NCBI GenBank assembly: GCA_031265355.1
Contig: JAISCT010000064.1
Coordinates: 1,254-65,253 of the forward strand
DNA from: Oscillospiraceae bacterium
Lineage (GTDB): Bacteria; Bacillota; Clostridia; Oscillospirales; UBA929
DNA: 64,000 nt
Reading direction: 5' to 3'
In this document: positions 1 through 64,000 of the stretch, in pieces
Numbering within the stretch: position 1 is the first letter of the stretch
How the letters are laid out: the number at the start of each line of letters is the position of its first letter
Made by a program: the position numbers and the translations under genes
Notes under the pieces: model-generated
The model's database searches: none
Told to the model about the DNA's origin: nothing
What the model saw: the letters and a program-made list of their open reading frames with translations, nothing else

Positions 1-549
1 CGTTTCATCGGCTTTCCGGCGTATTTTTTCTTTTTCTTGCAGACGCTGGCACGGGAGGGCGTACAGCTGCGGCTGCATCCGAAGTCGCGCGTGTTTCTGG
101 CGGGCGGCTGGAAGCAGTTTTTCGCGGAGCAAGTCGACCGGCCGGCGCTTTGCGCGCTGTCCGCGCGCGTCCTGGGTCTTGGGGATGCGTACATCCGCGA
201 ATTCTTCGGTGCGGTGGAACACCCGATTGCCTACTTTGACTGCCCAAACCATCACTTCCACGTCCCGATCTATACCCGCGTGCTGATCCGCGACGTGTCG
301 ACACTGGCACCCGTCGGGTACGGAACGCCCGGTCTTTTGAACCTACTGACGCCGATGATCACGAGCATGCCGTTTGCGAGTATCTTGACAGACGACCTCG
401 CGGTCCTGCGGGCGGGATCCTCCTGCGGCTGTGGGATCTCTTCGCCGTACTTTGACGTGCTCGGACGCGTCGGCCTGAGCGACATCAAAACCTGCGCCGC
501 ATCGGCGGCGGAACTGCTCGCCGACCTCGGGAAAGGCGGTCATCTATGA
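1..549 (+). CDS. LuxE-like acyl-protein synthetase (5'-truncated by window edge)
   Basis: Frame 1 is open from base 1, so the track ORF 37..549 is only its internal TTG-started part. The C-terminal sequence (VFLAGGWKQF...HPIAYFDCPNHHFHVP) resembles the LuxE family. The stop overlaps the next gene's start (ATGA at 546-549). Confidence 0.6.
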   Translation, partial: RFIGFPAYFFFFLQTLAREGVQLRLHPKSRVFLAGGWKQFFAEQVDRPALCALSARVLGLGDAYIREFFGAVEHPIAYFDCPNHHFHVPIYTRVLIRDVSTLAPVGYGTPGLLNLLTPMITSMPFASILTDDLAVLRAGSSCGCGISSPYFDVLGRVGLSDIKTCAASAAELLADLGKGGHL

Positions 550-1838
550 ATCTGGTGGACGGAAAATGCTTGGAGACGGCGGATTGTGCGCCGATCGTCG
601 ACGCGCTGCCCCAGCGTGTGCTGCGCACACTGGCGTCCGGGCAACTCGACCTGGCGCGCGTCCTGCGTGCCTGCGACCGGCTCGTCTCATCGCTCGATGA
701 GAGACGCATCCTCGAAGAGATGACGTCGCTCGGCATCCCCGCACCGCTGGCCCGGCGCCATCTGCGCGACGCGCGGGCACTGTTTTGTGAAGATGCGCTG
801 CGCGGCCGGCTCGCCTCGGAATTCGGGACGGACTGGGCGGGACGGACATCCCAGTCCGCATCCGGCGCCGGACATGTCACGGAGCGTCTGGCCCCCCTCG
901 GCGTGCTACTGCACATCGCAGCCGGCAACGCCGACGGTCTGCCGGTGTTCAGTGTGTTGGAGGGGCTTCTCACCGGCAACATCAACATCCTGAAACTCCC
1001 TGCCGCGGAGGGCGGGATCTCCGTGCGGATCCTACAGGCGCTGCTTGCCATCGATCCATTGCTCGCCGAGTATGTCTATGTGTTCGACTACTCCTCGCGC
1101 GACATAGAAAACATCGAAAAGCTGATCCGTGTGTCCGACGCTGTCGTGGTCTGGGGCGGCGACGCGGCTGTCTCGGCACTGCGGCGGCTCGTGCCGCCGA
1201 ACACGAAGCTCATCGAGTGGGGGCACAAGGTCAGTTTCGCCTATGTCACCCCCAGCGGCGTCACACCGGCGAATCTGTCCGGTCTCGCGGACAACATCGC
1301 CGAGACCCATCAGTTGTTGTGTAGCTCCTGCCAGGGTCTTTTTCTCGACACGGACGACATGTCGGCGGTATACGCGCTCTGTGAGACCTTTCTTCCGGTC
1401 CTCGAAACCGCACTCGCGCGTCTGCCGTGCCCCGCCGGCACGCAGGCGGGCGCGACATTGGAGCGTTACACCGCCAACCTGGCTGCCGCGCTGGGCGGCC
1501 CACGCGTTTTTCACGGTGCTCTCGCCTGTCTCGCCGCTTGGGAGAGCAGCACCCTTGAGAGCGCGCCCGGCTTCGGCCACGCTTGGGTTCGGCGTCTGCC
1601 GCGCTGCGAGGTTCTGTCCGCGTTGCGTTTACACAAGGGGCACCTGCAAACCGCCGCTCTGCTCTGCGCCGATGAAGAGCGGGATGCATTGGCAACGCTT
1701 CTCTTCAAAGCCGGCGCCGTCCGCGTCACCACCGGCGCGCGCATGTCGCGCGCCTACGGTGCCGACGCCCCCCGCGACGGTGAACGCGCACTCCGACGCT
1801 ACATGAAGATGACCACCGTGGAAGGCTTTGAAAGCTGA
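546..1838 (+). CDS. LuxC-like acyl-CoA reductase
   Basis: 430-aa ORF translationally coupled to the LuxE-like gene. Motif LLHIAAGNADGLPVFSVLEGLLTGNINILKLP is typical of the LuxC/aldehyde-dehydrogenase-like family. Confidence 0.65.
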   Translation: MNLVDGKCLETADCAPIVDALPQRVLRTLASGQLDLARVLRACDRLVSSLDERRILEEMTSLGIPAPLARRHLRDARALFCEDALRGRLASEFGTDWAGRTSQSASGAGHVTERLAPLGVLLHIAAGNADGLPVFSVLEGLLTGNINILKLPAAEGGISVRILQALLAIDPLLAEYVYVFDYSSRDIENIEKLIRVSDAVVVWGGDAAVSALRRLVPPNTKLIEWGHKVSFAYVTPSGVTPANLSGLADNIAETHQLLCSSCQGLFLDTDDMSAVYALCETFLPVLETALARLPCPAGTQAGATLERYTANLAAALGGPRVFHGALACLAAWESSTLESAPGFGHAWVRRLPRCEVLSALRLHKGHLQTAALLCADEERDALATLLFKAGAVRVTTGARMSRAYGADAPRDGERALRRYMKMTTVEGFES

Positions 1839-1851
1839 CAAAAAATTGGGA

Positions 1852-1880
1852 TTGACGCAGTGTTGAAAAAGGGGTATGAT
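1852..1880 (+). promoter_or_regulatory. Sigma-70-type promoter for the larE-like gene
   Basis: TTGACG (1852-1857), 17-nt spacer, TATGAT (1875-1880). RBS GGGAGGG lies 7 nt before the ATG at 1923. Confidence 0.5.
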
Positions 1881-1922
1881 ATAACAAACTTGCCGCGACG
1901 GGCACTTTGGGAGGGTCGCCGG

Positions 1923-2732
1923 ATGGAAGCGAAATACGAGCGGCTGCGGGCCGGTCTGGCCGCGCTGGACGGTGTGGCCGTGGCCTTCTCCGGCGGTGTG
2001 GATTCGACATTCCTGCTCCACACGGCCCACAGTGTGCTGGGCGACCGCACCCTCGCCGTCACCGCGCGCTCGGAGTCCTTCCCCGCACGGGAACTGCGGG
2101 AGGCGTCCGATTTCTGTGTGCAGCGCGGCATCCGTCACGTCATCTGCGTCTCCGAGGAATTGGACATCGACGGCTTCGCCCAAAATCCTGCCAACCGTTG
2201 TTACCTGTGCAAACGTGAATTATTTTCTAAAATTTGGAATATAGCCCATGCCCATGCGATTGTGCATGTGGCGGAGGGGTCGAACCGCGACGATGACGGG
2301 GACTACCGCCCGGGTCTGCAGGCAGTGGCCGAGCTGAGGGTGCTGAGTCCGCTCCGCGAGGCAGGTCTCACGAAAAAGGAGATCCGCGCTCTCTCCCGGC
2401 GCGAGGGGCTTTTGACGTGGGACAAGCAGTCCTTCGCCTGTCTCTCCTCCCGTTTTGTCTATGGCGAGTCCATCACGCGGGAAAAACTCCGGATGGTGGA
2501 AAACGCGGAGCAACTGCTGCTTGATCTCGGATTCCGGCAGGTCCGTGTGCGCATCCACGGGACCATCGCCCGCATCGAGACGGGTGCGGACGAATTGCCG
2601 ACGGTCGTCCGGGAGGACAATCGCCGGGTGATCTGCGATGCGTTCAAAGAACTGGGGTTTTCCTATGTGGCGCTTGACTTGTGCGGTTATCGCACCGGCA
2701 GCATGAACGAGACGCTGCCCGGCGCGCCGTGA
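1923..2732 (+). CDS. larE: PP-loop ATP-dependent sulfur transferase, LarE/TIGR00268-like
   Basis: Carries the PP-loop SGGVDS and the conserved FACLSSRF cysteine region. The internal ATG at 1923 (MEAKYERL) is preferred over the track start 1860 because it follows the promoter and RBS. Confidence 0.7.
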   Translation: MEAKYERLRAGLAALDGVAVAFSGGVDSTFLLHTAHSVLGDRTLAVTARSESFPARELREASDFCVQRGIRHVICVSEELDIDGFAQNPANRCYLCKRELFSKIWNIAHAHAIVHVAEGSNRDDDGDYRPGLQAVAELRVLSPLREAGLTKKEIRALSRREGLLTWDKQSFACLSSRFVYGESITREKLRMVENAEQLLLDLGFRQVRVRIHGTIARIETGADELPTVVREDNRRVICDAFKELGFSYVALDLCGYRTGSMNETLPGAP

Positions 2733-2915
2733 CGGCCCAGTAATTTGCTTGCTCTGGCTCCCCATCGCTGCGCGACCCGTCCTCCAAACGCGGCCACCAC
2801 CTTGGCGGCTTCGGGGGTCTGTGCACCGTGGGGAGCATTTTTGTGGGCAGTTTAAAACACCGCTCCACACACCGCAGCCGCACAGGACCGCCTCGTCTCC
2901 TGGCTTTAAGGTCCG

Positions 2916-2944
2916 GTACAAAATTTTGTACGAACATATGTTTC
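2916..2944 (+). promoter_or_regulatory. 16-nt perfect palindrome GTACAAAATTTTGTAC abutting a Cheo/LexA (SOS) box CGAACATATGTTTC
   Basis: The palindrome spans 2916-2931. The box at 2931-2944 fits the Gram-positive consensus CGAACRNRYGTTYC. It lies just upstream of the extended -10 TGcTATACT (2961-2969). Confidence 0.65.
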
Positions 2945-3018
2945 TTTTTGGCCCCGCCTGTGCTATACTGTCCTCATAAGCCGTCCCCACCGCTCTTCGC
3001 GAAGGAGTGTGACCCACA

Positions 3019-4389
3019 TTGGCGCAGGATTTGATGAAGAAGCTCACCTTGCTCGGCGCGGCGGCCAAGTTCGACGCCTCCTGCGCCTCTTCAGGCGGAG
3101 GGCGCGCCGGGCGCAAGGGGCAGCTCGGCAACGCTCATATGGCCGGCATCTGCCACACCTGGGCCGCGGACGGGCGGTGCGTGTCGCTGCTCAAGGTACT
3201 CATGAGCAACGCCTGCCAGTTCGACTGCGCTTACTGCCAGAACCGGCGCTCCGCCGACGTGGAGCGGGCCACATTCACGCCGGAGGAGCTTTCCGGCCTT
3301 GTCATCGAATTTTACCGCCGCAATTATATCGAGGGCCTGTTTCTCAGTTCCGGCGTCTACCGTTCCCCCGACGATACGATGGCACTCATGACCCGCACGC
3401 TGGAAATCCTCCGCCGGGAGTACCGTTTCGGCGGATACATCCACGTCAAGATTATCCCCGGCGCCTCCCCCGAGCTGGTGGACGCCGTCGGCCTGCTGGC
3501 GGACCGGGTCAGTGTGAACATCGAACTGCCCTCGCGCCACTCGTTGTCGCTGCTCGCGCCGCAGAAGCCGCCGGAGAAGATCTTCAGCCCCATGGACTAC
3601 ATCCGCCGCGCCCAGACGATGAACCTGGAGGATCGCCGCCACTTTGCCCACGCCCCGCTCTTCGCTCCAGCCGGGCAATCCACGCAGATGATCGTGGGCG
3701 CCACCCCCGACACCGATCTCACGATCCTGCGGCTCTCTCAGGGGCTCTATCGCAAGTACCGAATGAAACGGGTCTATTTCTCCGCTTATATCCCGGTGGG
3801 CACGCACCCTGTTCTGCCGCCCGGCGGCAGTCAGGTGCCGCTGCTGCGCGAACATCGACTCTACCAGGCCGACTGGCTCATGCGCTTCTACGACTTCACG
3901 CCGGACGAGCTGCTCTCGGAAGCGGACCCGCTGCTGGATAGTACGCTCGATCCCAAGTGCGCCTGGGCACTCCGGCACCCGGAACAGTTCCCCGTCGAGG
4001 CAAACAGCGCCCCGTATGAGACGTTGCTGCGCGTACCCGGCGTGGGCGTCGTCTCCGCCCGGCGCATCGTGACCGCCCGGCGGCAGAGTGTCTTGCGGCT
4101 TGAGGACCTGCACCGCCTCGGCGTCGTGATGAAACGCGCCCGGTACTTCCTCACGGCGCGCGGCGTCTTTGGCGGATCCATGCTGCCTGGCAGTCCTTTC
4201 CTGCGCGAGGCTCTTGTCGAACGGTCCGACGATGGCCAGCTTTCCCTCTTCGCACCGCCGCCGGCTCCGGGTCCCGCTCTGCCGCCGGCTCCGGACAAAT
4301 CCGCCGCGACGCTGGCGCCCGCGTTGGCCGCCGGTGTCGACAAGCCGTCCGCCCACAGCCTGCCGCTCACCCATGATTTGGTTGTATGA
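3019..4389 (+). CDS. Putative DNA modification/repair radical SAM protein (TIGR03916-like)
   Basis: Has the CxxxCxxC motif (CQFDCAYC) and an N-terminus LGAAAKFDASCASSG typical of this family. The start is ambiguous between TTG 3019 and ATG 3034. Confidence 0.75.
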   Translation: MAQDLMKKLTLLGAAAKFDASCASSGGGRAGRKGQLGNAHMAGICHTWAADGRCVSLLKVLMSNACQFDCAYCQNRRSADVERATFTPEELSGLVIEFYRRNYIEGLFLSSGVYRSPDDTMALMTRTLEILRREYRFGGYIHVKIIPGASPELVDAVGLLADRVSVNIELPSRHSLSLLAPQKPPEKIFSPMDYIRRAQTMNLEDRRHFAHAPLFAPAGQSTQMIVGATPDTDLTILRLSQGLYRKYRMKRVYFSAYIPVGTHPVLPPGGSQVPLLREHRLYQADWLMRFYDFTPDELLSEADPLLDSTLDPKCAWALRHPEQFPVEANSAPYETLLRVPGVGVVSARRIVTARRQSVLRLEDLHRLGVVMKRARYFLTARGVFGGSMLPGSPFLREALVERSDDGQLSLFAPPPAPGPALPPAPDKSAATLAPALAAGVDKPSAHSLPLTHDLVV

Positions 4390-5149
4390 CGGCGGTTGGG
4401 AGGGGCTGCTGACGGCTGTCTTTCAGGTGTTTGCACAAAAAGACAACGAGGCCTCGATCTGCCCGCAGCAGCGCTTCCCCGGGGGGTCTCTGTTTCCCGT
4501 GCACACCGTGGCAGCCGACCCGGCGCGGGCCGGGCGCGTGGCGCGCGGCATGGCACGGCTTTCTCCCCAGCTGCCCCGCGTGGCCTACCGGGCCTTCCTC
4601 TCTGAACGGCCGGCATTCGAAGATGCCTTGCTCGGCACGCTCCGACTGGGCTTTGCCAGGCATATCGATCCGCTACCGTTGCGCCATACAGAACCCGTGC
4701 GCCGGCTGCACCGGCTCTCCGAAGAGGTGACCCGCGAACTTGTTTTGTTCATGGGCATCATCCGGCTCGTCCATGCCGAAGACGACCTGTACGTGGCCGA
4801 CATCGAGCCGGATACCTTCGTTCTGCCACTGCTGGGCCGCCACTTCCACGGACGCTTTGGGGCACAGCGACTGATCATTCGCGACCTAAAACGCCGTCTC
4901 GCTCTTGTCTCGACGCCGGTGGAGTGGTTGATTGCCGCGCTGCCGGACGGGCCTCTGCCGCCGCTGCCGGAGGACCGGACCATCGGCGATATGTGGTGCG
5001 CCTACTTCGCCGCCATTGCCAATCCGGCCCGCCGCACCCCGGCGCTCCAGCGCCGTTTTGTCCCCACCCGTTATCGTCTCCACATCACGGAATTTGAAAA
5101 TTTACCATCTTCGGGCGGCACGCCGCCTTCGCCTTCCGACGAGAGCTAA
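4373..5149 (+). CDS. DUF4130/TIGR03915-like putative DNA metabolism protein (partner of the radical SAM gene)
   Basis: The internal ATG at 4373 gives MIWLYDGGWEGLLTAVFQVF, the typical family N-terminus. It overlaps the upstream stop by 17 nt. The track start 4169 would lie inside the radical SAM gene. Confidence 0.7.
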   Translation: MIWLYDGGWEGLLTAVFQVFAQKDNEASICPQQRFPGGSLFPVHTVAADPARAGRVARGMARLSPQLPRVAYRAFLSERPAFEDALLGTLRLGFARHIDPLPLRHTEPVRRLHRLSEEVTRELVLFMGIIRLVHAEDDLYVADIEPDTFVLPLLGRHFHGRFGAQRLIIRDLKRRLALVSTPVEWLIAALPDGPLPPLPEDRTIGDMWCAYFAAIANPARRTPALQRRFVPTRYRLHITEFENLPSSGGTPPSPSDES

Positions 5150-5176
5150 AAAAGCAGGCGTGCGCCTGCTTTTTTA
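5147..5176. terminator. Bidirectional intrinsic terminator
   Basis: AAAAAAGCAGGC-GTGC-GCCTGCTTTTTT lies between convergent genes, with an A-tract on one side and a T-tract on the other. Confidence 0.75.
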
Positions 5177-5201
5177 AGTTGTGCGAAACGGCACAAACGA
5201 G

Positions 5202-5348
5202 TCAACCGTCGTCTTTGTCGTCGCGATGCGGGAAGAATTTCCGCAGCAGCACGATGGTCACGATGAAGATCGCGAGCACCAAAAATACGCCCGCAAGGCC
5301 GTAGAGCATCAGTTGGATCCCGAGCTCCATATTCTCGCTCATAGACAT
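5202..5348 (-). CDS. OadG-like small membrane subunit (48 aa, below the ORF-track cutoff)
   Basis: Translation by hand gives MSMSENMELGIQLMLYGLAGVFLVLAIFIVTIVLLRKFFPHRDDKDDG. RBS AAGGAGG lies 5 nt upstream. It sits immediately downstream of the beta subunit and has a single TM helix as in the OadG family. Confidence 0.55.
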   Translation of the reverse strand: MSMSENMELGIQLMLYGLAGVFLVLAIFIVTIVLLRKFFPHRDDKDDG

Positions 5349-5402
5349 CCTCCTTTTGTCCTCGTCTGTCTTGTCTTCGTCCGTTTTTGTCTGTCCGACG
5401 CC

Positions 5403-6563
5403 TTATGTCAGCTTCGCGAGCAAGATCGGTATGAGCTGGAGGATCATGCCGCCCGCCACGACGGAGCCGAGCTGACCCGACACATTGGCGCTCACGGCGG
5501 GCATGAGGATGAAGTTGTGTGGATCTTCCTCCTTGGCCATCTTCTGGACGATCCGGCTCGACATCGGGAAGGCGGAGATGCCCGCCGCACCAATCATTGG
5601 GTTCACCTTGTGCTTGCTGAACACATTGATGAATTTCGCGAATAAAACACCGCCCGCCGTGTCAAAGACAAACGCGACGAGCCCCAGACCCAGGATGAGC
5701 AGCGTCTCCAGGCGCAAAAACTGGTCCGCACGCATCGTCGCGCCGATCGTGATGCCGAGCAGCAGCGTAACCAGATTGGCAAGCTCGTTTTGCGCCGTCT
5801 TTGAGAGGCGCTCCAACACGCCGCACTCGCGGATGAGGTTACCGAACATCAGCGACCCGACCAGCGCCGCAGAGGCCGGCACCAGGATGCCGGCGACAAC
5901 GGTGATGACGATCGGGAAGACGATCCGCGCCATCTTCGAGACCTTGCGCACCTGGTTGTCCATACGGATGAGACGTTCTTTGCGGGTGGTCAGCATCCGG
6001 ATGACCGGCGGCTGGATGATCGGCACCAGCGCCATGTAGGAGTAAGCGGCCACCGTGATGGCCCCCAGGTAGGAGGCGGCAAACTGCTGAGCGACGACAA
6101 TGGAGGTTGGCCCGTCCGCCGTGCCGATGACGCCGATGGAGGCCGCGATCTTCAGGTCGATGTCGAGCGAGGGAATCGCCTCGCCCAACGCCAGCGCCAC
6201 AAGAACCGTGAAAAAGATGCCAAACTGCGCCGCCGCGCCAAACAGCACCATCTTGGGTGAGGACAACAGGTGTGTGAAGTCGATCATCGCGCCGATGGCG
6301 ATGAAGATGAGGATCGGAAACAGTTCGGTGATGATGCCGGCATCGTAGAAGATCTGCAAAAAACCTTTCTCGCCGCCATGGGTCCAGACGGTGGCGAAGG
6401 GCAGGTTCACAAGGAGCGCGCCAAAACCGATCGGCAGCAGGAGCATCGGCTCATAGTCCTTCAAAATCGCGAGCAAGATGAGCACCAGCCCGACCGCATA
6501 CATGACCCCCTGCTGCCAACTCACCGCCAGCGCGCCGGAAAACAATTCTCTCAGCATGTCCAC
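5403..6563 (-). CDS. Sodium ion-translocating decarboxylase beta subunit (OadB/GcdB/MmdB family)
   Basis: 386-aa polytopic membrane protein. Blocks such as LLLPIGFGALLVNLP, FYDAGIITELFPILIFIAIGAMIDF and GPTSIVVAQQFA are characteristic of the family. Confidence 0.8.
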   Translation of the reverse strand: MDMLRELFSGALAVSWQQGVMYAVGLVLILLAILKDYEPMLLLPIGFGALLVNLPFATVWTHGGEKGFLQIFYDAGIITELFPILIFIAIGAMIDFTHLLSSPKMVLFGAAAQFGIFFTVLVALALGEAIPSLDIDLKIAASIGVIGTADGPTSIVVAQQFAASYLGAITVAAYSYMALVPIIQPPVIRMLTTRKERLIRMDNQVRKVSKMARIVFPIVITVVAGILVPASAALVGSLMFGNLIRECGVLERLSKTAQNELANLVTLLLGITIGATMRADQFLRLETLLILGLGLVAFVFDTAGGVLFAKFINVFSKHKVNPMIGAAGISAFPMSSRIVQKMAKEEDPHNFILMPAVSANVSGQLGSVVAGGMILQLIPILLAKLT

Positions 6564-6587
6564 AAACAGTTGCCTCCCCTGTGCGAA

Positions 6588-6629
6588 TCAAAACCGCACC
6601 CGGTCCGGGCAAGGCCCCAAACCGGGTGC
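6588..6629 (-). terminator. Intrinsic terminator after rpsU
   Basis: On the minus strand, GCACCCGGT...ACCGGGTGC is followed by GGTTTTGAT, 9 nt after the rpsU stop. Confidence 0.6.
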
Positions 6630-6637
6630 TGGATTGA

Positions 6638-6817
6638 TCATCTGAACTTCTTTTTGGCGCGGGCCGCTTCGGACTTTTTGCGCCGCTTGACGCTGGGGCT
6701 CTCGTAGTGTTCCCTCTTACGGAGTTCGGAAAGCACACCCGATTTCGCGCAATTGCGCTTGAAACGTTTGAGCGCGCTGTCAAGAGATTCGTTCTCTTTG
6801 ACTCTGACTTCCGACAT
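6638..6817 (-). CDS. rpsU: 30S ribosomal protein S21 (59 aa, missing from the ORF track)
   Basis: Hand translation gives [59 protein letters not shown], a canonical S21 sequence. RBS GGAGGGAGGG lies upstream. Confidence 0.9.
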
Positions 6818-7004
6818 TGTTTTCCCTCCCTCCGCTGGGGGACCGCCTATCCGCAGGGCATCGGCGGCCTGCGCCGCCCCGCGTGCTTCCCTTGAAATTC
6901 ATTGCTTACAAAACGAAGCAACCACGGATCGCCTCCCCGTGCGGGCCTCGGGCCGGGCCTCCGCCCGAACCTGACCTCCGCTCCGAAAATTCGTCCACGA
7001 TTTT

Positions 7005-7033
7005 ATTATATTTTCCGAAACCCGCAATGTCAA
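7005..7033 (-). promoter_or_regulatory. Consensus sigma-70 promoter upstream of rpsU
   Basis: On the minus strand, TTGACA (comp. 7028-7033), 17-nt spacer, TATAAT (comp. 7005-7010). This implies a ~180-nt leader. Confidence 0.6.
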
Positions 7034-7174
7034 GGCAAAAGAATGCCGCCATGCGCCATGCGCCTGCACCTTTTGCCCTACATTGCCTACGCGCGCAATG
7101 CTTTGCGACATTTACAGAATTTCACGCCGCCGCGCGCCCGCAACCCGGCAATCCCCGCCGGTCCCACTCCACAG

Positions 7175-9577
7175 TCATTTCCCTGCAATCAGGTTGATCA
7201 GCTTGTCCTTCACATAAATGTGGCGCGTGACGCGCCGCCCGTCCAATGTCTTCCGGATACGCGGCTCGGCCAGCGCGGCGGCCAGCACATCTTCGTCCGC
7301 CGCCCCGGTGGGGATCACGACGGTGGCGCGCAGCTTGCCGCCCACCTGGACAGCGATCTCCACCTCGTCCTCCACCGTCTTGGCTGGGTCAAAGGCCGGC
7401 CAGGGTTCCCGTACGACAAACCCCTTACAGCCCAACTGTTCCCACATCTCCTCGCAGATGTGCGGGGCGAAGGGCGAGAGCAGTGTGAGCAGGACCCGCA
7501 GGTCCCCCTTTGTCACGCCCGTCTCATAAAAGCGGTTGACGAGGGCCATCAGCGCGGCGATGGCGGTATTGAACTTGAGGTGCTCGATATCCTCCCCCAC
7601 CTTCCGGATGGCTCGGTGGATTTCCGCCTCGTGCGCTGTGGAAATTTCACCCGGCGCCGTCCGGTCCAGCAACCCCCACACCCGCTCCAAAAAGCGGCGG
7701 CAGCCCTTGACGGCCTGAGGGGACCAGGACGCGGCCTTTTCGAAGTCTCCGATGAACAGAATATACAGGCGCATGGTGTCGGCGCCGTATTGATCCACAA
7801 TCTCGTTCGGGCTGACGACGTTGCCGCGCGACTTCGACATCTTCTCCCCGCCCTCGCCGAGGATCATCCCATGGCTGGTGCGGCGGACGTAGGGCTCCGG
7901 CGTCTCGACGACGCCGATGTCGTAAAGAAACTTGTGCCAAAAACGGGAGTAGAGCAGGTGCAGCGTCGTATGCTCCATCCCGCCGTTGTACCAGTCAACC
8001 GGCATGTAGCGGCGCGCCAGCGCGCCGTCCACCGCCGCGGCCTCGTTCTTCGGGTCGATGTAGCGCAGAAAATACCACGACGAACCGGCCCACTGGGGCA
8101 TCGTGTCCGTCTCTCGCTCGGCGGGCCCACCGCACCGCGGGCAGACGGCGTCGACCCAGTCGCGCATCTTGGACAGCGGGCTCTCGCCGGTGTCCGTCGG
8201 CTCGTAGGAGGCTACCTCCGGGAGCAGGAGCGGCAGCTCCGTCTCCGGCACCGGCACCGCGCCGCAGGCGGGGCAGTGCAGCACCGGGATGGGCTCGCCC
8301 CAGTAGCGCTGCCGGGAAAACACCCAATCCCGCAGCTTGTAGTTCGTGACAGCCCGACCCAGCCCTTTGCCGACCAACCATTCGATCATCTTTGCCTTGG
8401 CCTGCCGCACCTCCATCCCGTTCAAAAAACCGGAATTGACGAGCGTGCCGGTCTCCACGTCGGCGAACGCGGCGGCCTGCACATCGCCGCCGGCCACCAC
8501 CTCGACAATGGGCAACCCGAACGTGCGGGCAAAATCCCAGTCCCGCTCATCGTGCCCGGGCACCGCCATGATGGCGCCCGTGCCGTAGCTCATCAGCACG
8601 TAGTCCGACACAAAGATGGGGATCACCCCGCCGGTGGCCGGGTTCACGGCATCCACGCCAAGAAGGCGCACACCCGTCTTATCCTTCTGGAGCTCCGTGC
8701 GCTCAAAGTCCGACTTGCGCGCCGCCGACGCGCGGTAAGCGGCCACCTCATCGTAGTTTTCGAGTTTGCCCCGCCATGCCTCCACATAGGGGTGCTCCGG
8801 AGAGATGACCATGTAGGTCGCGCCGAACAGCGTATCCGGGCGTGTCGTGTACACCCTGAGCGCCTCGCCGGCCGTGGTGGCAAAATCGACGTCCGCGCCC
8901 TCCGACCGGCCGATCCAATTGCGCTGCTGCGCCTTGACCCGCTCCGGATATTCCACGAGGCCGAGGTCATCCAGCAGCCGTTGGGCATACGCCGTGATCT
9001 TCAGCATCCACTGGCTCTTCTCGCGGCGCACCACCTCGCTGCCGCACCGCTCGCATACGCCGTCGACCACCTCTTCATTCGCCAGCACACACTTGCAGGA
9101 TGTGCACCAGTTGACTGGCATCCTCGCTTTGTAGGCGAGTCCGTGCTCTAACAGCCTCAGGAAGATCCACTGCGTCCATCGGTAGTAGCCTGGGTCGGTC
9201 GTATTGACCTCGCGATCCCAGTCAAACGAATACCCCATCATGTTGATCTGGCTCTTGAAGAAGGTGATGTTGCGCCGCGTCACCTCGGCGGGGTGGATCT
9301 TATTGGCGATGGCGTAGTTCTCCGTGGGTAAGCCGAAGGCGTCCCACCCCATTGGGAACAACACGTCAAAGCCCTGCATGCGCCGGCGGCGGGCCACCAC
9401 GTCCATGGCCGTGTACGGGCGGGCGTGCCCGACATGCAGCCCATTGCCGGACGGGTAGGGGAATTCAACCAGCACATAGTATTTCTTTTTTCTGGGGTCG
9501 CCGTCCGTGCGATAGACGCTCTCGCGCGCCCAGCACGCCTGCCATTTTTGTTCGATGCTCCGACTGTCGTACTGCAA
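7175..9577 (-). CDS. leuS: Leucine--tRNA ligase
   Basis: Carries the HIGH-type motif (PYPSGNGLHVGHA), KMSKS, and an overall LeuS sequence. The probable TTG start at 9577 (RBS GGGAG) is preferred over the track ATG at 9622. Confidence 0.95.
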   Translation of the reverse strand: MQYDSRSIEQKWQACWARESVYRTDGDPRKKKYYVLVEFPYPSGNGLHVGHARPYTAMDVVARRRRMQGFDVLFPMGWDAFGLPTENYAIANKIHPAEVTRRNITFFKSQINMMGYSFDWDREVNTTDPGYYRWTQWIFLRLLEHGLAYKARMPVNWCTSCKCVLANEEVVDGVCERCGSEVVRREKSQWMLKITAYAQRLLDDLGLVEYPERVKAQQRNWIGRSEGADVDFATTAGEALRVYTTRPDTLFGATYMVISPEHPYVEAWRGKLENYDEVAAYRASAARKSDFERTELQKDKTGVRLLGVDAVNPATGGVIPIFVSDYVLMSYGTGAIMAVPGHDERDWDFARTFGLPIVEVVAGGDVQAAAFADVETGTLVNSGFLNGMEVRQAKAKMIEWLVGKGLGRAVTNYKLRDWVFSRQRYWGEPIPVLHCPACGAVPVPETELPLLLPEVASYEPTDTGESPLSKMRDWVDAVCPRCGGPAERETDTMPQWAGSSWYFLRYIDPKNEAAAVDGALARRYMPVDWYNGGMEHTTLHLLYSRFWHKFLYDIGVVETPEPYVRRTSHGMILGEGGEKMSKSRGNVVSPNEIVDQYGADTMRLYILFIGDFEKAASWSPQAVKGCRRFLERVWGLLDRTAPGEISTAHEAEIHRAIRKVGEDIEHLKFNTAIAALMALVNRFYETGVTKGDLRVLLTLLSPFAPHICEEMWEQLGCKGFVVREPWPAFDPAKTVEDEVEIAVQVGGKLRATVVIPTGAADEDVLAAALAEPRIRKTLDGRRVTRHIYVKDKLINLIAGK

Positions 9578-9658
9578 ACAACCATCTCCCAAGGCCCGGG
9601 CGCTCCTCCCGGGCTTTTGCACGCGATATCGCGTATTTTATATTTTCTTCCGGGCGCG

Positions 9659-10018
9659 TCAATCCTCCGGGAAGACCACTGCGGCCGCGTCGCTCCAGAG
9701 GCGTTCCAGCGCATAGAAGTTTCGCGTGTCCCGCAGGAACAGATGCGCCACCACGCCGGCATAATCCATCAGCAGCCAGTTGCCCGACCGCTGCCCCTCA
9801 ATGTGATGGGGGAGGACGCCCTGTTCTTTGAGTCCCCGCTCCATCTCTTCCGCCAATGTCCGCAGGTGGACCGCGGAAGTGCCGGTACAGATGACAAAGT
9901 AGTCGGCAAGTATGGTCAGATCAGCGACCTCCATCACGCGGATATCCTCCGCTTTCTTGGCGTCGGCGATCTTCGCCAGTGTCAGCGCTATCTCTTTGGA
10001 CGTCAAGGGTATCCCCAT
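9659..10018 (-). CDS. rsfS: Ribosome silencing factor RsfS (iojap family)
   Basis: Sequence AKIADAKKAEDIRVMEVADLTILADYFVICTGTSAVHLRTLAEE is typical of RsfS. The start is uncertain (ATG 10018, a nearby TTG, or the track start 10048). Confidence 0.85.
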   Translation of the reverse strand: MGIPLTSKEIALTLAKIADAKKAEDIRVMEVADLTILADYFVICTGTSAVHLRTLAEEMERGLKEQGVLPHHIEGQRSGNWLLMDYAGVVAHLFLRDTRNFYALERLWSDAAAVVFPED

Positions 10019-10076
10019 CTCCTTCGTGTTGGTCTGTGCGGACCGCAAGCGCCTTGGACTCTGGACTCACAGCCTA

Positions 10077-11321
10077 CTAATTGCTGCGCAGGCGGCTGAT
10101 GTTCACGTTCTCCGCGGCAATGTCCTTTGTGAACGGGTTGATGGTCTCGTTGATGAGTTTCAGCGCCTCGTCCCGGTAGACCAGCACATAGTTGACCCCC
10201 TGGTAAAAAGCGCGCGGATCGCCCGGCAGCGTGTAGAAAGTGATGCTGTCCTCCTCCAATTTCAGGAGCTCCTGCCCAAACCAAATCATCTGCCCCAGAC
10301 TGAGGTCGGTCCGGAGGTTCTCCTGCGCGATGGCGGCAAACTCCGGCAGCTTGAAAATGTGTTTGACGGAGATGAGCTGCTTGAAAGCTTCCGTCAGAAA
10401 GGCCTGCTGCACCTCCACCCGTTTCAGATCCCCCTCGGCATACGTGCTGCGGAAGCGCACGAGCTGGATGGCCTTATCGCCGTTCAAGGTCTGCCGGCCT
10501 TTCTTCAGGTTGACGTACAAGTTCTGCGACGGATCGGAGTAGTGCATATCCTGGGGCACGTCGAACTCGACGCCGTTCATCGCGTCCACCAGCCGCACAA
10601 AGCCCTTGAGATCGACAACGGCGTAGGCATCTGGCACAAAACCGATGACGGTCTTGAGCTCTGTGCGCAGCTGCCCGATCGCGCCGGCCACGCGTTCACT
10701 TTTGTCCTCGCTGCGCGCGTTCATCCCCACACCCCACGCGGCGTTGATCTTTTTGTTGGCGCGCCGCACGGCGACCTGCGTGTCGCGCGGGATCGCCAGC
10801 ACATTGAGTTCCCCTTTGACCGTGTCGAGCGCCGCCACCATCAGCACGTCGGTGTGGTAGTCGTCCATGTCGGTACCGGCCAGGATGATCGTATACACGC
10901 CTTCGCGACGGCCCTCCGGCGTGACCGGGCGCGGCGTGACCGCCCCCGGCGACGGCGTCGGCGCGGACGTGACGCCGTCGGATACCGGGTCCTGCGGGAG
11001 AGGCTCAGGCTCCATCTGTCCGCGCTCGGGCGGGGTAATCACCGAATTGGCGAGGTACAGGCAGCCCGCCAGCACCAGCCCCGCCAGCGCCGCGCCGCTC
11101 GGAATTAACCAACGCAGCCGCATCCGCCACATCTTTTTCCCTGCGCGCCACGCGGAAACTGGCGCCCCCTCCGGTCCGCCGGATATCTCTGGGAGAAACT
11201 CCGGTGCGGCCGGCTGGTTTTCCGTTGAAATCTCCGGCTGGATCGGATCCTCCTGGGGGGCGGCGGATGTGCGCGGTTTTTCTCTTTTTCCCATCTTCAT
11301 CTCTTCATCGCGCTCCTCCAT
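10077..11321 (-). CDS. LCP (LytR-CpsA-Psr) family cell-wall polymer transferase, paralog 2
   Basis: Has an N-terminal TM anchor and the LCP core YTIILAGTDMDDYHTDVLMVAALD...LAIPRDTQV. The exact start is uncertain. Confidence 0.85.
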   Translation of the reverse strand: MEERDEEMKMGKREKPRTSAAPQEDPIQPEISTENQPAAPEFLPEISGGPEGAPVSAWRAGKKMWRMRLRWLIPSGAALAGLVLAGCLYLANSVITPPERGQMEPEPLPQDPVSDGVTSAPTPSPGAVTPRPVTPEGRREGVYTIILAGTDMDDYHTDVLMVAALDTVKGELNVLAIPRDTQVAVRRANKKINAAWGVGMNARSEDKSERVAGAIGQLRTELKTVIGFVPDAYAVVDLKGFVRLVDAMNGVEFDVPQDMHYSDPSQNLYVNLKKGRQTLNGDKAIQLVRFRSTYAEGDLKRVEVQQAFLTEAFKQLISVKHIFKLPEFAAIAQENLRTDLSLGQMIWFGQELLKLEEDSITFYTLPGDPRAFYQGVNYVLVYRDEALKLINETINPFTKDIAAENVNISRLRSN

Positions 11322-11349
11322 GCCGAATTTTGTCCGCGGCGGCGGGTTC

Positions 11350-12489
11350 CTACTTTTTGCCGTCGTCGCGCAGATGGTTGATGTTTACATTTTCCTTGGT
11401 GATCTGCTTTGTGAACGGATTGACGGTCTCGTTGATGAGTTTCAGCGCCTCGTCCCGGTAGATCAGCACATAGTTAACATCTCGATAGTAGGCGCCCGGA
11501 TCGCCCGGCAGCGTGTGGAAGGCGATGCTTCCGTCCTCCAACTTCATAAGTTCCTGACCAAACCAGATCATCTGCCCCACACTGAGATCGGTTCGGAGGT
11601 TCTCCTGCGCGATGGCGGCAAACTCCGGCAGCTTGAAAATATGCTTGACAGAGAGGAGCTGTTTGAAGACCGCCGTCAGAAACGCCTGCTGCACCTCCAC
11701 CCGTTTTAGATCCCCCTCGCGGTAGCGCCGGAAGCGCACGAGCTGGATGGCCTTATCGCCGTCCAGCCTCTGCAAACCTTTTTTTAGGTTGATGTTGAGA
11801 TTCTGCGACGGGTCGGAGTAGCGCATGTTTTGGGGCACGTCGAACTCGACGCCGTCCATCGCGTCCACCAGTTTTTTAAAGCCGTTTAAGTCGACGACGG
11901 CGTAGGCGTCCGGCACAAAGCCGATGACGGTCTTGAGCTCCGCGCGCAACTGCTCAACCGCGCCGACCGTACGCTCGCTCTTGTCCCCTTTGCGCGCGTT
12001 CATGCCCACACCCCAGGCGGCGTTGATCTTTTTGTTCGCGCGCTTGACGGCGACCTGCGTATCGCGCGGAATGCTCAGCACGTCGAGCTTTTTGTTTTTC
12101 GTATCGAGCGCCGCCACCATCAGCGTGTCGGTGTGGTAGTCTCCCATGTCGGTACCGGCCAGGATGATCGTGTACACACCCTCGCGGCGACCCGCCGGCG
12201 TGACCGGGCGCGGCGTGACCGCTCCGTCGGATACGGGCGCCGTGACGCCGTCGTCCAGAGGGTCTTGGTCGGCGATGTGCGGTCCGTCCGGCCGCGTGTC
12301 GGGCGGAGCGATCACTGAGTTTGTGAGGTGCAGGTACCCCGCCCAACCCAGGCAGATGACGCCGATACAGAGAAGACCCAAAAAGATGGGACGAAACGGC
12401 CGTTTCCCGGCCGTTTTCTCTTTCGGCGTCTTTTTGGCTTTCTTGTCTTTTTCGGAAGCGGACATGAGTCTTTTCCCGGTTTTTTTCAT
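11350..12489 (-). CDS. LCP (LytR-CpsA-Psr) family cell-wall polymer transferase, paralog 1
   Basis: Same core as paralog 2 (YTIILAGTDMGDYHTDTLMVAALD). ATG 12489 follows RBS GAGGAG and is preferred over the track start 12504. Confidence 0.85.
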   Translation of the reverse strand: MKKTGKRLMSASEKDKKAKKTPKEKTAGKRPFRPIFLGLLCIGVICLGWAGYLHLTNSVIAPPDTRPDGPHIADQDPLDDGVTAPVSDGAVTPRPVTPAGRREGVYTIILAGTDMGDYHTDTLMVAALDTKNKKLDVLSIPRDTQVAVKRANKKINAAWGVGMNARKGDKSERTVGAVEQLRAELKTVIGFVPDAYAVVDLNGFKKLVDAMDGVEFDVPQNMRYSDPSQNLNINLKKGLQRLDGDKAIQLVRFRRYREGDLKRVEVQQAFLTAVFKQLLSVKHIFKLPEFAAIAQENLRTDLSVGQMIWFGQELMKLEDGSIAFHTLPGDPGAYYRDVNYVLIYRDEALKLINETVNPFTKQITKENVNINHLRDDGKK

Positions 12490-12532
12490 CGTCAGTCTCC
12501 TCATGCCGCCGCGCTGGCGCGGCGGGTCCGTC

Positions 12533-13090
12533 TTACAGCAGCGCGTTGCGCGCTGACAGCGTATCGGGGTGGATCATCCGGCCCTCGGCCAGCAGAAGCC
12601 GTATCGTCAAGTCCAGGCCCCACAGCAGCGCCGCGTCCAAGTCCTCATAGCACAAAGCGCGCAGAGCGCGCACCTCCGGGAACGCGCGCGTGGCGTCCAC
12701 ATAGTCCGCGAGGTATAAAATTTTCTCCAGCAGCGTCATCTCCGCCCGGCCCGTTGTGTGCCAGCGCACGGCGTCGCACACTGCCTTTTCCATGCCGAAT
12801 TCAAACCGAGCCACGGCGGCGCCGGTGACGGCGTGCATCAACTTGTGCTCCCTTCGTTCCCACGATTGTGTCACTATATCATACTTTGCGCACAATTTCA
12901 ACTGTTCCGCCGGCGTCAGCCCTTTGGTCACGTCATGCAGCAACGCCGCCCGGGCCGCCTGCCCGCGATCAGCGCCCCAACGTAGCGCCAGCATATCGAT
13001 TTCCTGCACCACGCCCAGCACATGGAGCCGGCGACGCCGGTCCGTGCGGGCCAGCACCGCCGCGCGCAGCGCCGTCAGGTCGTTTGGCAT
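12533..13090 (-). CDS. yqeK: HD-domain bis(5'-nucleosyl)-tetraphosphatase YqeK
   Basis: Has the HD motif (LLHDVTK) and the conserved nadD-yqeK pairing. It overlaps the nadD stop. Confidence 0.8.
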   Translation of the reverse strand: MPNDLTALRAAVLARTDRRRRLHVLGVVQEIDMLALRWGADRGQAARAALLHDVTKGLTPAEQLKLCAKYDIVTQSWERREHKLMHAVTGAAVARFEFGMEKAVCDAVRWHTTGRAEMTLLEKILYLADYVDATRAFPEVRALRALCYEDLDAALLWGLDLTIRLLLAEGRMIHPDTLSARNALL

Positions 13091-13701
13091 GCGTACAACC
13101 CCCTCGTTCGGATATAATCGAACACGCCGGCCGGCAGCAGCGCCGCTCCCTCGCCCCGGACCAGCTGCACGCGCAACGCAGATGAGGAGATCTCGACGGG
13201 TGTGTGCGGCACGATATTCACCGCGGCGTCAAAACGGTGTGTCAAAAACGCGGCCGTCTCCGCCACCGCCCGCTCCTGCCCGGCGGCGCGGACCAGTACG
13301 GCGATACGGGCCAGCGCAAAGATCTCCTCCGGCCGCCGCCATGTGGGCAGCATCAAAAACATGTCCGCTCCCACGATGAGCCACAGCCGCCCGGACGGCG
13401 ACGCCGCGCGCAGATGCCGCAACGTGTCCGCCGTGTAACTGACCTCCGGCCGGCTGAGCTCCCAGTCGGAGACCGCCACCCCCGGCAGCGAGGCAAAGGC
13501 GAGGCGCGCCATCGCGAGGCGGTCCTCCGGCGACGCCTGGGTCCGGTCCTTGTGCGGCGGCCGTCCGGTCGGCATGACAAGGATCCGCGCCGGCGCCAGC
13601 GCCGGCACCGCGGCCTCCAGCAGGCGCACATGGCCCACGTGCGGCGGATCGAACGTGCCGCCGAAGAGTCCCACGTCCCCCGTCACGGCGCCGGCGTCCA
13701 C
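13075..13701 (-). CDS. nadD: Nicotinate-nucleotide adenylyltransferase
   Basis: GLFGGTFDPPHVGH nucleotidyltransferase motif. Confidence 0.9.
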   Translation of the reverse strand: MDAGAVTGDVGLFGGTFDPPHVGHVRLLEAAVPALAPARILVMPTGRPPHKDRTQASPEDRLAMARLAFASLPGVAVSDWELSRPEVSYTADTLRHLRAASPSGRLWLIVGADMFLMLPTWRRPEEIFALARIAVLVRAAGQERAVAETAAFLTHRFDAAVNIVPHTPVEISSSALRVQLVRGEGAALLPAGVFDYIRTRGLYACQTT

Positions 13702-14267
13702 TGCCGCAGTAGCGCCCGGACGGCGCGGCCCCGGTGAGAGATCTTGTTCTTCTCGCCATCCGGTAGTTCAGCCATTGTTTTTCCATATTTTGTCAAATAA
13801 AACAGTGGGTCGTAACCAAACCCACCCGCGCCGCACGGCGCTCTGACAATTTCTCCTTCACACACGCCCTCCGCGGTGAACGCCCTTCCGTCAGGGAAAA
13901 GACAGATCAGCGCGCAGACAAAGCGTGCGGCGCGGTCCGTGCACCCCATAAGCGCCGCCAGCAATCGTTCGTTGCGATCCGCTGCGGAGAGGCCTGCTCC
14001 TCCGTAACGGGCCGAGAGAACCCCCGGCGCACCGCCCAGCGCGGCCACTTCGAGCCCCGAGTCGTCCGCCAACGCGGGCAGATCCGTAAACGCCAGCGCC
14101 GCCTCGGCCTTGAGACGGGCGTTGGCGGCAAACGTAGCGCCTGTCTCGTCGGGGGCAAAGACGACGCCAAACTCCGCAGGCAGGCGCAGCCGCACACCCA
14201 GCGGCGCGAGCAGCGATTCCATCTCGCGCCGCTTGCCCGGATTTCCGGTGGCGAACACCCATTCCAT
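13683..14267 (-). CDS. rdgB: dITP/XTP pyrophosphatase (HAM1/RdgB family)
   Basis: N-terminal FATGNPGKRREM plus FGYDPLF and KNKISHRGRA motifs. Confidence 0.9.
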   Translation of the reverse strand: MEWVFATGNPGKRREMESLLAPLGVRLRLPAEFGVVFAPDETGATFAANARLKAEAALAFTDLPALADDSGLEVAALGGAPGVLSARYGGAGLSAADRNERLLAALMGCTDRAARFVCALICLFPDGRAFTAEGVCEGEIVRAPCGAGGFGYDPLFYLTKYGKTMAELPDGEKNKISHRGRAVRALLRQWTPAP

Positions 14268-14270
14268 CAG

Positions 14271-15185
14271 TCAGTCCACCCCCAGCAGCGCTTCGACAAA
14301 CGCGCGCGGCTCAAACGGCATCAGGTCGTCCAGCTGCTCCCCCACGCCGACATACTTGACCGGCACCTGCAGTGCATCAGCCACGGCGACGACGATGCCG
14401 CCCTTGGCCGTGCCGTCGAGTTTGGTGAGCACCAACCCCGTAAGTCCGGTGGCGGCGGCAAATTCCCGCGCCTGTGAGAGCCCGTTTTGCCCGGTGGTCG
14501 CGTCGAGCACCAGCAGCGTCTCGCGGTCGGCGCCGGGCAGTTCCCGGTCGATGATCCGACTGATCTTTGCCAGTTCGTTCATCAGATTTTGCTTGTTGTG
14601 CAGACGCCCCGCCGTGTCGCAGAGCACCGCGTCGCAACCGCGCGCACGCGCCGCGGCGAGCGCGTCAAACACGACGGCGGCTGGATCCGCTCCCTCGTGC
14701 TGGCGGACGATGTCCGCGCCGGCGCGCTCGGCCCAGACGGCGAGCTGTTCCGCCGCCGCCGCGCGGAAGGTGTCTCCCGCGCACAGCAGCACACGGCGGC
14801 CTGCGGCGGCCAGATGCCCCGCCAGTTTCCCGATCGTGGTGGTCTTCCCCACCCCGTTGACGCCGATGACCAGAACCACCGACGGTTTGGTCTCCAGATG
14901 CAGCGACGAATCCCCCACCGACAGCCGCGCCGTCAAGATCTCTATCAGCGCCGCGCGCACGGCCTCCGGGCCTTTCAGCGACTCCTGCCGGCAGCGCGCC
15001 CGCAGCGCCTCCACAGCGCCGGCCGCCGAGGTCACGCCGAGGTCCGCCAAAATCAGCGCCTCCTCCAGCTCCTCAAAGAACACCTCGTCCATGCGGGAAA
15101 AACCGGTGAACAGGCCGCCCAACGTGCCGCCCACCGCCTGTCTCGTCTTGGAGAGGCCCCGTTTAATTTTGTCAAAAAAACCCAT
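14271..15185 (-). CDS. ftsY: Signal recognition particle receptor FtsY
   Basis: SRP GTPase motifs GVNGVGKTTTIGKLA, DTAGRLH and TKLDGTAKGG. ATG 15185 lies 6 nt after AGGAGG and is preferred over TTG 15191. Confidence 0.95.
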   Translation of the reverse strand: MGFFDKIKRGLSKTRQAVGGTLGGLFTGFSRMDEVFFEELEEALILADLGVTSAAGAVEALRARCRQESLKGPEAVRAALIEILTARLSVGDSSLHLETKPSVVLVIGVNGVGKTTTIGKLAGHLAAAGRRVLLCAGDTFRAAAAEQLAVWAERAGADIVRQHEGADPAAVVFDALAAARARGCDAVLCDTAGRLHNKQNLMNELAKISRIIDRELPGADRETLLVLDATTGQNGLSQAREFAAATGLTGLVLTKLDGTAKGGIVVAVADALQVPVKYVGVGEQLDDLMPFEPRAFVEALLGVD

Positions 15186-15235
15186 CTTCAACCTCCTGGG
15201 AAACTCTCGAACTCTTAATAAAAAGGGCCTCTAAC

Positions 15236-15306
15236 GTGGGCTGCACCTGCAACCCACAACCCAAATTCTTGTTTTTTGTTGCCGCTTCGCGGCAACAAGG
15301 TACTAA
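15236..15306 (+). repeat. Intergenic double-hairpin repeat, copy A
   Basis: About 94% identical (3 substitutions, 1 indel by hand alignment) to the reverse complement of 47073..47142. Contains GTGGGCTGCA-CC-TGCAACCCAC and TTGTTGCCGC-TTC-GCGGCAACAA. Confidence 0.85.
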
Positions 15307-15326
15307 TTACTTTCGCCAGAGGCTCC

Positions 15327-18300
15327 CTAATTGAGGCTGATACCCAACGATGCCTCGGCGTCCTGCAGGCGCATCGAGAGGATCTTGGAAACGCCTTCTT
15401 CCTGCGTCGTCACGCCGTAGAGCATATCTGCCGCCTCCATGGTGCCGCGCCGGTGCGTGATGACGACAAACTGGATATCCCCGGCCAACCGCCGCAGATA
15501 CGCCGCGAAACGGGCGACGTTGATATCGTCGAGGTCGTGGTCCACCTCATCGAGTACGCAGAACGGGGCGGGACGCACTTTAAAGATGGAGAAATAGAGC
15601 GCGATGGCCACGAGCGACTTCTCCCCGCCCGAAAGAAGAGAAATGGAGCGCATCTTCTTGCCGGGCGGCTGCGCATGGATCTCCACCCCGCAGAGCAGCG
15701 CGTCTTCCGGATCCTCCAACGAGAGGCGAGCGTCGCCGCCGCCGAAGATCTCGCGGAAAGTCCTTGTGAAGTGCTCACCGATAAGCGCGAACTGTTCGAG
15801 GAAGATCTCCCGCATCCGTCCGGTCAGGTCCCCGATGATTGTCAGAAGGTCGGTTCGGGCCGCCTCCGCATCGTTTCGCTGTTCGGTCAGATATTCGTAA
15901 CGGGTGGACACGCGGTCGTATTCGTCGATGGCGCCGAGGTTGGGGGCCCCCAACGCACGAATCGCGCTTCTCAGCTCGCCCGCCCGGCGGTTGGCCTTGG
16001 CGGTCCCGCCCGGCAGCGGCATACGAAGCGCCACCGCCGCGCTGTGCGTAAGCCCATAGTTGTCCCACAGCCGGTCCATGATGGATTTCTCCTCCGCCTC
16101 ACCCGCCACCTTCTTGGCCTCTAGACGGGAACGTTCTCGCTCCATCTTCATGTTCTCGTCATTTTGCTCCCGGACCTGTTTGTCACATCGCACACGACAC
16201 CCTTCCAGCGCTTGGCGCGCCTCGTACAGACCGGAGATCACCGCGCGCCTCTCCTCCGCACGCGCCAGCAACGCGCGCGCTTCGGCCCGAACAGCGCCGA
16301 TCTCCTCCGTAAGCGTCCGGTTGCGCGCCTCGTAGTCCTCGATGACCGCTCTCTTCTGCGCCTGGCTCCCAAGGAACGCCTGCCGTAGCGACTCGTACTC
16401 CGTCAGCGCCTTTTCGTCGGCGGCGCACTCCGCCGTGTGGGCCGCCGTACAGGCGCGCAGTGTGGCGAGCGTTTCCGTGAGCCGCGCACCTTCCTCCGCG
16501 AGCACGCTCTGCCCGGCGGAAAGCGCGGCGAGCTCCGCCTCCGCGACCGCGGCCCGAGCCGCGCTCTCCTCGGCCGCCCGCTGCCAGTGCTCGGCGGCGG
16601 CGGCTCCGGTGCGCAACCGCTCTGACAGCGCGGCGAGCTCCGCCTCCTGGGCCGTGAGACCCTCCTGCATCTCCGTCAGCCTGGCGCCGCCGTGTGCCCG
16701 CTCGGCGCGTAACGAGAGCGCCTCGTCCTCGGCCACCCGCCGGTCGGCGGCGGCCTTGTCCCGCTCGCGGCGCGCTTCGGACAGCGCCCTGTCGGCCTGC
16801 GCAACTGACTCCGCCAAGCCGGCCAATACCCCATCCAGCCGAGCTTGCTCCGCCGTCAGCCGATCCATCTCGTTCTTGCGTGAGAGCAGCCCGACCGATT
16901 TGCCTACGCTGCCGCCCGTCATCGCCCCGCCGGGGGCGATAACCTGCCCCCCCAGCGTCACAATACGGAAACGGTAGCCTCTCCGCCGGGCCAGCGCAAT
17001 GGCAGCGTCCATATTCTCCACCACCACGGTACGCCCGAGCAGGCTCCGGATGATCTCCCCGTAGGCTTCGTCACAGGTGACCAACGCGGCGGCGACGCCG
17101 ACGAAGCCCGGCTCCGATGCGAGATCCCGCTCCTCCAGCGTCCGGCCCCGTACAGCCGCCAGCGGCAAAAATGTGGCCCGCCCCGCCTCGCGGCGGCGCA
17201 GCAACTCAATGGCCGCCTTGGCGTCCTCTTCCCGCTCCACCACGATATTCTGCAAGGCCGGCCCCAGCGCGATCTCCACCGCGACGGCGCAACGGTCCTC
17301 CGCGCGCAGCAACTCGGAGACCGTGCCCCGAACGCCCGATAGGCGCCCCCGCTCGTGTTCGGCCATCACGGTCTTCACCGCGCGGGAGTGACCCTCATAT
17401 TCCCGTTCCATCTCGCGTAGCAGGTGCAGCCGGGACTCCACCCGGCCTCGTTCCACCGCGCACGCCTCCTGGGAGGCCCGGAGCGTCTCAATCTGTGTCT
17501 GCTTCGCGTCCGCCCGCAGCGTGTGTCCGTTCAACACATTTTGCAGCGCGGTGAGATACGCGTTCGAGTCCGCCAGTCTCGCATCCAGCGCGACCAGCGC
17601 CACGCCGGCCTCCTCGCAGACCCGAGCGCGCGCGGCAATGTCCTCACACATCGCTTCCCGCTGACGCGTCAGCTCGTCCGCCGACGCCGCCTGAGAGGAG
17701 ATGGCGGCGCGGGCTTCCCCCGCGGCCTCCCGCGCGGCGCTCTCCTCAATGCGCAGCGCGTCGAGCCTAGCAAGACCCGCATCCGTCCGCGCGCCGAGCG
17801 CCTCGGATTCCTCTGCGAGCGCCGCGATATCCGCCTCCAAAGACACCAGCGCAGCCTCCGTCATGCGCAGATGGGCCCGCCGTTCCTCGATCTGGGCCGT
17901 CAGCCCGCCATCGTGCGCCGCCTCGCGGGTCTGCTCGTCGCGCAGGCGGGCGATGTTCTCCTCGTTGTTCTGCCGCGTGGTTTGCAGCACCGCGGCAGTA
18001 CTTTCCTTCTCGGCAGCGGCGCTTTCCACGGCGCTCAGGTCGGCGCGCGCGGCCTCGATGTCCACTTGATTCTGCCGCTCCTCGGCGCCGATTCGATCTA
18101 GTTCGGCATACAGCGCATCCAGCGCCGCCTGCCCGGCTGCAAGCTGGGCGGTGGCCGCCTCGTAGTCGTCGCGCACCGCACCGTAGCTGTCGCGCAACTT
18201 GTCCAGCGCGCCCAGCCACAGCGCGATTTCTAGTCCGCGCAGCTCGTCGCGCATGTGCAGGTACTGCCGGGCCTTCTCTGCCTGTTCCCGCAACGGACCG

Positions 18301-18908
18301 ATCTGGAGTTCCAACTCCTCGATCTTATCGCCGATGCGGGTCAGGTTTTCTTCGGCCAACACGAGTTTGCGCTCCGCCTCCTCCTTGCGGTGACGATAAC
18401 GCGAGATACCGGAGGCCTCCTCAAACACGCGGCGGCGCTCGCCGCTCTTCTCGGAGAGGATCTCCCCGATCCGCCCCTGCCCAATCAGCGAATACCCGTC
18501 GCGGCCCAGCCCCGTATCCATGAACAGCTCCAATATGTCTTTCAAGCGTACGCCGGCGCGGTTGATAAAAAACTCGCTCTCTCCGGAGCGGTAGAGCCGC
18601 CGCGTCACCTGCACCTCATGCTGTTCCAGCGGAAAAAGCCCGCCGCTGTTGTCCAGCAGCAGGCTCACCTCGGCAAACCCGACCGGCCCGCGCTGCGCCG
18701 TGCCATGAAAGATGAGTTCCTCCATCTTTTTCTCACAACGCAACGCACGCGGGCTCTGCTCTCCGAGCACCCAGCGCACAGCCTCCGCGATGTTGCTTTT
18801 CCCGCTGCCGTTGGGCCCAACCACAGCCGTCACGCCGTTGTCAAATGTCAGTGTCGTCTTATCGGGGAAGGACTTAAACCCCTGCATGTCAAAGGACTTC
18901 AAATACAC
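15327..18908 (-). CDS. smc: Chromosome partition protein Smc
   Basis: Walker A GPNGSGKSN, long coiled coils, a hinge, and C-terminal LSGGEK and Walker B. The GTG at 18908 (VYLKSFDMQGFKSF) follows RBS GAGGTG. Confidence 0.95.
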   Translation of the reverse strand: MYLKSFDMQGFKSFPDKTTLTFDNGVTAVVGPNGSGKSNIAEAVRWVLGEQSPRALRCEKKMEELIFHGTAQRGPVGFAEVSLLLDNSGGLFPLEQHEVQVTRRLYRSGESEFFINRAGVRLKDILELFMDTGLGRDGYSLIGQGRIGEILSEKSGERRRVFEEASGISRYRHRKEEAERKLVLAEENLTRIGDKIEELELQIGPLREQAEKARQYLHMRDELRGLEIALWLGALDKLRDSYGAVRDDYEAATAQLAAGQAALDALYAELDRIGAEERQNQVDIEAARADLSAVESAAAEKESTAAVLQTTRQNNEENIARLRDEQTREAAHDGGLTAQIEERRAHLRMTEAALVSLEADIAALAEESEALGARTDAGLARLDALRIEESAAREAAGEARAAISSQAASADELTRQREAMCEDIAARARVCEEAGVALVALDARLADSNAYLTALQNVLNGHTLRADAKQTQIETLRASQEACAVERGRVESRLHLLREMEREYEGHSRAVKTVMAEHERGRLSGVRGTVSELLRAEDRCAVAVEIALGPALQNIVVEREEDAKAAIELLRRREAGRATFLPLAAVRGRTLEERDLASEPGFVGVAAALVTCDEAYGEIIRSLLGRTVVVENMDAAIALARRRGYRFRIVTLGGQVIAPGGAMTGGSVGKSVGLLSRKNEMDRLTAEQARLDGVLAGLAESVAQADRALSEARRERDKAAADRRVAEDEALSLRAERAHGGARLTEMQEGLTAQEAELAALSERLRTGAAAAEHWQRAAEESAARAAVAEAELAALSAGQSVLAEEGARLTETLATLRACTAAHTAECAADEKALTEYESLRQAFLGSQAQKRAVIEDYEARNRTLTEEIGAVRAEARALLARAEERRAVISGLYEARQALEGCRVRCDKQVREQNDENMKMERERSRLEAKKVAGEAEEKSIMDRLWDNYGLTHSAAVALRMPLPGGTAKANRRAGELRSAIRALGAPNLGAIDEYDRVSTRYEYLTEQRNDAEAARTDLLTIIGDLTGRMREIFLEQFALIGEHFTRTFREIFGGGDARLSLEDPEDALLCGVEIHAQPPGKKMRSISLLSGGEKSLVAIALYFSIFKVRPAPFCVLDEVDHDLDDINVARFAAYLRRLAGDIQFVVITHRRGTMEAADMLYGVTTQEEGVSKILSMRLQDAEASLGISLN

Positions 18909-19152
18909 GCCATGCACCTCGGTATCTCTTCGATATCTTTATCCTACCAATGATCAGGACAGATTGCAAGCAAAGTTTCTGAGGCGCGGCGTTTTGATGT
19001 CCAATAATTGTAAATTACACATGATATACCCTCATCTATCACCCATCAGTTGTCACTTTGTATGGCACACGATCATACAATGGTTCAGGTGTCAGAAGCG
19101 CGTCTGGCGCCGCTCCCGGCCGGGAAATCCATTTTGATGCGGAGGTGTCCAG

Positions 19153-19704
19153 ATGATTGATTTAAGCAAAACCTACCGATGCAAATACTGCAATGCGGAA
19201 ATCCGCCCATGCGATGAAACCGGCGGCCGCTCCTGCGCCAGCGCACCTACGGGCCCCAGAGGGCCGCAAGGACCGCCCGGCTGTCCCGGACCGAAGGGTG
19301 ACCCGGGCGATCCGGGGCCGCAGGGACCCGCTGGACCGCAAGGCATACGAGGCGATACCGGGCCCCAAGGGGATCCCGGCTCCCCCGGGCCGATGGGTCC
19401 GAGCGGATCCCGCGGGGCCGTCGGTCCGCGAGGCGACCCTGGCCTGCAGGGCCCCACGGGTGCGGGAGGTGCGTCAGGGCCGGTAGGACCGGTAGGGCCG
19501 GCTGGGCCGGCTGGAGCGGTGGGACTAATAGGACCGGTAGGGCCGGCGGGCCCGACTGGAGCAGTGGGACCGATAGGTCCGGCGGGAGCGGCTGGAGCGG
19601 TGGGACCGATAGGTCCCGCAGGGCCGGCAGGGCCTGCGGGACCAGCGGGGCCGGCAGGCCCTCCGGGACCAGCGGGACCGGCAGGACCGCCGGGACCGCC
19701 GTGA
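19153..19704 (+). CDS. Collagen-like triple-helix repeat protein (BclA-like), apparently truncated
   Basis: RBS GGAGGTG, a Cys-rich 33-aa N-terminus, then ~150 aa of uninterrupted G-X-Y repeats that end directly in TGA. Confidence 0.75.
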
Positions 19705-19864
19705 CCGGTGTCCCCGGGTCGGAATCGACTTCCGACAGACCTTCGACGTGACCCTGAAAATGAGAACGCAAACACGTACGTACATCGAGGCCCGCATCGT
19801 CAGCGGCGCGGTCACGCTCACCGCGGACGCCAGCGTCTTTCTGGGCCGTATCCGCGTCCACTGA
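19703..19864 (+). other. +1-frame open tail following the collagen-like ORF (possible displaced C-terminal domain)
   Basis: Frame +1 is open from ~19612. It reads ...[47 protein letters not shown] and stops at 19862-19864, 21 nt before the terminator stem. Confidence 0.45.
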
Positions 19865-19885
19865 AGACCTCCCTTTCACTTAAAA

Positions 19886-19916
19886 GGATGCCCCAAGCCA
19901 GGGCATCCTTTTTTCT
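19886..19916 (+). terminator. Intrinsic terminator
   Basis: GGATGCCC-CAAGCCA-GGGCATCC followed by TTTTTT. Confidence 0.85.
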
Positions 19917-19941
19917 CTTTTTCGGCATTTCCATGATTCTC

Positions 19942-19970
19942 TTGCCATGTGGCCCGACGGATGGTATAAT
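19942..19970 (+). promoter_or_regulatory. Sigma-70-type promoter for ecfA-ecfT-truA
   Basis: TTGCCA (19942-19947), 17-nt spacer, TATAAT (19965-19970). Confidence 0.55.
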
Positions 19971-20033
19971 ACTGTATTGATTTAAATGCCGGATCCATCC
20001 GGGGCACCGGGGTCTTGGGGGGAGGTTCTCGAT

Positions 20034-20900
20034 TTGACGCCCATCCTCAAAACGGAGCAGCTCTCCTATGTCTACGGCGCCGGTACTCCCTTCGAGCATC
20101 GGGCGGTCGACCGCATCGATCTCGAAGTGGCGCCGGGCGAGTTTCTGGGTATCATCGGGCACACCGGCTCTGGCAAATCCACGCTGATCCAGCATCTAAA
20201 CGGGCTGTTGCGACCCACCGAGGGGCGCGTATTCTTTGAGGACCGCGATCTCTGGCGTGACCCAAAGCAAATCCGTCAGACGCGGTTTCGCGTGGGGCTC
20301 GTGTTCCAATATCCCGAGTACCAGCTCTTTGAGGAGACAGTGGCGCGTGACATCGCCTTCGGACCGCGCAACATGGGTCTTGCCGAGGAGGATGTCGCCC
20401 GGCGGGTACAGGCAGCCATGCAACTCGTCGGGTTGGCGCCGGAGACCGCGGACAAGTCCCCGTTCGATCTCTCGGGCGGGCAGAAGCGGCGGGTCGCCAT
20501 TGCTGGCGTCATGGCCATGGAGCCCGACGTGCTCATCTTGGACGAACCTACCGCCGGTCTTGACCCGCGTGGCCGCGAGGACATCCTGGGTCATATCCGC
20601 ACCTACCACACCGAACACGGGTCCGCCGTCATTCTCGTCAGTCACAGCATGGAGGAGATCGCCCGCTCGGTACAGCGTATCGTCGTGCTGAGCCACGCCC
20701 GCGTGGTCATGGACGGCACGCCCCACGAGGTGTTTTCCCGGGCGGACGAACTCGAACAGACCGGACTTTCCGTTCCGGCAGTGACACAGGTCATGCGGCG
20801 GCTGCGCGCGCTGGGTCTAGACATTGACCCCGCCGCGTACACAGTCCGGCAGGCGGCCTCGGAGCTCGCACCCCTCATAAGGAGGGTGCGCCTATGCTGA
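20034..20900 (+). CDS. ecfA: Energy-coupling factor transporter ATPase (EcfA2-like)
   Basis: Walker A GHTGSGKST, signature LSGGQKRR and Walker B ILILDEPT. TTG 20034 lies 8 nt after GGGGGGAGG. Confidence 0.85.
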   Translation: MTPILKTEQLSYVYGAGTPFEHRAVDRIDLEVAPGEFLGIIGHTGSGKSTLIQHLNGLLRPTEGRVFFEDRDLWRDPKQIRQTRFRVGLVFQYPEYQLFEETVARDIAFGPRNMGLAEEDVARRVQAAMQLVGLAPETADKSPFDLSGGQKRRVAIAGVMAMEPDVLILDEPTAGLDPRGREDILGHIRTYHTEHGSAVILVSHSMEEIARSVQRIVVLSHARVVMDGTPHEVFSRADELEQTGLSVPAVTQVMRRLRALGLDIDPAAYTVRQAASELAPLIRRVRLC

Positions 20901-21697
20901 AAGACATCACACTGGGGCAGTTCTTCCCCGGACATTCGCTCCTCCATCGGCTCGACCCGCGCGTCAAGCTTGTACTCACCGCCGCTTATATTGTGGCGCT
21001 CTTTATGGCCCACGGCGTGTTCACATACGTCGTCATGGTCCTCTGGCTCGCCGCCGCCGTCCGGCTCTCCCGCCTGCATGTCCGGGTCCTTGTCAAGGGC
21101 ATCCGGCCTCTGGTTTTCATCATCGCCTTGACGGCTCTGCTCAATATCTTCTACACCGACGGCACCGTGTTCCTGTCATTTTGGATTTTTCGCATCACTC
21201 TTGAGGGTCTGGTCACCGCTGGACGGATGATCCTGCGGATTATCATGCTCATCATGGGAACCTTCCTGCTCACCTACACAACCTCTCCCATCCGGCTCAC
21301 CGACGCGCTTGAGTGCCTGCTCGGTCCGCTCAAAAAACTGCGCGCGCCGATCCATGAGCTGGCCACGATGATGACCATCGCGCTGCGCTTCATCCCGACG
21401 CTGCTGGAAGAAACTGACAAGATTATGAACGCCCAGCGCGCCCGGGGAGCCGATTTCGACTCGGGCCATGTGGTCCGGCGCGCCCGCGCCCTGGTGCCGT
21501 TGCTGGTGCCGCTGTTTGTCTCCGCGTTCCGCCGGGCGGAGGACCTGGCCGTGGCCATGGAATGTCGCTGCTACCACGGCGGCGCGGGCCGCACACGCAT
21601 GTACCCGTTGCACATGACGGCGCTGGACGGGGGCATTCTCGTCGCTCTGCTGACGGTCTCCGCCGGCGTGGGCGTCATGAGTCGTCTCGGATATTGA
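20894..21697 (+). CDS. ecfT: Energy-coupling factor transporter transmembrane protein EcfT
   Basis: Polytopic protein whose start overlaps the ecfA stop. Has the conserved ARGxD-type coupling region (AQRARGADF). Confidence 0.85.
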   Translation: MLKDITLGQFFPGHSLLHRLDPRVKLVLTAAYIVALFMAHGVFTYVVMVLWLAAAVRLSRLHVRVLVKGIRPLVFIIALTALLNIFYTDGTVFLSFWIFRITLEGLVTAGRMILRIIMLIMGTFLLTYTTSPIRLTDALECLLGPLKKLRAPIHELATMMTIALRFIPTLLEETDKIMNAQRARGADFDSGHVVRRARALVPLLVPLFVSAFRRAEDLAVAMECRCYHGGAGRTRMYPLHMTALDGGILVALLTVSAGVGVMSRLGY

Positions 21698-21754
21698 CGT
21701 GTGAAGTAAACATTATCAGAGGTTGATGATACACCGCCGGAGGGGCTGCTCACA

Positions 21755-22549
21755 TTGGATACACCCCGTAATATCGCGCTGCTGCTCTCCTACGACGGGT
21801 CGGCCTACCACGGCTGGCAGATCCAAAAAAACGCCGTGACGGTGGCCGCTGTTCTCTCCGGCGCCCTGCAAAGGGTCACCGGACGCCCGGTGACCCTCTA
21901 TGGTTGCGGGCGTACCGACGCAGGTGTGCACGCCCGCCATTACGTGGCAAACTTCGTCTCCGCCACACGCATTCCGACCGAGCGGCTGCCTTACGCGGTG
22001 AACACCCACCTGCCAGACGACATCTCCGTCTTCGCGGCCGCCGACGTGCCGGCCGACTTTCACGCCATCAACTCCTGTGTGCGCAAGGAATACACATACT
22101 GCCTCTATACGGCGCGCCACCCGGACCCGCTGCGCCGCCGGCGCGCACTTTTCTGGCCGTACCCGCTCGACGCGGACGCGTTGCGGCGCGCGGCGGGCGA
22201 TTTCATTGGCACGCACGACTTCGCCGCGTTCCGGTCGGTAGGCACGCCGGTACAATCCACCGTACGTACCGTGTTCTCCTGCAATATCTCCGCCCGGGGT
22301 CGGACGCTCCAGATCGCCGTCTCGGCCGACGGGTTTTTATACAACATGGTGCGGGCCATCGTGGGTACGCTGCTGTATGTAGGGGAAGGAAAGATCGCCC
22401 CCGGCGCGATCCCCGCCCTGTTGCGCGCTGGGGACCGGGCGCGCGCCGGTCCCACCGCACCGCCGCACGGCCTGTATATGACAGGCGTCTGGTACGATAC
22501 GGCGTTGCCGTGGCCCGCCGCGGCCCGTCGCGACCCGGACTGTCTCTGA
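21755..22549 (+). CDS. truA: tRNA pseudouridine(38-40) synthase TruA
   Basis: LLLSYDGSAYHGWQIQ and the catalytic GRTDAGVHA motif. Confidence 0.9.
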   Translation: MDTPRNIALLLSYDGSAYHGWQIQKNAVTVAAVLSGALQRVTGRPVTLYGCGRTDAGVHARHYVANFVSATRIPTERLPYAVNTHLPDDISVFAAADVPADFHAINSCVRKEYTYCLYTARHPDPLRRRRALFWPYPLDADALRRAAGDFIGTHDFAAFRSVGTPVQSTVRTVFSCNISARGRTLQIAVSADGFLYNMVRAIVGTLLYVGEGKIAPGAIPALLRAGDRARAGPTAPPHGLYMTGVWYDTALPWPAAARRDPDCL

Positions 22550-22624
22550 CCGCGCCTCCTCCCGTGGAGCGCCGTCCGTCACCGCCTTGGCCGCGCCGCC
22601 GGGAGGAGTGAGGGGGGATTTGCC

Positions 22625-23827
22625 TTGAATGATTCGGAGAGAGACGCCGCGTCGGAGATTCGTCCGGCCCGGTCCGCACGCAAACCGGCCCGGCGGGTGA
22701 GTTCTACGCGCGTGGCGGTGTATGCATTGCTCTTTTTCGCCGTCCTCGTTTTCATCATTGGTTTTGTCACTTACCGCGATCAGCTCACGGCCGACACCTT
22801 CGCGGGGCTTTTTTCGCAGCTGCGCGCCGCCTTCGGCGGGGAATCGGAGGAAACGTCTGACACCTTCGTGTACGACGACTACATGCTAACCCGCTTCGCT
22901 GTCTTTCAAAAGGGGCTTGCGCTCCTGTCGGACAGCCGGCTGGTCCTGTACGGCCCGTCCGGACGGCAGACATACGCAACCGACTGTTTTCTCAAGGAGC
23001 CGGCGCTGGCGGTCTCGGACCGCACGGTTCTGGCCTACGACCGCGGCGGCACCTCTCTGCTTTGGGCCGACGCACACACCACCCTCTCCACGCGCACCTG
23101 GCCGGACATTCTCTTTCACGCCTCAATGAACCCACGGGGCGACACCGTCGTCGTCAGCAGGGAGCGCGGTTCCGCGTCTGTTGTGACGGTGCTGAGCACG
23201 CGCTTCGACGAGGAGTTCAAGTGGTATTCTTCCGACCTCTACGTACTAGACGCCGTGCTCTCCCCCGCCGGCAAACGACTCTGCGTCGTCTCGGCCGGGC
23301 AGGAGGGGGGCGTGTTTCTTGGTCGCATACTGCTGTTTGACACCGGTTCGGACGAACCTCTTCTCCGACTCGACCTACCGGACGTCTTGCCGCTCGCCGT
23401 ATACGCGCTGGCGTCCGATCTGTTCTGCGTAGTCACCGAGAACGAGCTTTTGTTTTACAGCGGCGACGGCGTGGCAAGCGGATCCTATGCCTTCGGTGCC
23501 CGCAGCCTGCTGGCGTTCGACGCCGGAGATGATTTCATAGTGGTCTGTCTGGGGGACGCCGACCGCGTCGGCGGACGGCCGGAGCTCCTCTCGGTGTCGG
23601 CGGACGGCCCCCGGGCCTCCGTGTTCTTCGACGGGACACCGGACGCCCTGTCGGCGACGGGCCGCTTCGTCGGCCTCCTCTCGGCGGGCACAGCCCATGT
23701 CTACGACGCGGACTTAAAATCCACCGGCCCGGCGCTGACCGACGAGACAGCGCGATATCTTTTGATGCGCGCCGACGGAAGCGCGTTGCTGCTGGCCCAA
23801 AACGGCGCCCGTGTGTACCGGCCCTGA
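22625..23827 (+). CDS. Membrane-anchored hypothetical protein (beta-rich ectodomain; resembles the clostridial DUF5711 family)
   Basis: 400-aa ORF with a single N-terminal TM helix (VAVYALLFFAVLVFIIGFV). No catalytic motif was recognised, and the family call is from memory only. Confidence 0.45.
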   Translation: MNDSERDAASEIRPARSARKPARRVSSTRVAVYALLFFAVLVFIIGFVTYRDQLTADTFAGLFSQLRAAFGGESEETSDTFVYDDYMLTRFAVFQKGLALLSDSRLVLYGPSGRQTYATDCFLKEPALAVSDRTVLAYDRGGTSLLWADAHTTLSTRTWPDILFHASMNPRGDTVVVSRERGSASVVTVLSTRFDEEFKWYSSDLYVLDAVLSPAGKRLCVVSAGQEGGVFLGRILLFDTGSDEPLLRLDLPDVLPLAVYALASDLFCVVTENELLFYSGDGVASGSYAFGARSLLAFDAGDDFIVVCLGDADRVGGRPELLSVSADGPRASVFFDGTPDALSATGRFVGLLSAGTAHVYDADLKSTGPALTDETARYLLMRADGSALLLAQNGARVYRP

Positions 23828-23866
23828 GCCCTACTTCCGGGTGTCCGCGAATTCTAGAGAGAGCAG

Positions 23867-24559
23867 GTGACTGCATTGACCCCAGTTGTGCTGGATCTGT
23901 TGATTTTACTTATTCTGGCTTTCTGCGTTTGGCAAGGTTACCGCAAAGGACTCATTTTGTCGTTGTCCGGATTCTTGATTTTGATCATCGCCCTATGGGG
24001 TGCCTCCTTCCTCTCCGATCGCTTTGTGGACTCGGTCACGGAACGAATCCATCCTCTCCTCGACTGGGTGACGGACGACGCCACAGAGGAAGCCGCCCGG
24101 TCCGAGGTCAGCGACAAAGACCCCGAGGCGCACTCGCTCTCCGTCGCCCGGAAGACGTTTTCCTTGCTCGGTGTCTCGGACAAGGAGGTGGATATCCTCG
24201 CCGACAAAGTGCTCGCCTTTATGGATGACGCCGGCGTGTCCGTCCGCGCAGGCATCTCGGCTGTCTTCATTCGCACGCTGACGTGGGTGATCCTATTCCT
24301 CTTCTTCCTCGCGATCATCGCGTTGCTGCTCACCTTGCTCACACACTTCATCGGCATGATGTTCGACCTGCCAGGTCTCAAGATGCTCGACACGGTGGGC
24401 GGCCTTGCCGCCGGATTTGCGCACGGCTGCCTGATCCTGTTTGCTATCGGATGGGGGCTGCGTTTTCTGGGTATATTGATCCCGGCCGAGTTGATCGGCG
24501 AGACGGTGTTCACGCGCTTTTTCGTACAGACAAACCCACTCGCCCTCTTTCTCTCATAA
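23867..24559 (+). CDS. cvpA: CvpA family membrane protein
   Basis: N-terminus LDLLILLILAFCVWQGYRKGLI is typical of CvpA. About 4 TM helices. GTG start. Confidence 0.65.
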   Translation: MTALTPVVLDLLILLILAFCVWQGYRKGLILSLSGFLILIIALWGASFLSDRFVDSVTERIHPLLDWVTDDATEEAARSEVSDKDPEAHSLSVARKTFSLLGVSDKEVDILADKVLAFMDDAGVSVRAGISAVFIRTLTWVILFLFFLAIIALLLTLLTHFIGMMFDLPGLKMLDTVGGLAAGFAHGCLILFAIGWGLRFLGILIPAELIGETVFTRFFVQTNPLALFLS

Positions 24560-24658
24560 CAGAGCGCAAAACCGGCCGTCGCGGCCGGAAAATTTCGCCC
24601 CGCCGCTGGGCGCGGGCACAAGTTCTTTCGATTGTATCATATGGGGGCTGATGCTGAC

Positions 24659-25198
24659 GTGAACCTTCCAAATTCGCTCTCCTTGGTGCGCCTGGCCTTG
24701 GTCCCCGTCTTTCCTCTCGTCTATTTCTCCACACTCCCAAGCGCCCATCTGTGGGCAGCCGGCGTCTACGCGCTGGCCTCGGCCACCGACGTGCTGGACG
24801 GCATCCTGGCCAGACGTCTCCATATGATCACCCGGCTTGGCCGTGTGATTGACCCGATGGCCGATAAGTTGATGGCCGCCATGGTCGTCTTTTGCATCGC
24901 TCTTGACAATCCGATTGTGTGGTGGGCCGCCGGCGTGTTCTTCCTCAAAGAGCTCCTGATGGGCGCCGGCGCCATCTTGCAATATAAGAAGATCAACGAC
25001 GTGCCTCCGTCAGAAGGATTTGGGAAATTTTCCGCCGTGCTGTTTTTTGTCGTCTGTTTGATCATCCTTGTCTTTGGTGCCGCGTTGACTCCGACGATAC
25101 AGCTGATCCTCATCTCGGCGGCCACCGCCTGTTCCGTCCTCGCACTCCTCTTCTATCTGCGTCGGTTCATTGTACTGACTCGGTCGAAGAAGCACTGA
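24659..25198 (+). CDS. pgsA: CDP-alcohol phosphatidyltransferase (PgsA-like)
   Basis: Motif DVLDGILARRLHMITRLGRVIDPMADK matches D-G-x2-A-R-x8-G-x3-D-x3-D. GTG 24659 (VNLPNSLSLVRL) is the likely start; the track start is 24632. Confidence 0.8.
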   Translation: MNLPNSLSLVRLALVPVFPLVYFSTLPSAHLWAAGVYALASATDVLDGILARRLHMITRLGRVIDPMADKLMAAMVVFCIALDNPIVWWAAGVFFLKELLMGAGAILQYKKINDVPPSEGFGKFSAVLFFVVCLIILVFGAALTPTIQLILISAATACSVLALLFYLRRFIVLTRSKKH

Positions 25199-25247
25199 TG
25201 GGCATCCTGTCAGATCACCCCTTCTTGGAACCAAAGGAGACTTCTAT

Positions 25248-27599
25248 ATGCAGCCAACCCTGTGTTCTCGTTGCAAAAAAAAGGTGGCCGTTGTTTTTAT
25301 TACTAAAATAGAAAACGGCAAGACGCACAATGAGGGCATCTGCCTCAAATGTGCAAAAGAGCTCGGCATCAAACCAGTGGGCGATATGATCGACCGCATG
25401 GGCATCTCGGACGACGACCTCGACAACCTCTCTCAAGAGATGATGGATGCCTTTGGAGACATGAACGAAATGTCCGGACTGCCGTCCGGCACCGGTCCGG
25501 ACGAAGAGGAAGATGGCAAAACCGCCACTTTCCCATTTTTGAACCGTCTGTTTGGCAACATGTCCTCCGATAACACCGGCGAGAGCCCCACCCGTCCGGC
25601 GCGGGATCCCGAGCGCCGGGAGAGCAGCGGTGAATCACGCGCTCCAAAAAGGAAATATTTAGAAAACTATTGTATCTCGCTGACGCAGCGGGCCAAAGCG
25701 GGTCATTTGGACCGCATTGTGGGCCGCACCGCCGAGATCGAGCGTGTGGTGCAGATCTTAAACCGGCGGCAGAAGAACAATCCCTGCCTCGTCGGAGAAC
25801 CGGGCGTGGGCAAGACGGCCATCGCCGAAGGTCTCGCTCTGCGCATCGCCGACGGCGATGTACCGGGAAAACTGGCGGACAAGGAGGTTTACCTGCTTGA
25901 CCTCACGGCGCTGGTGGCCGGCACGCAGTTCCGGGGCCAATTTGAGTCCCGCATGAAGGGACTGATTGAAGAGATCCGTCGCCTCGGCAACATCATCCTC
26001 GTCATCGACGAGGTACACAACATCGTGGGCGCCGGGGACGCAGAGGGTTCGATGAACGCCGCTAACATCTTAAAGCCCGCCCTCTCCCGCGGGGAGATCC
26101 AGGTGATCGGCGCCACCACATTCTCGGAATACCGCCGGCATATTGAGAAGGATTCGGCGCTTGAGAGGCGTTTTCAGCCGGTGACGGTGTCCGAACCGTC
26201 GGTGGACGAAACCGTGGAGATCATCCGGGGTATCGCCCACTACTACGAGATGTTCCACGGCGTCATGATTCCCCCCGAAGTGGCCCGCCAGGCGGTGCTG
26301 CTGTCGGAGCGCTACATCACCGATCGTTTTCTGCCCGACAAGGCCATAGATCTGATCGACGAAGCCTGTTCCGACGTCAACTTGAAGACGCCGGCCATCC
26401 ACCGAGCAGACCAGCTCCGCAAGGAAATCGAGGCCATCCGTCACGAGCGGGAGCATCTCATCACGGACAATGCGCCGGCGGAGTACGAGCGTCTGGCGGT
26501 GCTGAAGAGTCGCGAGATGGTCGCCATCCGGCAGCTTGAGGAAGTGACGAAGAGCGGCCCGCCGGCACTCACCGTGCCACATCTAGCCCGGGTCATCGAG
26601 CAGTGGACAAAGATCCCGGCGTCCCGCATCGAGGAACAAGAGTACAAACGGCTGGCCCTTTTGGAGGAGCGCCTCCAAAAGCGCATCATCGGGCAAAATG
26701 AGGCCATCGCCGCCGTGGCCGCCGCCATCCGGCGCGGCCGTGTGGGCATCTCGGGCAAGCACAAGCCGGTCTCTTTCATCTTCGTCGGCCCAACGGGCGT
26801 GGGGAAAACGGAGCTTGTCAAATGTCTGGCTCAGGATCTCTTCAACCAGCCGGAGTCGTTGATCCGCCTCGACATGTCGGAATTCATGGAGAAGCATTCT
26901 GTCTCTCGGATCATCGGCGCGCCGCCGGGTTACGTGGGTTACGATGAGGCCGGCCAGCTCACCGAGAAGATTCGGCGCAAGCCGTACTCCGTCATCCTGT
27001 TTGATGAGATTGAGAAGGCCCATCCGGATGTACTCAATATCCTGCTGCAGATTTTGGACGACGGTCGTATCACCGACGCGCACGGCCGCGAGGTCAACTT
27101 TGAGAATACGTTGATCGTCATGACCTCCAACGCGGGCTCCGACCGCCGCGACGGCTCCGTCGGCTTCGGCCGTACGCTCACCGAGCAAGGCAAAGAGAAG
27201 GCAATGAAGGCTCTCTCGGACATCATGCGACCCGAGTTCATCAACCGCATCGACGAGATCATCTCCTTCAACCAACTCACAAAGGACGACTTCAGCCGGA
27301 TCGCGCGGATCATGCTGGACGAACTCGTCGACGCGATGGCGGAACGCGGCATGACACTCACCTATGACGGCGCGCTGATCTCATACCTGGTGGAAAAGTC
27401 TTATACGGTGAAGTACGGCGCGCGCAACCTGCGCCGGCTGATTCAAAAGGAAGTGGAGGATGCCATCGCGGTGCTGATCATCGACCACTATGCGGGCGGC
27501 CTCCTTGGCGTAGACGCCACTGCCTTGGGCGAGAAAGTGACGCTGACGGCGCTTCAGCCTAGCCTGCCCAGCCTGCCCAGGAGAAGGCCAGTCCGTTGA
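25248..27599 (+). CDS. Clp/Hsp100 double-AAA+ ATPase (ClpC/ClpA-like) with an N-terminal 4-Cys element
   Basis: D1 Walker [14 protein letters not shown] and D2 Walker [13 protein letters not shown]. The N-terminus reads CSRC...CLKC where a canonical Clp N-domain would be. Confidence 0.85.
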
Positions 27600-28657
27600 C
27601 GGACGCCGGTTTGACCGAGGCGCTGCTCACGTGGTACGAGACCGCACGGCGGACGCTGCCATTTCGGAATATAAAGGATCCCTATTACATTTGGTTATCA
27701 GAAATCATGGCGCAGCAGACCCGGATCACGGCGCTGCTCCCTTATTTCACAGCGTTTGTGGCCCGTTTCCCCACAGTGGCCGATCTGGCCGCCGCCGATG
27801 AGCATGACGTGCTCAAGGCGTGGGAAGGGCTTGGCTATTACAGCCGCGCGCGCAACCTGCGCCGCGCAGCTCTTTGCATCATGAGCGAACACGGAGGCCA
27901 GGTGCCAGACGAGCCGGACGCGCTCCGGCGGCTGCCCGGCATCGGCGATTACACGGCGGGGGCCATCCTATCCATCGCCTTCGGACAAAAGGCGCCCGCC
28001 GTCGACGGCAATGTCCTGCGTGTACACGCCCGGATCCAATGCGACGACACCGACGTAACGACACCGGAGGCCCGGACGCGGGCGCGGGTGTGGGTGTTGT
28101 CGCTTATGCCGGACGACAGACCGGGGGATATGACGCAGGCGCTCATGGAACTCGGCGCTTTGCGTTGTCTGCCGGCCGCGCCGCGTTGCGGCGAGTGTCC
28201 GGCGGTATCGTTTTGCGGCGCACACCGGGCCGGGCGGACGCGCGCGCTGCCGGTGAAGTCTCCAAAGAAACCGCAGCGCGTCGAAAAGCGCTCGGTCTAT
28301 CTGTTGCTAGACCCGGAGGGCCGTGTATTGATGCGCCGGCGCACCGAGGCGCTGCTGCACGGGCTTTGGGAGTTCCCCTCTGCGCCCGTAGCGGGGGTAC
28401 CCCTGCTGTCTGACGAATCCTGCGGCCGGGCGGAACACGTCTTCACGCACATCCGCTGGCAGATGGAAGGCCATCTCTGCCGCACCCCAGCCACCTCGGC
28501 TCCGGAGAGCCACCTCTGGGCCGCTCCGGAGGACTTCGCCACCCTGGCGCTGCCCACCGCATTCCGCGCGTTCGTAAAAACCCTGCATGCCGTTTGGAAA
28601 CAGCGATACTCTGAACCAAGTCCTGAAAGGGAGGGTCAAAAGGATGCTGGGATTTAA
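27596..28657 (+). CDS. mutY: A/G-specific adenine DNA glycosylase MutY
   Basis: HhH-GPD region (LPGIGDYTAGAILS), an Fe-S cluster (C-x6-C-x2-C-x5-C: CLPAAPRCGECPAVSFC) and a C-terminal NUDIX-like domain. Confidence 0.9.
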   Translation: MTDAGLTEALLTWYETARRTLPFRNIKDPYYIWLSEIMAQQTRITALLPYFTAFVARFPTVADLAAADEHDVLKAWEGLGYYSRARNLRRAALCIMSEHGGQVPDEPDALRRLPGIGDYTAGAILSIAFGQKAPAVDGNVLRVHARIQCDDTDVTTPEARTRARVWVLSLMPDDRPGDMTQALMELGALRCLPAAPRCGECPAVSFCGAHRAGRTRALPVKSPKKPQRVEKRSVYLLLDPEGRVLMRRRTEALLHGLWEFPSAPVAGVPLLSDESCGRAEHVFTHIRWQMEGHLCRTPATSAPESHLWAAPEDFATLALPTAFRAFVKTLHAVWKQRYSEPSPEREGQKDAGI

Positions 28658-30341
28658 AAAGCCAAGCAGAATCATCATCAGCGCCGCCGCCGTGTTTGTC
28701 GCGGCGCTGACAGTAGGGTTGGCGGTAAATAGGACCACAGACAACGACTCAGCCATAACCGCCGAAAGCGACGAGCGGCATCTGGATACATCTTACGACG
28801 TTCACGGCGGAACTTTGCCCGACACGACTGTTACCCCTGTGTTCTCAACGCAGCAAGAGGCGGACGCATACGCCTTTCTCAGTGCCGTCGCGAAGGGCGA
28901 AGATCCGACCGGAGACGGAACCGCCGCCGAACTGCTGGGCAAAGCGTTTGATGGCAAAACGCCACATATAGAAAACATTCGCGTGCGTGAGAATGCAGAC
29001 AATCAGTTCCTTTGCGATATCAAACTCGACCGCATATATGAGCCATGGACAATTACACTGTTGCTTGATTATGAAAATGGCTCCGTACGTTACTACTGTT
29101 GGTACACGCGCTATTATGAGCAGGCGCAGAATGTGATTGCATACTATCTTGCCGCGCTCGAAAGCGGAGATGTTCAGAAAATCGCGGTGGCTTTAGCGCT
29201 GGATGGTCGTCCGGCAACGGATATGCTCAATGAAGCTGAAGCTGTACTTGATTTTTACCGACAGTACGATTTGAAAGAACTGAGGCTTGCCAGTTTTGAC
29301 TATGACGACGATATGACTCAGTTTGTATGTTTAGTGCAGAACCTGTACGGCGGCACTTTCGCGATTCGCCTGAATTGTATGGACGGTCTGGTCGGCCCCG
29401 ACATTTGGGAGGCTACACACGCGTTCAAGCCGGAGGACATTCGCGACTTGGTATCCGCAAAGCTATATCTTACACAGGGAACGACCGTAACTCTCGACGA
29501 TATGTCAACGTTACATGCACTCGAAAAACTTCTCAGTCAGAATGCGAACGAGGAAACGTTCCCGACAAAGTGTCCGTTCTATTGCCGGCTGGAATTGACC
29601 TGTACGGACGGCACAGCAGGGATAATCTACCCGGCCCTTGACAGCTGCGGCGTGTTCAAATCCGGCAGCCATTATTACAACTATGGCAACAGCAAAGCCA
29701 ATGCGGATTTTTGGGCGATTTTTGGTGGAAATCCGTCTCTGTTGGCGCACAGATACGGTGAAGTCAACAACAAACCTCATCTCACTATAGCCGACGTTCG
29801 TAGACTGGCGGAAGAGAGCGAAGAATCCATTTTTCAACAACTGTCAGATTATTACAGCGATCATATCATCAATCTATATGACGAGCGTGTTAGGCAATGG
29901 ACATATCCAATAGAAGGTGAAAAATGGCAGCTCGATGTGTTTGTCAGCGATGTCAACAACACGGAAACGCTGTCAATATACCTCACTCCGATTGGCTTTT
30001 TATTTCAGCCGCAGGGGGGGGTCGCATTTGAGAAAGGCGGCGTCGATGCGTATATCGACTTCGTGGAAAGCTATGTTCTGGCCGTGCTTACAGATGAGGA
30101 AATTGTTTCCGCCCAAGACATCGCGTTTGCCCATTGGTCACGCTTGTTTGCCGGAAAGTTCACGAAGGACGATATGCACTACATGGCACATATCGACGGA
30201 CAGTTCGCGAACGCGGTCATCGTCAGCAGAGTTAAGGGCAAACTCGCTGTGTTCGCGGTCCATATCGACGGCATGCAGCGGCACATCATTCTCACGCAAG
30301 CGGAAAACGGCGCGTGGGAAGTCATAAATGAGGGCATTTAG
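28644..30341 (+). CDS. Orphan membrane-anchored protein, low G+C
   Basis: ATG 28644 follows RBS GGGAGGG. It has an N-terminal TM anchor (IIISAAAVFVAALTVGLAV) and a 530-aa ectodomain with no motif I recognise. Sampled 60-nt lines are 40-45% GC versus ~66% in the flanks. Confidence 0.6.
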   Translation: MLGFKKPSRIIISAAAVFVAALTVGLAVNRTTDNDSAITAESDERHLDTSYDVHGGTLPDTTVTPVFSTQQEADAYAFLSAVAKGEDPTGDGTAAELLGKAFDGKTPHIENIRVRENADNQFLCDIKLDRIYEPWTITLLLDYENGSVRYYCWYTRYYEQAQNVIAYYLAALESGDVQKIAVALALDGRPATDMLNEAEAVLDFYRQYDLKELRLASFDYDDDMTQFVCLVQNLYGGTFAIRLNCMDGLVGPDIWEATHAFKPEDIRDLVSAKLYLTQGTTVTLDDMSTLHALEKLLSQNANEETFPTKCPFYCRLELTCTDGTAGIIYPALDSCGVFKSGSHYYNYGNSKANADFWAIFGGNPSLLAHRYGEVNNKPHLTIADVRRLAEESEESIFQQLSDYYSDHIINLYDERVRQWTYPIEGEKWQLDVFVSDVNNTETLSIYLTPIGFLFQPQGGVAFEKGGVDAYIDFVESYVLAVLTDEEIVSAQDIAFAHWSRLFAGKFTKDDMHYMAHIDGQFANAVIVSRVKGKLAVFAVHIDGMQRHIILTQAENGAWEVINEGI

Positions 30342-30432
30342 GACTCCGTTTGCGTAACGTTCGTTGGGAAGCTGTCTTGCGCAAAAACGTTTTGAGAATT
30401 GCCATCACGGTCTTTCGCCGGGCGCCCCGTCG

Positions 30433-30477
30433 AAAAGGGACAGTCCCGCGCCTTCCGGTGCGGGACTGTCCCTTTTC
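30433..30477. terminator. Bidirectional intrinsic terminator
   Basis: AAAAGGGACAGTCCCGC-(loop)-GCGGGACTGTCCCTTTT lies between convergent genes. Confidence 0.85.
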
Positions 30478-30512
30478 GTTGTTCTATGTTCGCCGGGCGC
30501 TCCACTGGGGCC

Positions 30513-33500
30513 TCACCGCGTCAAAGTTTTGAGGAGGCGCATGAGCATCATCGCCGCTTCGGCACGCGTCGCGATCTCGTCCGGCGCCAGCGTCGTCCCG
30601 GTGCGGCCAACCATCAGCCCTTCCGCGTTGGCCCAGCGTACGGCGTCCAGCGCCCAGACGGACACCTTGTCCGCGTCCGTGTAGGCGGTGAGCACGTTCG
30701 CCTTCTCCGTGCCGCGTCCCTTCCAGCCGGCATACCGCAGTAAGATCGTCGCGATCTGCTCCCGGGTGATGCGGTGGTCTGGTCCGAAGCGGTTGTTTCC
30801 GTCCCTGTCGTTTCCGTATCCTTTTACAATGCCGTTTTCAGCGGCCCAAAGGATGGCGTTCGTGGCCGGCCCGTCGACTACATCGATGAAGCCGCTCGCC
30901 GCCGTCGCCGCGAGCTCGCCCTCGTAGCGGTGAAGTGCCGTTATAAACAGGGCTCTCGTCATGAGTCCGTCGGGGACAAAGACGCCGCCGTCGATATCGT
31001 CCATCAGATCATTTTCATATGTGTACTTGACCGCCTCATAATACCAGCTCCCGGCGGTCACGTCGGTGAATGGATCGGCCCACGGCCTTGGCACGAGCGA
31101 CGTTCCCAAACCGCCGGCCACTTCCGCCGCCCCGCCGCCGATCTTGGAGGGCTGTCTCCAGTATTCGGCCCCTTCCTCCAGTTCATAGTCGTCCGTATAG
31201 TGGAACACGATGCGGTCGTTGTTTTCCAGATATTGCTGCGCGACACCATATAAGGGGTGGCCGTCGTTTAACGTGTACATCCAGCCCGACTTCGCGCCGT
31301 TGGTGCCCTCACCCAGCGTCACCCCGTCTTTGGTGATGGATGTGATGTAATGGCCGCTTGGGTTTTCCCATGTCAGGCCCGCCTGGGTCAGGGCTTTTTC
31401 GAGAACATCCAGCACTGTGGCGTTGCGGGAGACGGTGAAGACGGTGTTCCGGGGGAGCCAAAGGGTGAGACCGCCATGCTGCAGCGTGTGGGTCGGCCCG
31501 CCGTCCTCGGGAGGCGTATGGACGGTGTCGCCGTAGAGGGTGAGGTACACGGTGATGGTGGTGGGCCTGGAGGTCTCCGGATAGAGCACCGTAATCTCGA
31601 AGGACGCTTCCGCCGTTTTGTACCGGAGGGTGACGGTTTTGACGCCCCTGACGGTGTTGTCAAAACCGGTGAACTCGACTTCCTCGGGGGAGAGAATCTT
31701 TTTGTCGTCGTTGCTGAACGTGGCGGTGATCACCATATCGGTGGTGCTGAAGCCCTCCCCCACCACATACCAGGTCTTGTAGCCGCCGCCGATCTCCAGC
31801 TTGAAGACAGTGGCGGTGTCCCGGTGAACAGGATACTGCGCGCCCTGCGCCCAGTTTTCCAGGCTGCCTTCACCACGGTTCAGCCAGTCGGTGACCGTGC
31901 CGTCGCGCAGCTGCTCCGCCGTCACCGCGCTGGCCAGGCTGTCGGTGTCGACGCCCAGGGGGTCGTCGGTGCGGTTCACGTCGCGCCGGCTCATGCCACT
32001 GATATCCGGCGCCCCGGCGCCGGTGTTGACATAAGTCACGCCCTCGACAAAGGCGGGCGTCGGGTGGCTGGTGTCGACGTACTGCACACCGCCGATGCCT
32101 CGGGCCACCCCGGCGGTGTCCGCGTAGTAATTGTTCGTGACGATGTTGTAACGGTTAAGGGACCGGATGTAGCCGATGATGCCGCCGGCGTAGATCTCGG
32201 TCTCCGCCGGATCGGCTGTAGCCGTGACGGTCCCGATGAAGACGCTGTTGCGGATGCTGCCGGGGCCGTTGTCCCAAGCCTGCACGAGGCCGCCCTCGTC
32301 GCCGAGGAGTCCGCCCACGCGGTTGCTCCCCGTGATGTCCGCCGCGACATAGCAGTTCTCCACGGTGACGGCGGGGGTGTTGGGGGCAAAGGGGGAGACA
32401 TAACCACTGCCCACAATGCCGCCCACACCGCTGCCGGTGGCGATGACCTGCCCGGCGAAGGCGCTGTTGCGGATGGCAAAGGGCCCCATGGACTGCCCCT
32501 TGAAACCAGCCAGACCGCCCACGCCGCTGCCGCCGTAAACCGTGGCATAGCTGACGCTGTCCACAATCGTGCCGTTGAAACCGCCGGCAAAGGAGCCGCC
32601 GCTCCCGGTGGCGGGCGTGTCATTCACCCTGTCGTACCCGACGACGACGCCCGCCTCCGCGGTACAGCGGACGATGTTCACGTGATTCTGCCCCGAGGCG
32701 CTGCCGCCGATGAAGCCGGCGAGCCTCGTGGTGGTGCCGCTCTTGAGCGTGACGTTGATGATGTCGACGGTGGGACCGCCGCCAGAACCGGTGGGACCGT
32801 AGTCGACGGGGTAGCTCTGTACCAAGCCGTAGCTGTTGATGTAGGGGCCGTAGATGCTCAGATTTTTGACGGTGGCGCGCCGGGCGTACAGCAAGAGGGG
32901 CGGGGAATCATAGGCGAAGCTGAGGGTGTGGCCGTCGCCGTCCAGCACGCCGGAGAAAGGCTTCATATTCCGTCCGCTGCCCGTGACGTCGCCGCCGCCG
33001 ATGGGCTTCCAGGTGTCGTCCAAGTCGATGTCATTCGTGAGCTTGAAGTGGACGCCGCTGAATGGGAGACCGGCCTCGGTCTGCCGCTGCAAAGCGGCCA
33101 GGTCCGCCTTTGTACTGAGCAGTTTGGGGTCCTCCGCCGTGCCGCGGCCGGGCCAGTCCTGCATCGCCTCCCCGTAGTCCTGCGGGGTCTCGATGTGGAC
33201 ATAGATCGTCTCGCTGGCCTGATATCGCAAGCCGCCCACGGTGACGCTGGCCGTGACGGTGTACAGGTTCGGCCCCAAGCGCGCCGATGTGGTCACGGGG
33301 GTGATGGAACCGTCGCCGTTGCCGGACGTGCTCGTCTTACTGCCGCCCCACTGCACCGTCCAACTGTAGGTGACGGCATAGCCCGCCGCTGCGGTGGCAG
33401 CGGACACCCGCAGGTCCGACACCCCCGTCTCGTCCACACGGTAGTGGTAGCCAATTTCCTGCGTCCAAGTGATGCCCACAATCTCCGGCAGCCGTTCGCC

Positions 33501-34739
33501 CGGCGTCAGCACCGTGAGTACGGGGGTGGGGTCCGGGAAGACCGTGACGCGCGCCGCCTCGGAGGCGGTGCTCCGGCCGCCTTCGGCCGTGCTCGTGACG
33601 ACGCAATAATAATAGATAACACCCACTGCTGTCACGGATGGGACAAACTCGGCCTCTGCGGCACCCGCCACCGGTATTCCGCTGGAAACGTCGTCCACAG
33701 TGTTTTGATACCACTGGTAACGGAGCCCCCCGGCAGCAGTGGCGTAGAGAGACAGGGCTTTGACGCCTTCTTGATGCAGCACATAGTCCGCTGACGCCGC
33801 GGGCTGGACGATGATGTCGGGCGTGAGTTGGGGGGCTGTATCGGGGGCGGTGACGGTGACGACACACCAGGGGGCGAAGATGTCCACATAGGCGTCGCCC
33901 CGGGCGGAGAGGATGTACGTGCCGGGCGCGGCAAAGCGCACCGTGAACGCGCCGTCCTCGTCGGCCGCGACCGCCGGCACAAAGGGCGCCGCCGCGCCGG
34001 TGGCGGGATTGAGGGTGACAATGGGCAAGTCCTCGCAGAGACCGGTGTCAACAATACCGTCGCCGTCGAGAGGCTGACCGTACATCATCGTGAGCAGCAT
34101 GTCTCCTTTGAGGGTCAGCGTGAGATCCTCGCCGGCGACCGTCGTGACCGCCTGCGTTTTGCCTGTCTGATTCTCAAACCAAGTATAATAGTCCGTGGAA
34201 TAGGCATCTTGGTAGATCAGAAATTCCACGTCGTCTCCGTCGGCCACCGGCGCGTCCGGGACGGTGAACGCCGTGTCGTCCTCTCCCGGCATCGCCCCGT
34301 CGACTAGGAGCGAGAGAATCGGTTTGCTCTCTCCAAAGGCCGCGGTGACATAGTCCTGTTCGTTCATCGTGACGGCGCCGCGCACCCAAGCGGCAAAGCC
34401 CTCCTCGTCATAGGCGCCGTTTGTGAGCACATATTGGATCTGATGCGCCCTGATCAGCGCATCCAGGCCGGAGACGGCCCCCTCGATGTCCTTGTAGCCG
34501 TAACGCTCAGACAAATCCGCCGTGACCGTCGCCGCCTGTTTGGGGACAATGTAACCGCCGTCCTGAGCGCTGAGAAAAATGTCCGCCGTCTCACGGCCGG
34601 GTTCATCGGCGGCCGGTGCGAAGACGACCTCATTGTCCCTCGCCCAGGCCACCGTCGGCAGGGTCAGCACCGAGAGACCGGTCAGGACCATCATCACAGC
34701 CAGCAGTATGGATGCGAGCCTGTTTTGCCACTTCTTCAA
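30513..34739 (-). CDS. SLH-anchored multidomain surface protein with DUF4430/transcobalamin-like, Ig-like and GLUG-type modules
   Basis: Has a signal peptide (ASILLAVMMVLTGLSVLTLPTVAWA) and the DUF4430-like sequence SGWMYTLNDGHPLYGVAQQYLENNDRIVFHYTDDY. It also has repeated GG[LI][VAIL]G motifs and three C-terminal SLH repeats (FTDV...WYYEAV; FIDV...; YTDADKVSVWA...). TTG start after GGAGGAGG. Confidence 0.85.
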   Translation of the reverse strand: MKKWQNRLASILLAVMMVLTGLSVLTLPTVAWARDNEVVFAPAADEPGRETADIFLSAQDGGYIVPKQAATVTADLSERYGYKDIEGAVSGLDALIRAHQIQYVLTNGAYDEEGFAAWVRGAVTMNEQDYVTAAFGESKPILSLLVDGAMPGEDDTAFTVPDAPVADGDDVEFLIYQDAYSTDYYTWFENQTGKTQAVTTVAGEDLTLTLKGDMLLTMMYGQPLDGDGIVDTGLCEDLPIVTLNPATGAAAPFVPAVAADEDGAFTVRFAAPGTYILSARGDAYVDIFAPWCVVTVTAPDTAPQLTPDIIVQPAASADYVLHQEGVKALSLYATAAGGLRYQWYQNTVDDVSSGIPVAGAAEAEFVPSVTAVGVIYYYCVVTSTAEGGRSTASEAARVTVFPDPTPVLTVLTPGERLPEIVGITWTQEIGYHYRVDETGVSDLRVSAATAAAGYAVTYSWTVQWGGSKTSTSGNGDGSITPVTTSARLGPNLYTVTASVTVGGLRYQASETIYVHIETPQDYGEAMQDWPGRGTAEDPKLLSTKADLAALQRQTEAGLPFSGVHFKLTNDIDLDDTWKPIGGGDVTGSGRNMKPFSGVLDGDGHTLSFAYDSPPLLLYARRATVKNLSIYGPYINSYGLVQSYPVDYGPTGSGGGPTVDIINVTLKSGTTTRLAGFIGGSASGQNHVNIVRCTAEAGVVVGYDRVNDTPATGSGGSFAGGFNGTIVDSVSYATVYGGSGVGGLAGFKGQSMGPFAIRNSAFAGQVIATGSGVGGIVGSGYVSPFAPNTPAVTVENCYVAADITGSNRVGGLLGDEGGLVQAWDNGPGSIRNSVFIGTVTATADPAETEIYAGGIIGYIRSLNRYNIVTNNYYADTAGVARGIGGVQYVDTSHPTPAFVEGVTYVNTGAGAPDISGMSRRDVNRTDDPLGVDTDSLASAVTAEQLRDGTVTDWLNRGEGSLENWAQGAQYPVHRDTATVFKLEIGGGYKTWYVVGEGFSTTDMVITATFSNDDKKILSPEEVEFTGFDNTVRGVKTVTLRYKTAEASFEITVLYPETSRPTTITVYLTLYGDTVHTPPEDGGPTHTLQHGGLTLWLPRNTVFTVSRNATVLDVLEKALTQAGLTWENPSGHYITSITKDGVTLGEGTNGAKSGWMYTLNDGHPLYGVAQQYLENNDRIVFHYTDDYELEEGAEYWRQPSKIGGGAAEVAGGLGTSLVPRPWADPFTDVTAGSWYYEAVKYTYENDLMDDIDGGVFVPDGLMTRALFITALHRYEGELAATAASGFIDVVDGPATNAILWAAENGIVKGYGNDRDGNNRFGPDHRITREQIATILLRYAGWKGRGTEKANVLTAYTDADKVSVWALDAVRWANAEGLMVGRTGTTLAPDEIATRAEAAMMLMRLLKTLTR

Positions 34740-34828
34740 ATTTCTTCCTCCTCCGTGATTTCACCGCGCCGCACAGCCGATCCACCCGCCGCCGCGGGCG
34801 CGATCCGCTCCGGCGACGTATGGCCACA

Positions 34829-34863
34829 AGAAAAAAGCTGTGACAGCAATGTCTGTCACAGCC
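34829..34863 (-). terminator. Riboswitch expression-platform intrinsic terminator
   Basis: On the minus strand, GGCTGTGACAG-ACATT-GCTGTCACAGC is followed by TTTTTT, ~90 nt upstream of the SLH-protein start. Confidence 0.8.
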
Positions 34864-34911
34864 ATACTCCACGCTTCTTTCGCACATAAAACGTACAAAA
34901 ACAAAGCCTAT

Positions 34912-35160
34912 CTTTTTGTAGGTCTTCTGACTCGTGCCTTTCCAAAGCCCGAAGGGGCTTTGACACCGCGCCGCCCAGCCTTCTCAGGACGCTTCCCAAT
35001 GACCGATTTTCATCGCGGGCTGCGCAATTCAGTACACTCACAGCATGGCCGGAGCAGGCGCCCGCCTGCACAAAGCGCGCACCGACCATATCCGGGATTT
35101 ACACCCGGTTCCCTTGTTCATCCCCACAACCCTGTGACGCGGCCGCGGGGCCACAAAAAG
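34912..35160 (-). promoter_or_regulatory. Cobalamin (B12) riboswitch aptamer
   Basis: On the minus strand, the P1 helix pairs CTTTTTGT with ACAAAAAG. The core contains AAGGGAACCGGGTGTAAATCCCGGA, GCCATGCTGTGAG, TGGGAAGCG and the B12 box GAGTCAGAAGACCTAC. Confidence 0.8.
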
Positions 35161-35174
35161 ATGATCTATAAGCC

Positions 35175-35202
35175 ATTATAACATGGATTTGCGGAAATGC
35201 AA
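35175..35202 (-). promoter_or_regulatory. Promoter of the riboswitch-controlled transcript
   Basis: On the minus strand, TTGCAT (comp. 35197-35202), 16-nt spacer, extended -10 TGtTATAAT (comp. 35175-35183). Confidence 0.65.
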
Positions 35203-35352
35203 CCGAGAATTCCGGCGCTCTGGCCTCTTGCCCGGATCGCCCAAGCGCCGGCGGCAAGCGCACACGGCTACAAGTGTCTCTCTACAACCTTAAAAAGAGT
35301 GTGGAACTGCCAGCAGGGTGGTAAACCGTCACAGAGAGGTTTGAGATTTCCC

Positions 35353-35404
35353 TTGACATCGAAACCGTCGTATGATATTATTATAATATCGAAATAATAT
35401 CATA
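35353..35404 (+). promoter_or_regulatory. Promoter with overlapping inverted repeats (candidate operator) for the SPFH-RHH operon
   Basis: TTGACA (35353-35358), 17-nt spacer, TGaTATTAT (35373-35381). Inverted-repeat arms TATGATATTATT (35371-35382) and AATAATATCATA (35393-35404). A nested 17-nt palindrome spans 35374-35390. Confidence 0.6.
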
Positions 35405-35421
35405 TAGAAAGAGGTAACACA

Positions 35422-36447
35422 ATGGACAAGAGGGAAAATTCCGCCGTTTACGATCCGAATCTGGAGGAAAAGAACGCCCCGGCCGTGGGGGGGATGGCCG
35501 TCATGCTCCTCAATATTCTGCTTTTTATCGCCGCGCTGTATCTCGCCGTATGGGGATTTTTGAGCGCCTACACGGCGCTCGGCGTTTGTGCCCTCGTCGC
35601 CGCCTGCTTCGTCTGTCCGATGATTTTCTGCGGTCTCAAAATCCTAAAACCGAAGGAGGCCCTGGTGCTGACGCTATTCGGCAAGTACTACGGCACCTTG
35701 AAAGGGCCCGGATTTTTCTTTGTCAACCCGCTTGTCTCCGCGTTCAACCCCTCTTCGAACGACACGACAACCGGAAATCTCACGGCCGAGCCGACAGCTT
35801 CCGCCAAAATTGGCGAGCAGTCTTTGCAGATCGGTCTCAACATCCGCCGGAAGCAAAAAATCTCGCTCAAGACGATGACGCTAAACAATGATAAGCAAAA
35901 GATCAACGATCTGCTTGGCAACCCGATCATCATCGGCATTGTCGTCATCTGGAAAGTCGCCAACACCGCGAAAGCCGTGTTTAATGTGGACAATTATACC
36001 GAATTTCTGTCGATCCAATGCGACAGCGCCCTGCGCAACACGGTGCGTCTCTACCCCTATGACATCACCGGCGAGAACATGGACAACGAGAAATCCCTGC
36101 GCGGCAGCAGCCAGGAGATTGCTGGAAAGCTCAAAGAAGAAATCCAGTCGAAAGTCAACGCCGCCGGTCTGGAGATCGTTGAGGCCCAGATCACGCACCT
36201 GGCGTATGCGCCCGAGATAGCGGCTGCCATGCTCCAGCGCCAGCAGGCGTCCGCCGTGGTCGACGCCCGCCAGATGATCGTGGACGGCGCCGTCGGGATG
36301 GTGGAAATGGCGCTCTCCAAGCTGAACGAGAAGGCAATCGTCCACCTGGATGAGGAAAGGAAGGCCGCCATGGTGAGCAACCTTCTCGTCGTCCTGTGCG
36401 GCAACAAGGACGCGCAGCCCATCGTGAACAGCGGTTCGCTCTACTGA
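35422..36447 (+). CDS. SPFH/band-7 domain membrane protein
   Basis: N-terminal TM helices, then a prohibitin-homology-type domain and C-terminal EIAAAMLQRQQASAVVDAR. RBS AGAGGT. Confidence 0.75.
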   Translation: MDKRENSAVYDPNLEEKNAPAVGGMAVMLLNILLFIAALYLAVWGFLSAYTALGVCALVAACFVCPMIFCGLKILKPKEALVLTLFGKYYGTLKGPGFFFVNPLVSAFNPSSNDTTTGNLTAEPTASAKIGEQSLQIGLNIRRKQKISLKTMTLNNDKQKINDLLGNPIIIGIVVIWKVANTAKAVFNVDNYTEFLSIQCDSALRNTVRLYPYDITGENMDNEKSLRGSSQEIAGKLKEEIQSKVNAAGLEIVEAQITHLAYAPEIAAAMLQRQQASAVVDARQMIVDGAVGMVEMALSKLNEKAIVHLDEERKAAMVSNLLVVLCGNKDAQPIVNSGSLY

Positions 36448-36448
36448 G

Positions 36449-36634
36449 ATGGCAGGCGACGACAAAAAAAAACAGGTCCTTCTGCGCATCTCCGATCTTC
36501 TTTGGCAGGACCTGGCGGCCTGGGCCGAGGACGACTTTCGTTCGATCAACGGACAGATCGAATATTTGCTGACAGAGTGCGTGAAACGCCGCAAAAAAGG
36601 GCATGCGCTCTTTATGCCCGACCGGACGGAGTGA
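36449..36634 (+). CDS. Ribbon-helix-helix (Arc/CopG-like) DNA-binding protein
   Basis: 61 aa. The beta-strand KKQVLLRISDLLW is followed by two helices (QDLAAWAEDDFRSINGQIEYLLTECVKRR). It starts 1 nt after the SPFH stop. Confidence 0.6.
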   Translation: MAGDDKKKQVLLRISDLLWQDLAAWAEDDFRSINGQIEYLLTECVKRRKKGHALFMPDRTE

Positions 36635-36670
36635 AACCGGGGGCGATCCGTGGATCGCCCCCGGTTTCAC
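36631..36670. terminator. Long perfect hairpin between convergent genes
   Basis: GTGAAACCGGGGGCGATCC-GT-GGATCGCCCCCGGTTTCAC. The flanking T-tract is weak. Confidence 0.55.
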
Positions 36671-36717
36671 TGGCGAAAATCATGTTTTTGTAAAATATCC
36701 CATTCGTGGCCTGCGCA

Positions 36718-37587
36718 TCATTCGATGTCGAGGTGCATCTTGGCGGTGGGCGGCCAAAAATCCCGGTCGAGAGCAGCCCAGTCCTCGTCGGAGACCGCGA
36801 GCGTCAGGGCCTTCGCATTTTCCTCGACATGGACGGGCCGCGACGCCTTGGGGATCGCCGTCACATGCGGCTGCCGCAGCACAAAGGCCAGCAGCAGCGG
36901 CATGACGCCGACGCCGTACCTGCCCGCGACGTCCCGCAATGTTTGGCTGGTCAGAAGATCCCCGTGGACCCCACGCAGCCGCCCCGCCTGCGCCAACGGA
37001 CAATAGGCCATGGCCGCGACGCCGTGCGCGCGCAGCCACGGGAGGAGGTCGTACTCGATCCCCCGGGAACCGAGGTGATAGAGCACCTGGTTGACCGCGC
37101 AGCGGGACCCGCCCGGCACGCGCCACAGCGCCTCCATGTCCGGCGTATCGAAGTTCGAAACGCCCCAGCGCCGGATCTTGCCCGTTTTGATCAGTGCCTC
37201 CAGGCCGTCGACCGTCTCCTCTAGGGGGATGTCGCCGCGCCAGTGCAGCAGATAGAGGTCGAGGTAATCGGTCTGCAGCCGCCGCAAGGAGTCGTCACAG
37301 CTCTCAAAAAGCGCCGGACGGGCGGCGTTTTGCGGGAGTACCTTGGAAACCAGCAGGTAACTCTCTCGCGGGATACCCCGCAGCGCCCCGCCGATCCTCG
37401 TCTCGGAGCATCCGCCTCCGTACATCTCGGCGGTGTCGAACAGATTCATACCCAGCGCCAGACCGCGCCGAAGCGTCGCCGTCTCGTCCGCCGCGCACGC
37501 CGGGTCGTCGCCGATGTTCCAGCCGCCCTGCCCCAGCACGGGCAGCATCAATCCACCCGCCGAAACCGTACGCCGCATGCGCAGCAC
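36718..37587 (-). CDS. Aldo/keto reductase
   Basis: LGQGGWNIG...FDTAEMYGGG...LDLYLLHW motifs of the AKR superfamily. Confidence 0.85.
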   Translation of the reverse strand: MLRMRRTVSAGGLMLPVLGQGGWNIGDDPACAADETATLRRGLALGMNLFDTAEMYGGGCSETRIGGALRGIPRESYLLVSKVLPQNAARPALFESCDDSLRRLQTDYLDLYLLHWRGDIPLEETVDGLEALIKTGKIRRWGVSNFDTPDMEALWRVPGGSRCAVNQVLYHLGSRGIEYDLLPWLRAHGVAAMAYCPLAQAGRLRGVHGDLLTSQTLRDVAGRYGVGVMPLLLAFVLRQPHVTAIPKASRPVHVEENAKALTLAVSDEDWAALDRDFWPPTAKMHLDIE

Positions 37588-37627
37588 TCCCTCTCAGTCA
37601 CAGAGAATCATCTCCCCGCACGTCCTC

Positions 37628-38503
37628 TCACATGCCGGCCATGCGGTTCAGGCGCTGCCTCCTCAATCTCCTCGCATGGGCCTTTTTGTGGCGGCGTGCG
37701 CTCTGCGCGCGGTTGCCCCGGCGCGCACGCCGGGCATGGTAGCTGTTGCGGTGGTGCAACCGGAACTTGCCGCGCCCCCGGGCCTTGTCCCGCAGCTTGC
37801 GTGTGGTGGTCCTCAATTTGCTGGATGTCTTGTCTCGGATGTCGAGAGTCCTGGTCTTGATGGTGTCCAGCATCGCGCGGCCCTTGAAGGTGAATCGCCG
37901 TTCGCTGCCCTCAAGCAGGCGGCCAATGTTTTCCCGATGCATAAAAACAATCACGAATGCGATGATCGCCGAGAGTACCACATAGACCCATGTCTCCCAC
38001 CCCGCGCCCCGGTGGAAGCCATACATGCATACCGGCACGAAGAGAGCGGCCAAAATCGAGCCCAGCGACACCCATCGCGTGATCAGCGTCGTGATAAAAA
38101 AGACGCCGAGCACGACGGCGCACACCCGCCAGTCCACAACGGCCAAAATGGCCGCAGTGGTCATGACGCCCTTACCGCCTCGGAACTTGAAGAATACCGG
38201 AAAGACATGCCCCAAGATAACGGCGAGTCCGGCCAGCAGCCGGCCCAACCCACCCCCGGCGGCTTCCGACATCATCCAATAGCCAAACAGGACCGCGAGG
38301 ACGCCTTTGAGAATATCCCCCATGGCCACCACGGCGGCCCATTTTTTCCCCATCACGCGGTAGGCGTTGGTGCTGCCCGCGTTGCCGCTGCCGTAGTCGC
38401 GGATGTCCACCCGCAAAAACAGGCGCGACACCAAAATCGAGATGTTCAGGCTTCCGAGCAGATAAGAGACGGCGAGGGTGAGAACAATTTTCCACCAGTC
38501 CAT
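37628..38503 (-). CDS. plsY: Glycerol-3-phosphate acyltransferase PlsY with an ~85-aa Arg/Lys-rich C-terminal extension
   Basis: YLLGSLNISILVSR, GSGNAGSTNA and HVFPVFFKFRGGKGV motifs. The canonical end (MHRENIGRLLEGSE) falls near aa 200 of 291. Confidence 0.85.
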   Translation of the reverse strand: MDWWKIVLTLAVSYLLGSLNISILVSRLFLRVDIRDYGSGNAGSTNAYRVMGKKWAAVVAMGDILKGVLAVLFGYWMMSEAAGGGLGRLLAGLAVILGHVFPVFFKFRGGKGVMTTAAILAVVDWRVCAVVLGVFFITTLITRWVSLGSILAALFVPVCMYGFHRGAGWETWVYVVLSAIIAFVIVFMHRENIGRLLEGSERRFTFKGRAMLDTIKTRTLDIRDKTSSKLRTTTRKLRDKARGRGKFRLHHRNSYHARRARRGNRAQSARRHKKAHARRLRRQRLNRMAGM

Positions 38504-38518
38504 AAAAACCTCCCGAAG

Positions 38519-39841
38519 CTACTCCCCGCCGCGCTGGCGCACCGTCATCCGAACGGGCGCACCGGTGAGGCCAAAGGTGGCGCGAATCTGATTTTCGAGG
38601 TAACGCCGGTAGGAAAAATGAAAAAGGCGCGGATCGTTGACAAAAACGACGAAGTGAGGCGGCAGGATACCGGCCTGGGTCATGTAGAGCACCTTGAGGC
38701 GGCGGCCCTTATCTGAAGGGGGCTGCACACGGGCCTGCGCGTCGGCCAGCACATTGTTGAGCTGGCCCGTACCGATGCGCATTTTCCCCTGTTCGAGTAC
38801 AAACTGGATCTGTGCAAAGAGCTTGTCGACGCGCCGCCCCGTCAGGGCGGAGATAAAGACCACGGGCGCATAGGACATGAAGGCCAGCCGGTCTTTGATC
38901 TCGCGGCGCTTTTGGTCCATCGTCTTCTCGTCTTTCTCCACGAGGTCCCACTTGTTCACGACAATGATGGACAGCCGCCCGGCTTCGTGCGCCAGCCCCG
39001 CGACCTTAGTGTCCTGCTCGGTCACGCCCTCGGCGGCGTCGATCAGGACAAGACAGACGTCGGCCCGCTCCACGGCCATGTGTGTGCGGAGTACGCTGTA
39101 ATACTCAATGTTGCCATCCACACGGGCTCGCTTGCGCATCCCCGCCGTGTCGATCAGCAGGTATCGGCCGTATTCATTTTCAAACTCGCTGTCGACCGCG
39201 TCGCGCGTGGTACCCGGTATGTCGCTGACGATGACCCGTTCCTCGCCCAGGATCCGGTTGACCAGCGACGACTTCCCCACATTGGGTTTGCCGATGATCG
39301 CCACCCGAATGCACTCAGTCTCCGTCTCCTCCGGCGTCTCTGCCGGAAAAAGCGCCACACAGGCGTCCAGCAGGTCCCCTGTCCCGAGTCCGTGCAGCGC
39401 GGAGATCGGGTACGGGTCGCCGAGACCGAGCTGATAGAACTCAAACAGACCGGCGTCCGCGGGCCCCGTCGCGTCGGCCTTGTTCACGGCGAGCAATACG
39501 GGCCGGCGCGCGCGCAGCAGCATCTGAGCCACCGCCTCATCCGCGGCCGTCACACCGGTGCGCAGGTCGGCCATCAGAACAATGACGTCGGCGCCGTGAA
39601 TCGCAATCTCCGCCTGCGTGCGCATGAAGCGCAGCACGGCGTCGTCCGTGTGGGGCTCGATGCCGCCGGTGTCCACCAGGGAAAAAGACCGGCCGTTCCA
39701 CTCACAGTCGGCATACAGCCGGTCCCGGGTCACGCCCGGCGTATCCTCGACAATCGACAGGCGGCGGCCCGCCAGTTTGTTGAACAACATACTCTTGCCC
39801 ACATTGGGACGCCCCACAATGGCCACCACGGGCTTTGCCAC
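38519..39841 (-). CDS. der: Ribosome biogenesis GTPase Der (EngA)
   Basis: Two GTPase domains (GRPNVGKS and GKPNVGKSS) plus a KH-like C-terminus. The start is probably GTG near 39841-39850, and the track ATG at 39934 adds an implausible Arg-rich leader. Confidence 0.9.
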   Translation of the reverse strand: MAKPVVAIVGRPNVGKSMLFNKLAGRRLSIVEDTPGVTRDRLYADCEWNGRSFSLVDTGGIEPHTDDAVLRFMRTQAEIAIHGADVIVLMADLRTGVTAADEAVAQMLLRARRPVLLAVNKADATGPADAGLFEFYQLGLGDPYPISALHGLGTGDLLDACVALFPAETPEETETECIRVAIIGKPNVGKSSLVNRILGEERVIVSDIPGTTRDAVDSEFENEYGRYLLIDTAGMRKRARVDGNIEYYSVLRTHMAVERADVCLVLIDAAEGVTEQDTKVAGLAHEAGRLSIIVVNKWDLVEKDEKTMDQKRREIKDRLAFMSYAPVVFISALTGRRVDKLFAQIQFVLEQGKMRIGTGQLNNVLADAQARVQPPSDKGRRLKVLYMTQAGILPPHFVVFVNDPRLFHFSYRRYLENQIRATFGLTGAPVRMTVRQRGGE

Positions 39842-39949
39842 GAACCTCACCGCCTCTCCGCGCGTCGCCCGCCCCCCGGGCCGGCAGCGCGCCGTCTGCG
39901 CCGGCGGACCCTCGCAACGCAACGTCCGCCTCAAAACATATTTCGCGTG

Positions 39950-40375
39950 TCACAGGCGCCGATCCATCCGGACGTGGACGATGCCCTCCTCAAAGAACTC
40001 CGGCCCGACGCGGACGAAGCCCAGCTTCTCATAGAGGGGCGCCGCATACGTCTGCGCGTGCAGCGTCAGTCTCTGCGCCCCCAGTCGCGCGGCGATATCA
40101 ATCAGCGCGCGGCAGACCTGCGTCGCGTGCCCCTTCCGACGCTCCGCCGGCAGCACCGCGATGCGGCCCAACACTGCGGCGGCGCCCTCCGCGTACACCC
40201 GCCCGCAGGCAATCGGCGCGCCGTCCCGGCACAGTACGACATGGAACGAAATCGGATCGCAGTCGTCCCACTCGTGCGCCAGCGGAACACCCTGCTCGCG
40301 GACAAAGACCGCTTCTCGGACCGTGAAGGCGGGCGCGGCGTCCCCTCCGGGTACAATTTCCCGCAACGCCAGCAT
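39950..40375 (-). CDS. GNAT family N-acetyltransferase
   Basis: RIAVLPAERRKGHATQVCRALI acetyl-CoA-binding-type motif. ATG 40375 follows RBS GGAGAGGAGG. Confidence 0.75.
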   Translation of the reverse strand: MLALREIVPGGDAAPAFTVREAVFVREQGVPLAHEWDDCDPISFHVVLCRDGAPIACGRVYAEGAAAVLGRIAVLPAERRKGHATQVCRALIDIAARLGAQRLTLHAQTYAAPLYEKLGFVRVGPEFFEEGIVHVRMDRRL

Positions 40376-40460
40376 CCGACCGCCTCCTCTCCCCTTTGCG
40401 ATCTCTCTGTCTTTACTATTGACGAGCTCTCTCCAATTGTATCCCAAATGTGTGGCAAAA

Positions 40461-41774
40461 TCATGAACATTCGCCCACCGACAAAATGTTTCTGACCAGC
40501 GCCGCCCCGTCGTTCGGCACCGACGTCACCGGCGCGCCAATGGCCCTCGCGATCTCCGCCGGAGACACGCCATCCAGGCAGACGTCGCCGTCGTGACGCA
40601 GCACGCTCTGTGGGATAAACACACGGCGACCCGCCACGCGGCCCATGAGCGCGCTGATCAGATCCCGCCCGCCAAGGAGCCCGGCTACCGTCACCCCGGG
40701 ACCAAACAGATGGTTCTCCACGTCAACCACCGCAAACGGAAGTGCCGGCAGACGGCGCGCCATGCTCTCCATCAACCGCCGCAAAAAAGGAGCAGCGGCC
40801 CGGCCCGTGGCGATCGTGAATGGAGCAATCGGCCCGGGCGCCTCTATGATTTCTAATTCTTGGAAAAACTCCATCTCAAAGAGCCGCAGCATCCCCACGC
40901 CGTTTTCGAGCTGCGGGTAGCCGTCGTAGGCCACCTCGTCCGGCAGCGGCTGGCCGGATAGCAGGTAAAGTTCATCCGCGCCGTAGACAACGCCGGCACC
41001 ATGCCGCACACGGCAGGCCGACGCCGCGGCATCCACAACCGCCAGCACAGCGGCGGCCCGCGGCCCATCGAAGGGGGTGATCGGATAGAGTCCCGCGCGG
41101 TGCTTTGTGAGGCCGACAGGTACGACAGAGACACTGGCCACGGCCGGGTACAGCGCCGTGAGATCCGCAAGGGTTCTCGTCAGGACCGCCCCGTCGTTCA
41201 AGTCTGGGCATACCACCACCTGCGTATGCATCTCAACACCATGCGCCGCCAGCCGGCGCAGCCGCGGCAAACAATCCCCGGCGTGCCGGTTGCCCAACAG
41301 AAAGCGCCGCACATCGGGGTCGGTCGCATGCACCGAAATATGGAGCGGGCTGACGCGCTGCGCGCAAATGCGCCCCAACTCCTCTTCCGACAGGTTCGTC
41401 AGCGTGATATACTGCCCCAGCAGGAAACTCAAACGGGCGTCGTCGTCCTTGAAATACAGGGATGGCCGCAGGCCGCGCGGGAGTTGGTCGACGAAACAGA
41501 ACACACAACGGTTCCGACAGCGGTGCTGCGTGTCCATTAGATATGTCTCAAACGTGAGCCCCAGATCTGCGCCCTCCGCTTTCCGCACGGACACCGTACG
41601 CCGCACCCCCGCCCGGTCGAGCGTCAGCGTCAGCCGGGCATCGTAGGTATAAAACCGGTAGTCGAGCACGTCGCGGACAGGGCGCCCCGACACGGAGAGC
41701 AGTATCTCCCCCGGCTCGATGCCGGCACGCGCGGCCGGAGATCCAGCGTCTACGCCGGTGATGACGGCGGCCAT
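40461..41774 (-). CDS. PDZ + radical-SAM-like + DUF512 protein
   Basis: PDZ-like N-terminus (ITGVDAGSPAARAGIEPGEILL) and a CRNRCVFCF cluster. Conserved position upstream of der-plsY. ATG 41774 follows GGAGGAGG. Confidence 0.75.
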   Translation of the reverse strand: MAAVITGVDAGSPAARAGIEPGEILLSVSGRPVRDVLDYRFYTYDARLTLTLDRAGVRRTVSVRKAEGADLGLTFETYLMDTQHRCRNRCVFCFVDQLPRGLRPSLYFKDDDARLSFLLGQYITLTNLSEEELGRICAQRVSPLHISVHATDPDVRRFLLGNRHAGDCLPRLRRLAAHGVEMHTQVVVCPDLNDGAVLTRTLADLTALYPAVASVSVVPVGLTKHRAGLYPITPFDGPRAAAVLAVVDAAASACRVRHGAGVVYGADELYLLSGQPLPDEVAYDGYPQLENGVGMLRLFEMEFFQELEIIEAPGPIAPFTIATGRAAAPFLRRLMESMARRLPALPFAVVDVENHLFGPGVTVAGLLGGRDLISALMGRVAGRRVFIPQSVLRHDGDVCLDGVSPAEIARAIGAPVTSVPNDGAALVRNILSVGECS

Positions 41775-41941
41775 GCGGTTTCCTCCTCCGGAGATAGCGC
41801 CCCGTTTGGGCGGAATATATCGTCGTGTCTGCGGCAAGGGCGCGGTTTTTGACGCCTGAGACAACCTCTGAACCATTGAGGGGCGGAGTCTTCCTCCGCC
41901 CCTGCCCGTTGCCTCCCGTTGTCTCTCTGCGCCGTCGGCAC

Positions 41942-42142
41942 TTACGCCTTCTTTTTCTTTTTGTCTTCGAGATGCAACACATCGCGCCCGTTGTAAGTGC
42001 CGCAGGCACGGCACACCCGGTGCGACAGTTTCAGTTCACCGCACTTGGGGCAGGCGACAAGCAGCGGGGTCTCCAACTTCCAATGGGCACTGCGGCGCAG
42101 ATGTTTGCGCTGTTTCGAGGTCTTTTTCTTGGGGACTGCCAT
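41942..42142 (-). CDS. rpmF: 50S ribosomal protein L32
   Basis: [21 protein letters not shown]... with a CPKC...CRAC zinc ribbon. Confidence 0.95.
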
Positions 42143-42273
42143 GAAAACACCACCTTTGATCGGAAGCGCGCCTTCCCCGGCTAAACCCGGCGCGAAAGGG
42201 CGGCTCTCGGAATTTTATATTGTCATGAGCGTGATACTCTATAAACGCCGGGCACGGTGCTCGGGCAGTACCG

Positions 42274-42768
42274 TCACGGGCGCCACTGCCGCAAGGCCGC
42301 CCAACGCGCGTCGCCCTCCGGCGGCGCGCAGTCGCACGGGCCTTCGTTTAAATTGTGCCCGCAACGCGGGCAGAGACCCCGGCAGTCCTCGCGGCAGAGA
42401 TGTTTCATCTCCATCGACAACACAAGCACGGGAATCAGCACTTCATCCAGCGTCAGTTCGTCGCCTGTCAGCAGGTAAATCTCATCGTCCTCGTCGCCGG
42501 CCAACCGCTCGGCCAATACCATCTCGACGGGAATAATCGTCTCCCTCTCATACGCCACGGCACAGCGGTCGCAGGTCAGCGACAGCGTGGCCTCCAGCAC
42601 AGCCTCCAACGTGAGTACGCCGGCGGTGTTGGCCACGGCACCCCGCGCACAGACGGGCGCCCGAAATGGGCGGCCCCAAGGAAATTCCATGTCGGACAGA
42701 TCGAACTCACAACAAAAAGGCGCCCGTGCGCCCGGCTGTTCGATCACGTCACGCAGCGCCAATTTCAC
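42274..42768 (-). CDS. yceD: YceD/DUF177 family protein
   Basis: Conserved yceD-rpmF pairing and a C-terminal CREDCRGLCPRCGHNLNEGPCDC metal-binding motif. The start is likely GTG 42768. Confidence 0.85.
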   Translation of the reverse strand: MKLALRDVIEQPGARAPFCCEFDLSDMEFPWGRPFRAPVCARGAVANTAGVLTLEAVLEATLSLTCDRCAVAYERETIIPVEMVLAERLAGDEDDEIYLLTGDELTLDEVLIPVLVLSMEMKHLCREDCRGLCPRCGHNLNEGPCDCAPPEGDARWAALRQWRP

Positions 42769-42827
42769 GGAGCACACCACCCGCGCGTCATCTCGGCCAA
42801 ACGAGGGAAAAAACAGGCACGGTAAAT

Positions 42828-42856
42828 ATTATACGTGTGTACGCGCCATTTGTCAA
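42828..42856 (-). promoter_or_regulatory. Consensus sigma-70 promoter for yceD-rpmF
   Basis: On the minus strand, TTGACA (comp. 42851-42856), 17-nt spacer, TATAAT (comp. 42828-42833). Confidence 0.6.
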
Positions 42857-43008
42857 CGAAAATTTGCCGTTTCGTCCGTTTTTGGCACACAAGATTACAC
42901 CGGGCGCGCAAAAGAACTTATCACATTTCCCCACCGCGCAAAAAAGCACGTCTGCCGAAAATTCTTCTTGACAAATTCATACTTATCGTGTAAGCAGATC
43001 ATCGAAGT

Positions 43009-43324
43009 GCCGCAAAACGCACACAGTGTCGTTTGTGACATCAAATGGGGCGACAGCGTGTATTCCATCGACCTTGACCTGATTGAAGAAGGCGACGCCT
43101 ATGAACTTCGCGGCAAAGAGATTGGTTACGCAAAGGAGGACGGCGGCACTCGGTGGAAAATTTTTGCGCGCAAAGGGTACGCACCGGAGGATTATATCGT
43201 CGCATATCCCGACGTCATCATGAGCACCTATTCCGTTTACAAGCGCGGTAAGGGCACTGTACCTCAATACACCAACATCAGCGCTTTCCCCGACCTTGGT
43301 ATCACAATGGAGTTTCCTTTATAG
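43009..43324 (+). CDS. Small hypothetical protein or gene remnant (start unclear, no ATG)
   Basis: The 3' part of track ORF 42587..43324 lies in a lower-GC patch and is followed by a terminator. Only GTG or TTG starts are available, and there is no clear RBS. Confidence 0.3.
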
Positions 43325-43329
43325 GCTTC

Positions 43330-43358
43330 AAAAAACGGCTGCTTGGCTGCCGTTTTTT
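43330..43358 (+). terminator. Intrinsic terminator
   Basis: AAAAAACGGC-TGCTTGGCT-GCCGTTTTTT. Confidence 0.7.
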
Positions 43359-43587
43359 ACAGTGTCCCCCGTTTTGGCCTCTACGCGCAACCTGCGGGGA
43401 CGTTTACCTGTTCTATATCGAGTTCCTCGATGCCGGCCAGAGCGAATACTGCGGTATCGTCTGCTCCAACGGGCATATTGTGCGGCTTAAAAAACAAGAC
43501 AACGACGGCTTTGCGACGACAAGCGGCCTTTTGCCAGTGGAATAAATCACCCCGATCATATACACGGCCCGATTAAAATACCACTCG

Positions 43588-43613
43588 TAGGGGCGAATCG
43601 CGATTCGCCCCTA
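43588..43613 (-). terminator. Perfect 26-nt palindromic hairpin after the radical SAM gene
   Basis: TAGGGGCGAATCG/CGATTCGCCCCTA lies 16 nt downstream of the stop at 43629. ATTTTAAT follows on the minus strand after 9 nt. Confidence 0.55.
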
Positions 43614-43628
43614 TAATAAATCCGCAAA

Positions 43629-44906
43629 TCAGCTGCCGTGAATGCTGAGCCGATAGCCGAGGTTGATCAAAAAGTTGACGGCGACATTTGTCCGCGATAC
43701 GCGCATGCGGCGGACAAACGAACCCAGCGAATAGAAGCGGCGGCGAAAACGGTGAAACCCCCGCCACAGTTCATCCGTGCTCATGTGCAAGGGCTGAAAC
43801 GCCATCGCCGTTTTGCTGTTGTAAAAGCTCCAGTCCCCGGTCAGCAGCCGCCCCTCCGCCTTGAATTGCTCGTAAATCGGCGTCTTGGGAAACGGCGACA
43901 GAATGCTCACCGTCGCTCCGTCCACGCCGAGCCTTTCACAAGCGTCAAGCGTGTCGCCGAACACGGCGGGCGTGTCGCTGTCAAAACCAAATACGATGCC
44001 CGCCTGTATCATAATCTTGTGACGGTGAATGGCGCGGATCATCGGTTCATAGTCGGCCAGACGGTTGATCGTCTTGCCCGCATCGCTTAGCGCGTCGTCA
44101 TTGAACGATTCCAGCCCGATAAACAGATACAAACAGCCCGCCTCCCGCGCGAGGGCGAGAAGCGCCTCGTCCATACAGTCGCGCAGCGTCGCCTGCGCCG
44201 CCCAGCGGCGTTTCAGCGGAACAAGCGCCCGGAGCAGTTCCTTGGCATACGCTTGATCTGCGAACAAATTGTCGTCCCAAAACACAAAGAATTTGGACGG
44301 CATCGCCGCTATCTCCGCCATGACGCTGTCAACCGGGCGCGTACGAAACGCGTCGGGGTAGATCTGTTTGAGATTGCAGTAGCGGCAATGATACGGGCAG
44401 CCGCGCGTGGCAAACACCGCGCCTTTCATCATGGGGCGGCGCTTCAGCAAGTCCCAGCGCGGAATCGGCGTGTCGTCGAGACAAACCGGCGTTTCGGACT
44501 TGTACTCGCCCTTGGCCTCGCCGTTTCGAAAATCTGCCAGAAACCGCGGCCATGTCTCCTCCCCCTCGCCAATCAGCAGGTGGTCGCAATGCGCCCTCAC
44601 ATCATTGGGCAGCAACGTGGCGTGGGGGCCGCCCATCACAACTTTCGCGCCGCCGCTTCGAAACTTCGCGCCGATCTCATAGGCGTGCGGCGCGTTGGGC
44701 GTATTGACCGTTATGGCAACCAAATCAAAGCTGCGCGCATAGGGTATGCGCTCGCGGTATTCGTCCACAAGGGTCATCGCGTAATCCCTCTCGTCAACGA
44801 AAGCCGCCAGGTACGGAATCGTAATCTGTGAGAAGTTGTTGAACTGAAAGCGGCGGAACCGATTGATCTCTCGGTTTTCCGGCTGGATCATCAGGAGCTG
44901 AATCAT
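43629..44906 (-). CDS. B12-binding-domain radical SAM protein (class B), substrate unknown
   Basis: N-terminal Rossmann-like cobalamin-binding region (DLVAITVNTPNAPHAYEIGAKFRSGGAKVVMGGPHAT) and a radical SAM cluster CPYHCRYC. Confidence 0.75.
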   Translation of the reverse strand: MIQLLMIQPENREINRFRRFQFNNFSQITIPYLAAFVDERDYAMTLVDEYRERIPYARSFDLVAITVNTPNAPHAYEIGAKFRSGGAKVVMGGPHATLLPNDVRAHCDHLLIGEGEETWPRFLADFRNGEAKGEYKSETPVCLDDTPIPRWDLLKRRPMMKGAVFATRGCPYHCRYCNLKQIYPDAFRTRPVDSVMAEIAAMPSKFFVFWDDNLFADQAYAKELLRALVPLKRRWAAQATLRDCMDEALLALAREAGCLYLFIGLESFNDDALSDAGKTINRLADYEPMIRAIHRHKIMIQAGIVFGFDSDTPAVFGDTLDACERLGVDGATVSILSPFPKTPIYEQFKAEGRLLTGDWSFYNSKTAMAFQPLHMSTDELWRGFHRFRRRFYSLGSFVRRMRVSRTNVAVNFLINLGYRLSIHGS

Positions 44907-44910
44907 CTCT

Positions 44911-45150
44911 TCACGCCTCGCCCGCGCCCCCCCGCCCGTTTGCGTCCGCTTCTTTCCGATATTCCAGGACGTCTCCGGGCTGGCAGTCCAGAGCCTCGCA
45001 GATTTTTTCGAGTGTGGAGAGCTTTATGGCTTTCACTTTCCCGTTCTTTAGCAGGGAGACATTGGCCATTGTGAGTCCGACGCGCTCGGTGAGCTCAGTG
45101 ACGCTCATCTTGCGCCTGGCGAGCATGACGTCCACATTGATGACAATCAT
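44911..45150 (-). CDS. XRE-family HTH regulator (YozG-like)
   Basis: 79 aa with the HTH MSVTELTERVGLTMANVSLLKNGK. Its start overlaps the upstream gene's stop by 4 nt. Confidence 0.8.
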   Translation of the reverse strand: MIVINVDVMLARRKMSVTELTERVGLTMANVSLLKNGKVKAIKLSTLEKICEALDCQPGDVLEYRKEADANGRGGAGEA

Positions 45151-45623
45151 ATCGTTCCGTCAGCCTCCTCCTGCAAGAGCGCCGCTTTGCTGATATACCG
45201 CGCCAGCACCGCGGCGAGCAGCGCGAGCGAGATGCCGAAGATGCAGCCAAGCAAGGACAAAAACAGGATGCCGGGACGGTTCAGTCCGGCCAAAAGCAGC
45301 GCGAAGCCGCCGACCGCGAAGAATCCGACGTCGGCCAGCAGTATCGTGGCGGCAGTCTTTATCCACTTTGCCGTTTTTTGTGTGAATACCTCGTCGCGCT
45401 GTATGGCGTTGGAGACCTTCCACACATAGACCAAAATGACGAAACATGGCGCGGAAGCCGCCCACAGGTAGACAAGCCAGATGTACCCCCCACCCAAACC
45501 GGGATTCCACCCGATGAGGTCGGACAGCCTGAACGGATACACATAGCAGCACAGCGCCAATCCGCAGACAGCCGTCGCAATCGCAGCGAAACGCACGAAG
45601 GCACACAAGGTCTTGGAACTCAT
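45147..45623 (-). CDS. DUF2975-like four-TM membrane protein
   Basis: Typical DUF2975-XRE gene pair. ATG 45623 follows RBS GGGAGAGGTGG and lies downstream of the mapped promoter. The track start 45671 would lie upstream of the -10. Confidence 0.6.
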   Translation of the reverse strand: MSSKTLCAFVRFAAIATAVCGLALCCYVYPFRLSDLIGWNPGLGGGYIWLVYLWAASAPCFVILVYVWKVSNAIQRDEVFTQKTAKWIKTAATILLADVGFFAVGGFALLLAGLNRPGILFLSLLGCIFGISLALLAAVLARYISKAALLQEEADGTI

Positions 45624-45654
45624 ACAGGCCACCTCTCCCTGCATAATTTTCCCC

Positions 45655-45683
45655 ATTGTAGCACAGGCCAATCATAATGTCAA
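45655..45683 (-). promoter_or_regulatory. Near-consensus promoter of the DUF2975-XRE-rSAM operon
   Basis: On the minus strand, TTGACA (comp. 45678-45683), 17-nt spacer, TACAAT (comp. 45655-45660). Confidence 0.6.
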
Positions 45684-45717
45684 CAAAAATTTATCGCTAT
45701 GCGATAAATTTTTGTTG
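45681..45717. promoter_or_regulatory. Perfect 17-bp AT-rich inverted repeat (candidate operator)
   Basis: CAACAAAAATTTATCGC-TAT-GCGATAAATTTTTGTTG. One arm overlaps the -35 hexamer. Confidence 0.5.
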
Positions 45718-45755
45718 TGAAGTGGCGGCCGGGTGATCCCCGGCCGCCACTTCAC
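45717..45755. other. Perfect 17-bp GC-rich hairpin
   Basis: GTGAAGTGGCGGCCGGG-TGATC-CCCGGCCGCCACTTCAC, directly abutting the AT-rich inverted repeat. It may end the upstream transcript, but there is no U-tract. Confidence 0.4.
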
Positions 45756-45912
45756 AACTTACACGTTCTGAACGATTGTGCTCAATCCGCATCAACAGGC
45801 AATAGAGCAACCAATTCAATTCCGCATACAGTGTGTTCGCATTTTGAAATGCTGCATAAAACTGACGCATGGCCTGCTACGCCTCCACCATAGCGGAGTT
45901 AACGGCTATTCC

Positions 45913-47061
45913 TCAGACCTGCCCCAGCAGGGTGCGCAGCGGGATGTCGGGGGCTACGATGAGGCCCTCGTCGATCTCCACGAAGGGGGCGGGGGTGCCG
46001 GCCGGCTGTTCGCTGTCGTAGACGCACCAGGGGACAGGCTCGGCGCCGTGGCGGCCTGTCTCGGTGGAGGTAACGTGGTCGGGCAGCAACAGCAGCCGGT
46101 ACGGCCCTTTGACCCCCGCGCGCAACCGGGCCAGCGCCTGATCCACCATGGCAATCGCCTGCAGCTCGCTCTCCACACTCCGCGCGTGGCTGCAATCGTC
46201 CGGCGCCTCCAGATGCAGCATCACAAACGGGACGCGCTCGGTCGCCGCCAGCACCGCATCGACCTTGGCCCGCCAATTCGTCTCCAGTGTGCCGGTGGCG
46301 CCCGGCACCGCCGGCGCCTCAAGACCGGCCAGCAGCGCCATACCCCGTACCACCGGCACCGCGGAGATCACCGCGCCGCAAAGTCCGTATTTGTCCGCAA
46401 AGGGTTCGTAGTGCGGCCAGGCGCCCGGCCCCCAAGGCCAGAGCGCCATGCCCCGCGCCCGCAGGACCACCCGCGCCCGCAGGACCACCGGCGCCAGCGC
46501 GTCCGCGGGCCAGTGGTCGTCAATGACGTCGCCTTGCACATTGTGGGGCGGCGTCATTCCGGCGGGCGGCGGCATGGGACCCGTGATCATCTGGCGGAAC
46601 CCCGGCTGCGGGTGGAATGTCCACCCAACGCGCGCCAGTTCGCCGGCCAGCGCGGCGTCCGCCGCCAAAAGCCGCCCCGCCGCGAGCCCCTCCTCGTCCG
46701 ACAGGTCCGGGCACGCCTCCGTCAGCGTCCCGTCCTCCGCCACGCGCACAAGATTGGCGCGCATCGCAAACTGCCCCGCCGGCAGCGCGATACCCATGCC
46801 GGAGGCCTCCACGGGCCCGCGGCCCGTCAGCACCGAGGTGTCGTAGCCGGTGATCAGCGGCATGGCGGTCTCGGTCCCGGCCGCGAAACCGTCCGGGATC
46901 GTGCGTACCCGGGAGAGCCCGCCCTGCCCGGCCAGCGCCGCCATCTGCGGCTGCGGCCGGTACTGCAGCGGCGTCAGCCCACCCAACGCCACCAGCGGCG
47001 TATCGGCCATGCCGTCGGCCACCACCATAAAGTATCGCATTCGTCCGCCCATGCCACTCAT
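45913..47061 (-). CDS. Cofactor-independent phosphoglycerate mutase family metalloenzyme (ApgM/TIGR02535-like)
   Basis: N-terminus FMVVADGMADTP...LTPLQ...GRGPVEASGMGI...FAMRANLV follows the ApgM pattern. The start may be ATG 47040 rather than 47061. Confidence 0.6.
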   Translation of the reverse strand: MSGMGGRMRYFMVVADGMADTPLVALGGLTPLQYRPQPQMAALAGQGGLSRVRTIPDGFAAGTETAMPLITGYDTSVLTGRGPVEASGMGIALPAGQFAMRANLVRVAEDGTLTEACPDLSDEEGLAAGRLLAADAALAGELARVGWTFHPQPGFRQMITGPMPPPAGMTPPHNVQGDVIDDHWPADALAPVVLRARVVLRARGMALWPWGPGAWPHYEPFADKYGLCGAVISAVPVVRGMALLAGLEAPAVPGATGTLETNWRAKVDAVLAATERVPFVMLHLEAPDDCSHARSVESELQAIAMVDQALARLRAGVKGPYRLLLLPDHVTSTETGRHGAEPVPWCVYDSEQPAGTPAPFVEIDEGLIVAPDIPLRTLLGQV

Positions 47062-47072
47062 CTCACTTTACT

Positions 47073-47142
47073 TTAGTACCTTGTTGCCGCGAAGCAGCAA
47101 CAAAAACAAGAATTTTGGTTGTGGGTTGCAGGTGCAACCCAC
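47073..47142 (-). repeat. Intergenic double-hairpin repeat, copy B (inverted relative to copy A)
   Basis: The reverse complement aligns to 15236..15306. Contains GTGGGTTGCA-GG-TGCAACCCAC and TTGTTGC(C)GC-GAA-GC(A)GCAACAA. Confidence 0.85.
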
Positions 47143-47147
47143 ATGAG

Positions 47148-48824
47148 TTAGAACAGCCCGCTGAGGACGCCGTCCGCATCGATGTCAATGCCCTCGGCCG
47201 CCGGCCGTTTCGGCAGACCCGGCATCGTCATGATCTCCCCAGTGTACACAACGACAAAGCCGGCGCCGGCCGACAGTCTGGCGCCGGTGACCTTCACGCG
47301 AAACCCCGCGGGCCGGCCCAGCTTCTTGGGGTCGTCGGACAGCGAATACTGCGTCTTCGCCATACAGACGGGCAGACGCCCATACCCCTCGGCCTCCAGC
47401 TGGTCCAGCGCGCGGCGGGCCGACGGCTCGATTTCGAGACCGTCGCCGCCGTATACCTTTCGCACAAGGGTCTCGATCTTTTGCACCAGCGAATCCTCGT
47501 CCGAGTAGACAAAGCGAAATCCGGAGGCGCCCTCCGCCGCCGCCAGCACCCGCGCCGCCAGGGCCTCACCGCCGGCGCCGCCGCGCGCCCACACGTCGGC
47601 CGGCACCACCGAAAAGCCGCGCCGCTCGCAAGCCGCTTGCAGCCACTCGATCTCCTCGTCCGTATCCGTCGGAAAACGGTTGAGCGCCACCACGGCCGGC
47701 AGCCCGTACCGGTCCGTCACATTCTCCACATGGGCCAGCAGGTTGGGCAGCCCTCTCTCCAGCGCCGCTGCGTCCGGCTGGTCATAAGTACCCCGGGCCG
47801 CGCCTCCATGATGTTTGAGCGCGCGCAGCGTCGCCACCACCACGCAGGCCGACGGGGTGAGCCCCGCCTGCCGGCACTTGATGTCGATGAATTTTTCGGC
47901 CCCGAGGTCGGCGCCGAAACCCGCCTCCGTGACCACCACGTCGCCCAGCCCCAGCGCCAGCCGCGTGGCGATGACGCTGTTGCAGCCGTGGGCGATGTTG
48001 GCAAAGGGCCCGCCGTGCACGAGCACCGGCGTGTGCGCCAGCGTCTGCACCAGGTTGGGCTTCACCGCGTCGGCCAGCAGGGCGGCCAGAGCGCCTTCGG
48101 CTTTCAAGTCGCCGCAGGTGATCAGCCTGCCCTCGTAGGAACGCCCCACGACCAGCCGGCGCAGACGCACCTTGAGATCGGCGAGGTCGCTGGCGAGACA
48201 CAGCGTGGCCATCACCTCGCTGGCCGCCGTGATATCAAAACCGTCCTCGCGGGGCATACCGTTGACCGGCCCGCGCAGCCCGACCACCACATGGCGCAGC
48301 GCCCGATCGTTGACGTCCTGACAACGCCGCCAGGTGATGCGCCTTGGGTCCAGCCCCAGAGCGTTGTCCTGCTGGAGATGGTTGTCGATGAGCGCCGCCA
48401 GCAGGTTGTTGGCCGCCGTGACGGCGTGGAGGTCGCCCGTGAAGTGAAGGTTCAGCGCCTCCATGGGCACCACTTGGGCATATCCGCCGCCGGCCGCGCC
48501 GCCCTTGACGCCAAACACCGGGCCGAGTGACGGTTCACGGAGCGCCAGCACCACGCGCTTGCCCAACCGGGCCAGCGCGTCGGCCAGCCCCACGCTGACG
48601 GTCGTCTTGCCCTCCCCCGCCGCGGTGGGGGAGATGGCCGTGACCAAAATCAGTTTGACGTCCGGCCGTACCGGGCGCGAGACAAGCAGCGACAGACTCA
48701 GTTTGGCCTTATCCCACCCCCAGGGTTCCCACTCGTCCGGAGCGAGCCCCAGCGACGCGGCGATGTCGGCAACCGGCCGCTTCTCGGCGGCCTGGGCGAT
48801 CTCAATGTCTGTCTTATATCCCAT
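47148..48824 (-). CDS. fhs: Formate--tetrahydrofolate ligase
   Basis: [13 protein letters not shown]..., the P-loop [10 protein letters not shown], and an overall FTHFS sequence. Confidence 0.95.
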
Positions 48825-48840
48825 GCTTTTGTCAAATCCT

Positions 48841-49704
48841 TTATTTTACAATTTCATCGAGAAAGTGCCGCCGCCGGGCAGCCATCAGGGTATTGCGCAG
48901 CAGCATGACGCGCGTCATCGGGCCCACACCGCCGGGTACCGGCGTGATGTGGGAAGCCTTGGCCGCCACCTCGTCGAAACACACATCGCCCACAAGCCGG
49001 CCGTCCACGCCCCGGTTCATCGCCACGTCGATGACGACGGCCCCCTCCTTCACCATATCGCCGGTGATAAGCCCCGCCTTGCCAACGGCGGCCACCAGGA
49101 TGTCGGCCCGCCGCGTGACGTCGGCCAAATCCCTGGTGCGGGAGTGGCAGAGGGTCACGGTCCCATGGCGGTGCAGCAGGAGCATGGCCTGGGGTTTTCC
49201 GACGATGTTCGAGCGCCCGACCACCACGCAGGACCGACCCTGCACCTCGATGCCGTAGGCGTCGAGCAGCGCCATGACGCCCGCCGGCGTGCAAGGCACA
49301 AAGTCAAAGTCACCGATCATGATGCGCCCCACATTGTAGGGGTGGAAAGCGTCCACATCTTTGGCCGGATCGATGGACAACAGCACCGTCTTCTCGTCCA
49401 AATGCGCCGGCAGCGGAAGCTGCACCAAAATGCCATGGATGTCCGCGCGCCGGTTCAGGGTTTGGATGAGCGCCAGCAGTTCCTCCTGCGCACAGTCGCC
49501 CGGCAGTGCGTACTCCTCCGACAGGAGGCCGCAGTGGGCGCAGTCTTTCTTTTTGTTGTTGACATAGACCCGGGACGCGGGATCGTCCCCCACAATGACG
49601 ACCGCGAGCCCCGGCGTGACCCCGCGTGCGGCCAGCGCGCGCACTTCCTGCGCAATCTCCGCTTTGTTCCGGGCCGCCACGGCCCTGCCGTCGATCAGTG
49701 TCAC
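48841..49704 (-). CDS. folD: Bifunctional methylene-THF dehydrogenase / methenyl-THF cyclohydrolase
   Basis: LIDG...[18 protein letters not shown] and [20 protein letters not shown] motifs. The GTG start overlaps the lgt stop (GTGA). Confidence 0.95.
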
Positions 49705-50798
49705 AGCGTCTCCTCCTCCGGCGCCGGTCTCGGCTCCGCTTCCGTCTCTTTGGCCTCTTCGGCTTTCTCCGTGGTCTCGCCGGCGTCATCCGACGGCCCG
49801 CTCTCCGCGCTCTCCACGGCCGCTTCAAGCACAGCCGCCTCGGCCTCCGGCCCGACCACATTGAGCGTGACTTCCTCGGCCTCCTCGATCTCCGGCGCCG
49901 GCTCGGCCCCGGCCGCGGCCCCGGGCTCCGCTCCCTCACTCAGGGGCGCCAGCGTGGCCGGGTCGTGCGTACGGAAACGCCAATTGTAGATGAGCAGCGC
50001 CACGGCCGCCGCGCAGGAAACAAACCCCAACACCTGCGAGATGCGCAGAGAGGTGTTAAAGAAATATAGGCTGTCGGTCCGCAGCCCCTCGATCAGGCCG
50101 CGGCCCAGGCCATACCAAGCCACATACATGAGAAAGACCTGGCCGGTGAACTTCCGTCTCGTGAGCACCCTATGTAACAGGAGGAAACCCAGCAGCGTCC
50201 ACAGTGATTCGTACAAAAACGTCGGATGCACCGTGATCCGGTTGTTGATGATCTCGTCGCCGATACGATTTACAAATACTTCCATTCCCCAGGGCAAATT
50301 CGTTCGCGTACCGTGCGCCTCTCGGTTGATGAAGTTGCCCCAACGCCCGATGCACTGGCCGATGAGGAGACCGAGGGCCGCCACGTCCATCAGCGCGGAA
50401 AACCGCAGTTTTTTCACGCGGCAAAAGATATACGCCGTCAGCACTGCGCCGATGATCGCGCCGTAGATGGCGATACCGCCCTTCCAGATCTCGTAGATCT
50501 TCTGCGGGTACGGGTTTTTGACCGGGTCGTAGACGAATTCCCGGAAGTTAAACACGACGTAATAGAGGCGCGAAAAGATGATCGCCACCGGCACGGCGAA
50601 GAGCAGCGCATCGATGAAATCGTCCTGCCGGATCCCCACGCGGGGGGCGCGGCGCACCGTGTAGTAGGCCGCCAGCAGGAAACTCGCCGCGATGATGATG
50701 CCGTACCAGTAGATGCCGCGGCCAAAGATCGTGAATGCGACGGGGCTCGGATCGAACTGAAGCCCCAGCCCGGGGAAAACAATGGGGTTGTCTGTCAT
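49701..50798 (-). CDS. lgt: Prolipoprotein diacylglyceryl transferase with an acidic ~85-aa C-terminal tail
   Basis: IYWYGIIIA and [13 protein letters not shown] motifs. The tail is rich in E, A and P. Confidence 0.9.
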
Positions 50799-50857
50799 GA
50801 CGTGCTCCTCCTTCTTTCGTCAAAACGGCAGCGGCCGCACGCGGCGCGCCGGGACTT

Positions 50858-52162
50858 TCAACTTTCTTCTTCATGCGCCGGTTCGCCGCGGGCCACTCCC
50901 GGCGTGACGACGGACAGGGCGGCACGCGCCGGGACAAACGCCTCGCACAAAAACGCGTACGCCGCTTCCGGTGTCAGCGTGTCGAACAGGGCGAGCACAT
51001 CGAAATACCGTGCGTGCGCGAAGTGGGCGTCCGCTTGCAGGCGGCACAGCGCTTCCGGCGCATCCATCTGGCGCAGCCGGGCACCCAGCGCCGCGCGTTT
51101 CAGCCGCTCAAACCGCACCGTGTCCATCCTGTCCCTCCCGAGTCTCGCCACCTCGTCGAAGAGCGCCTCACGCACGGCAGTCGGCTCCGGGCTCTCGCCC
51201 ACGGCAACCAGGCACGCGCCCTCGGGCACGCGGAAAAGGCCGTACCCGTAATCGCGGTTGATAAGCCCCCTCTCGTAGAGCGTCTTGTACAACGGCGACG
51301 CCGGACCGGTGAGTGCTTCCATCGCGAGCTCCCCCAGCAATTCGAAACGCAGCGTCTCGGTCCCCGGCGCGGGCGGCGCGCACAGCGCGCCCAAGGCAAA
51401 AAGCGGCCGGGCGACCTCCATGGCCCGTGAGACACTGCCGCGCGCGGCCTTTTGACACAGCGCGCCGTAATCGCGCGTGAGGACGGGCCCCCGCGCCGCC
51501 GGCCACACCGCGCCGGCGACGGCCTCCACCCGCGGCGGATCCACATCTCCGGCTACGCAGAGGCACATGTGCGCGGAGCGGTAGAAGGCCGCGTGGCAGT
51601 CGTGGAGCATATCGGCGTCGATCCCGGCGATGGACGCTGCCGTCCCGGCGATCGGCAAGCGGACCGGATGCGCGTCGTAGAGGGCCGTCAGCAGATTCTC
51701 GTACACCTGGCTGTGCGGGTTGTCCTCCATCATGCGAATTTCCTGTCCGATGATACCCTGCTCCTTGTCCACGCTCTCCTTTGTAAAATACGGTGTGGAC
51801 ACAAAGCGCAGCAGGGTGCGCAGATTCTCTTCAAAACGATCGGTGCAGGCGAAGTAATAGGCCGTCATGGCGTGACTCGTGAACGCGTTGGACGACGCAC
51901 CGGTCCGGGCAAACGCCTGCAACGCGTTTTCGCCGTCCGGCATGTCAAACATCTTGTGCTCCAGAAAATGCGCCACCCCCGCCGGGGTGTCCCGCCAGGC
52001 CCCGTCCGCGGCGAAACGGACGTCCACCGACCCGTAGTTCACGGCCAGTATCGCATAGGTCTTGCGGTACCCCGGTTTGGGGACGACAAAGATCGGCAGG
52101 CCGCCGGGCCCCTCGCCGCAGATCAGCGTCTCCCGCACATTCGGAAAGTCGATCCTATTCAT
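50858..52162 (-). CDS. M16 (pitrilysin) family zinc peptidase, active subunit
   Basis: HFLEH (HxxEH) zinc motif. ATG 52162 overlaps the upstream gene's end. Confidence 0.8.
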   Translation of the reverse strand: MNRIDFPNVRETLICGEGPGGLPIFVVPKPGYRKTYAILAVNYGSVDVRFAADGAWRDTPAGVAHFLEHKMFDMPDGENALQAFARTGASSNAFTSHAMTAYYFACTDRFEENLRTLLRFVSTPYFTKESVDKEQGIIGQEIRMMEDNPHSQVYENLLTALYDAHPVRLPIAGTAASIAGIDADMLHDCHAAFYRSAHMCLCVAGDVDPPRVEAVAGAVWPAARGPVLTRDYGALCQKAARGSVSRAMEVARPLFALGALCAPPAPGTETLRFELLGELAMEALTGPASPLYKTLYERGLINRDYGYGLFRVPEGACLVAVGESPEPTAVREALFDEVARLGRDRMDTVRFERLKRAALGARLRQMDAPEALCRLQADAHFAHARYFDVLALFDTLTPEAAYAFLCEAFVPARAALSVVTPGVARGEPAHEEES

Positions 52163-53435
52163 CTGTCTCCTCCCCCCGCAGGAAATATACCGTATCCCAG
52201 GCGCCGCCTGCCGCCGCGGCCGCAACCTCCGACCGGCCGACATCGCGCAGTCGTTCGGCCAACGCGTCCGGGCTCTCCGTGCGACCGGCCGCCGCCTGCC
52301 CCAAAAAGTGATCTTCCAACCGGTCCGGCCAATCCGCAGCGGCGCGCAGCCGGTGGATCAGCGAAAGCCGGGCGGCCTCCAGCTCCTCGTCGGAGATCTC
52401 ACCCTCCGCCACAGCCGTCCACTGGCGCAGGATCTCCGCCTGCGCAGCCGCGCGATTTTTCGCTTCGATGCCCGACGATACCACAAGGATCCCCTTGTGG
52501 CCCTTCAGTTCGGCGGAGGCGTAATAGGCCAGCGACAGCCGCTCCCGCACACCGAGGAAGAGTTTGGATGTGGTCGTCCCCCCGTACACCGCCGCAGCCA
52601 GCAAGGCCGCCGGGTATTGTTCATCCCCCGCGGCCACGCCGAGGCGCATGCCCAAAATCAGCGTGCCTTGCGTTACATCCATGCTCTCTTCGTAAGTCCT
52701 GCACGACGCGGCGGTGCGCACGACGCGCGTGTCCGCTCCGTCAAAGAACGCGGCCCGCGGCAGCGCATCCAATACGCCGCGCCAGATGTCGGCCGCCTCG
52801 TCCGGCGGGCGCGACCCGGCATAAAAAAGCGCAACCTGAGACCGGGCCAGCACCGCCCGGTAATGCGCCCACAGCGCCGCCGGCTCGATCGCCTCCACCA
52901 CATGGGCCTCACCCAGTTCATGGGCGCCGTACGCCTCCTCGGCACACATATGCGCCAACATCCGGCGAACGGCGTAGGTCGGTTTGTGGTTTCGCTCGGC
53001 CCGGAGCCGGTCGGCCAGCACCGCGCGCTCCCCGGTCACATACGCGGGCAGGAAGGCGCCATCCCCGGCCGGATCTAACAGAACCTCTCCCATCAGCGCC
53101 GCCATGTCGCGCAACTGGTCGGGCCGACCCGGCAGATACGCGCCGTCCACAAAACCGGCCGTCAGACCGACGCACTGCACCTCGCCCTTTTTGCGCACGG
53201 CCGGCTTCAGCCGGGCGCCGTACAGCGTCTCCAGCCGGGCAGCCAGGCGCGTCATATCCGGGTGTCTCCGGCTCCCTCGGCACAGCACTTGGGGCAGCAG
53301 AGCCGACAGCCCCGCTTCCCTGCGCGACAGCGGTCGCAGCAGCGACAGCGAGAGCACGCCGGTTTTGAATTGCTCTGTCTGCAGCGCCGTGAGTGTCACC
53401 CCGGGCCGCACGGTCAGTCGGACAACCTCGGCCAT
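52155..53435 (-). CDS. M16 family peptidase-like protein, non-catalytic partner
   Basis: M16-like length and sequence, but I saw no HxxEH motif. ATG 53435 follows GGGGAG. Confidence 0.7.
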   Translation of the reverse strand: MAEVVRLTVRPGVTLTALQTEQFKTGVLSLSLLRPLSRREAGLSALLPQVLCRGSRRHPDMTRLAARLETLYGARLKPAVRKKGEVQCVGLTAGFVDGAYLPGRPDQLRDMAALMGEVLLDPAGDGAFLPAYVTGERAVLADRLRAERNHKPTYAVRRMLAHMCAEEAYGAHELGEAHVVEAIEPAALWAHYRAVLARSQVALFYAGSRPPDEAADIWRGVLDALPRAAFFDGADTRVVRTAASCRTYEESMDVTQGTLILGMRLGVAAGDEQYPAALLAAAVYGGTTTSKLFLGVRERLSLAYYASAELKGHKGILVVSSGIEAKNRAAAQAEILRQWTAVAEGEISDEELEAARLSLIHRLRAAADWPDRLEDHFLGQAAAGRTESPDALAERLRDVGRSEVAAAAAGGAWDTVYFLRGEETDE

Positions 53436-53516
53436 CTCGTCATCTCCCCGCCCCGAACGCGTATGGCCCGACCCTCGGGCAGGCATTCGGCAGCCGTTAT
53501 TTTCATGAGCATTATA

Positions 53517-56500
53517 CTACACCTGCCCGGGAAATGGAATACTTTTTCCACCCGATTCCTCCGCGCGGGCCTTCGCATCCGCCTCTTCGCCGATCTTCCA
53601 CCTTTTCCCGCCGGCAAGAACCGCACCCGCGCGCCAGTCGGCGGGCCGGCGGGGTCGGATGGCAACAGGCGCTCCGTCCCGCCATTGTACGCCGAGGAGA
53701 TGTTCCACAGCCACGCGGTAATACCAAGCGGCGGCGCCCGTGTAGGCGCTCCAACCGCCCCGGCCGGCGTGCGCCTCGTTGTCATATACATCGGCGGCCA
53801 GCACATGCGGTTCCACGCGGTACACGGCCAGATCATGCGTCTCCGGCAGCAGGAGGCGCAGGAGTTCCCAGCCCCGCTCCGTCTGCCCGTCCAGCAGAAA
53901 CCCCATGGCCAGCCATACGGCGGCGTGGGTATACTGTCCGCCGTTTTCCCGCACGCCGGGTACATAGCCCTTGATATAGCCCGGGTCAGGCCCGTCGGAC
54001 CCAAAGGGCGGCGTCAGCAGGCGTACGATGCCCTTCTCTCGGTCGACCAGCCGCGACCAGGCGCTTTGCAGTGCCGTGCGCCGTCGGGCCGTCTCTGCGT
54101 CTGTGGAGCCGGGGACCAGCAGCGCAAAACTCTGGGCAACCGAGTCGATTTGACAGGCCCCGCCTCCGGCGGCGCCCAACGGGGCACCGTCGTCGTAGTA
54201 ACCGCGCCGATACCAGGCCCCGTCCCAGGCCGCTTCCGCCGCCTCCGCCAGCGACGCGGCCGCGTGTCTCTGGCGCGCGGCCGCGGCCGCGTCGCCCCGA
54301 CTCTCACACAGCGCCGAGAGCCTCGTCAACGTGTGGACGGCAAACCATGTCAGCCACACGCTCTCGCCCCGCCCGCCCGCGCCCACGCGGTTGAAACCGT
54401 CGTTCCAGTCGCCGCCGCCCATCAGCAGTAAGCCGTGTGCGCCCGTGCCCCGCGCGAGCACCTGGTCGGCCGCTCGCAGGCAGTGCGCGTACACGGGCTC
54501 CCTGTGGAGCGAGATCGCGGGCGTCTCATAGCGTTCATGCTCTCCTTTTGCCAGCGGCGGCGACGAGAGATAGGGTACCGGCTGGTCAAGCAGAGCGCCG
54601 TCTCCGGTCTTCTCCACATATTCGCACACCGCATAGGGCAGCCACAGGAGATCGTCGCTGCACCGGGTCCGTACGCCCTTCTCACCCAGGCCGGACCGCC
54701 GTACGGCCGGATGCCACCAGTGCTGCACGTCACCCTCCACAAACTGGTGGGCACAGGCGCGCAGGATCTGCCGCCTCGCCGCAGCCGGATCTCCGTAGAC
54801 AAGCGCACACACGTCCTGAAGCTGATCGCGAAAGCCGAAGGCGCCGCCGCACTGATACAGCGAGGTACGGGCGTGCAACCTCACGGCCTGCACCTGATAG
54901 AGCGCCCAACCGTTCAAATAGCGATTCAGCGCCGCGTCCGGCGTCTCCGTTCGGATAGGACACACCCGCGCGCGCCACCAAGCCACTGTCTCCGCGCGCG
55001 CCCGCGCGGCCTCGGCTTCGTCGGCGAGCGCCCGGAGCAACTGCAGCCCAGGTTCGTTGCACGCACAGCCGCACACCAATACGAGCGTCGGCGCGCCGGT
55101 GCGCCAGGGGATCTCGCAGGAAAACGCACCCGGTCGCTCTTTCACCGCCTCCAGCGGCGCGGACGCCAGGATGGCATAGGTCTGCGGGTTATACGCCGCG
55201 CGGTAGTACGACCGGGCCGTGACCATCCCGTCTGCCTGTTTTAGCAAAATCTGATTTTGCGCCGCGTCGTCCGGCCCCATTCTGAGTGCGCTCTCGTAAT
55301 GCAGTCCGGTGCCGGCTGTATCCTTCCCCTCCACACGTACCGTGAGCACCCGGGCCATCCGGTGCGGCGGCACGAAGGCCTCTGTGATCACCTGCGCTGT
55401 GCCGGCCGTCTTCTCCCATCGGGCATACCCGAAACCGTAGGTGACCGTCACCGGGCATCCGTCGCCGTCCGCAAACAGCGACACCAACCGCCCCCTCAGC
55501 CGAACGGCGATCCGTTCGCCGCCGCGCACGGCCAGCGGGTCGTTTATCCACGGTGTCAGTTGGTTCTCCCGAGCGTTGCGCCGCCAGAGGTAACCCGTTC
55601 CGGCGTCGGTCACCAGCGCGCCAAAGGCAGGGTTTGCCAGCACGTGGCTCCAGGCGCAGGGCGGCAGACCCCGCGCCGTGTCGAACTGGAAGGCACCATC
55701 CGGCAACCAGCGGCGCGATGGCGCGGCGATCTCCGGCGGCGCGCAGGACAGCGTCACGGCGATCTCCGGCGGCGCGCAGGGCAGCGTCACGGCGGCGGCT
55801 TCCCCGCAGATCCGGCGCGCCACGGCGCGCAACAGCCGCGTCTCCTCTGGCGTGCAGGCGCCCCTGTCGATCAGATGCACGCCACCCCGCGCCCCCAACG
55901 CGTTCTCCGCGCCGATATGCTTCAGCGTCTCCATCACCAAGTTGCGCGTCGGTCCGCGGTAGTCGGCGCCATCTCCCGTCAGTATGGCGAGATCGCAGGC
56001 CGTCCCGCACAAGGACAGCATCCGATGTTGGCGGATGAGTCGCCCCAGCCGCTCGGCAGGCGTCGCCTCCGGGTCCGTGCACAGGAGCAGCGGCAGGTCC
56101 CCCGAGAGGCCGAATTTCCACAGTTCGCTTTGATCCAGGCGGTTCTGCCGGGCGGCGCCGGGGTCCACACCCGGCCCAAACAGCAGTCCGCTCAGCATGT
56201 CGAAAGCCTCCAGTGCTTCGGCACCCGTCAGTCCGAGCCGCCGCAGCAAGCCTGGCAGGCCTCCGGGCTTTTCCGCCGGGGCGGATAGGCCTGCCAAACG
56301 GGCCGCCGCCGCCACCGCGTCCCGTTCCGTGTCCGCCACCGTGAGCGCGAAACGCACGACGGCCGTCTCTCCGGGCCCAAGCGACAGCGGCACGCGGGCC
56401 AGAACGCAGGGATCCAGCACAGTCCCTCGGCTATGCCCCGGCGGTCGGCGTACCGCACCGTCCAACGCCGCGGCCCCGCCGCGGCCCAACGCTCGCTCGC

Positions 56501-59500
56501 GCGAAGTGTCGTAGGTCACGCCCGGGTGGTCGCAGGTGAACGCCAACCAGGCCTCACCGCCGCCGCCGCGCGGCCGGCGGCGCACCGTGACTGTCTGCAC
56601 ATCGATATATGTCTCCAAAAACAATTTGGAAAACGCCGGGTGGGCGTCGTAGTCCGCCTGCACGGCCAGCACGGGTTCCCAGTAACACGCCAGCGTGAGC
56701 GTTTGGCTCGCCTTGGCGGTGTTTTTCACTGTGGCGGCGCGCCATTCCCCCACCTCGTCGCCGGGTACTCGCGCCTCCCATTGCACGTCCCACCCGTCTG
56801 TTCGAATCCACCACCGCGCGTGGGTCGCGTCGAAGACATATCCGCTCTCCGGCGCCTCGCCGGAGCCAGCAGGCAGGCCGAGGACGCGCCGGCCGTCATC
56901 CAGCCGGAGCACCAGGCCGGACGCGCCGAGGTCCCGGCCCTGCGGATCGAAGCGCGTAAGCTGCCGACCAGCCCCACGGGACGATGTCGCCCCTGTTCCC
57001 ATACAAAGCAGCGTGTAGGAACCGTTGGCAAGCAGATGGCAGACAGACGCTCCTCCGATGGCGCCGGTGCGGTGCCAGTCCTCTGGTGCGGCGCGGGTCG
57101 GCTTTTCGGGCACCTCCCGCCCAAACGGACGCACCGACACGGCGCCGACCGGCACCTTCTCTTGAAGAAGTTCGGCAAAGGCGCCCATCTCCGGATCGCG
57201 CATGAAGCGCCGCTGCATCACCTGGGTGCGCAACGCATTGTCCACGGCCAGCAGACTCATCCCCAAATGGTGCGACATAAAACAGCGCACGATTTCGAAG
57301 GCCCCCCGCCCCGTTCGGCGGGCCGGTGTGAAATCAATCGCCTCAAACAGTCCGTATCGCCCCTCCATCCCCAGCGCGCGCAAGGCACGCAGGTTCCGCA
57401 TCGCCGCCTGCGGCTGGGCGAGCAGCGCTAGGTAGGACGCATAGGGCGACACCACGTATTCCCCGCCCAGCCCTCGCTTGAACGCCAGTCTCGGCACGCC
57501 GTGAGCCTTGTAGCGATACTGCAGCGCGCTGTCGAAGGCGTAAAAGCAGCTCTCTGAAACACCCCAAGGCACACCCCAACCGCGGCCCTGCTTGCGGTGG
57601 CAGTAAACGCAAAAACGGGCGCTCTCAAACAGCAGCGAGTTTTCAAAACAGGGCATCAGCAGGTGCGGCATCAGGTATTCGAACATCGTACCCGTCCAAG
57701 AAGCCATACCGCGATAGCGGTCGTCCATGACCAGCGCCCGCCCCAGCCGCCGCCAGTGCCGCCGCTCTACCTCTCCCCGGGCAATGGCAAGATAACTTGT
57801 CTGCCGCGCCTCCGAGGCCAGCAGGTCGTAATGACTTTCGGAGAGCTGCCCCGTCTCCGCATCCAGCCCAATGGCAAACAGACGCCGCCGGGCATCGTAG
57901 AGCGGCTGAAAGTGCATGGCCCGGGCGAGTTTGTCTGCGCGCGCGGCCAGGTCCCCCGCCGCCGCGTCGCGTAGCTCACCTAACCCTTCCCGCAGCGCGA
58001 TCAGACAGCAGGCGAGGTTGCCTGAGTCCACGGTGGAGACATACCGGGGACGCAGGATCGCCAATGTGCGGGTATCGATCCAGTTGTAGAGATGCCCGTG
58101 CCACTTCGGCAGCTCCTCCAGCGTCGTCAACATCCGCTCGATCAGCCGCAACGCACGTTCAGCGCCCGCGAGGCCGAGGTCGAGGGCGGCCAGCACACAG
58201 AGCAGACCGAGCCCGATGTTCGTGGGCGAGGTGCGGTGCGCGAGCCCGGCGGCCGGCTGTTCCTGCCAGTTGTCCGGCGGCAGGTAATGGTCCTCCGGCG
58301 TGAGGAAGTCCTCAAAATACTGCCAGATGAGCGCCGCCTGCCGCATCAGAAACGCTCGGTCCGCCCCCGGCAGCCGGCGGGGACAGCGGCGGGGCCGTCC
58401 GGTGAGGGAGAGCACCACCGGCGAGAACACCCAGAGGAGGCCCACCACCCAACCGGCGGACGAAAGCAGTGTACACAGCGTTCCCCAGACGACGGCGAAG
58501 CCCATCTTCCGCCCATCGCGCAGAAAGCCGCTGACCGCCGACCGTTCCGACTCGGCGGCCGTCACCCAGCGCAGCAGGCGCCTCCGGCTGACGTGCACTC
58601 GATACAGCGCCGTCGCCGCCGCCTGCAGATAGACGAAGGCCGTATGGGGCAGCAGCAGGAGTTCGAGGCCACATTGCAGCGCAGCGGCGGCCACGCCTGT
58701 GATGATGTCGGAGTGATATCGGATCCGTCCGCCGCCGCGTACAGCCCGCTCAGCAGCCGAAAGCAACAGGCGCGAGGCCGCGCACAGCACGGCCAGCCCT
58801 CCGACGATCCACAAGGGACGGGCGGGCGCGGCAAACCCCAGCGTCAGCGCGAGGAGCAGACACGCGGGCGAGAGGCTACGGCGCAAATTGTCCAATATTT
58901 TCCATTTCGAGAGGATTCCCAACGGATTGCGGCTCCGTCCGCCGGCGCCGTCCCGCACGCGGCGACCGAGCCAGCCGGCGATCTGCCAATCCCCGCGCGT
59001 CCAGCGGTGCAGACGGTCAAACCAAGCTCCCACCCGCGTGGGGCAGCCGTCCGTCAGCTCCACATCCCCAAGCAGCCCCGCGCGCAGGTAGCAACCCTCC
59101 AACAGATCGTGGGAGAGGATCAGATTTTCGGGAAAACGCCCGTCCAGACAGGTAAGATAGGCATCCACGTCGAAGATCCCTTTACCAAGAAAGAGGCCGC
59201 GGCCGAAGAGATCCTGGTAGACGTCGGACGAGGCGCCGCCGTACGGGTCGATGCCCCCCTGCCCGGCGAAGACCCGCGTGAAGAGCGTCCGCCCCGCCGC
59301 CTCAAGATCCACGGCAAGCCGCGGCTGCAGGACCGCGTGGCCTGCGGTCACCACCCGACGCGCCGAGTCGATCTGCGGCGCCGTCAGCGGGTGCAGCATG
59401 GCTCCAACCATCTCGCGCGCCGCGCCGGCGGTCAGCCGGGTGTCGGCATCCAGCGTGATGACATAGCGGATCTTCCGTAGCGGCGCTACATCGCCCGTCG

Positions 59501-60944
59501 CCGTGCGCAGGCCCGTCGGGCGGCCGCGCAGCAGGCGCATCAGCTCCAGCAGCGCGCCGCGCTTCCGCTCCCAACCCATGTACATTCCGTCTCGGACGTG
59601 GAACTGGCGATCGCGCAGAAAGAGATAGAAGCCTCCGTCGTACCTCCGATTGAGCGCAAAGATCGCCTCCTGCGCCGTCCGGAGGACCGACCTGTCCCCA
59701 GGCCGCCGTTTCGCCGGCGCATCCGGCAGATCGGCCAACAGACCAAACAGAAGCCTCTCGCCCGCGTCTCGGTTTGCAAGTTTGTAATTTTCCAGCAGTT
59801 TGCACATCTGCCGAGCCCGTCCGCTGTCGGTCAGCAGCACCGAGATTACACACAGCGCGGATCCATGCGCCGGGAGCCCATGGGCCAGCTCCAGCCTGGG
59901 GATGCGGCGGGGCGAAACCAGGCGCGTCGCCGCGAAATCCACTACCGACTTCACAAGATCCGAGATCGGGAGCAGCAGCAACGCCGCGGCCCACAGCGTG
60001 CCGGACAGCGTGCCCGCCAGCGCCGTCAGCGCCGCTGTGAGAGCAAAGAAAGCTCCGAAATACAGCATCCCGGCCGGTCGGCGACGCCGGCGTCCCAGCG
60101 GCTGCTCCCAGATGTAGTAACCCACATGGCGGCGCCGGCCGGCCGGCGCGCGGCGCGCCAATTTTAGCACGGCCTCGGCGGCCTGCTGTTCGGAGAGGCG
60201 CGCGCGGCGCGCCAAACGGGCGAGCGCCCGGCGGTATTCGGCGCGTGACGATTCATCCATCGCTCCGTATACCTCCGCCGGATCTCGGCGGAGCAGCGCC
60301 TCGATGGTGCTGGCTTCCTGCAGACATTCGGTCAAATCGTCGTTGGCCAGCATCCGCAGTGAGGTAACCGCCTGACCGGTCCACGTACGCAGACGCGCGT
60401 CCGCAGTCGCCGCACGCGCCGGGTCGGCCGCGGACGCGCGCAGCATCTCGTCGCACAGCTCGGCCACGGACTCGACCAGCGCCGCCTTGAGCAGCGGAAC
60501 AAAGAGCCACAGCTCTTTTTCCGAGAGCGGCCACACCGTTTGCGCGCCCGCGAGGTAGCACCCGACCCGCGCCCGGGTGACAATGTTTTGTCCCGCACGC
60601 ACCAAACCGGCCGCGAGCGTGTACACCGCCGGCAGCCCGGTCCGCCGGTCTGCCGGGAACCGCCCGGCGCGCTGCAGTGCCAGCATGGCCTCCCGCGCGG
60701 CGCGCTCCACGAGATAGCGGTTGTCCAACAGCCACTCGACCGCCTGCGGTATGTGTGGCTGCCCGGTCGAAAGGGCTGACAGTTTCAGCGCCGCCGCCCG
60801 AATCGTCCGGAGCTGCCGCCCGAGCCGCCCGGCCAGCCGCGCGCCGCGCGCCGCGCCTTTGCGCTGCAGCGTGCGCGCCGTGTTTTTGGCGTATTGCCCG
60901 AGCCTCGCCTCCTCCACCTGGATCCCCACATCTCCGGCCGACAT
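53517..60944 (-). CDS. Cyclic beta-1,2-glucan synthase-like giant protein (GT84 + linker + GH94 phosphorylase-like; Cgs/ChvB/NdvB family)
   Basis: Multi-TM N-terminal half with IRYVITLDADTRL, SDVYQDLFGRGLFLGKGIFDVDAY and ILSHDLLEGCYLRAG. The C-terminal half has RDQLQDV...FVEGDVQHWWHP. ATG 60944 follows RBS GGAGGTGGG; the track start is 61010. Confidence 0.8.
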   Translation of the reverse strand: MSAGDVGIQVEEARLGQYAKNTARTLQRKGAARGARLAGRLGRQLRTIRAAALKLSALSTGQPHIPQAVEWLLDNRYLVERAAREAMLALQRAGRFPADRRTGLPAVYTLAAGLVRAGQNIVTRARVGCYLAGAQTVWPLSEKELWLFVPLLKAALVESVAELCDEMLRASAADPARAATADARLRTWTGQAVTSLRMLANDDLTECLQEASTIEALLRRDPAEVYGAMDESSRAEYRRALARLARRARLSEQQAAEAVLKLARRAPAGRRRHVGYYIWEQPLGRRRRRPAGMLYFGAFFALTAALTALAGTLSGTLWAAALLLLPISDLVKSVVDFAATRLVSPRRIPRLELAHGLPAHGSALCVISVLLTDSGRARQMCKLLENYKLANRDAGERLLFGLLADLPDAPAKRRPGDRSVLRTAQEAIFALNRRYDGGFYLFLRDRQFHVRDGMYMGWERKRGALLELMRLLRGRPTGLRTATGDVAPLRKIRYVITLDADTRLTAGAAREMVGAMLHPLTAPQIDSARRVVTAGHAVLQPRLAVDLEAAGRTLFTRVFAGQGGIDPYGGASSDVYQDLFGRGLFLGKGIFDVDAYLTCLDGRFPENLILSHDLLEGCYLRAGLLGDVELTDGCPTRVGAWFDRLHRWTRGDWQIAGWLGRRVRDGAGGRSRNPLGILSKWKILDNLRRSLSPACLLLALTLGFAAPARPLWIVGGLAVLCAASRLLLSAAERAVRGGGRIRYHSDIITGVAAAALQCGLELLLLPHTAFVYLQAAATALYRVHVSRRRLLRWVTAAESERSAVSGFLRDGRKMGFAVVWGTLCTLLSSAGWVVGLLWVFSPVVLSLTGRPRRCPRRLPGADRAFLMRQAALIWQYFEDFLTPEDHYLPPDNWQEQPAAGLAHRTSPTNIGLGLLCVLAALDLGLAGAERALRLIERMLTTLEELPKWHGHLYNWIDTRTLAILRPRYVSTVDSGNLACCLIALREGLGELRDAAAGDLAARADKLARAMHFQPLYDARRRLFAIGLDAETGQLSESHYDLLASEARQTSYLAIARGEVERRHWRRLGRALVMDDRYRGMASWTGTMFEYLMPHLLMPCFENSLLFESARFCVYCHRKQGRGWGVPWGVSESCFYAFDSALQYRYKAHGVPRLAFKRGLGGEYVVSPYASYLALLAQPQAAMRNLRALRALGMEGRYGLFEAIDFTPARRTGRGAFEIVRCFMSHHLGMSLLAVDNALRTQVMQRRFMRDPEMGAFAELLQEKVPVGAVSVRPFGREVPEKPTRAAPEDWHRTGAIGGASVCHLLANGSYTLLCMGTGATSSRGAGRQLTRFDPQGRDLGASGLVLRLDDGRRVLGLPAGSGEAPESGYVFDATHARWWIRTDGWDVQWEARVPGDEVGEWRAATVKNTAKASQTLTLACYWEPVLAVQADYDAHPAFSKLFLETYIDVQTVTVRRRPRGGGGEAWLAFTCDHPGVTYDTSRERALGRGGAAALDGAVRRPPGHSRGTVLDPCVLARVPLSLGPGETAVVRFALTVADTERDAVAAAARLAGLSAPAEKPGGLPGLLRRLGLTGAEALEAFDMLSGLLFGPGVDPGAARQNRLDQSELWKFGLSGDLPLLLCTDPEATPAERLGRLIRQHRMLSLCGTACDLAILTGDGADYRGPTRNLVMETLKHIGAENALGARGGVHLIDRGACTPEETRLLRAVARRICGEAAAVTLPCAPPEIAVTLSCAPPEIAAPSRRWLPDGAFQFDTARGLPPCAWSHVLANPAFGALVTDAGTGYLWRRNARENQLTPWINDPLAVRGGERIAVRLRGRLVSLFADGDGCPVTVTYGFGYARWEKTAGTAQVITEAFVPPHRMARVLTVRVEGKDTAGTGLHYESALRMGPDDAAQNQILLKQADGMVTARSYYRAAYNPQTYAILASAPLEAVKERPGAFSCEIPWRTGAPTLVLVCGCACNEPGLQLLRALADEAEAARARAETVAWWRARVCPIRTETPDAALNRYLNGWALYQVQAVRLHARTSLYQCGGAFGFRDQLQDVCALVYGDPAAARRQILRACAHQFVEGDVQHWWHPAVRRSGLGEKGVRTRCSDDLLWLPYAVCEYVEKTGDGALLDQPVPYLSSPPLAKGEHERYETPAISLHREPVYAHCLRAADQVLARGTGAHGLLLMGGGDWNDGFNRVGAGGRGESVWLTWFAVHTLTRLSALCESRGDAAAAARQRHAAASLAEAAEAAWDGAWYRRGYYDDGAPLGAAGGGACQIDSVAQSFALLVPGSTDAETARRRTALQSAWSRLVDREKGIVRLLTPPFGSDGPDPGYIKGYVPGVRENGGQYTHAAVWLAMGFLLDGQTERGWELLRLLLPETHDLAVYRVEPHVLAADVYDNEAHAGRGGWSAYTGAAAWYYRVAVEHLLGVQWRDGAPVAIRPRRPADWRAGAVLAGGKRWKIGEEADAKARAEESGGKSIPFPGQV
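55726..55791 (-). repeat. 33-bp x2 in-frame tandem duplication inside the glucan-synthase-like gene
   Basis: Units 55726-55758 and 55759-55791 differ at one base. They encode VTLPCAPPEIA and VTLSCAPPEIA. Confidence 0.85.
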
Positions 60945-61134
60945 AAACGACACCCACCTCCGACGTTTTTCGTGCGCCGGCGCCGCGCGCCGGTCGCTTT
61001 GCCCTAGCATGGCCCACCGACGGGGCGGCTATACCGGCGCGCTTCGCCTTGTCTTATCTTGTCTTGACAAGACAAAATTGGAGCGCGCATAATGGAGATA
61101 CAGGCAGAGGAATGTCAAAGAGAGGGGGAGCCTC

Positions 61135-61770
61135 ATGACACTGTTCGAGAGAGCCGACCACATCGTGCGCGCCCTGGAAACGCGCTATCCGGACGCCACC
61201 TGCGCGCTCACCTACGAAAAGGACTATGAACTGCTGTTTTCCGTACGGCTGGCCGCCCAGTGTACGGACGCACGGGTAAACATCGTCACGCAGACGCTGT
61301 TTCGCACCTATCCGACGCTTCAGTCCTTCGCCGAGGCAGATCTGCCCGCGCTGGAAGAAGCCGTGCGGCCGTGCGGATTTTTTCGCCTCAAGGCCCGAGA
61401 CATCCGCGCGTCGGCCCGTATGCTGCTGGAGGCATTCGACGGGTGCGTGCCGGACACCATGGAGAATCTGCTGCGCCTGCCCGGCGTGGGGCGCAAAACC
61501 GCCAATCTCATCTTGGGCGACGTATACGACAAGGGCGGCATCGTGGTGGATACGCATTGCATGCGTATCGCAAACCTCCTGGGTCTCTGCCACGAGAAAG
61601 ACCCACACAAGGTCGAGCGAGCACTCGATCCGCTGATCCCGAAGGAGGCGCAGTCGGCCTTCTGTCATCGGCTGGTGTGGCACGGGCGGGATACCTGCAT
61701 CGCGCGGCGGCCCCGCTGCGGCAACTGTGTGCTGCAAGCGCACTGCGATTTTTTCCATCGTAGCGCGTGA
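61135..61770 (+). CDS. nth: Endonuclease III
   Basis: HhH-GPD motif LPGVGRKTANLILG, the catalytic D, and a C-terminal Fe-S cluster C-x6-C-x2-C-x5-C (CIARRPRCGNCVLQAHC). Confidence 0.9.
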   Translation: MTLFERADHIVRALETRYPDATCALTYEKDYELLFSVRLAAQCTDARVNIVTQTLFRTYPTLQSFAEADLPALEEAVRPCGFFRLKARDIRASARMLLEAFDGCVPDTMENLLRLPGVGRKTANLILGDVYDKGGIVVDTHCMRIANLLGLCHEKDPHKVERALDPLIPKEAQSAFCHRLVWHGRDTCIARRPRCGNCVLQAHCDFFHRSA

Positions 61771-61834
61771 CAAGACGCCGTGCGGTTTTCCCAAAAATCC
61801 ACAAAAAAATTCAGGTATTTTCCGCACGGGGCTC

Positions 61835-61863
61835 TTGACAGGATGGTGGGATTGGCGTACTAT
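61835..61863 (+). promoter_or_regulatory. Promoter of nrdD
   Basis: TTGACA (61835-61840), 17-nt spacer, TACTAT (61858-61863). Confidence 0.55.
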
Positions 61864-61903
61864 ATATATGCGTCTGATTTAGGCTCGGCGCAATATATGG
61901 TAT
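61857..61903 (+). promoter_or_regulatory. Two tandem NrdR-box-like AT-rich palindromes
   Basis: GTACTATATATATGCG (61857-61872) and GCGCAATATATGGTAT (61888-61903) have centres 31 bp apart. Box 1 overlaps the -10. Confidence 0.55.
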
Positions 61904-61933
61904 GCTAAAAGCCCTATGACAGGAGTGACCCCC

Positions 61934-64000
61934 ATGAAAACGCAGACTCTCATCATTCGCGAAATCCGCAAGCGCGACGGACGGATGACTTCCTTTGATC
62001 TGGGCAAAATCTCCTCCGCCATCTCGCGCGCCTTCATGGCCACCCATCACAACGCCCGTTTGGAGGAGTCCGAGCGTCTGGCCTACGAGGTGGCTGCTCT
62101 GCTGAACGAGGAGGGCCCACAGGCCCCCGATGTCGAGCACATCCAGGACACGGTGGAGCGGGCGCTCATCGAAAACGGCTACGTGCAGACCGCCAAAGCT
62201 TACATCCTCTACCGCGCCGAGCGTTCGCGCGTGCGCGAGATGAACACCCGGCTGATGAAGATCTACGAGGACATCACCTTCCGCGACGCCTCCGACTCCG
62301 ACATCAAGCGAGAAAACGCCAACATCGACGGCGACACCGCCATGGGCGCCATGCTGAAGTACGGTTCCGAGGGCGCCAAGCAGTTCTACGAGATGTTTGT
62401 CCTAAAACCGGAACACTCCGCCGCCCACCGCGAGGGCGACATCCACATCCATGACCTCGACTTTCTGACGCTGACTACCACCTGCTGCCAGATCGACATC
62501 GTCAAACTGTTTCAAAACGGGTTTTCCACCGGTCACGGCACGCTCCGCGAGCCAAACCATATCTCATCTTACACGGCGCTCTGCTGCATTGCCATCCAGT
62601 CGAACCAAAACGACCAGCACGGGGGCCAGAGCGTGGTCAATTTTGACTACGGCATGGCGCTGGGCGTGGCCAAGACCTATGTCCACCTCTACCGGGAGAA
62701 TCTGGCCCGGGCGCTGGAAATGCTCGCCGGGCTTGAGGACGCGGAGGCGCGCGTGCGCGCCGTGATGGCGGCGCTCCTCGTCGAAACGGGCCTGCGGCCC
62801 ACGATGGCGGGCAGCGACGACTACCGCGCCGCTGAGCACGCGCGCTGGCTGCCCGAGATAAAGGAGGACACCCTGACCTGTGCGCAGGCCTTTGCCGAGG
62901 CCCACGCGCTGAAGGAAGCGGACCACGCCACCTACAAGGCCATGGTCGCCTTCATCCACAACCTCAATACGATGCATTCCCGCGCCGGCGCCCAGACGCC
63001 CTTCTCCTCCGTCAACTACGGTCTGGACACCTCCCCAGAGGGGCGCATGGTGATCAAAAACGTATTGCTCGCCACCGAGGCCGGGTTGGGGCACGGGGAA
63101 ACTCCGATTTTTCCGATCCAAATCTTCCGAGTCAAATCCGGCGTCAGTTTCAATCCGGGTGATCCGAACTACGACCTCTTCAAATTGGCCTGCCGCGTCA
63201 GCGCCTCGCGCCTGTTCCCCAATTTCTCTTTCCAGGACGCGCCTTTCAACGCCGCCTACTACAAAGAGGGCCAGCCGGAAACCGAGATCGCCTACATGGG
63301 CTGCCGCACCCGGGTGATCGCCAATGTGTACGACCCCGGAAACGAGATCTCCAACGGACGCGGCAACCTCTCGTTCACGAGCATCAATCTGCCCCGTCTG
63401 GCCATCAAGGCCAAGGAAGATGTGTCGGCTTTCTTCGAAGATCTGGAGCGCAAGATGAATCTGTGCATCGATCAGCTCTACGAGCGCTTTCTCATCCAAG
63501 CCCGCAAGAAGGTGCGCAACTTCCCGTTTCTCATGGGCGAGGGCGTGTGGATTGGCTCGGAGGCACTCGACTGGGACGACGAAGTGGGCCAGGTACTGCG
63601 GCACGGCACATTGACCGTCGGCTTCATCGGGTTGGCGGAGGCCCTGAAGGCGCTCATCGGCGTGCACCACGGAGAGTCCGAAAAGGCGCAGAATCTGGGA
63701 CTTGAGATCATCAGCAGCATGCGCGCCCGGCTGGATGAGGAGAGCCGCCGCCGGCAGATGAATTTCACGCTGATCGCTACGCCGGCCGAGGGCCTCTCCG
63801 GGCGCTTTGTCAAGTTGGACCGCGCGCGCTTCGGCCTCATCGAGGGTGTGACGGACCGCGACTACTACACAAATAGCTTCCATGTGCCGGTTTATTTTCC
63901 GACAACTGCGTTTGAGAAGATTCGCTTGGAGGCTCCTTATCACGCGCTCACCAACGCCGGACACATCACCTATGTGGAGATGGACGGCGATCCACTGCAA
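61934..64000 (+). CDS. nrdD: Anaerobic ribonucleoside-triphosphate reductase (class III), 3'-truncated by window edge; absent from the ORF track
   Basis: ATG 61934 lies 8 nt after AGGAG, and the frame stays open to base 64000 (689 codons). It has an N-terminal ATP-cone (IIREIRKRDGRMTSFDLGKISSAISRAF) and NrdD blocks (GDIHIHDLDF, QTPFSSVNYG, MGCRTR). Confidence 0.9.
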   Translation, partial: MKTQTLIIREIRKRDGRMTSFDLGKISSAISRAFMATHHNARLEESERLAYEVAALLNEEGPQAPDVEHIQDTVERALIENGYVQTAKAYILYRAERSRVREMNTRLMKIYEDITFRDASDSDIKRENANIDGDTAMGAMLKYGSEGAKQFYEMFVLKPEHSAAHREGDIHIHDLDFLTLTTTCCQIDIVKLFQNGFSTGHGTLREPNHISSYTALCCIAIQSNQNDQHGGQSVVNFDYGMALGVAKTYVHLYRENLARALEMLAGLEDAEARVRAVMAALLVETGLRPTMAGSDDYRAAEHARWLPEIKEDTLTCAQAFAEAHALKEADHATYKAMVAFIHNLNTMHSRAGAQTPFSSVNYGLDTSPEGRMVIKNVLLATEAGLGHGETPIFPIQIFRVKSGVSFNPGDPNYDLFKLACRVSASRLFPNFSFQDAPFNAAYYKEGQPETEIAYMGCRTRVIANVYDPGNEISNGRGNLSFTSINLPRLAIKAKEDVSAFFEDLERKMNLCIDQLYERFLIQARKKVRNFPFLMGEGVWIGSEALDWDDEVGQVLRHGTLTVGFIGLAEALKALIGVHHGESEKAQNLGLEIISSMRARLDEESRRRQMNFTLIATPAEGLSGRFVKLDRARFGLIEGVTDRDYYTNSFHVPVYFPTTAFEKIRLEAPYHALTNAGHITYVEMDGDPLQ

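Follow-up and report, generated by a model that had tools for sequence, protein, structure and literature searches.

A collagen-like gene that ends at its Gly-X-Y repeats, and the coding-like out-of-frame tail behind it, in a termite-gut Oscillospiraceae genome

The collagen-like gene described here, from a termite-gut Oscillospiraceae MAG, is a member of the broad bacterial collagen-like class with an unusual minimal architecture, a cysteine-containing head joined to Gly-X-Y repeats at which the protein ends. This ending at the repeats is common to both complete members of a small family, namely, the gene in our window (the whole 64-kb stretch of DNA that was analyzed) and the one complete orthologue, at a locus designated L001 (n = 1); at a second related locus, L002, the 3' end of the gene falls within an assembly gap. 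Behind the stop codon lies a tail in the +1 frame with gene-like codon usage. The reading that we favor, which we hold to have about an even chance of being right, is that the gene specifies a tail-less collagen-like rod and that the tail is what remains, stranded, of a C-terminal extension the gene once had. We take the anomaly to be, most probably, a leftover of evolution and not a mechanism.

Results

The ORF is supported as a genuine collagen-like gene, and the locus is a single-gene unit consisting of a promoter, a ribosome-binding site, the ORF, and a terminator. Its features, with those of the tail, are as follows.

19052..19081, plus strand: sigma-K-like promoter element, with -35 GTCAC (19052-19056), a 17-nt spacer, and -10 CATACAAT (19074-19081)
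19116..19125, plus strand: palindrome CCCGGCCGGG in the 5' untranslated region, invariant in 3 of 3 orthologues
19141..19147, plus strand: Shine-Dalgarno sequence GGAGGTG, 5 nt upstream of the ATG (direct reading)
19153..19704, plus strand: collagen-like ORF, 183 aa (direct reading and translation)
19153..19251, plus strand: N-terminal head, 33 aa, with four Cys (10, 13, 20, 28) and a C-x-x-C at 10-13
19252..19701, plus strand: Gly-X-Y region of 50 triplets (residues 34-183), Pfam Collagen PF01391
19702..19704, plus strand: stop codon TGA adjoining the last triplet, the protein ending GPPGPP (direct reading; the same in the Logan assembly)
19703..19864, plus strand: orphan +1-frame tail, 53 codons plus stop, with gene-like codon usage (translation)
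19882..19922, plus strand: intrinsic terminator with a 12-bp stem (19882-19912), a 7-nt loop, and a T-run

The Cys-rich 33-aa head, the uninterrupted Gly-X-Y repeats, and the GPPGPP-TGA ending are present as the initial annotation of this DNA described them. A triplet check of residues 34-183 found Gly at the first position of all 50 triplets with zero interruptions; position X is mostly Pro and position Y mostly Ala, Pro, or Val, with Thr at 3 of the 50 Y positions. The ORF scores 84 bits with PF01391, whose cut-off is 27.2, at an E value of 5.9e-24, and no Pfam domain besides Collagen was found in the ORF, the tail, or an artificial ORF-tail fusion. Tandem repeat periods within the gene are 9, 18, 27, 36, and 45 nt. 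A hydrophobic signal peptide was looked for in the head (residues 1-33) and is absent, and no LPXTG anchor was seen in the ORF sequence. The head, which is conserved and certainly coding, has a codon adaptation of -0.15 bits per codon, compared with about +0.3 for the tail and a gene mean of 0.40. Two antisense ORFs (19173..19775 and 19247..19879) were considered as genes and rejected: Gly-X-Y is interrupted in both, and their codon scores are lower. The plus-strand gene is favored over them because its start, ribosome-binding site, and head are conserved in the orthologues.

The stop codon lies 177 nt from the terminator stem, in agreement with the ~180 nt reported initially, a distance for which the strong terminators of the window are too few to serve as a baseline. 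The strong terminator itself is also present, with its stem at 19882-19912 instead of the 19886-19916 given before, and the L001 orthologue has a homologous one. An exact-protein look-up of the 183-aa ORF returned no record, the full 183 aa as a query matched generic collagen proteins with no orthologue among them, and the head gave zero matches among 5.8 billion proteins.

The orthologues came from 80 loci of species-representative genomes, anchored on the divergently transcribed smc gene. A homologue in the corresponding place, between smc and ecfA, is present in 2 of the 80, L001 and L002, both from termite-gut Oscillospiraceae MAGs, with SMC 93% identical. Genes for EcfA and EcfT lie just downstream of the collagen-like gene in the window, and the order smc, collagen-like gene, ecfA is the same in L001 only. 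In tblastn comparisons the head is 48% identical in L001 and 58% identical in L002, with no match elsewhere in the 80 loci, and a core of RC[KR]YCN is common to all three heads. Set against identities of 90 to 93% for SMC and EcfA, head identities of only 48 to 58% indicate that the collagen-like gene is genus-restricted and fast-evolving. A metagenome scan anchored on EcfA yielded no close relative, the best match being 62% identical.

The L001 gene (L001:3762..3048, minus strand) encodes 237 aa with a cysteine-rich head and Gly-X-Y repeats. The repeats end GPPGP with a TAA adjoining, and the terminator follows about 55 nt further on, with no tail between. Likeness to the tail was found in L001 at neither the DNA nor the protein level, and the L001 3' untranslated region aligned to the tail region no better than shuffles did (p = 0.14). 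In L002 the contig breaks off within the repeats, and ecfA of this MAG lies on another contig (L140) that begins only 70 nt ahead of it, so that the 3' end of the gene falls between two contigs (JAIRML010000015.1 and JAIRML010000122.1). The initial annotation had invoked the BclA architecture as grounds for expecting a C-terminal domain, but this family departs from it: L001 stops after the repeats, and neither protein matches the BclA_C profile. Orthologues that terminate directly after Gly-X-Y had been named there as refuting evidence, and the only complete one (n = 1) does terminate so, without a tail.

The neighboring intergenic regions differ among the three loci. In L002 alone, a ~70-nt element containing two hairpins (GCCGCGAAGCGGCAAC ... 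GGGCTGCAGGGGCAGCCCAC) has been inserted twice in tandem between the smc start and the collagen-gene promoter (positions 840-1000, read on the minus strand); it resembles a small intergenic element of the repetitive kind. In L001, an additional inverted repeat, G+C-rich and ~45 nt long (CACGCGCGCCGC...GCGGCGCGTG; 2925-2970, minus strand), stands between the terminator of the collagen gene and the promoter of ecfA. The window lacks this repeat, which shows that indels turn over the intergenic region.

Upstream of the gene, a sigma-K-type promoter at 19055-19082 had been put forward as a speculation, and the comparison supported it, the element being invariant in all three orthologues with a fixed 17-nt spacing. 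A three-way alignment of the upstream regions shows the GTCAC and TCATACAATGG blocks to be invariant in the window, L001, and L002, with a spacer that is 17 nt long in 3 of 3 and variable in its letters; the promoter blocks are thus unchanged across three species despite heads that are only 48 to 58% identical. AC-N17-CATACAAT (19055-19081) has its sole match in the 64 kb at this site, where 0.01 would be expected by chance. The Shine-Dalgarno block GCGGAGGTGT is conserved in L001 and L002, and the invariant palindrome CCCGGCCGGG could be an operator or an RNA hairpin. Sigma-E and sigma-K promoters have a CATA-type -10 in common and differ at the -35 (ATA versus AC), and bclA1-3 of Clostridioides difficile are sigma-K dependent (PMC3789822). 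The element matches this consensus and is probably a promoter of the sporulation type (late mother-cell, sigma-K), which would place expression late in sporulation. No sporulation genes, only housekeeping genes, are found in the 64-kb window, so the link to sporulation comes from the promoter motif and the missing signal peptide.

Downstream of the repeats, the +1 frame is open to the TGA at 19862-19864, as the initial annotation noted; the exact opening is at 19613, directly after a TAG at 19610-19612, and not at ~19612. Openness as such is unremarkable, since an open stretch of 52 codons also turns up in ~65% of the shuffled versions of the region. The codons are another matter. By a log-odds score trained on 20 long genes of the window, the tail reaches +16 to +18.6 bits (+18.6 over the 47 codons from GIDF on), while the other five frames of the region lie between -44 and +7 bits. 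The tail score falls at the 25th to 41st percentile of true coding windows, +18.6 bits being at the 41st. Among wrong-frame windows taken from real genes, 0.36% attain +18.6 bits, or 2.7% when only open windows are counted; among shuffles of the same region, 0.01% attain the tail score. G+C at the three codon positions is 0.57/0.47/0.81 in the tail and 0.72/0.47/0.81 in smc. This gene-like codon usage makes the tail a real anomaly, and we conclude from it that the tail is likely to be sequence translated, now or recently, in the +1 frame.

Relatives of the tail were sought widely. The only match of the 49-aa tail among 5.8 billion proteins was an identical 34-aa JGI gene call, P0001, which most likely is a gene call from the same contig as the window and for which an exact-protein look-up gave no record. 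A full HMMER search of 1.84 billion representatives returned only P0001 and one DUF11/DUF7507 protein; the latter was rejected as a homologue, its 36 bits being summed over four repeats and judged spurious. The tail matched no family in Pfam or NCBIfam and nothing meaningful among viral contigs, phages, and plasmids, its DNA and protein matched only themselves in the window and 137 fetched loci, and Rfam recognized no family over the locus. Single-sequence AlphaFold2 modeling of the tail alone was uninformative (pLDDT 47). An intact allele with a fused tail was found nowhere in these searches.

The tail may never have been part of the gene, being either chance codon-like 3' untranslated sequence or an inserted fragment of other origin. 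This is suggested by the unrelated 56-nt stretch that L001 has in the same place and by the fact that the window gene and the L001 gene both stop right at the repeat end, and it would fit a tail that has no start codon before GTG 19748, no Shine-Dalgarno sequence, and no homologue. The 2.7% of open wrong-frame windows that reach its score must also be read in light of the many regions that had been scanned. We nevertheless regard this explanation as unlikely, if by no means negligible, because only 0.01% of composition-matched shuffles score as high and because G+C at the three codon positions resembles that of real genes of the genome. For an inserted fragment, moreover, a donor gene would be expected in the 15-billion-protein collection, which includes the MAG's own proteins, and none was found there.

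If the tail is coding, it could be an independent small gene of 34 to 38 aa, cotranscribed with the collagen-like gene and starting at ATG 19760 or GTG 19748, the latter being the earliest possible start in the frame. The JGI gene caller did predict the 34-aa ORF (P0001), the part from 19760 to 19861 scores +11.2 bits, and the two genes would have the terminator in common. Neither start, however, is preceded by a Shine-Dalgarno sequence, whereas those of neighboring genes are strong, and the ORF has no database homologue and is missing from L001. A coding signal of +7.35 bits also extends over 13 codons (19721-19759) upstream of any start codon. A formerly fused frame fits this signal better than a separate small gene does, and we consider the latter quite unlikely.

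Should the tail be fused to the repeats in reality, the TGA would stem from a one-base sequencing or assembly error in the repeat end, which is 79% G+C, and the true protein would have about 235 aa. A sequencing indel was among the explanations offered initially. It would account for the coding look of the tail, and contigs of the related MAGs as well as the Logan contig do break inside the repeats. The independent Logan assembly of SRR14710922 is nonetheless identical through the junction. It starts at window position 19587 and extends past the terminator, taking in the end of the repeats, the TGA, and the tail, so that two different assemblers agree base for base from 19587 to 20040, although the reads behind the two assemblies may be the same. 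A collapse of repeats would cost some multiple of 9 nt and leave the frame intact, no homopolymer exceeds GGGG, and, as L001 shows, a product without a tail is the norm in this family. We judge an error of this kind to be very unlikely.

The repeats also bear on the earlier proposal of a phase-variable switch in which slippage would turn the tail on and off. In its favor are the many repeats of the gene and the variation in length known for collagen-like surface proteins (PMC13188886). The repeat periods, however, are all divisible by 9 nt, and slippage would therefore leave the frame as it is. In 19612-19704, the only interval in which a shift could join the frames, no homopolymer is longer than the 4-nt GGGG, and the two assemblies are identical; we hold such a switch to be extremely unlikely.

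Recoding, the remaining mechanism named in the initial annotation, would take the form of programmed +1 frameshifting at CCG-UGA-C to give a minor tailed isoform. At the stop codon the tail frame is offset by exactly +1, hairpins lie on both sides of the stop, a C following UGA makes a weak termination context, and gene-like codons have been kept in a tail that has no start of its own. The site shares with prfB-type +1 frameshifts a downstream frame that is +1 exactly at an in-frame UGA. It differs from them in that no codon there re-pairs, a Shine-Dalgarno stimulator is missing upstream, and the orthologue does not conserve the arrangement. Known shifty stops use CUU-U or CCC-U; at CCG-CCG-UGA-C the tRNA-Pro on CCG is unable to re-pair on CGU, where it would keep one of three base pairs, no GGAGG or other Shine-Dalgarno-like stimulator lies upstream, Rfam has no element at the site, and the arrangement is missing from the sole complete orthologue. 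Only a faint chance can be given to programmed frameshifting. A slightly less faint one goes to a variant in which the tail, newly evolved and without relatives, works as a C-terminal module: some of the ribosomes would reach it by an unconventional +1 shift at CCG-UGA-C, and the cell would make a tail-less rod as well as a tailed form by which the trimer is nucleated or capped. Read-through, selenocysteine insertion, and an alternative code at the TGA were rejected, because beyond the TGA frame 0 has a score of -18 bits and continues through the terminator.

Discussion

Of the explanations offered initially for the tail, a frameshift mutation is the one that stays viable and that we prefer, as a past event in a lineage-specific extension, without regarding it as proven. 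Under this reading, the product would be a small collagen-like structural protein made of the cysteine-containing head and 50 Gly-X-Y triplets and ending at the TGA. It would form a triple-helical rod held by its head, possibly through disulfide cross-links, and would most likely be deposited onto the spore surface from the mother cell, a location suggested by the sigma-K-type promoter and the lack of a signal peptide or wall anchor. The 160-nt +1 tail would lie outside the present product. It would have begun as a lineage-specific C-terminal extension and been severed where repeat and tail meet, through a frame change of one base; removal of T19702 would join the two frames. What the data show is the gene anatomy, a tail-less orthologue, an orphan tail with its codon usage, and two assemblies in agreement; we infer sporulation-specific expression, the spore-surface location, and the origin of the tail, with codon statistics as the sole grounds for a former fusion. 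Two points sit uneasily with a stranded remnant. Well-adapted codons in an orphan extension are themselves odd, and if the stops of the window gene and L001 are homologous, the stop is older than the species split and decay of the tail would be expected, yet there is none.

The window gene would then be a naturally truncated allele like those documented for bclA in C. difficile, where pseudogenization of bclA alleles by nonsense and frameshift mutations is common among clades (PMC13188886). The truncated bclA1 alleles of clades 2 and 3 resemble our gene in that the stop leaves coding-like sequence downstream, and the truncated form is apparently tolerated (PMC13188886). In C. difficile, however, the truncation is proven by intact reference alleles and the stop comes early, at residue 49 (PMC13188886), whereas the window stop lies exactly at the repeat end, no intact allele is known, and the sister species has no tail.

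A wider likeness exists to the BclA-type exosporium proteins (Bacillus anthracis BclA and C. difficile BclA1-3), which also have a short N-terminal segment followed by long Gly-X-Y repeats. The window gene further resembles them in lacking a signal peptide, in its apparent sigma-K-type promoter, and in rapid evolution with variable repeat number. Unlike them, the window and L001 proteins have neither BclA_C (PF18573) nor any other in-frame C-terminal domain, and the window triplets are rich in Pro, Ala, and Val and not GPT. BclA_C is a C1q/TNF-like trimerizing domain, and its profile was without a match in the ORF, the tail, the ORF-tail fusion, and the L001 protein; at 128 positions it compares with only 53 codons in the tail. 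BclA-type proteins of Bacillus are targeted to the exosporium by an N-terminal motif resembling LIGPTLPPIPP, which direct reading shows to be absent from the head, and the GPT-rich triplets that carry glycosylation in BclA are not seen either (Thr at 3 of 50 Y positions). Judged by its sequence, the protein would thus stand outside the BclA family on three counts: BclA_C, the targeting motif, and the GPT triplets.

The streptococcal Scl1 and Scl2 and Legionella Lcl adhesins likewise have a Gly-X-Y region, and the NCBIfam matches of the ORF to such families cover the repeats only. Scores are 65 to 91 bits against cut-offs of 325 to 500 (NF038329, 90.9 versus 325; NF038330, 65.1 versus 400). With scores this far under the cut-offs and only the repeats matched, the protein is not an Scl or Lcl adhesin; unlike these, it has no signal peptide, no variable trimerizing head domain, and no LPXTG.

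If our interpretation is correct, a lineage-restricted, minimal collagen-like family of cysteine head plus repeats would be new for termite-gut Oscillospiraceae, and it would raise the question of how a triple helix nucleates without a globular trimerizing domain. It would also make the notion that collagen-like proteins need a C-terminal domain an unsafe rule for calling frameshifts, and the conserved sigma-K-type promoter would provide a way into the study of sporulation-specific expression in a gut lineage that is uncultured. Unless it is translated, the stranded tail would be a small evolutionary curiosity.

Several other features of the window deserve mention. A cobalamin riboswitch (RF00174, 51.8 bits) lies at 34900-35171 on the minus strand, with a terminator-like hairpin at 34863-34836 on the same strand. 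Directly downstream of the two is an ORF of 1408 aa (30513-34739, minus strand) with three SLH domains, Big_3, and DUF4430. Its product has the look of a giant surface protein that is regulated by B12 and anchored to the S-layer, perhaps to capture B12. The gene for the oxaloacetate decarboxylase beta subunit (5403..6563, minus strand) is closely preceded by a perfect sigma-70 promoter (TTGACA-17-TATAAT, 7033-7005, minus strand) and a 14-bp terminator hairpin (6629-6596); the ~400-nt leader, which has no Rfam match, is possibly an uncharacterized attenuator or riboswitch. Finally, a 2497-aa ORF (53517-61010, minus strand) with glucoamylase-like, GH94 supersandwich, and GH94 catalytic domains would, by its resemblance, be cyclic beta-1,2-glucan synthase-like.

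Follow-up and report, generated by a model that had tools for sequence, protein, structure and literature searches.

A compact homologue of the synthases of cyclic beta-1,2-glucan, encoded by an Oscillospiraceae bacterium

The cgs locus and its neighbours

Translation of the 64-kb stretch of DNA analysed here (the window) revealed a single intact ORF of 2475 aa at 53517-60944 on the minus strand, encoding a homologue of the enzymes that synthesise cyclic beta-1,2-glucans (Cgs; the gene is referred to as cgs). Its GC content by codon position (0.72/0.54/0.80, the last figure being that of third positions) is gene-like, and the ORF is far beyond chance. The peptide blocks singled out in an earlier note on this DNA, namely IRYVITLDADTRL, SDVYQDLFGRGLFLGKGIFDVDAY, ILSHDLLEGCYLRAG, TSPTNIGLGLLCVLAALDLG and RDQLQDV...FVEGDVQHWWHP, were all present in the translation. 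The first ATG of the same frame would extend the gene to 53517..61010 (-), or 2497 aa. A Shine-Dalgarno-like sequence, GGAGGTGGG, is located at 60953-60961 (-), 8 nt before the ATG at 60944, and an 86%-identical orthologue (L003) keeps both this element and the ATG; in the same orthologue, 67 inserted nt separate the upstream ATG from the 60944 start and would disrupt a frame opened at the former. On these grounds the ATG at 61010 was ruled out and 60944 is the better choice; gene calling done independently on a public contig of identical sequence likewise gave a product of 2475 aa.

Upstream, nth (61135-61770) is divergent from cgs, as had been described. A candidate sigma-70-like promoter for cgs was identified by a consensus scan that returned three sites against 0.7 expected; this site and a candidate nth promoter are arranged back to back. 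A palindrome in the nth/cgs intergenic region, the core of which is kept in L003, is a possible operator. Within the gene, an in-frame tandem duplication of 33 nt encodes VTL(P/S)CAPPEIA twice, in a linker; comparison of the proteins indicated that it is missing from the 86%-identical orthologue. Coordinates of the individual features are collected in Table 1.

Table 1. Features of the cgs gene and its surroundings, in order of position (residue numbers refer to the 2475-aa product; At, A. tumefaciens Cgs).
Feature	Coordinates	Strand	Basis
lgt, prolipoprotein diacylglyceryl transferase	49701..50798	(-)	PF01790 at 9e-72; synteny
Second M16 peptidase gene	50858..52243	(-)	Pfam Peptidase_M16 and M16_C; synteny
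M16-like protein gene, 426 aa, inactive-type domain only	52155..53435	(-)	PF05193; start from gene call on the identical contig
GH94 phosphorylase catalytic domain, residues 1989-2418	53691..54980	(-)	PF17167 at 8.2e-89
Region aligned to the Rossmann-fold-like insert, second supersandwich and linker of At, residues ~1535-1900	55245..56342	(-)	alignment to At
In-frame 33-nt tandem duplication	55724..55794	(-)	TRF score 135; 2.2 copies, 97% match
GH94 N-terminal supersandwich domain (GP1), residues 1302-1534	56343..57041	(-)	PF06165 at 1.4e-46
GH189-type cyclization (transglycosylase) domain, residues ~860-1267	57144..58367	(-)	8WY1 match and At alignment
Second membrane region, predicted TM3-TM6, residues ~691-849	58398..58874	(-)	hydropathy profile
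GT84 glycosyltransferase domain, residues ~336-690	58875..59939	(-)	residue-by-residue alignment to At
Hydrophobic hairpin 1, predicted TM1-TM2, residues ~291-335	59940..60074	(-)	Kyte-Doolittle peaks 1.7-1.8
N-terminal domain, predicted to be cytoplasmic, residues 1-290	60075..60944	(-)	homologous to Cgs NTD
Palindrome ATCTTGTCTTG-a-CAAGACAAAAT	61056..61078	none	inverted repeat, nth/cgs intergenic region
Candidate sigma-70-like cgs promoter	61089..61118	(-)	TTGACA, 18-nt spacer, CATTAT; consensus match only

In the earlier note the gene appeared to be transcribed alone. An M16-like gene starts 81 nt past the cgs stop on the same strand, no terminator-like site was found when this gap was scanned, and a second M16 gene and lgt follow; 11 further loci share the order cgs-M16-M16-lgt, with Cgs identities as low as 34%. 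Given the same-strand M16 pair and lgt, the short gap and its lack of a terminator, lone transcription of cgs seems doubtful, and cgs and the M16-like gene may be co-transcribed.

Further afield, the Firmicute-type neighbours reported previously were found in place: two LCP genes (10077-12573), HD/yqeK plus nadD (12533-13767), ecfA/ecfT (19986-21697) and a gene for an SLH protein (30513-34760). Also in agreement with the earlier note, neither a Cgt/ChvA/NdvA-type exporter nor succinyl or phosphoglycerol modification genes were detected among the scanned ORFs of the window, which gave no ABC_membrane, Acyl_transf_3 or Sulfatase match; the only ABC components in the window are an ECF-type ATPase (ecfA) and EcfT. 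The exporter gene adjoins the synthase gene in Agrobacterium and Sinorhizobium. When comparison loci were searched by tblastn, an ABC exporter lay within about 6-10 kb in only 3 of 86, Proteobacteria included, as judged by generic ABC-exporter similarity and Pfam ABC_membrane rather than by a verified Cgt/NdvA query. Some known exporters carry a degenerate LSQGQ signature that regex screens miss, and tblastn was used instead. A 729-aa ABC protein beside the Chelativorans homologue (L077), considered as a stand-in for NdvA, proved to be extended at its N-terminus by a long segment and was not taken as bona fide NdvA/Cgt. Because linkage is absent from 83 of the 86 loci, the missing exporter is the norm and is uninformative; its absence from the window concerns the Cgs-Cgt system and does not affect membership of the enzyme family.

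Domain architecture and catalytic residues

In a phmmer search, the product matched the cryo-EM structures of Agrobacterium tumefaciens Cgs (At Cgs; 8RF0/8RF9) at 1174 bits, with residues 64-2441 colinear; a single polypeptide carries the N-terminal domain (NTD), GT84, cyclase and GH94 in an arrangement colinear with that of the experimentally characterised enzyme. Pfam matches fell in the expected order: PF10091 ('glycoamylase', a GH144-like domain; 2e-14), PF06165 (GH94 supersandwich) and PF17167 (GH94 catalytic), the last spanning profile positions 1-420 of 420. A search of the product against NCBIfam gave no match. As neither Pfam nor NCBIfam holds a GT84 model, GT84 membership was judged by alignment to the solved At Cgs. 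The three-part architecture proposed beforehand was borne out, by Pfam for the GH94 and glycoamylase-type domains and by alignment for GT84.

At the N-terminus, residues 64-170 and 187 onward of the query align with At 85-195 and 283 onward, and an indel map places the query NTD about 100 aa short of that of an Agrobacterium plasmid-borne homologue. A hydropathy scan, used in place of a dedicated topology predictor, indicated three hydrophobic hairpins (~291-335, ~692-732 and ~816-849) colinear with the At TM regions. The first aligns with a hydrophobic At segment at ~395-460; the other two, joined by a connector of ~80 aa, make up the second membrane region, which is colinear with At 778-985 without large indels.

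Within GT84, the query residues D405, D499/D501 (TLDADT), Y568 (GIDPY), D613 (SHDLLEG) and R647-W648 correspond to At D527, D624/D626, Y694, D739 and R773. In At Cgs, D527 and D624/D626 coordinate UDP, Y694 is the primer, D739 is the catalytic base and R773 belongs to the RW motif (PMC10901819). The UDP-binding and catalytic motifs were invariant in an alignment of Oscillospirales and alphaproteobacterial sequences (A1), as was Y568, which lies in the conserved GIDPY (the IF1-homology loop in At); indeed, all published catalytic and priming residues of GT84, GH189 and GH94 are conserved in the query and invariant across A1.

For the region at residues ~1535-1900, phmmer gave stretches in which query 998-1698 aligns with At 1253-1977 and query 1761-1858 with At 2070-2172, the Rossmann-fold-like insert (RFL) being At 1847-2012 (PMC10901819). 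The GH94 catalytic domain retains D2040 (GFRDQLQD), equivalent to At D2393, and the catalytic acid D2182 (GGDWNDG), equivalent to At D2528.

A mainly catabolic or recycling role was also considered, in which GH94 and GH189 would phosphorolyse or rearrange imported beta-1,2-glucans and GT84 would be secondary; GH94 phosphorylases are reversible, and Gram-positive bacteria, Listeria for example, have dedicated beta-1,2-oligoglucan phosphorylases (PMC11842490). Such a role is very improbable: GT84 has invariant UDP-binding and catalytic motifs and an invariant priming tyrosine, the membrane-anchored multi-domain layout is that of synthases, and a sugar ABC importer, a beta-glucosidase and a glucanase are all absent nearby; in Agrobacterium, moreover, function does not require the catalytic acid of GP but does require GT and CY (PMC10901819).

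What had been described only as a central alpha-helical region was identified as a GH189 cyclization domain. It matched the crystallised cyclization domain of the Thermoanaerobacter italicus enzyme (8WY1) at 5.9e-122 to 4.8e-125, and an AlphaFold model restricted to the cyclase domain of the 2475-aa protein (pLDDT 86.4, pTM 0.88) had 8WY1 as its best structural match (TMq 0.89, TMt 0.68), the pair of values that would be expected for an intact barrel without an insertion. Query E1045 (acid/base), E1089, E1131 (nucleophile) and H1225/H1226 are the conserved counterparts of T. italicus E1356, E1400, E1442 and H1536/H1537, whose roles have been established (PMC10834661); the query also has S970/D973, and At S1101/D1104 and E1300 are conserved as well. 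The retaining pair, E1089 and the His pair were invariant in 41 sequences (alignment A2).

The additional alpha-helices between alpha4 and alpha5 of GH189 were sought in the query and were not found. This 4-helix motif (~120-160 aa) would lie after residue ~995, where, over ~2 query residues, the alignment jumps from 146 to 305 in the T. italicus chain and from 1135 to 1253 in At; the spacing from VDSGN to LLASE is accordingly 72 aa in the query, compared with about 180-290 in long forms. The whole Oscillospirales clade lacks the motif (~120 aa). The extra helices have been described as 'conserved only within GH189' (PMC12102758), and in Agrobacterium Cgs they point outward, where they make a dimer contact, and lie outside the active site (PMC10901819). 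Within the Cgs tree, independent losses were found in Gemmatimonadaceae, one gammaproteobacterium and Bacillales, and the query scores against GH189 (1e-125) and SGLs (1e-15) lie 110 orders of magnitude apart. Because CAZy families are defined by sequence, and because the motif is peripheral and variable across the Cgs tree while the GH189 score far exceeds that of SGLs, we do not regard the motif as family-defining. Since the motif mediates back-to-back dimerisation in Agrobacterium, the query probably functions as a monomer or through some other interface.

Loss of these helices might affect ring closure or chain-length selection, and raises the question of whether the main product is something other than the classical ring, such as linear glucan or oligosaccharides or a ring of clearly different size; the compact cyclase might act chiefly as a disproportionating transglycosylase. 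We consider this unlikely, although it is the most substantial of the alternatives. Both characterised enzymes possess the ~120-160-aa insertion that the query lacks, and TiCGSCy also performs intermolecular transglycosylation (PMC10834661), but the missing segment is an outward dimer contact rather than part of the active site (PMC10901819), the GH189 catalytic and pKa-tuning residues are all invariant, the predicted barrel superposes on 8WY1, and no other part of the protein is as constrained as the cyclase, with its dN/dS of 0.07.

Distribution, phylogeny and selection

More than 3200 relatives were recovered at E<=1e-10. Genes for relatives lie in at least 598 stretches of reference genomes, among them those of Intestinimonas butyriciproducens, Papillibacter cinnamivorans and Clostridium methylpentosum, and a number of these proteins are already named cyclic beta-1,2-glucan synthetase. 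The rarity in Firmicutes implied by the earlier note is incorrect, the family being abundant and annotated there and a Firmicute cyclase domain having been biochemically characterised (PMC10834661, PMC12037645). The claim itself, that a Firmicute genome encodes a Cgs/ChvB/NdvB-type synthase homologue, stands on full-length colinearity, conserved catalytic residues and best relatives from Clostridia. No characterised full-length Firmicute Cgs and no Oscillospiraceae glucan product was found in the searchable literature.

The nearest relatives are all from Oscillospiraceae/Clostridia (44-86% identity, compared with 36% for Rhizobiaceae), the closest in the database being an Oscillospiraceae MAG protein (P0001, 86%). 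In a neighbour-joining tree (Kimura distances, midpoint-rooted, no bootstrap), which supports clade membership and not fine branching order, the query fell within a deep clade of Clostridia, to which the compact form is common, and not among the Proteobacteria; this compact sub-type is typical of Oscillospirales. Recent horizontal transfer from Proteobacteria was rejected on tree, synteny and composition. Either such an acquisition or an assembly chimera might have been suspected from the GC content of cgs (0.67-0.69, slightly above the window mean of ~0.63) and from the fact that Cgs is best known from Alphaproteobacteria, and both can be considered extremely improbable. Native housekeeping segments are equally GC-rich (0.69 at 46-48 kb, with fhs), the relationships and the compact form just described place the gene within Clostridia, the synteny cgs-M16-M16-lgt-folD is conserved across the clade, and an identical gene with the same neighbours is present on an independent assembly.

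Comparison with L003 yielded an overall dN/dS of 0.17, and cgs is under purifying selection. This value, together with the intact 7.4-kb ORF, the conservation of each catalytic residue checked and the retention of the gene in hundreds of species, leaves next to no room for an inactive relic or a scaffold without glucan synthesis.

Proposed mechanism and comparison with known systems

Taken as a whole, the sequence evidence argues, with a probability we put at about 0.8, that the giant gene is a genuine and apparently functional Cgs homologue, a compact synthase of cyclic beta-1,2-glucan. The mechanism proposed for it is drawn from two homologues, A. tumefaciens Cgs and T. italicus TiCGS. Three hydrophobic hairpins, six TM helices in total, would anchor the protein in the cytoplasmic membrane, and every catalytic domain would lie in the cytoplasm. 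GT84 would use UDP-glucose to glucosylate Tyr568 and, by means of D405, D499/D501, the base D613 and R647-W648, extend a beta-1,2-glucan on this primer. The C-terminal GH94 phosphorylase (D2040, catalytic acid D2182) would set the length of the glucan chain by trimming. GH189 (nucleophile E1131, acid/base E1045) would then carry out a retaining intramolecular transglycosylation, so that ring closure would release a cyclic glucan of ~17-25 glucoses and regenerate the primer. In vitro, the isolated Firmicute TiCGS cyclase domain yields cyclic beta-1,2-glucans of DP17 and above (PMC10834661). We infer what the product is, how large its ring is, how the protein is arranged in the membrane and what becomes of the glucan, which may be a cytoplasmic osmolyte or be exported through an unlinked transporter.

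Cyclic beta-1,2-glucans are classically periplasmic osmoprotectants, and in Brucella, Agrobacterium and rhizobia they also act in the interaction with the host. Many Oscillospiraceae and other Clostridia, cultured gut species included, encode an intact synthase under strong constraint, and the identity, destination and role of its product in a monoderm cell are real, experimentally accessible questions for the whole clade, not for this locus alone. That the family occurs in Firmicutes was already known from CAZy-style annotation, and the T. italicus enzyme is the GH189 domain model. The new point is a modest one, namely a large clade of complete Cgs without the helical insertion held to be a GH189 hallmark and a Cgs dimer contact; such a clade could help in defining a minimal cyclase and in enzyme engineering. 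A more far-reaching and tentative reading, which we consider rather unlikely, is that Oscillospirales possess a distinct, anciently vertical compact Cgs lineage, without the dimerisation motif and genomically coupled to the M16 pair and lgt; its cyclic beta-1,2-glucan would, in these single-membrane cells, either stay in the cytoplasm as a solute or leave the cell for the wall or the medium. If true, it would give cyclic glucans a physiological role outside the periplasm paradigm. Cultured human-gut butyrate producers (Intestinimonas and Flavonifractor/Lawsonibacter relatives) fall within the scope of this reading.

The closest characterised full-length proteins are A. tumefaciens Cgs/ChvB (8RF0, 8RF9; PMC10901819), Brucella abortus Cgs and Sinorhizobium NdvB. 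With At Cgs the query shares its domain order, from the NTD through a predicted TM hairpin, GT84, a predicted TM region and the cyclase to GH94 with its inserted Rossmann-like subdomain, and it keeps the mutationally validated At residues D527, D624, D626, Y694, D739, R773, D1104, E1300, D2393 and D2528. It is ~36% identical and ~350 aa shorter, lacking the ~120-aa 4-helix dimerisation motif and ~100 aa of NTD. Unlike Agrobacterium, the host belongs to the Clostridium class and is probably monoderm, lacking a classical periplasm, and where the At locus has an adjacent chvA/ndvA-type exporter, the query has the M16 pair and lgt.

For the middle domain, the closest solved relative is the cyclization domain of T. 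italicus TiCGS (8WY1), the founding member of GH189, which has been studied as an isolated domain only (PMC10834661). Like the query host, T. italicus belongs to the Firmicutes; TiCGS, however, carries a 158-aa helical insertion (between chain residues 146 and 305) that is missing from the query, and it is one of the long forms, whereas the query is part of the compact Oscillospirales clade. Query-like architecture was seen in three uncharacterised homologues of the same compact length class (about 2400-2535 aa), 48-49% identical to the query: Acetivibrio clariflavus Clocl_3028, listed as GT84-GH94-GH189 (PMC12037645); a protein of Papillibacter cinnamivorans DSM 12816 annotated 'cyclic beta-1,2-glucan synthetase'; and WP_368247324 of Intestinimonas butyriciproducens, whose locus shares the gene order cgs-M16-M16-lgt-folD with the query.

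Endo-beta-1,2-glucanases belonging to GH144, to GH162 and to the new SGL groups (CpSGL 5GZH and EeSGL1 8XUJ, for example) possess an (alpha/alpha)6 barrel like that of the query middle domain (TMq 0.72-0.75) and, like the query, have no helical insertion. These enzymes are inverting hydrolases, whereas the query still has the retaining nucleophile and the His pair of GH189; their sequence similarity to it is far weaker than that of GH189, and the query barrel, unlike theirs, is fused to GT84 and GH94.

Gene model and functional residues

The minus strand carries one long ORF at positions 53517-61010, for which a start at 60944, giving a 2475-aa product, is preferred because a Shine-Dalgarno sequence (GGAGGTGGG) lies 8 nt upstream, because this sequence and the ATG are kept in the 86%-identical orthologue of comparison locus L003, and because gene calling done independently on an identical public contig yields the same product. 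The alternative upstream ATG, from which the ORF would extend to 61010, was set aside; in L003 its frame would be interrupted by a 67-nt insertion downstream of it. GC at the three codon positions (0.72/0.54/0.80) has the pattern usual for real genes in the window. The giant ORF of the earlier note, with its start, was thus confirmed, and the five peptide blocks quoted there were all found in the translation. Comparison with the L003 orthologue gave a dN/dS of 0.17 for the whole protein and of 0.07 for the cyclase domain; purifying selection therefore acts on cgs, which is no relic, leaving decay of the gene poorly supported. Through a 33-nt duplication, an inter-domain linker contains VTL(P/S)CAPPEIA two times; the closest orthologue lacks the duplication, which is thus a recent lineage-specific event.

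Pfam recognized the cyclase and GH94 regions (see table), whereas a model for the GT84 part is absent from both Pfam and NCBIfam. The top PDB-sequence matches were the cryo-EM structures of Agrobacterium tumefaciens Cgs (8RF0/8RF9, 1174 bits), with colinear aligned stretches spanning query residues 64-2441, followed by the crystallised cyclization domain of the Thermoanaerobacter italicus enzyme, TiCGS (8WY1, 5.9e-122), and then by GH94 phosphorylases (~1e-39). Functional residues of the Agrobacterium enzyme comprise D527/D624 (UDP binding), D626, D739 (catalytic base), R773 (RW motif), the glucan-primer tyrosine Y694, cyclase residues D1104/E1300 and phosphorylase residues D2393/D2528 (PMC10901819); those of TiCGS comprise E1356 (acid/base), E1442 (nucleophile), E1400 and H1536/H1537 (PMC10834661). 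When the alignments were read residue by residue, all were kept in the window protein; the GT84, GH189 and GH94 residues are invariant in alignment A1 of Cgs homologues, which includes two from Rhizobiaceae, and the cyclase residues also in alignment A2 (41 Clostridia sequences). A hydropathy scan revealed three hydrophobic hairpins (~291-335, ~692-732 and ~816-849) colinear with the Agrobacterium TM segments, consistent with six predicted TM helices and cytoplasmic catalytic domains. The colinear match, Pfam domains and conserved residues show the earlier identification as a Cgs-type synthase homologue to be correct and well founded.

Features of the window and residues of the cgs product (aa, protein residues)
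Feature	Position	Strand	Remark
PF10091 'glycoamylase'	aa 1038-1250		Pfam
PF06165 GH94 supersandwich	aa 1302-1534		Pfam
PF17167 GH94 catalytic domain	aa 1989-2418		Pfam, 8e-89
GT84 residues	D405, D499/D501, Y568, D613, R647-W648		by alignment
GH189 cyclase residues	S970/D973, E1045, E1089, E1131, H1225/H1226		by alignment
GH94 residues	D2040, D2182		by alignment
Tandem duplication in cgs	55724-55794		33 nt, in frame; 2.2 copies, 97% match
nth	61135-61770		upstream of cgs, divergent
nrdD			upstream of cgs, divergent
Palindrome ATCTTGTCTTG-a-CAAGACAAAAT	61056-61078		between nth and cgs; near-perfect, flanking CTTGT repeats
M16-like gene, inactive-type	52155-53435	-	downstream of cgs
M16 peptidase gene	50858-52243	-	downstream of cgs
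lgt, folD, fhs, iPGM-like gene		-	downstream of M16-like pair
cgs-M16-like-M16 peptidase-lgt order	49701-53435		also L003, L004, L008, L011-L014, L020, L021, L024, L026
Cobalamin riboswitch RF00174	34900-35171	-	51.8 bits (gathering score 31.5)
SLH, Big_3, DUF4430 gene	30513-34760	-	~1408 aa
Radical-SAM + DUF4130 pair	3013-5149		about 50 kb from cgs
LuxC-type acyl-CoA reductase homologue, then weak PP-loop match	456-2732	+	
ORFs without Pfam match	28587-30341; 19247-19879; 45160-45675	+; -; -	584; 210; 171 aa

Distribution and phylogeny

Of 8000 candidates scored in a protein search, more than 3200 were relatives at E<=1e-10. The best 120 range from 2357 to 2595 aa and have identical Pfam architecture; where a taxon is named it belongs to Oscillospiraceae or Clostridia, and the name 'cyclic beta-1,2-glucan synthetase' has already been given to several (e.g. 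in Papillibacter cinnamivorans DSM 12816). One 361-member cluster of relatives is Intestinimonas butyriciproducens. When one genome per species was scanned, at least 598 stretches encoding relatives were found, the hosts among the matches listed including many Clostridia, Clostridium methylpentosum DSM 5476, Paenibacillus, Bacillus, Pelotomaculum and diverse diderm phyla. The family is common and already annotated in Clostridia, and the window gene is ordinary in that sense. GH189 itself has the Firmicute T. italicus enzyme as its founding member (PMC10834661), and PMC12037645 lists Acetivibrio clariflavus Clocl_3028 as GT84-GH94-GH189; our literature search found no paper in which a full-length Firmicute enzyme was assayed or a Firmicute yielded a cyclic glucan.

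Placement relative to proteobacterial Cgs, a check proposed earlier, was obtained from a neighbour-joining tree of 80 homologues, in which the window protein belongs to a deep clade made up solely of compact, Clostridia-type forms and set apart from diderm sequences. This position, the conserved flanking synteny and an unremarkable composition argue against recent transfer from Proteobacteria, and recent horizontal acquisition is poorly supported. Contigs assigned by binning to Methanothrix (an archaeon), Bacteroidaceae and Bacteroidia (L051, L026, L027) also carry homologues; the one in the Methanothrix bin groups with diderm bacterial sequences, and L026, which clusters inside the Oscillospirales clade with Oscillospirales-type M16/lgt synteny, is therefore probably a mis-binned contig.

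Gene neighbourhood and envelope

The earlier proposal that cgs is transcribed alone was unsupported: only 81 nt separate its stop from the first M16 gene, no terminator-like site was detected in that gap, and the cgs-M16-M16-lgt order is found again at 11 further loci across Oscillospirales, with Cgs identity as low as 34%, making co-transcription plausible. In such loci folD often follows lgt; in one additional locus, L006, lgt follows cgs directly. The linkage could reflect either functional coupling (e.g. envelope, lipoprotein maturation) or merely conserved housekeeping/core synteny. The palindrome, which overlaps the -35 box of a candidate nth promoter, lies just downstream of a candidate cgs promoter and keeps its core in L003, may be an operator.

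Among the ORFs scanned across the window, neither an ABC_membrane-type exporter nor an acyltransferase-3 or sulfatase-type modification gene was found, in agreement with the earlier note; an ABC exporter of any kind lies within the fetched flanks of only 3 of 86 comparison loci, so that the lack of a linked exporter is usual and tells little. Taken with the Oscillospiraceae affiliation, the two LCP genes and the SLH protein suggest that the envelope is monoderm.

Elsewhere in the window, the riboswitch lies directly upstream of the SLH gene, suggesting a surface protein that is anchored to the S-layer, regulated by B12 and possibly involved in capturing cobalamin. The LuxC-type/PP-loop pairing is unusual and adjoins the radical-SAM/DUF4130 genes; in L005, a radical-SAM/DUF4130 pair (15439-17561) directly follows the cgs homologue. 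The 584-aa ORF occupies the lowest-GC part (0.55 at 28-30 kb).

A compact cyclase domain

The window protein is ~350 aa shorter than proteobacterial Cgs, and differs most from the characterised enzymes in that a segment of the cyclase domain is cleanly deleted: within about two residues, the aligned query jumps from chain residue 146 to 305 of TiCGS and from 1135 to 1253 of Agrobacterium Cgs. What is missing is a ~120-aa four-helix motif, termed 'conserved only within GH189' (PMC12102758), whose counterpart was reported as 'additional alpha-helices' unique to CGSs (PMC10834661). A confident AlphaFold model of residues 860-1300 (pLDDT 86.4, pTM 0.88) superposed best on 8WY1 (TMq 0.89; TMt 0.68, lowered by the target's 160 additional residues), followed by Agrobacterium Cgs and beta-1,2-glucanases; the barrel is therefore predicted to be intact without the insertion. 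The motif is missing from every examined member of the clade, and from a few Gemmatimonadaceae, one gammaproteobacterial MAG and a Bacillales MAG in the tree, so that, judged from these sequences, we regard it as variable and peripheral rather than GH189-defining, and its published conservation needs qualification.

The best-supported reading, by analogy, transplants the Agrobacterium mechanism: the protein would prime itself on Tyr568, elongate the glucan from UDP-glucose through GT84 in the cytoplasm, control its length by GH94 phosphorolysis, and release a cyclic product by retaining transglycosylation through GH189. The main rival, that the compact cyclase gives linear products or rings of different size, is weakened, as the lost motif appears peripheral, no catalytic residue varies and constraint on the protein is strongest in the cyclase domain; a catabolic role is poorly supported. 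The remaining interest lies in cyclic glucan biology in monoderm gut anaerobes, the conserved M16/lgt linkage and the compactness of the cyclase across a whole clade. In Agrobacterium Cgs, the four-helix motif forms a back-to-back dimer contact (PMC10901819); because this motif is missing, oligomerisation of the window protein probably differs.
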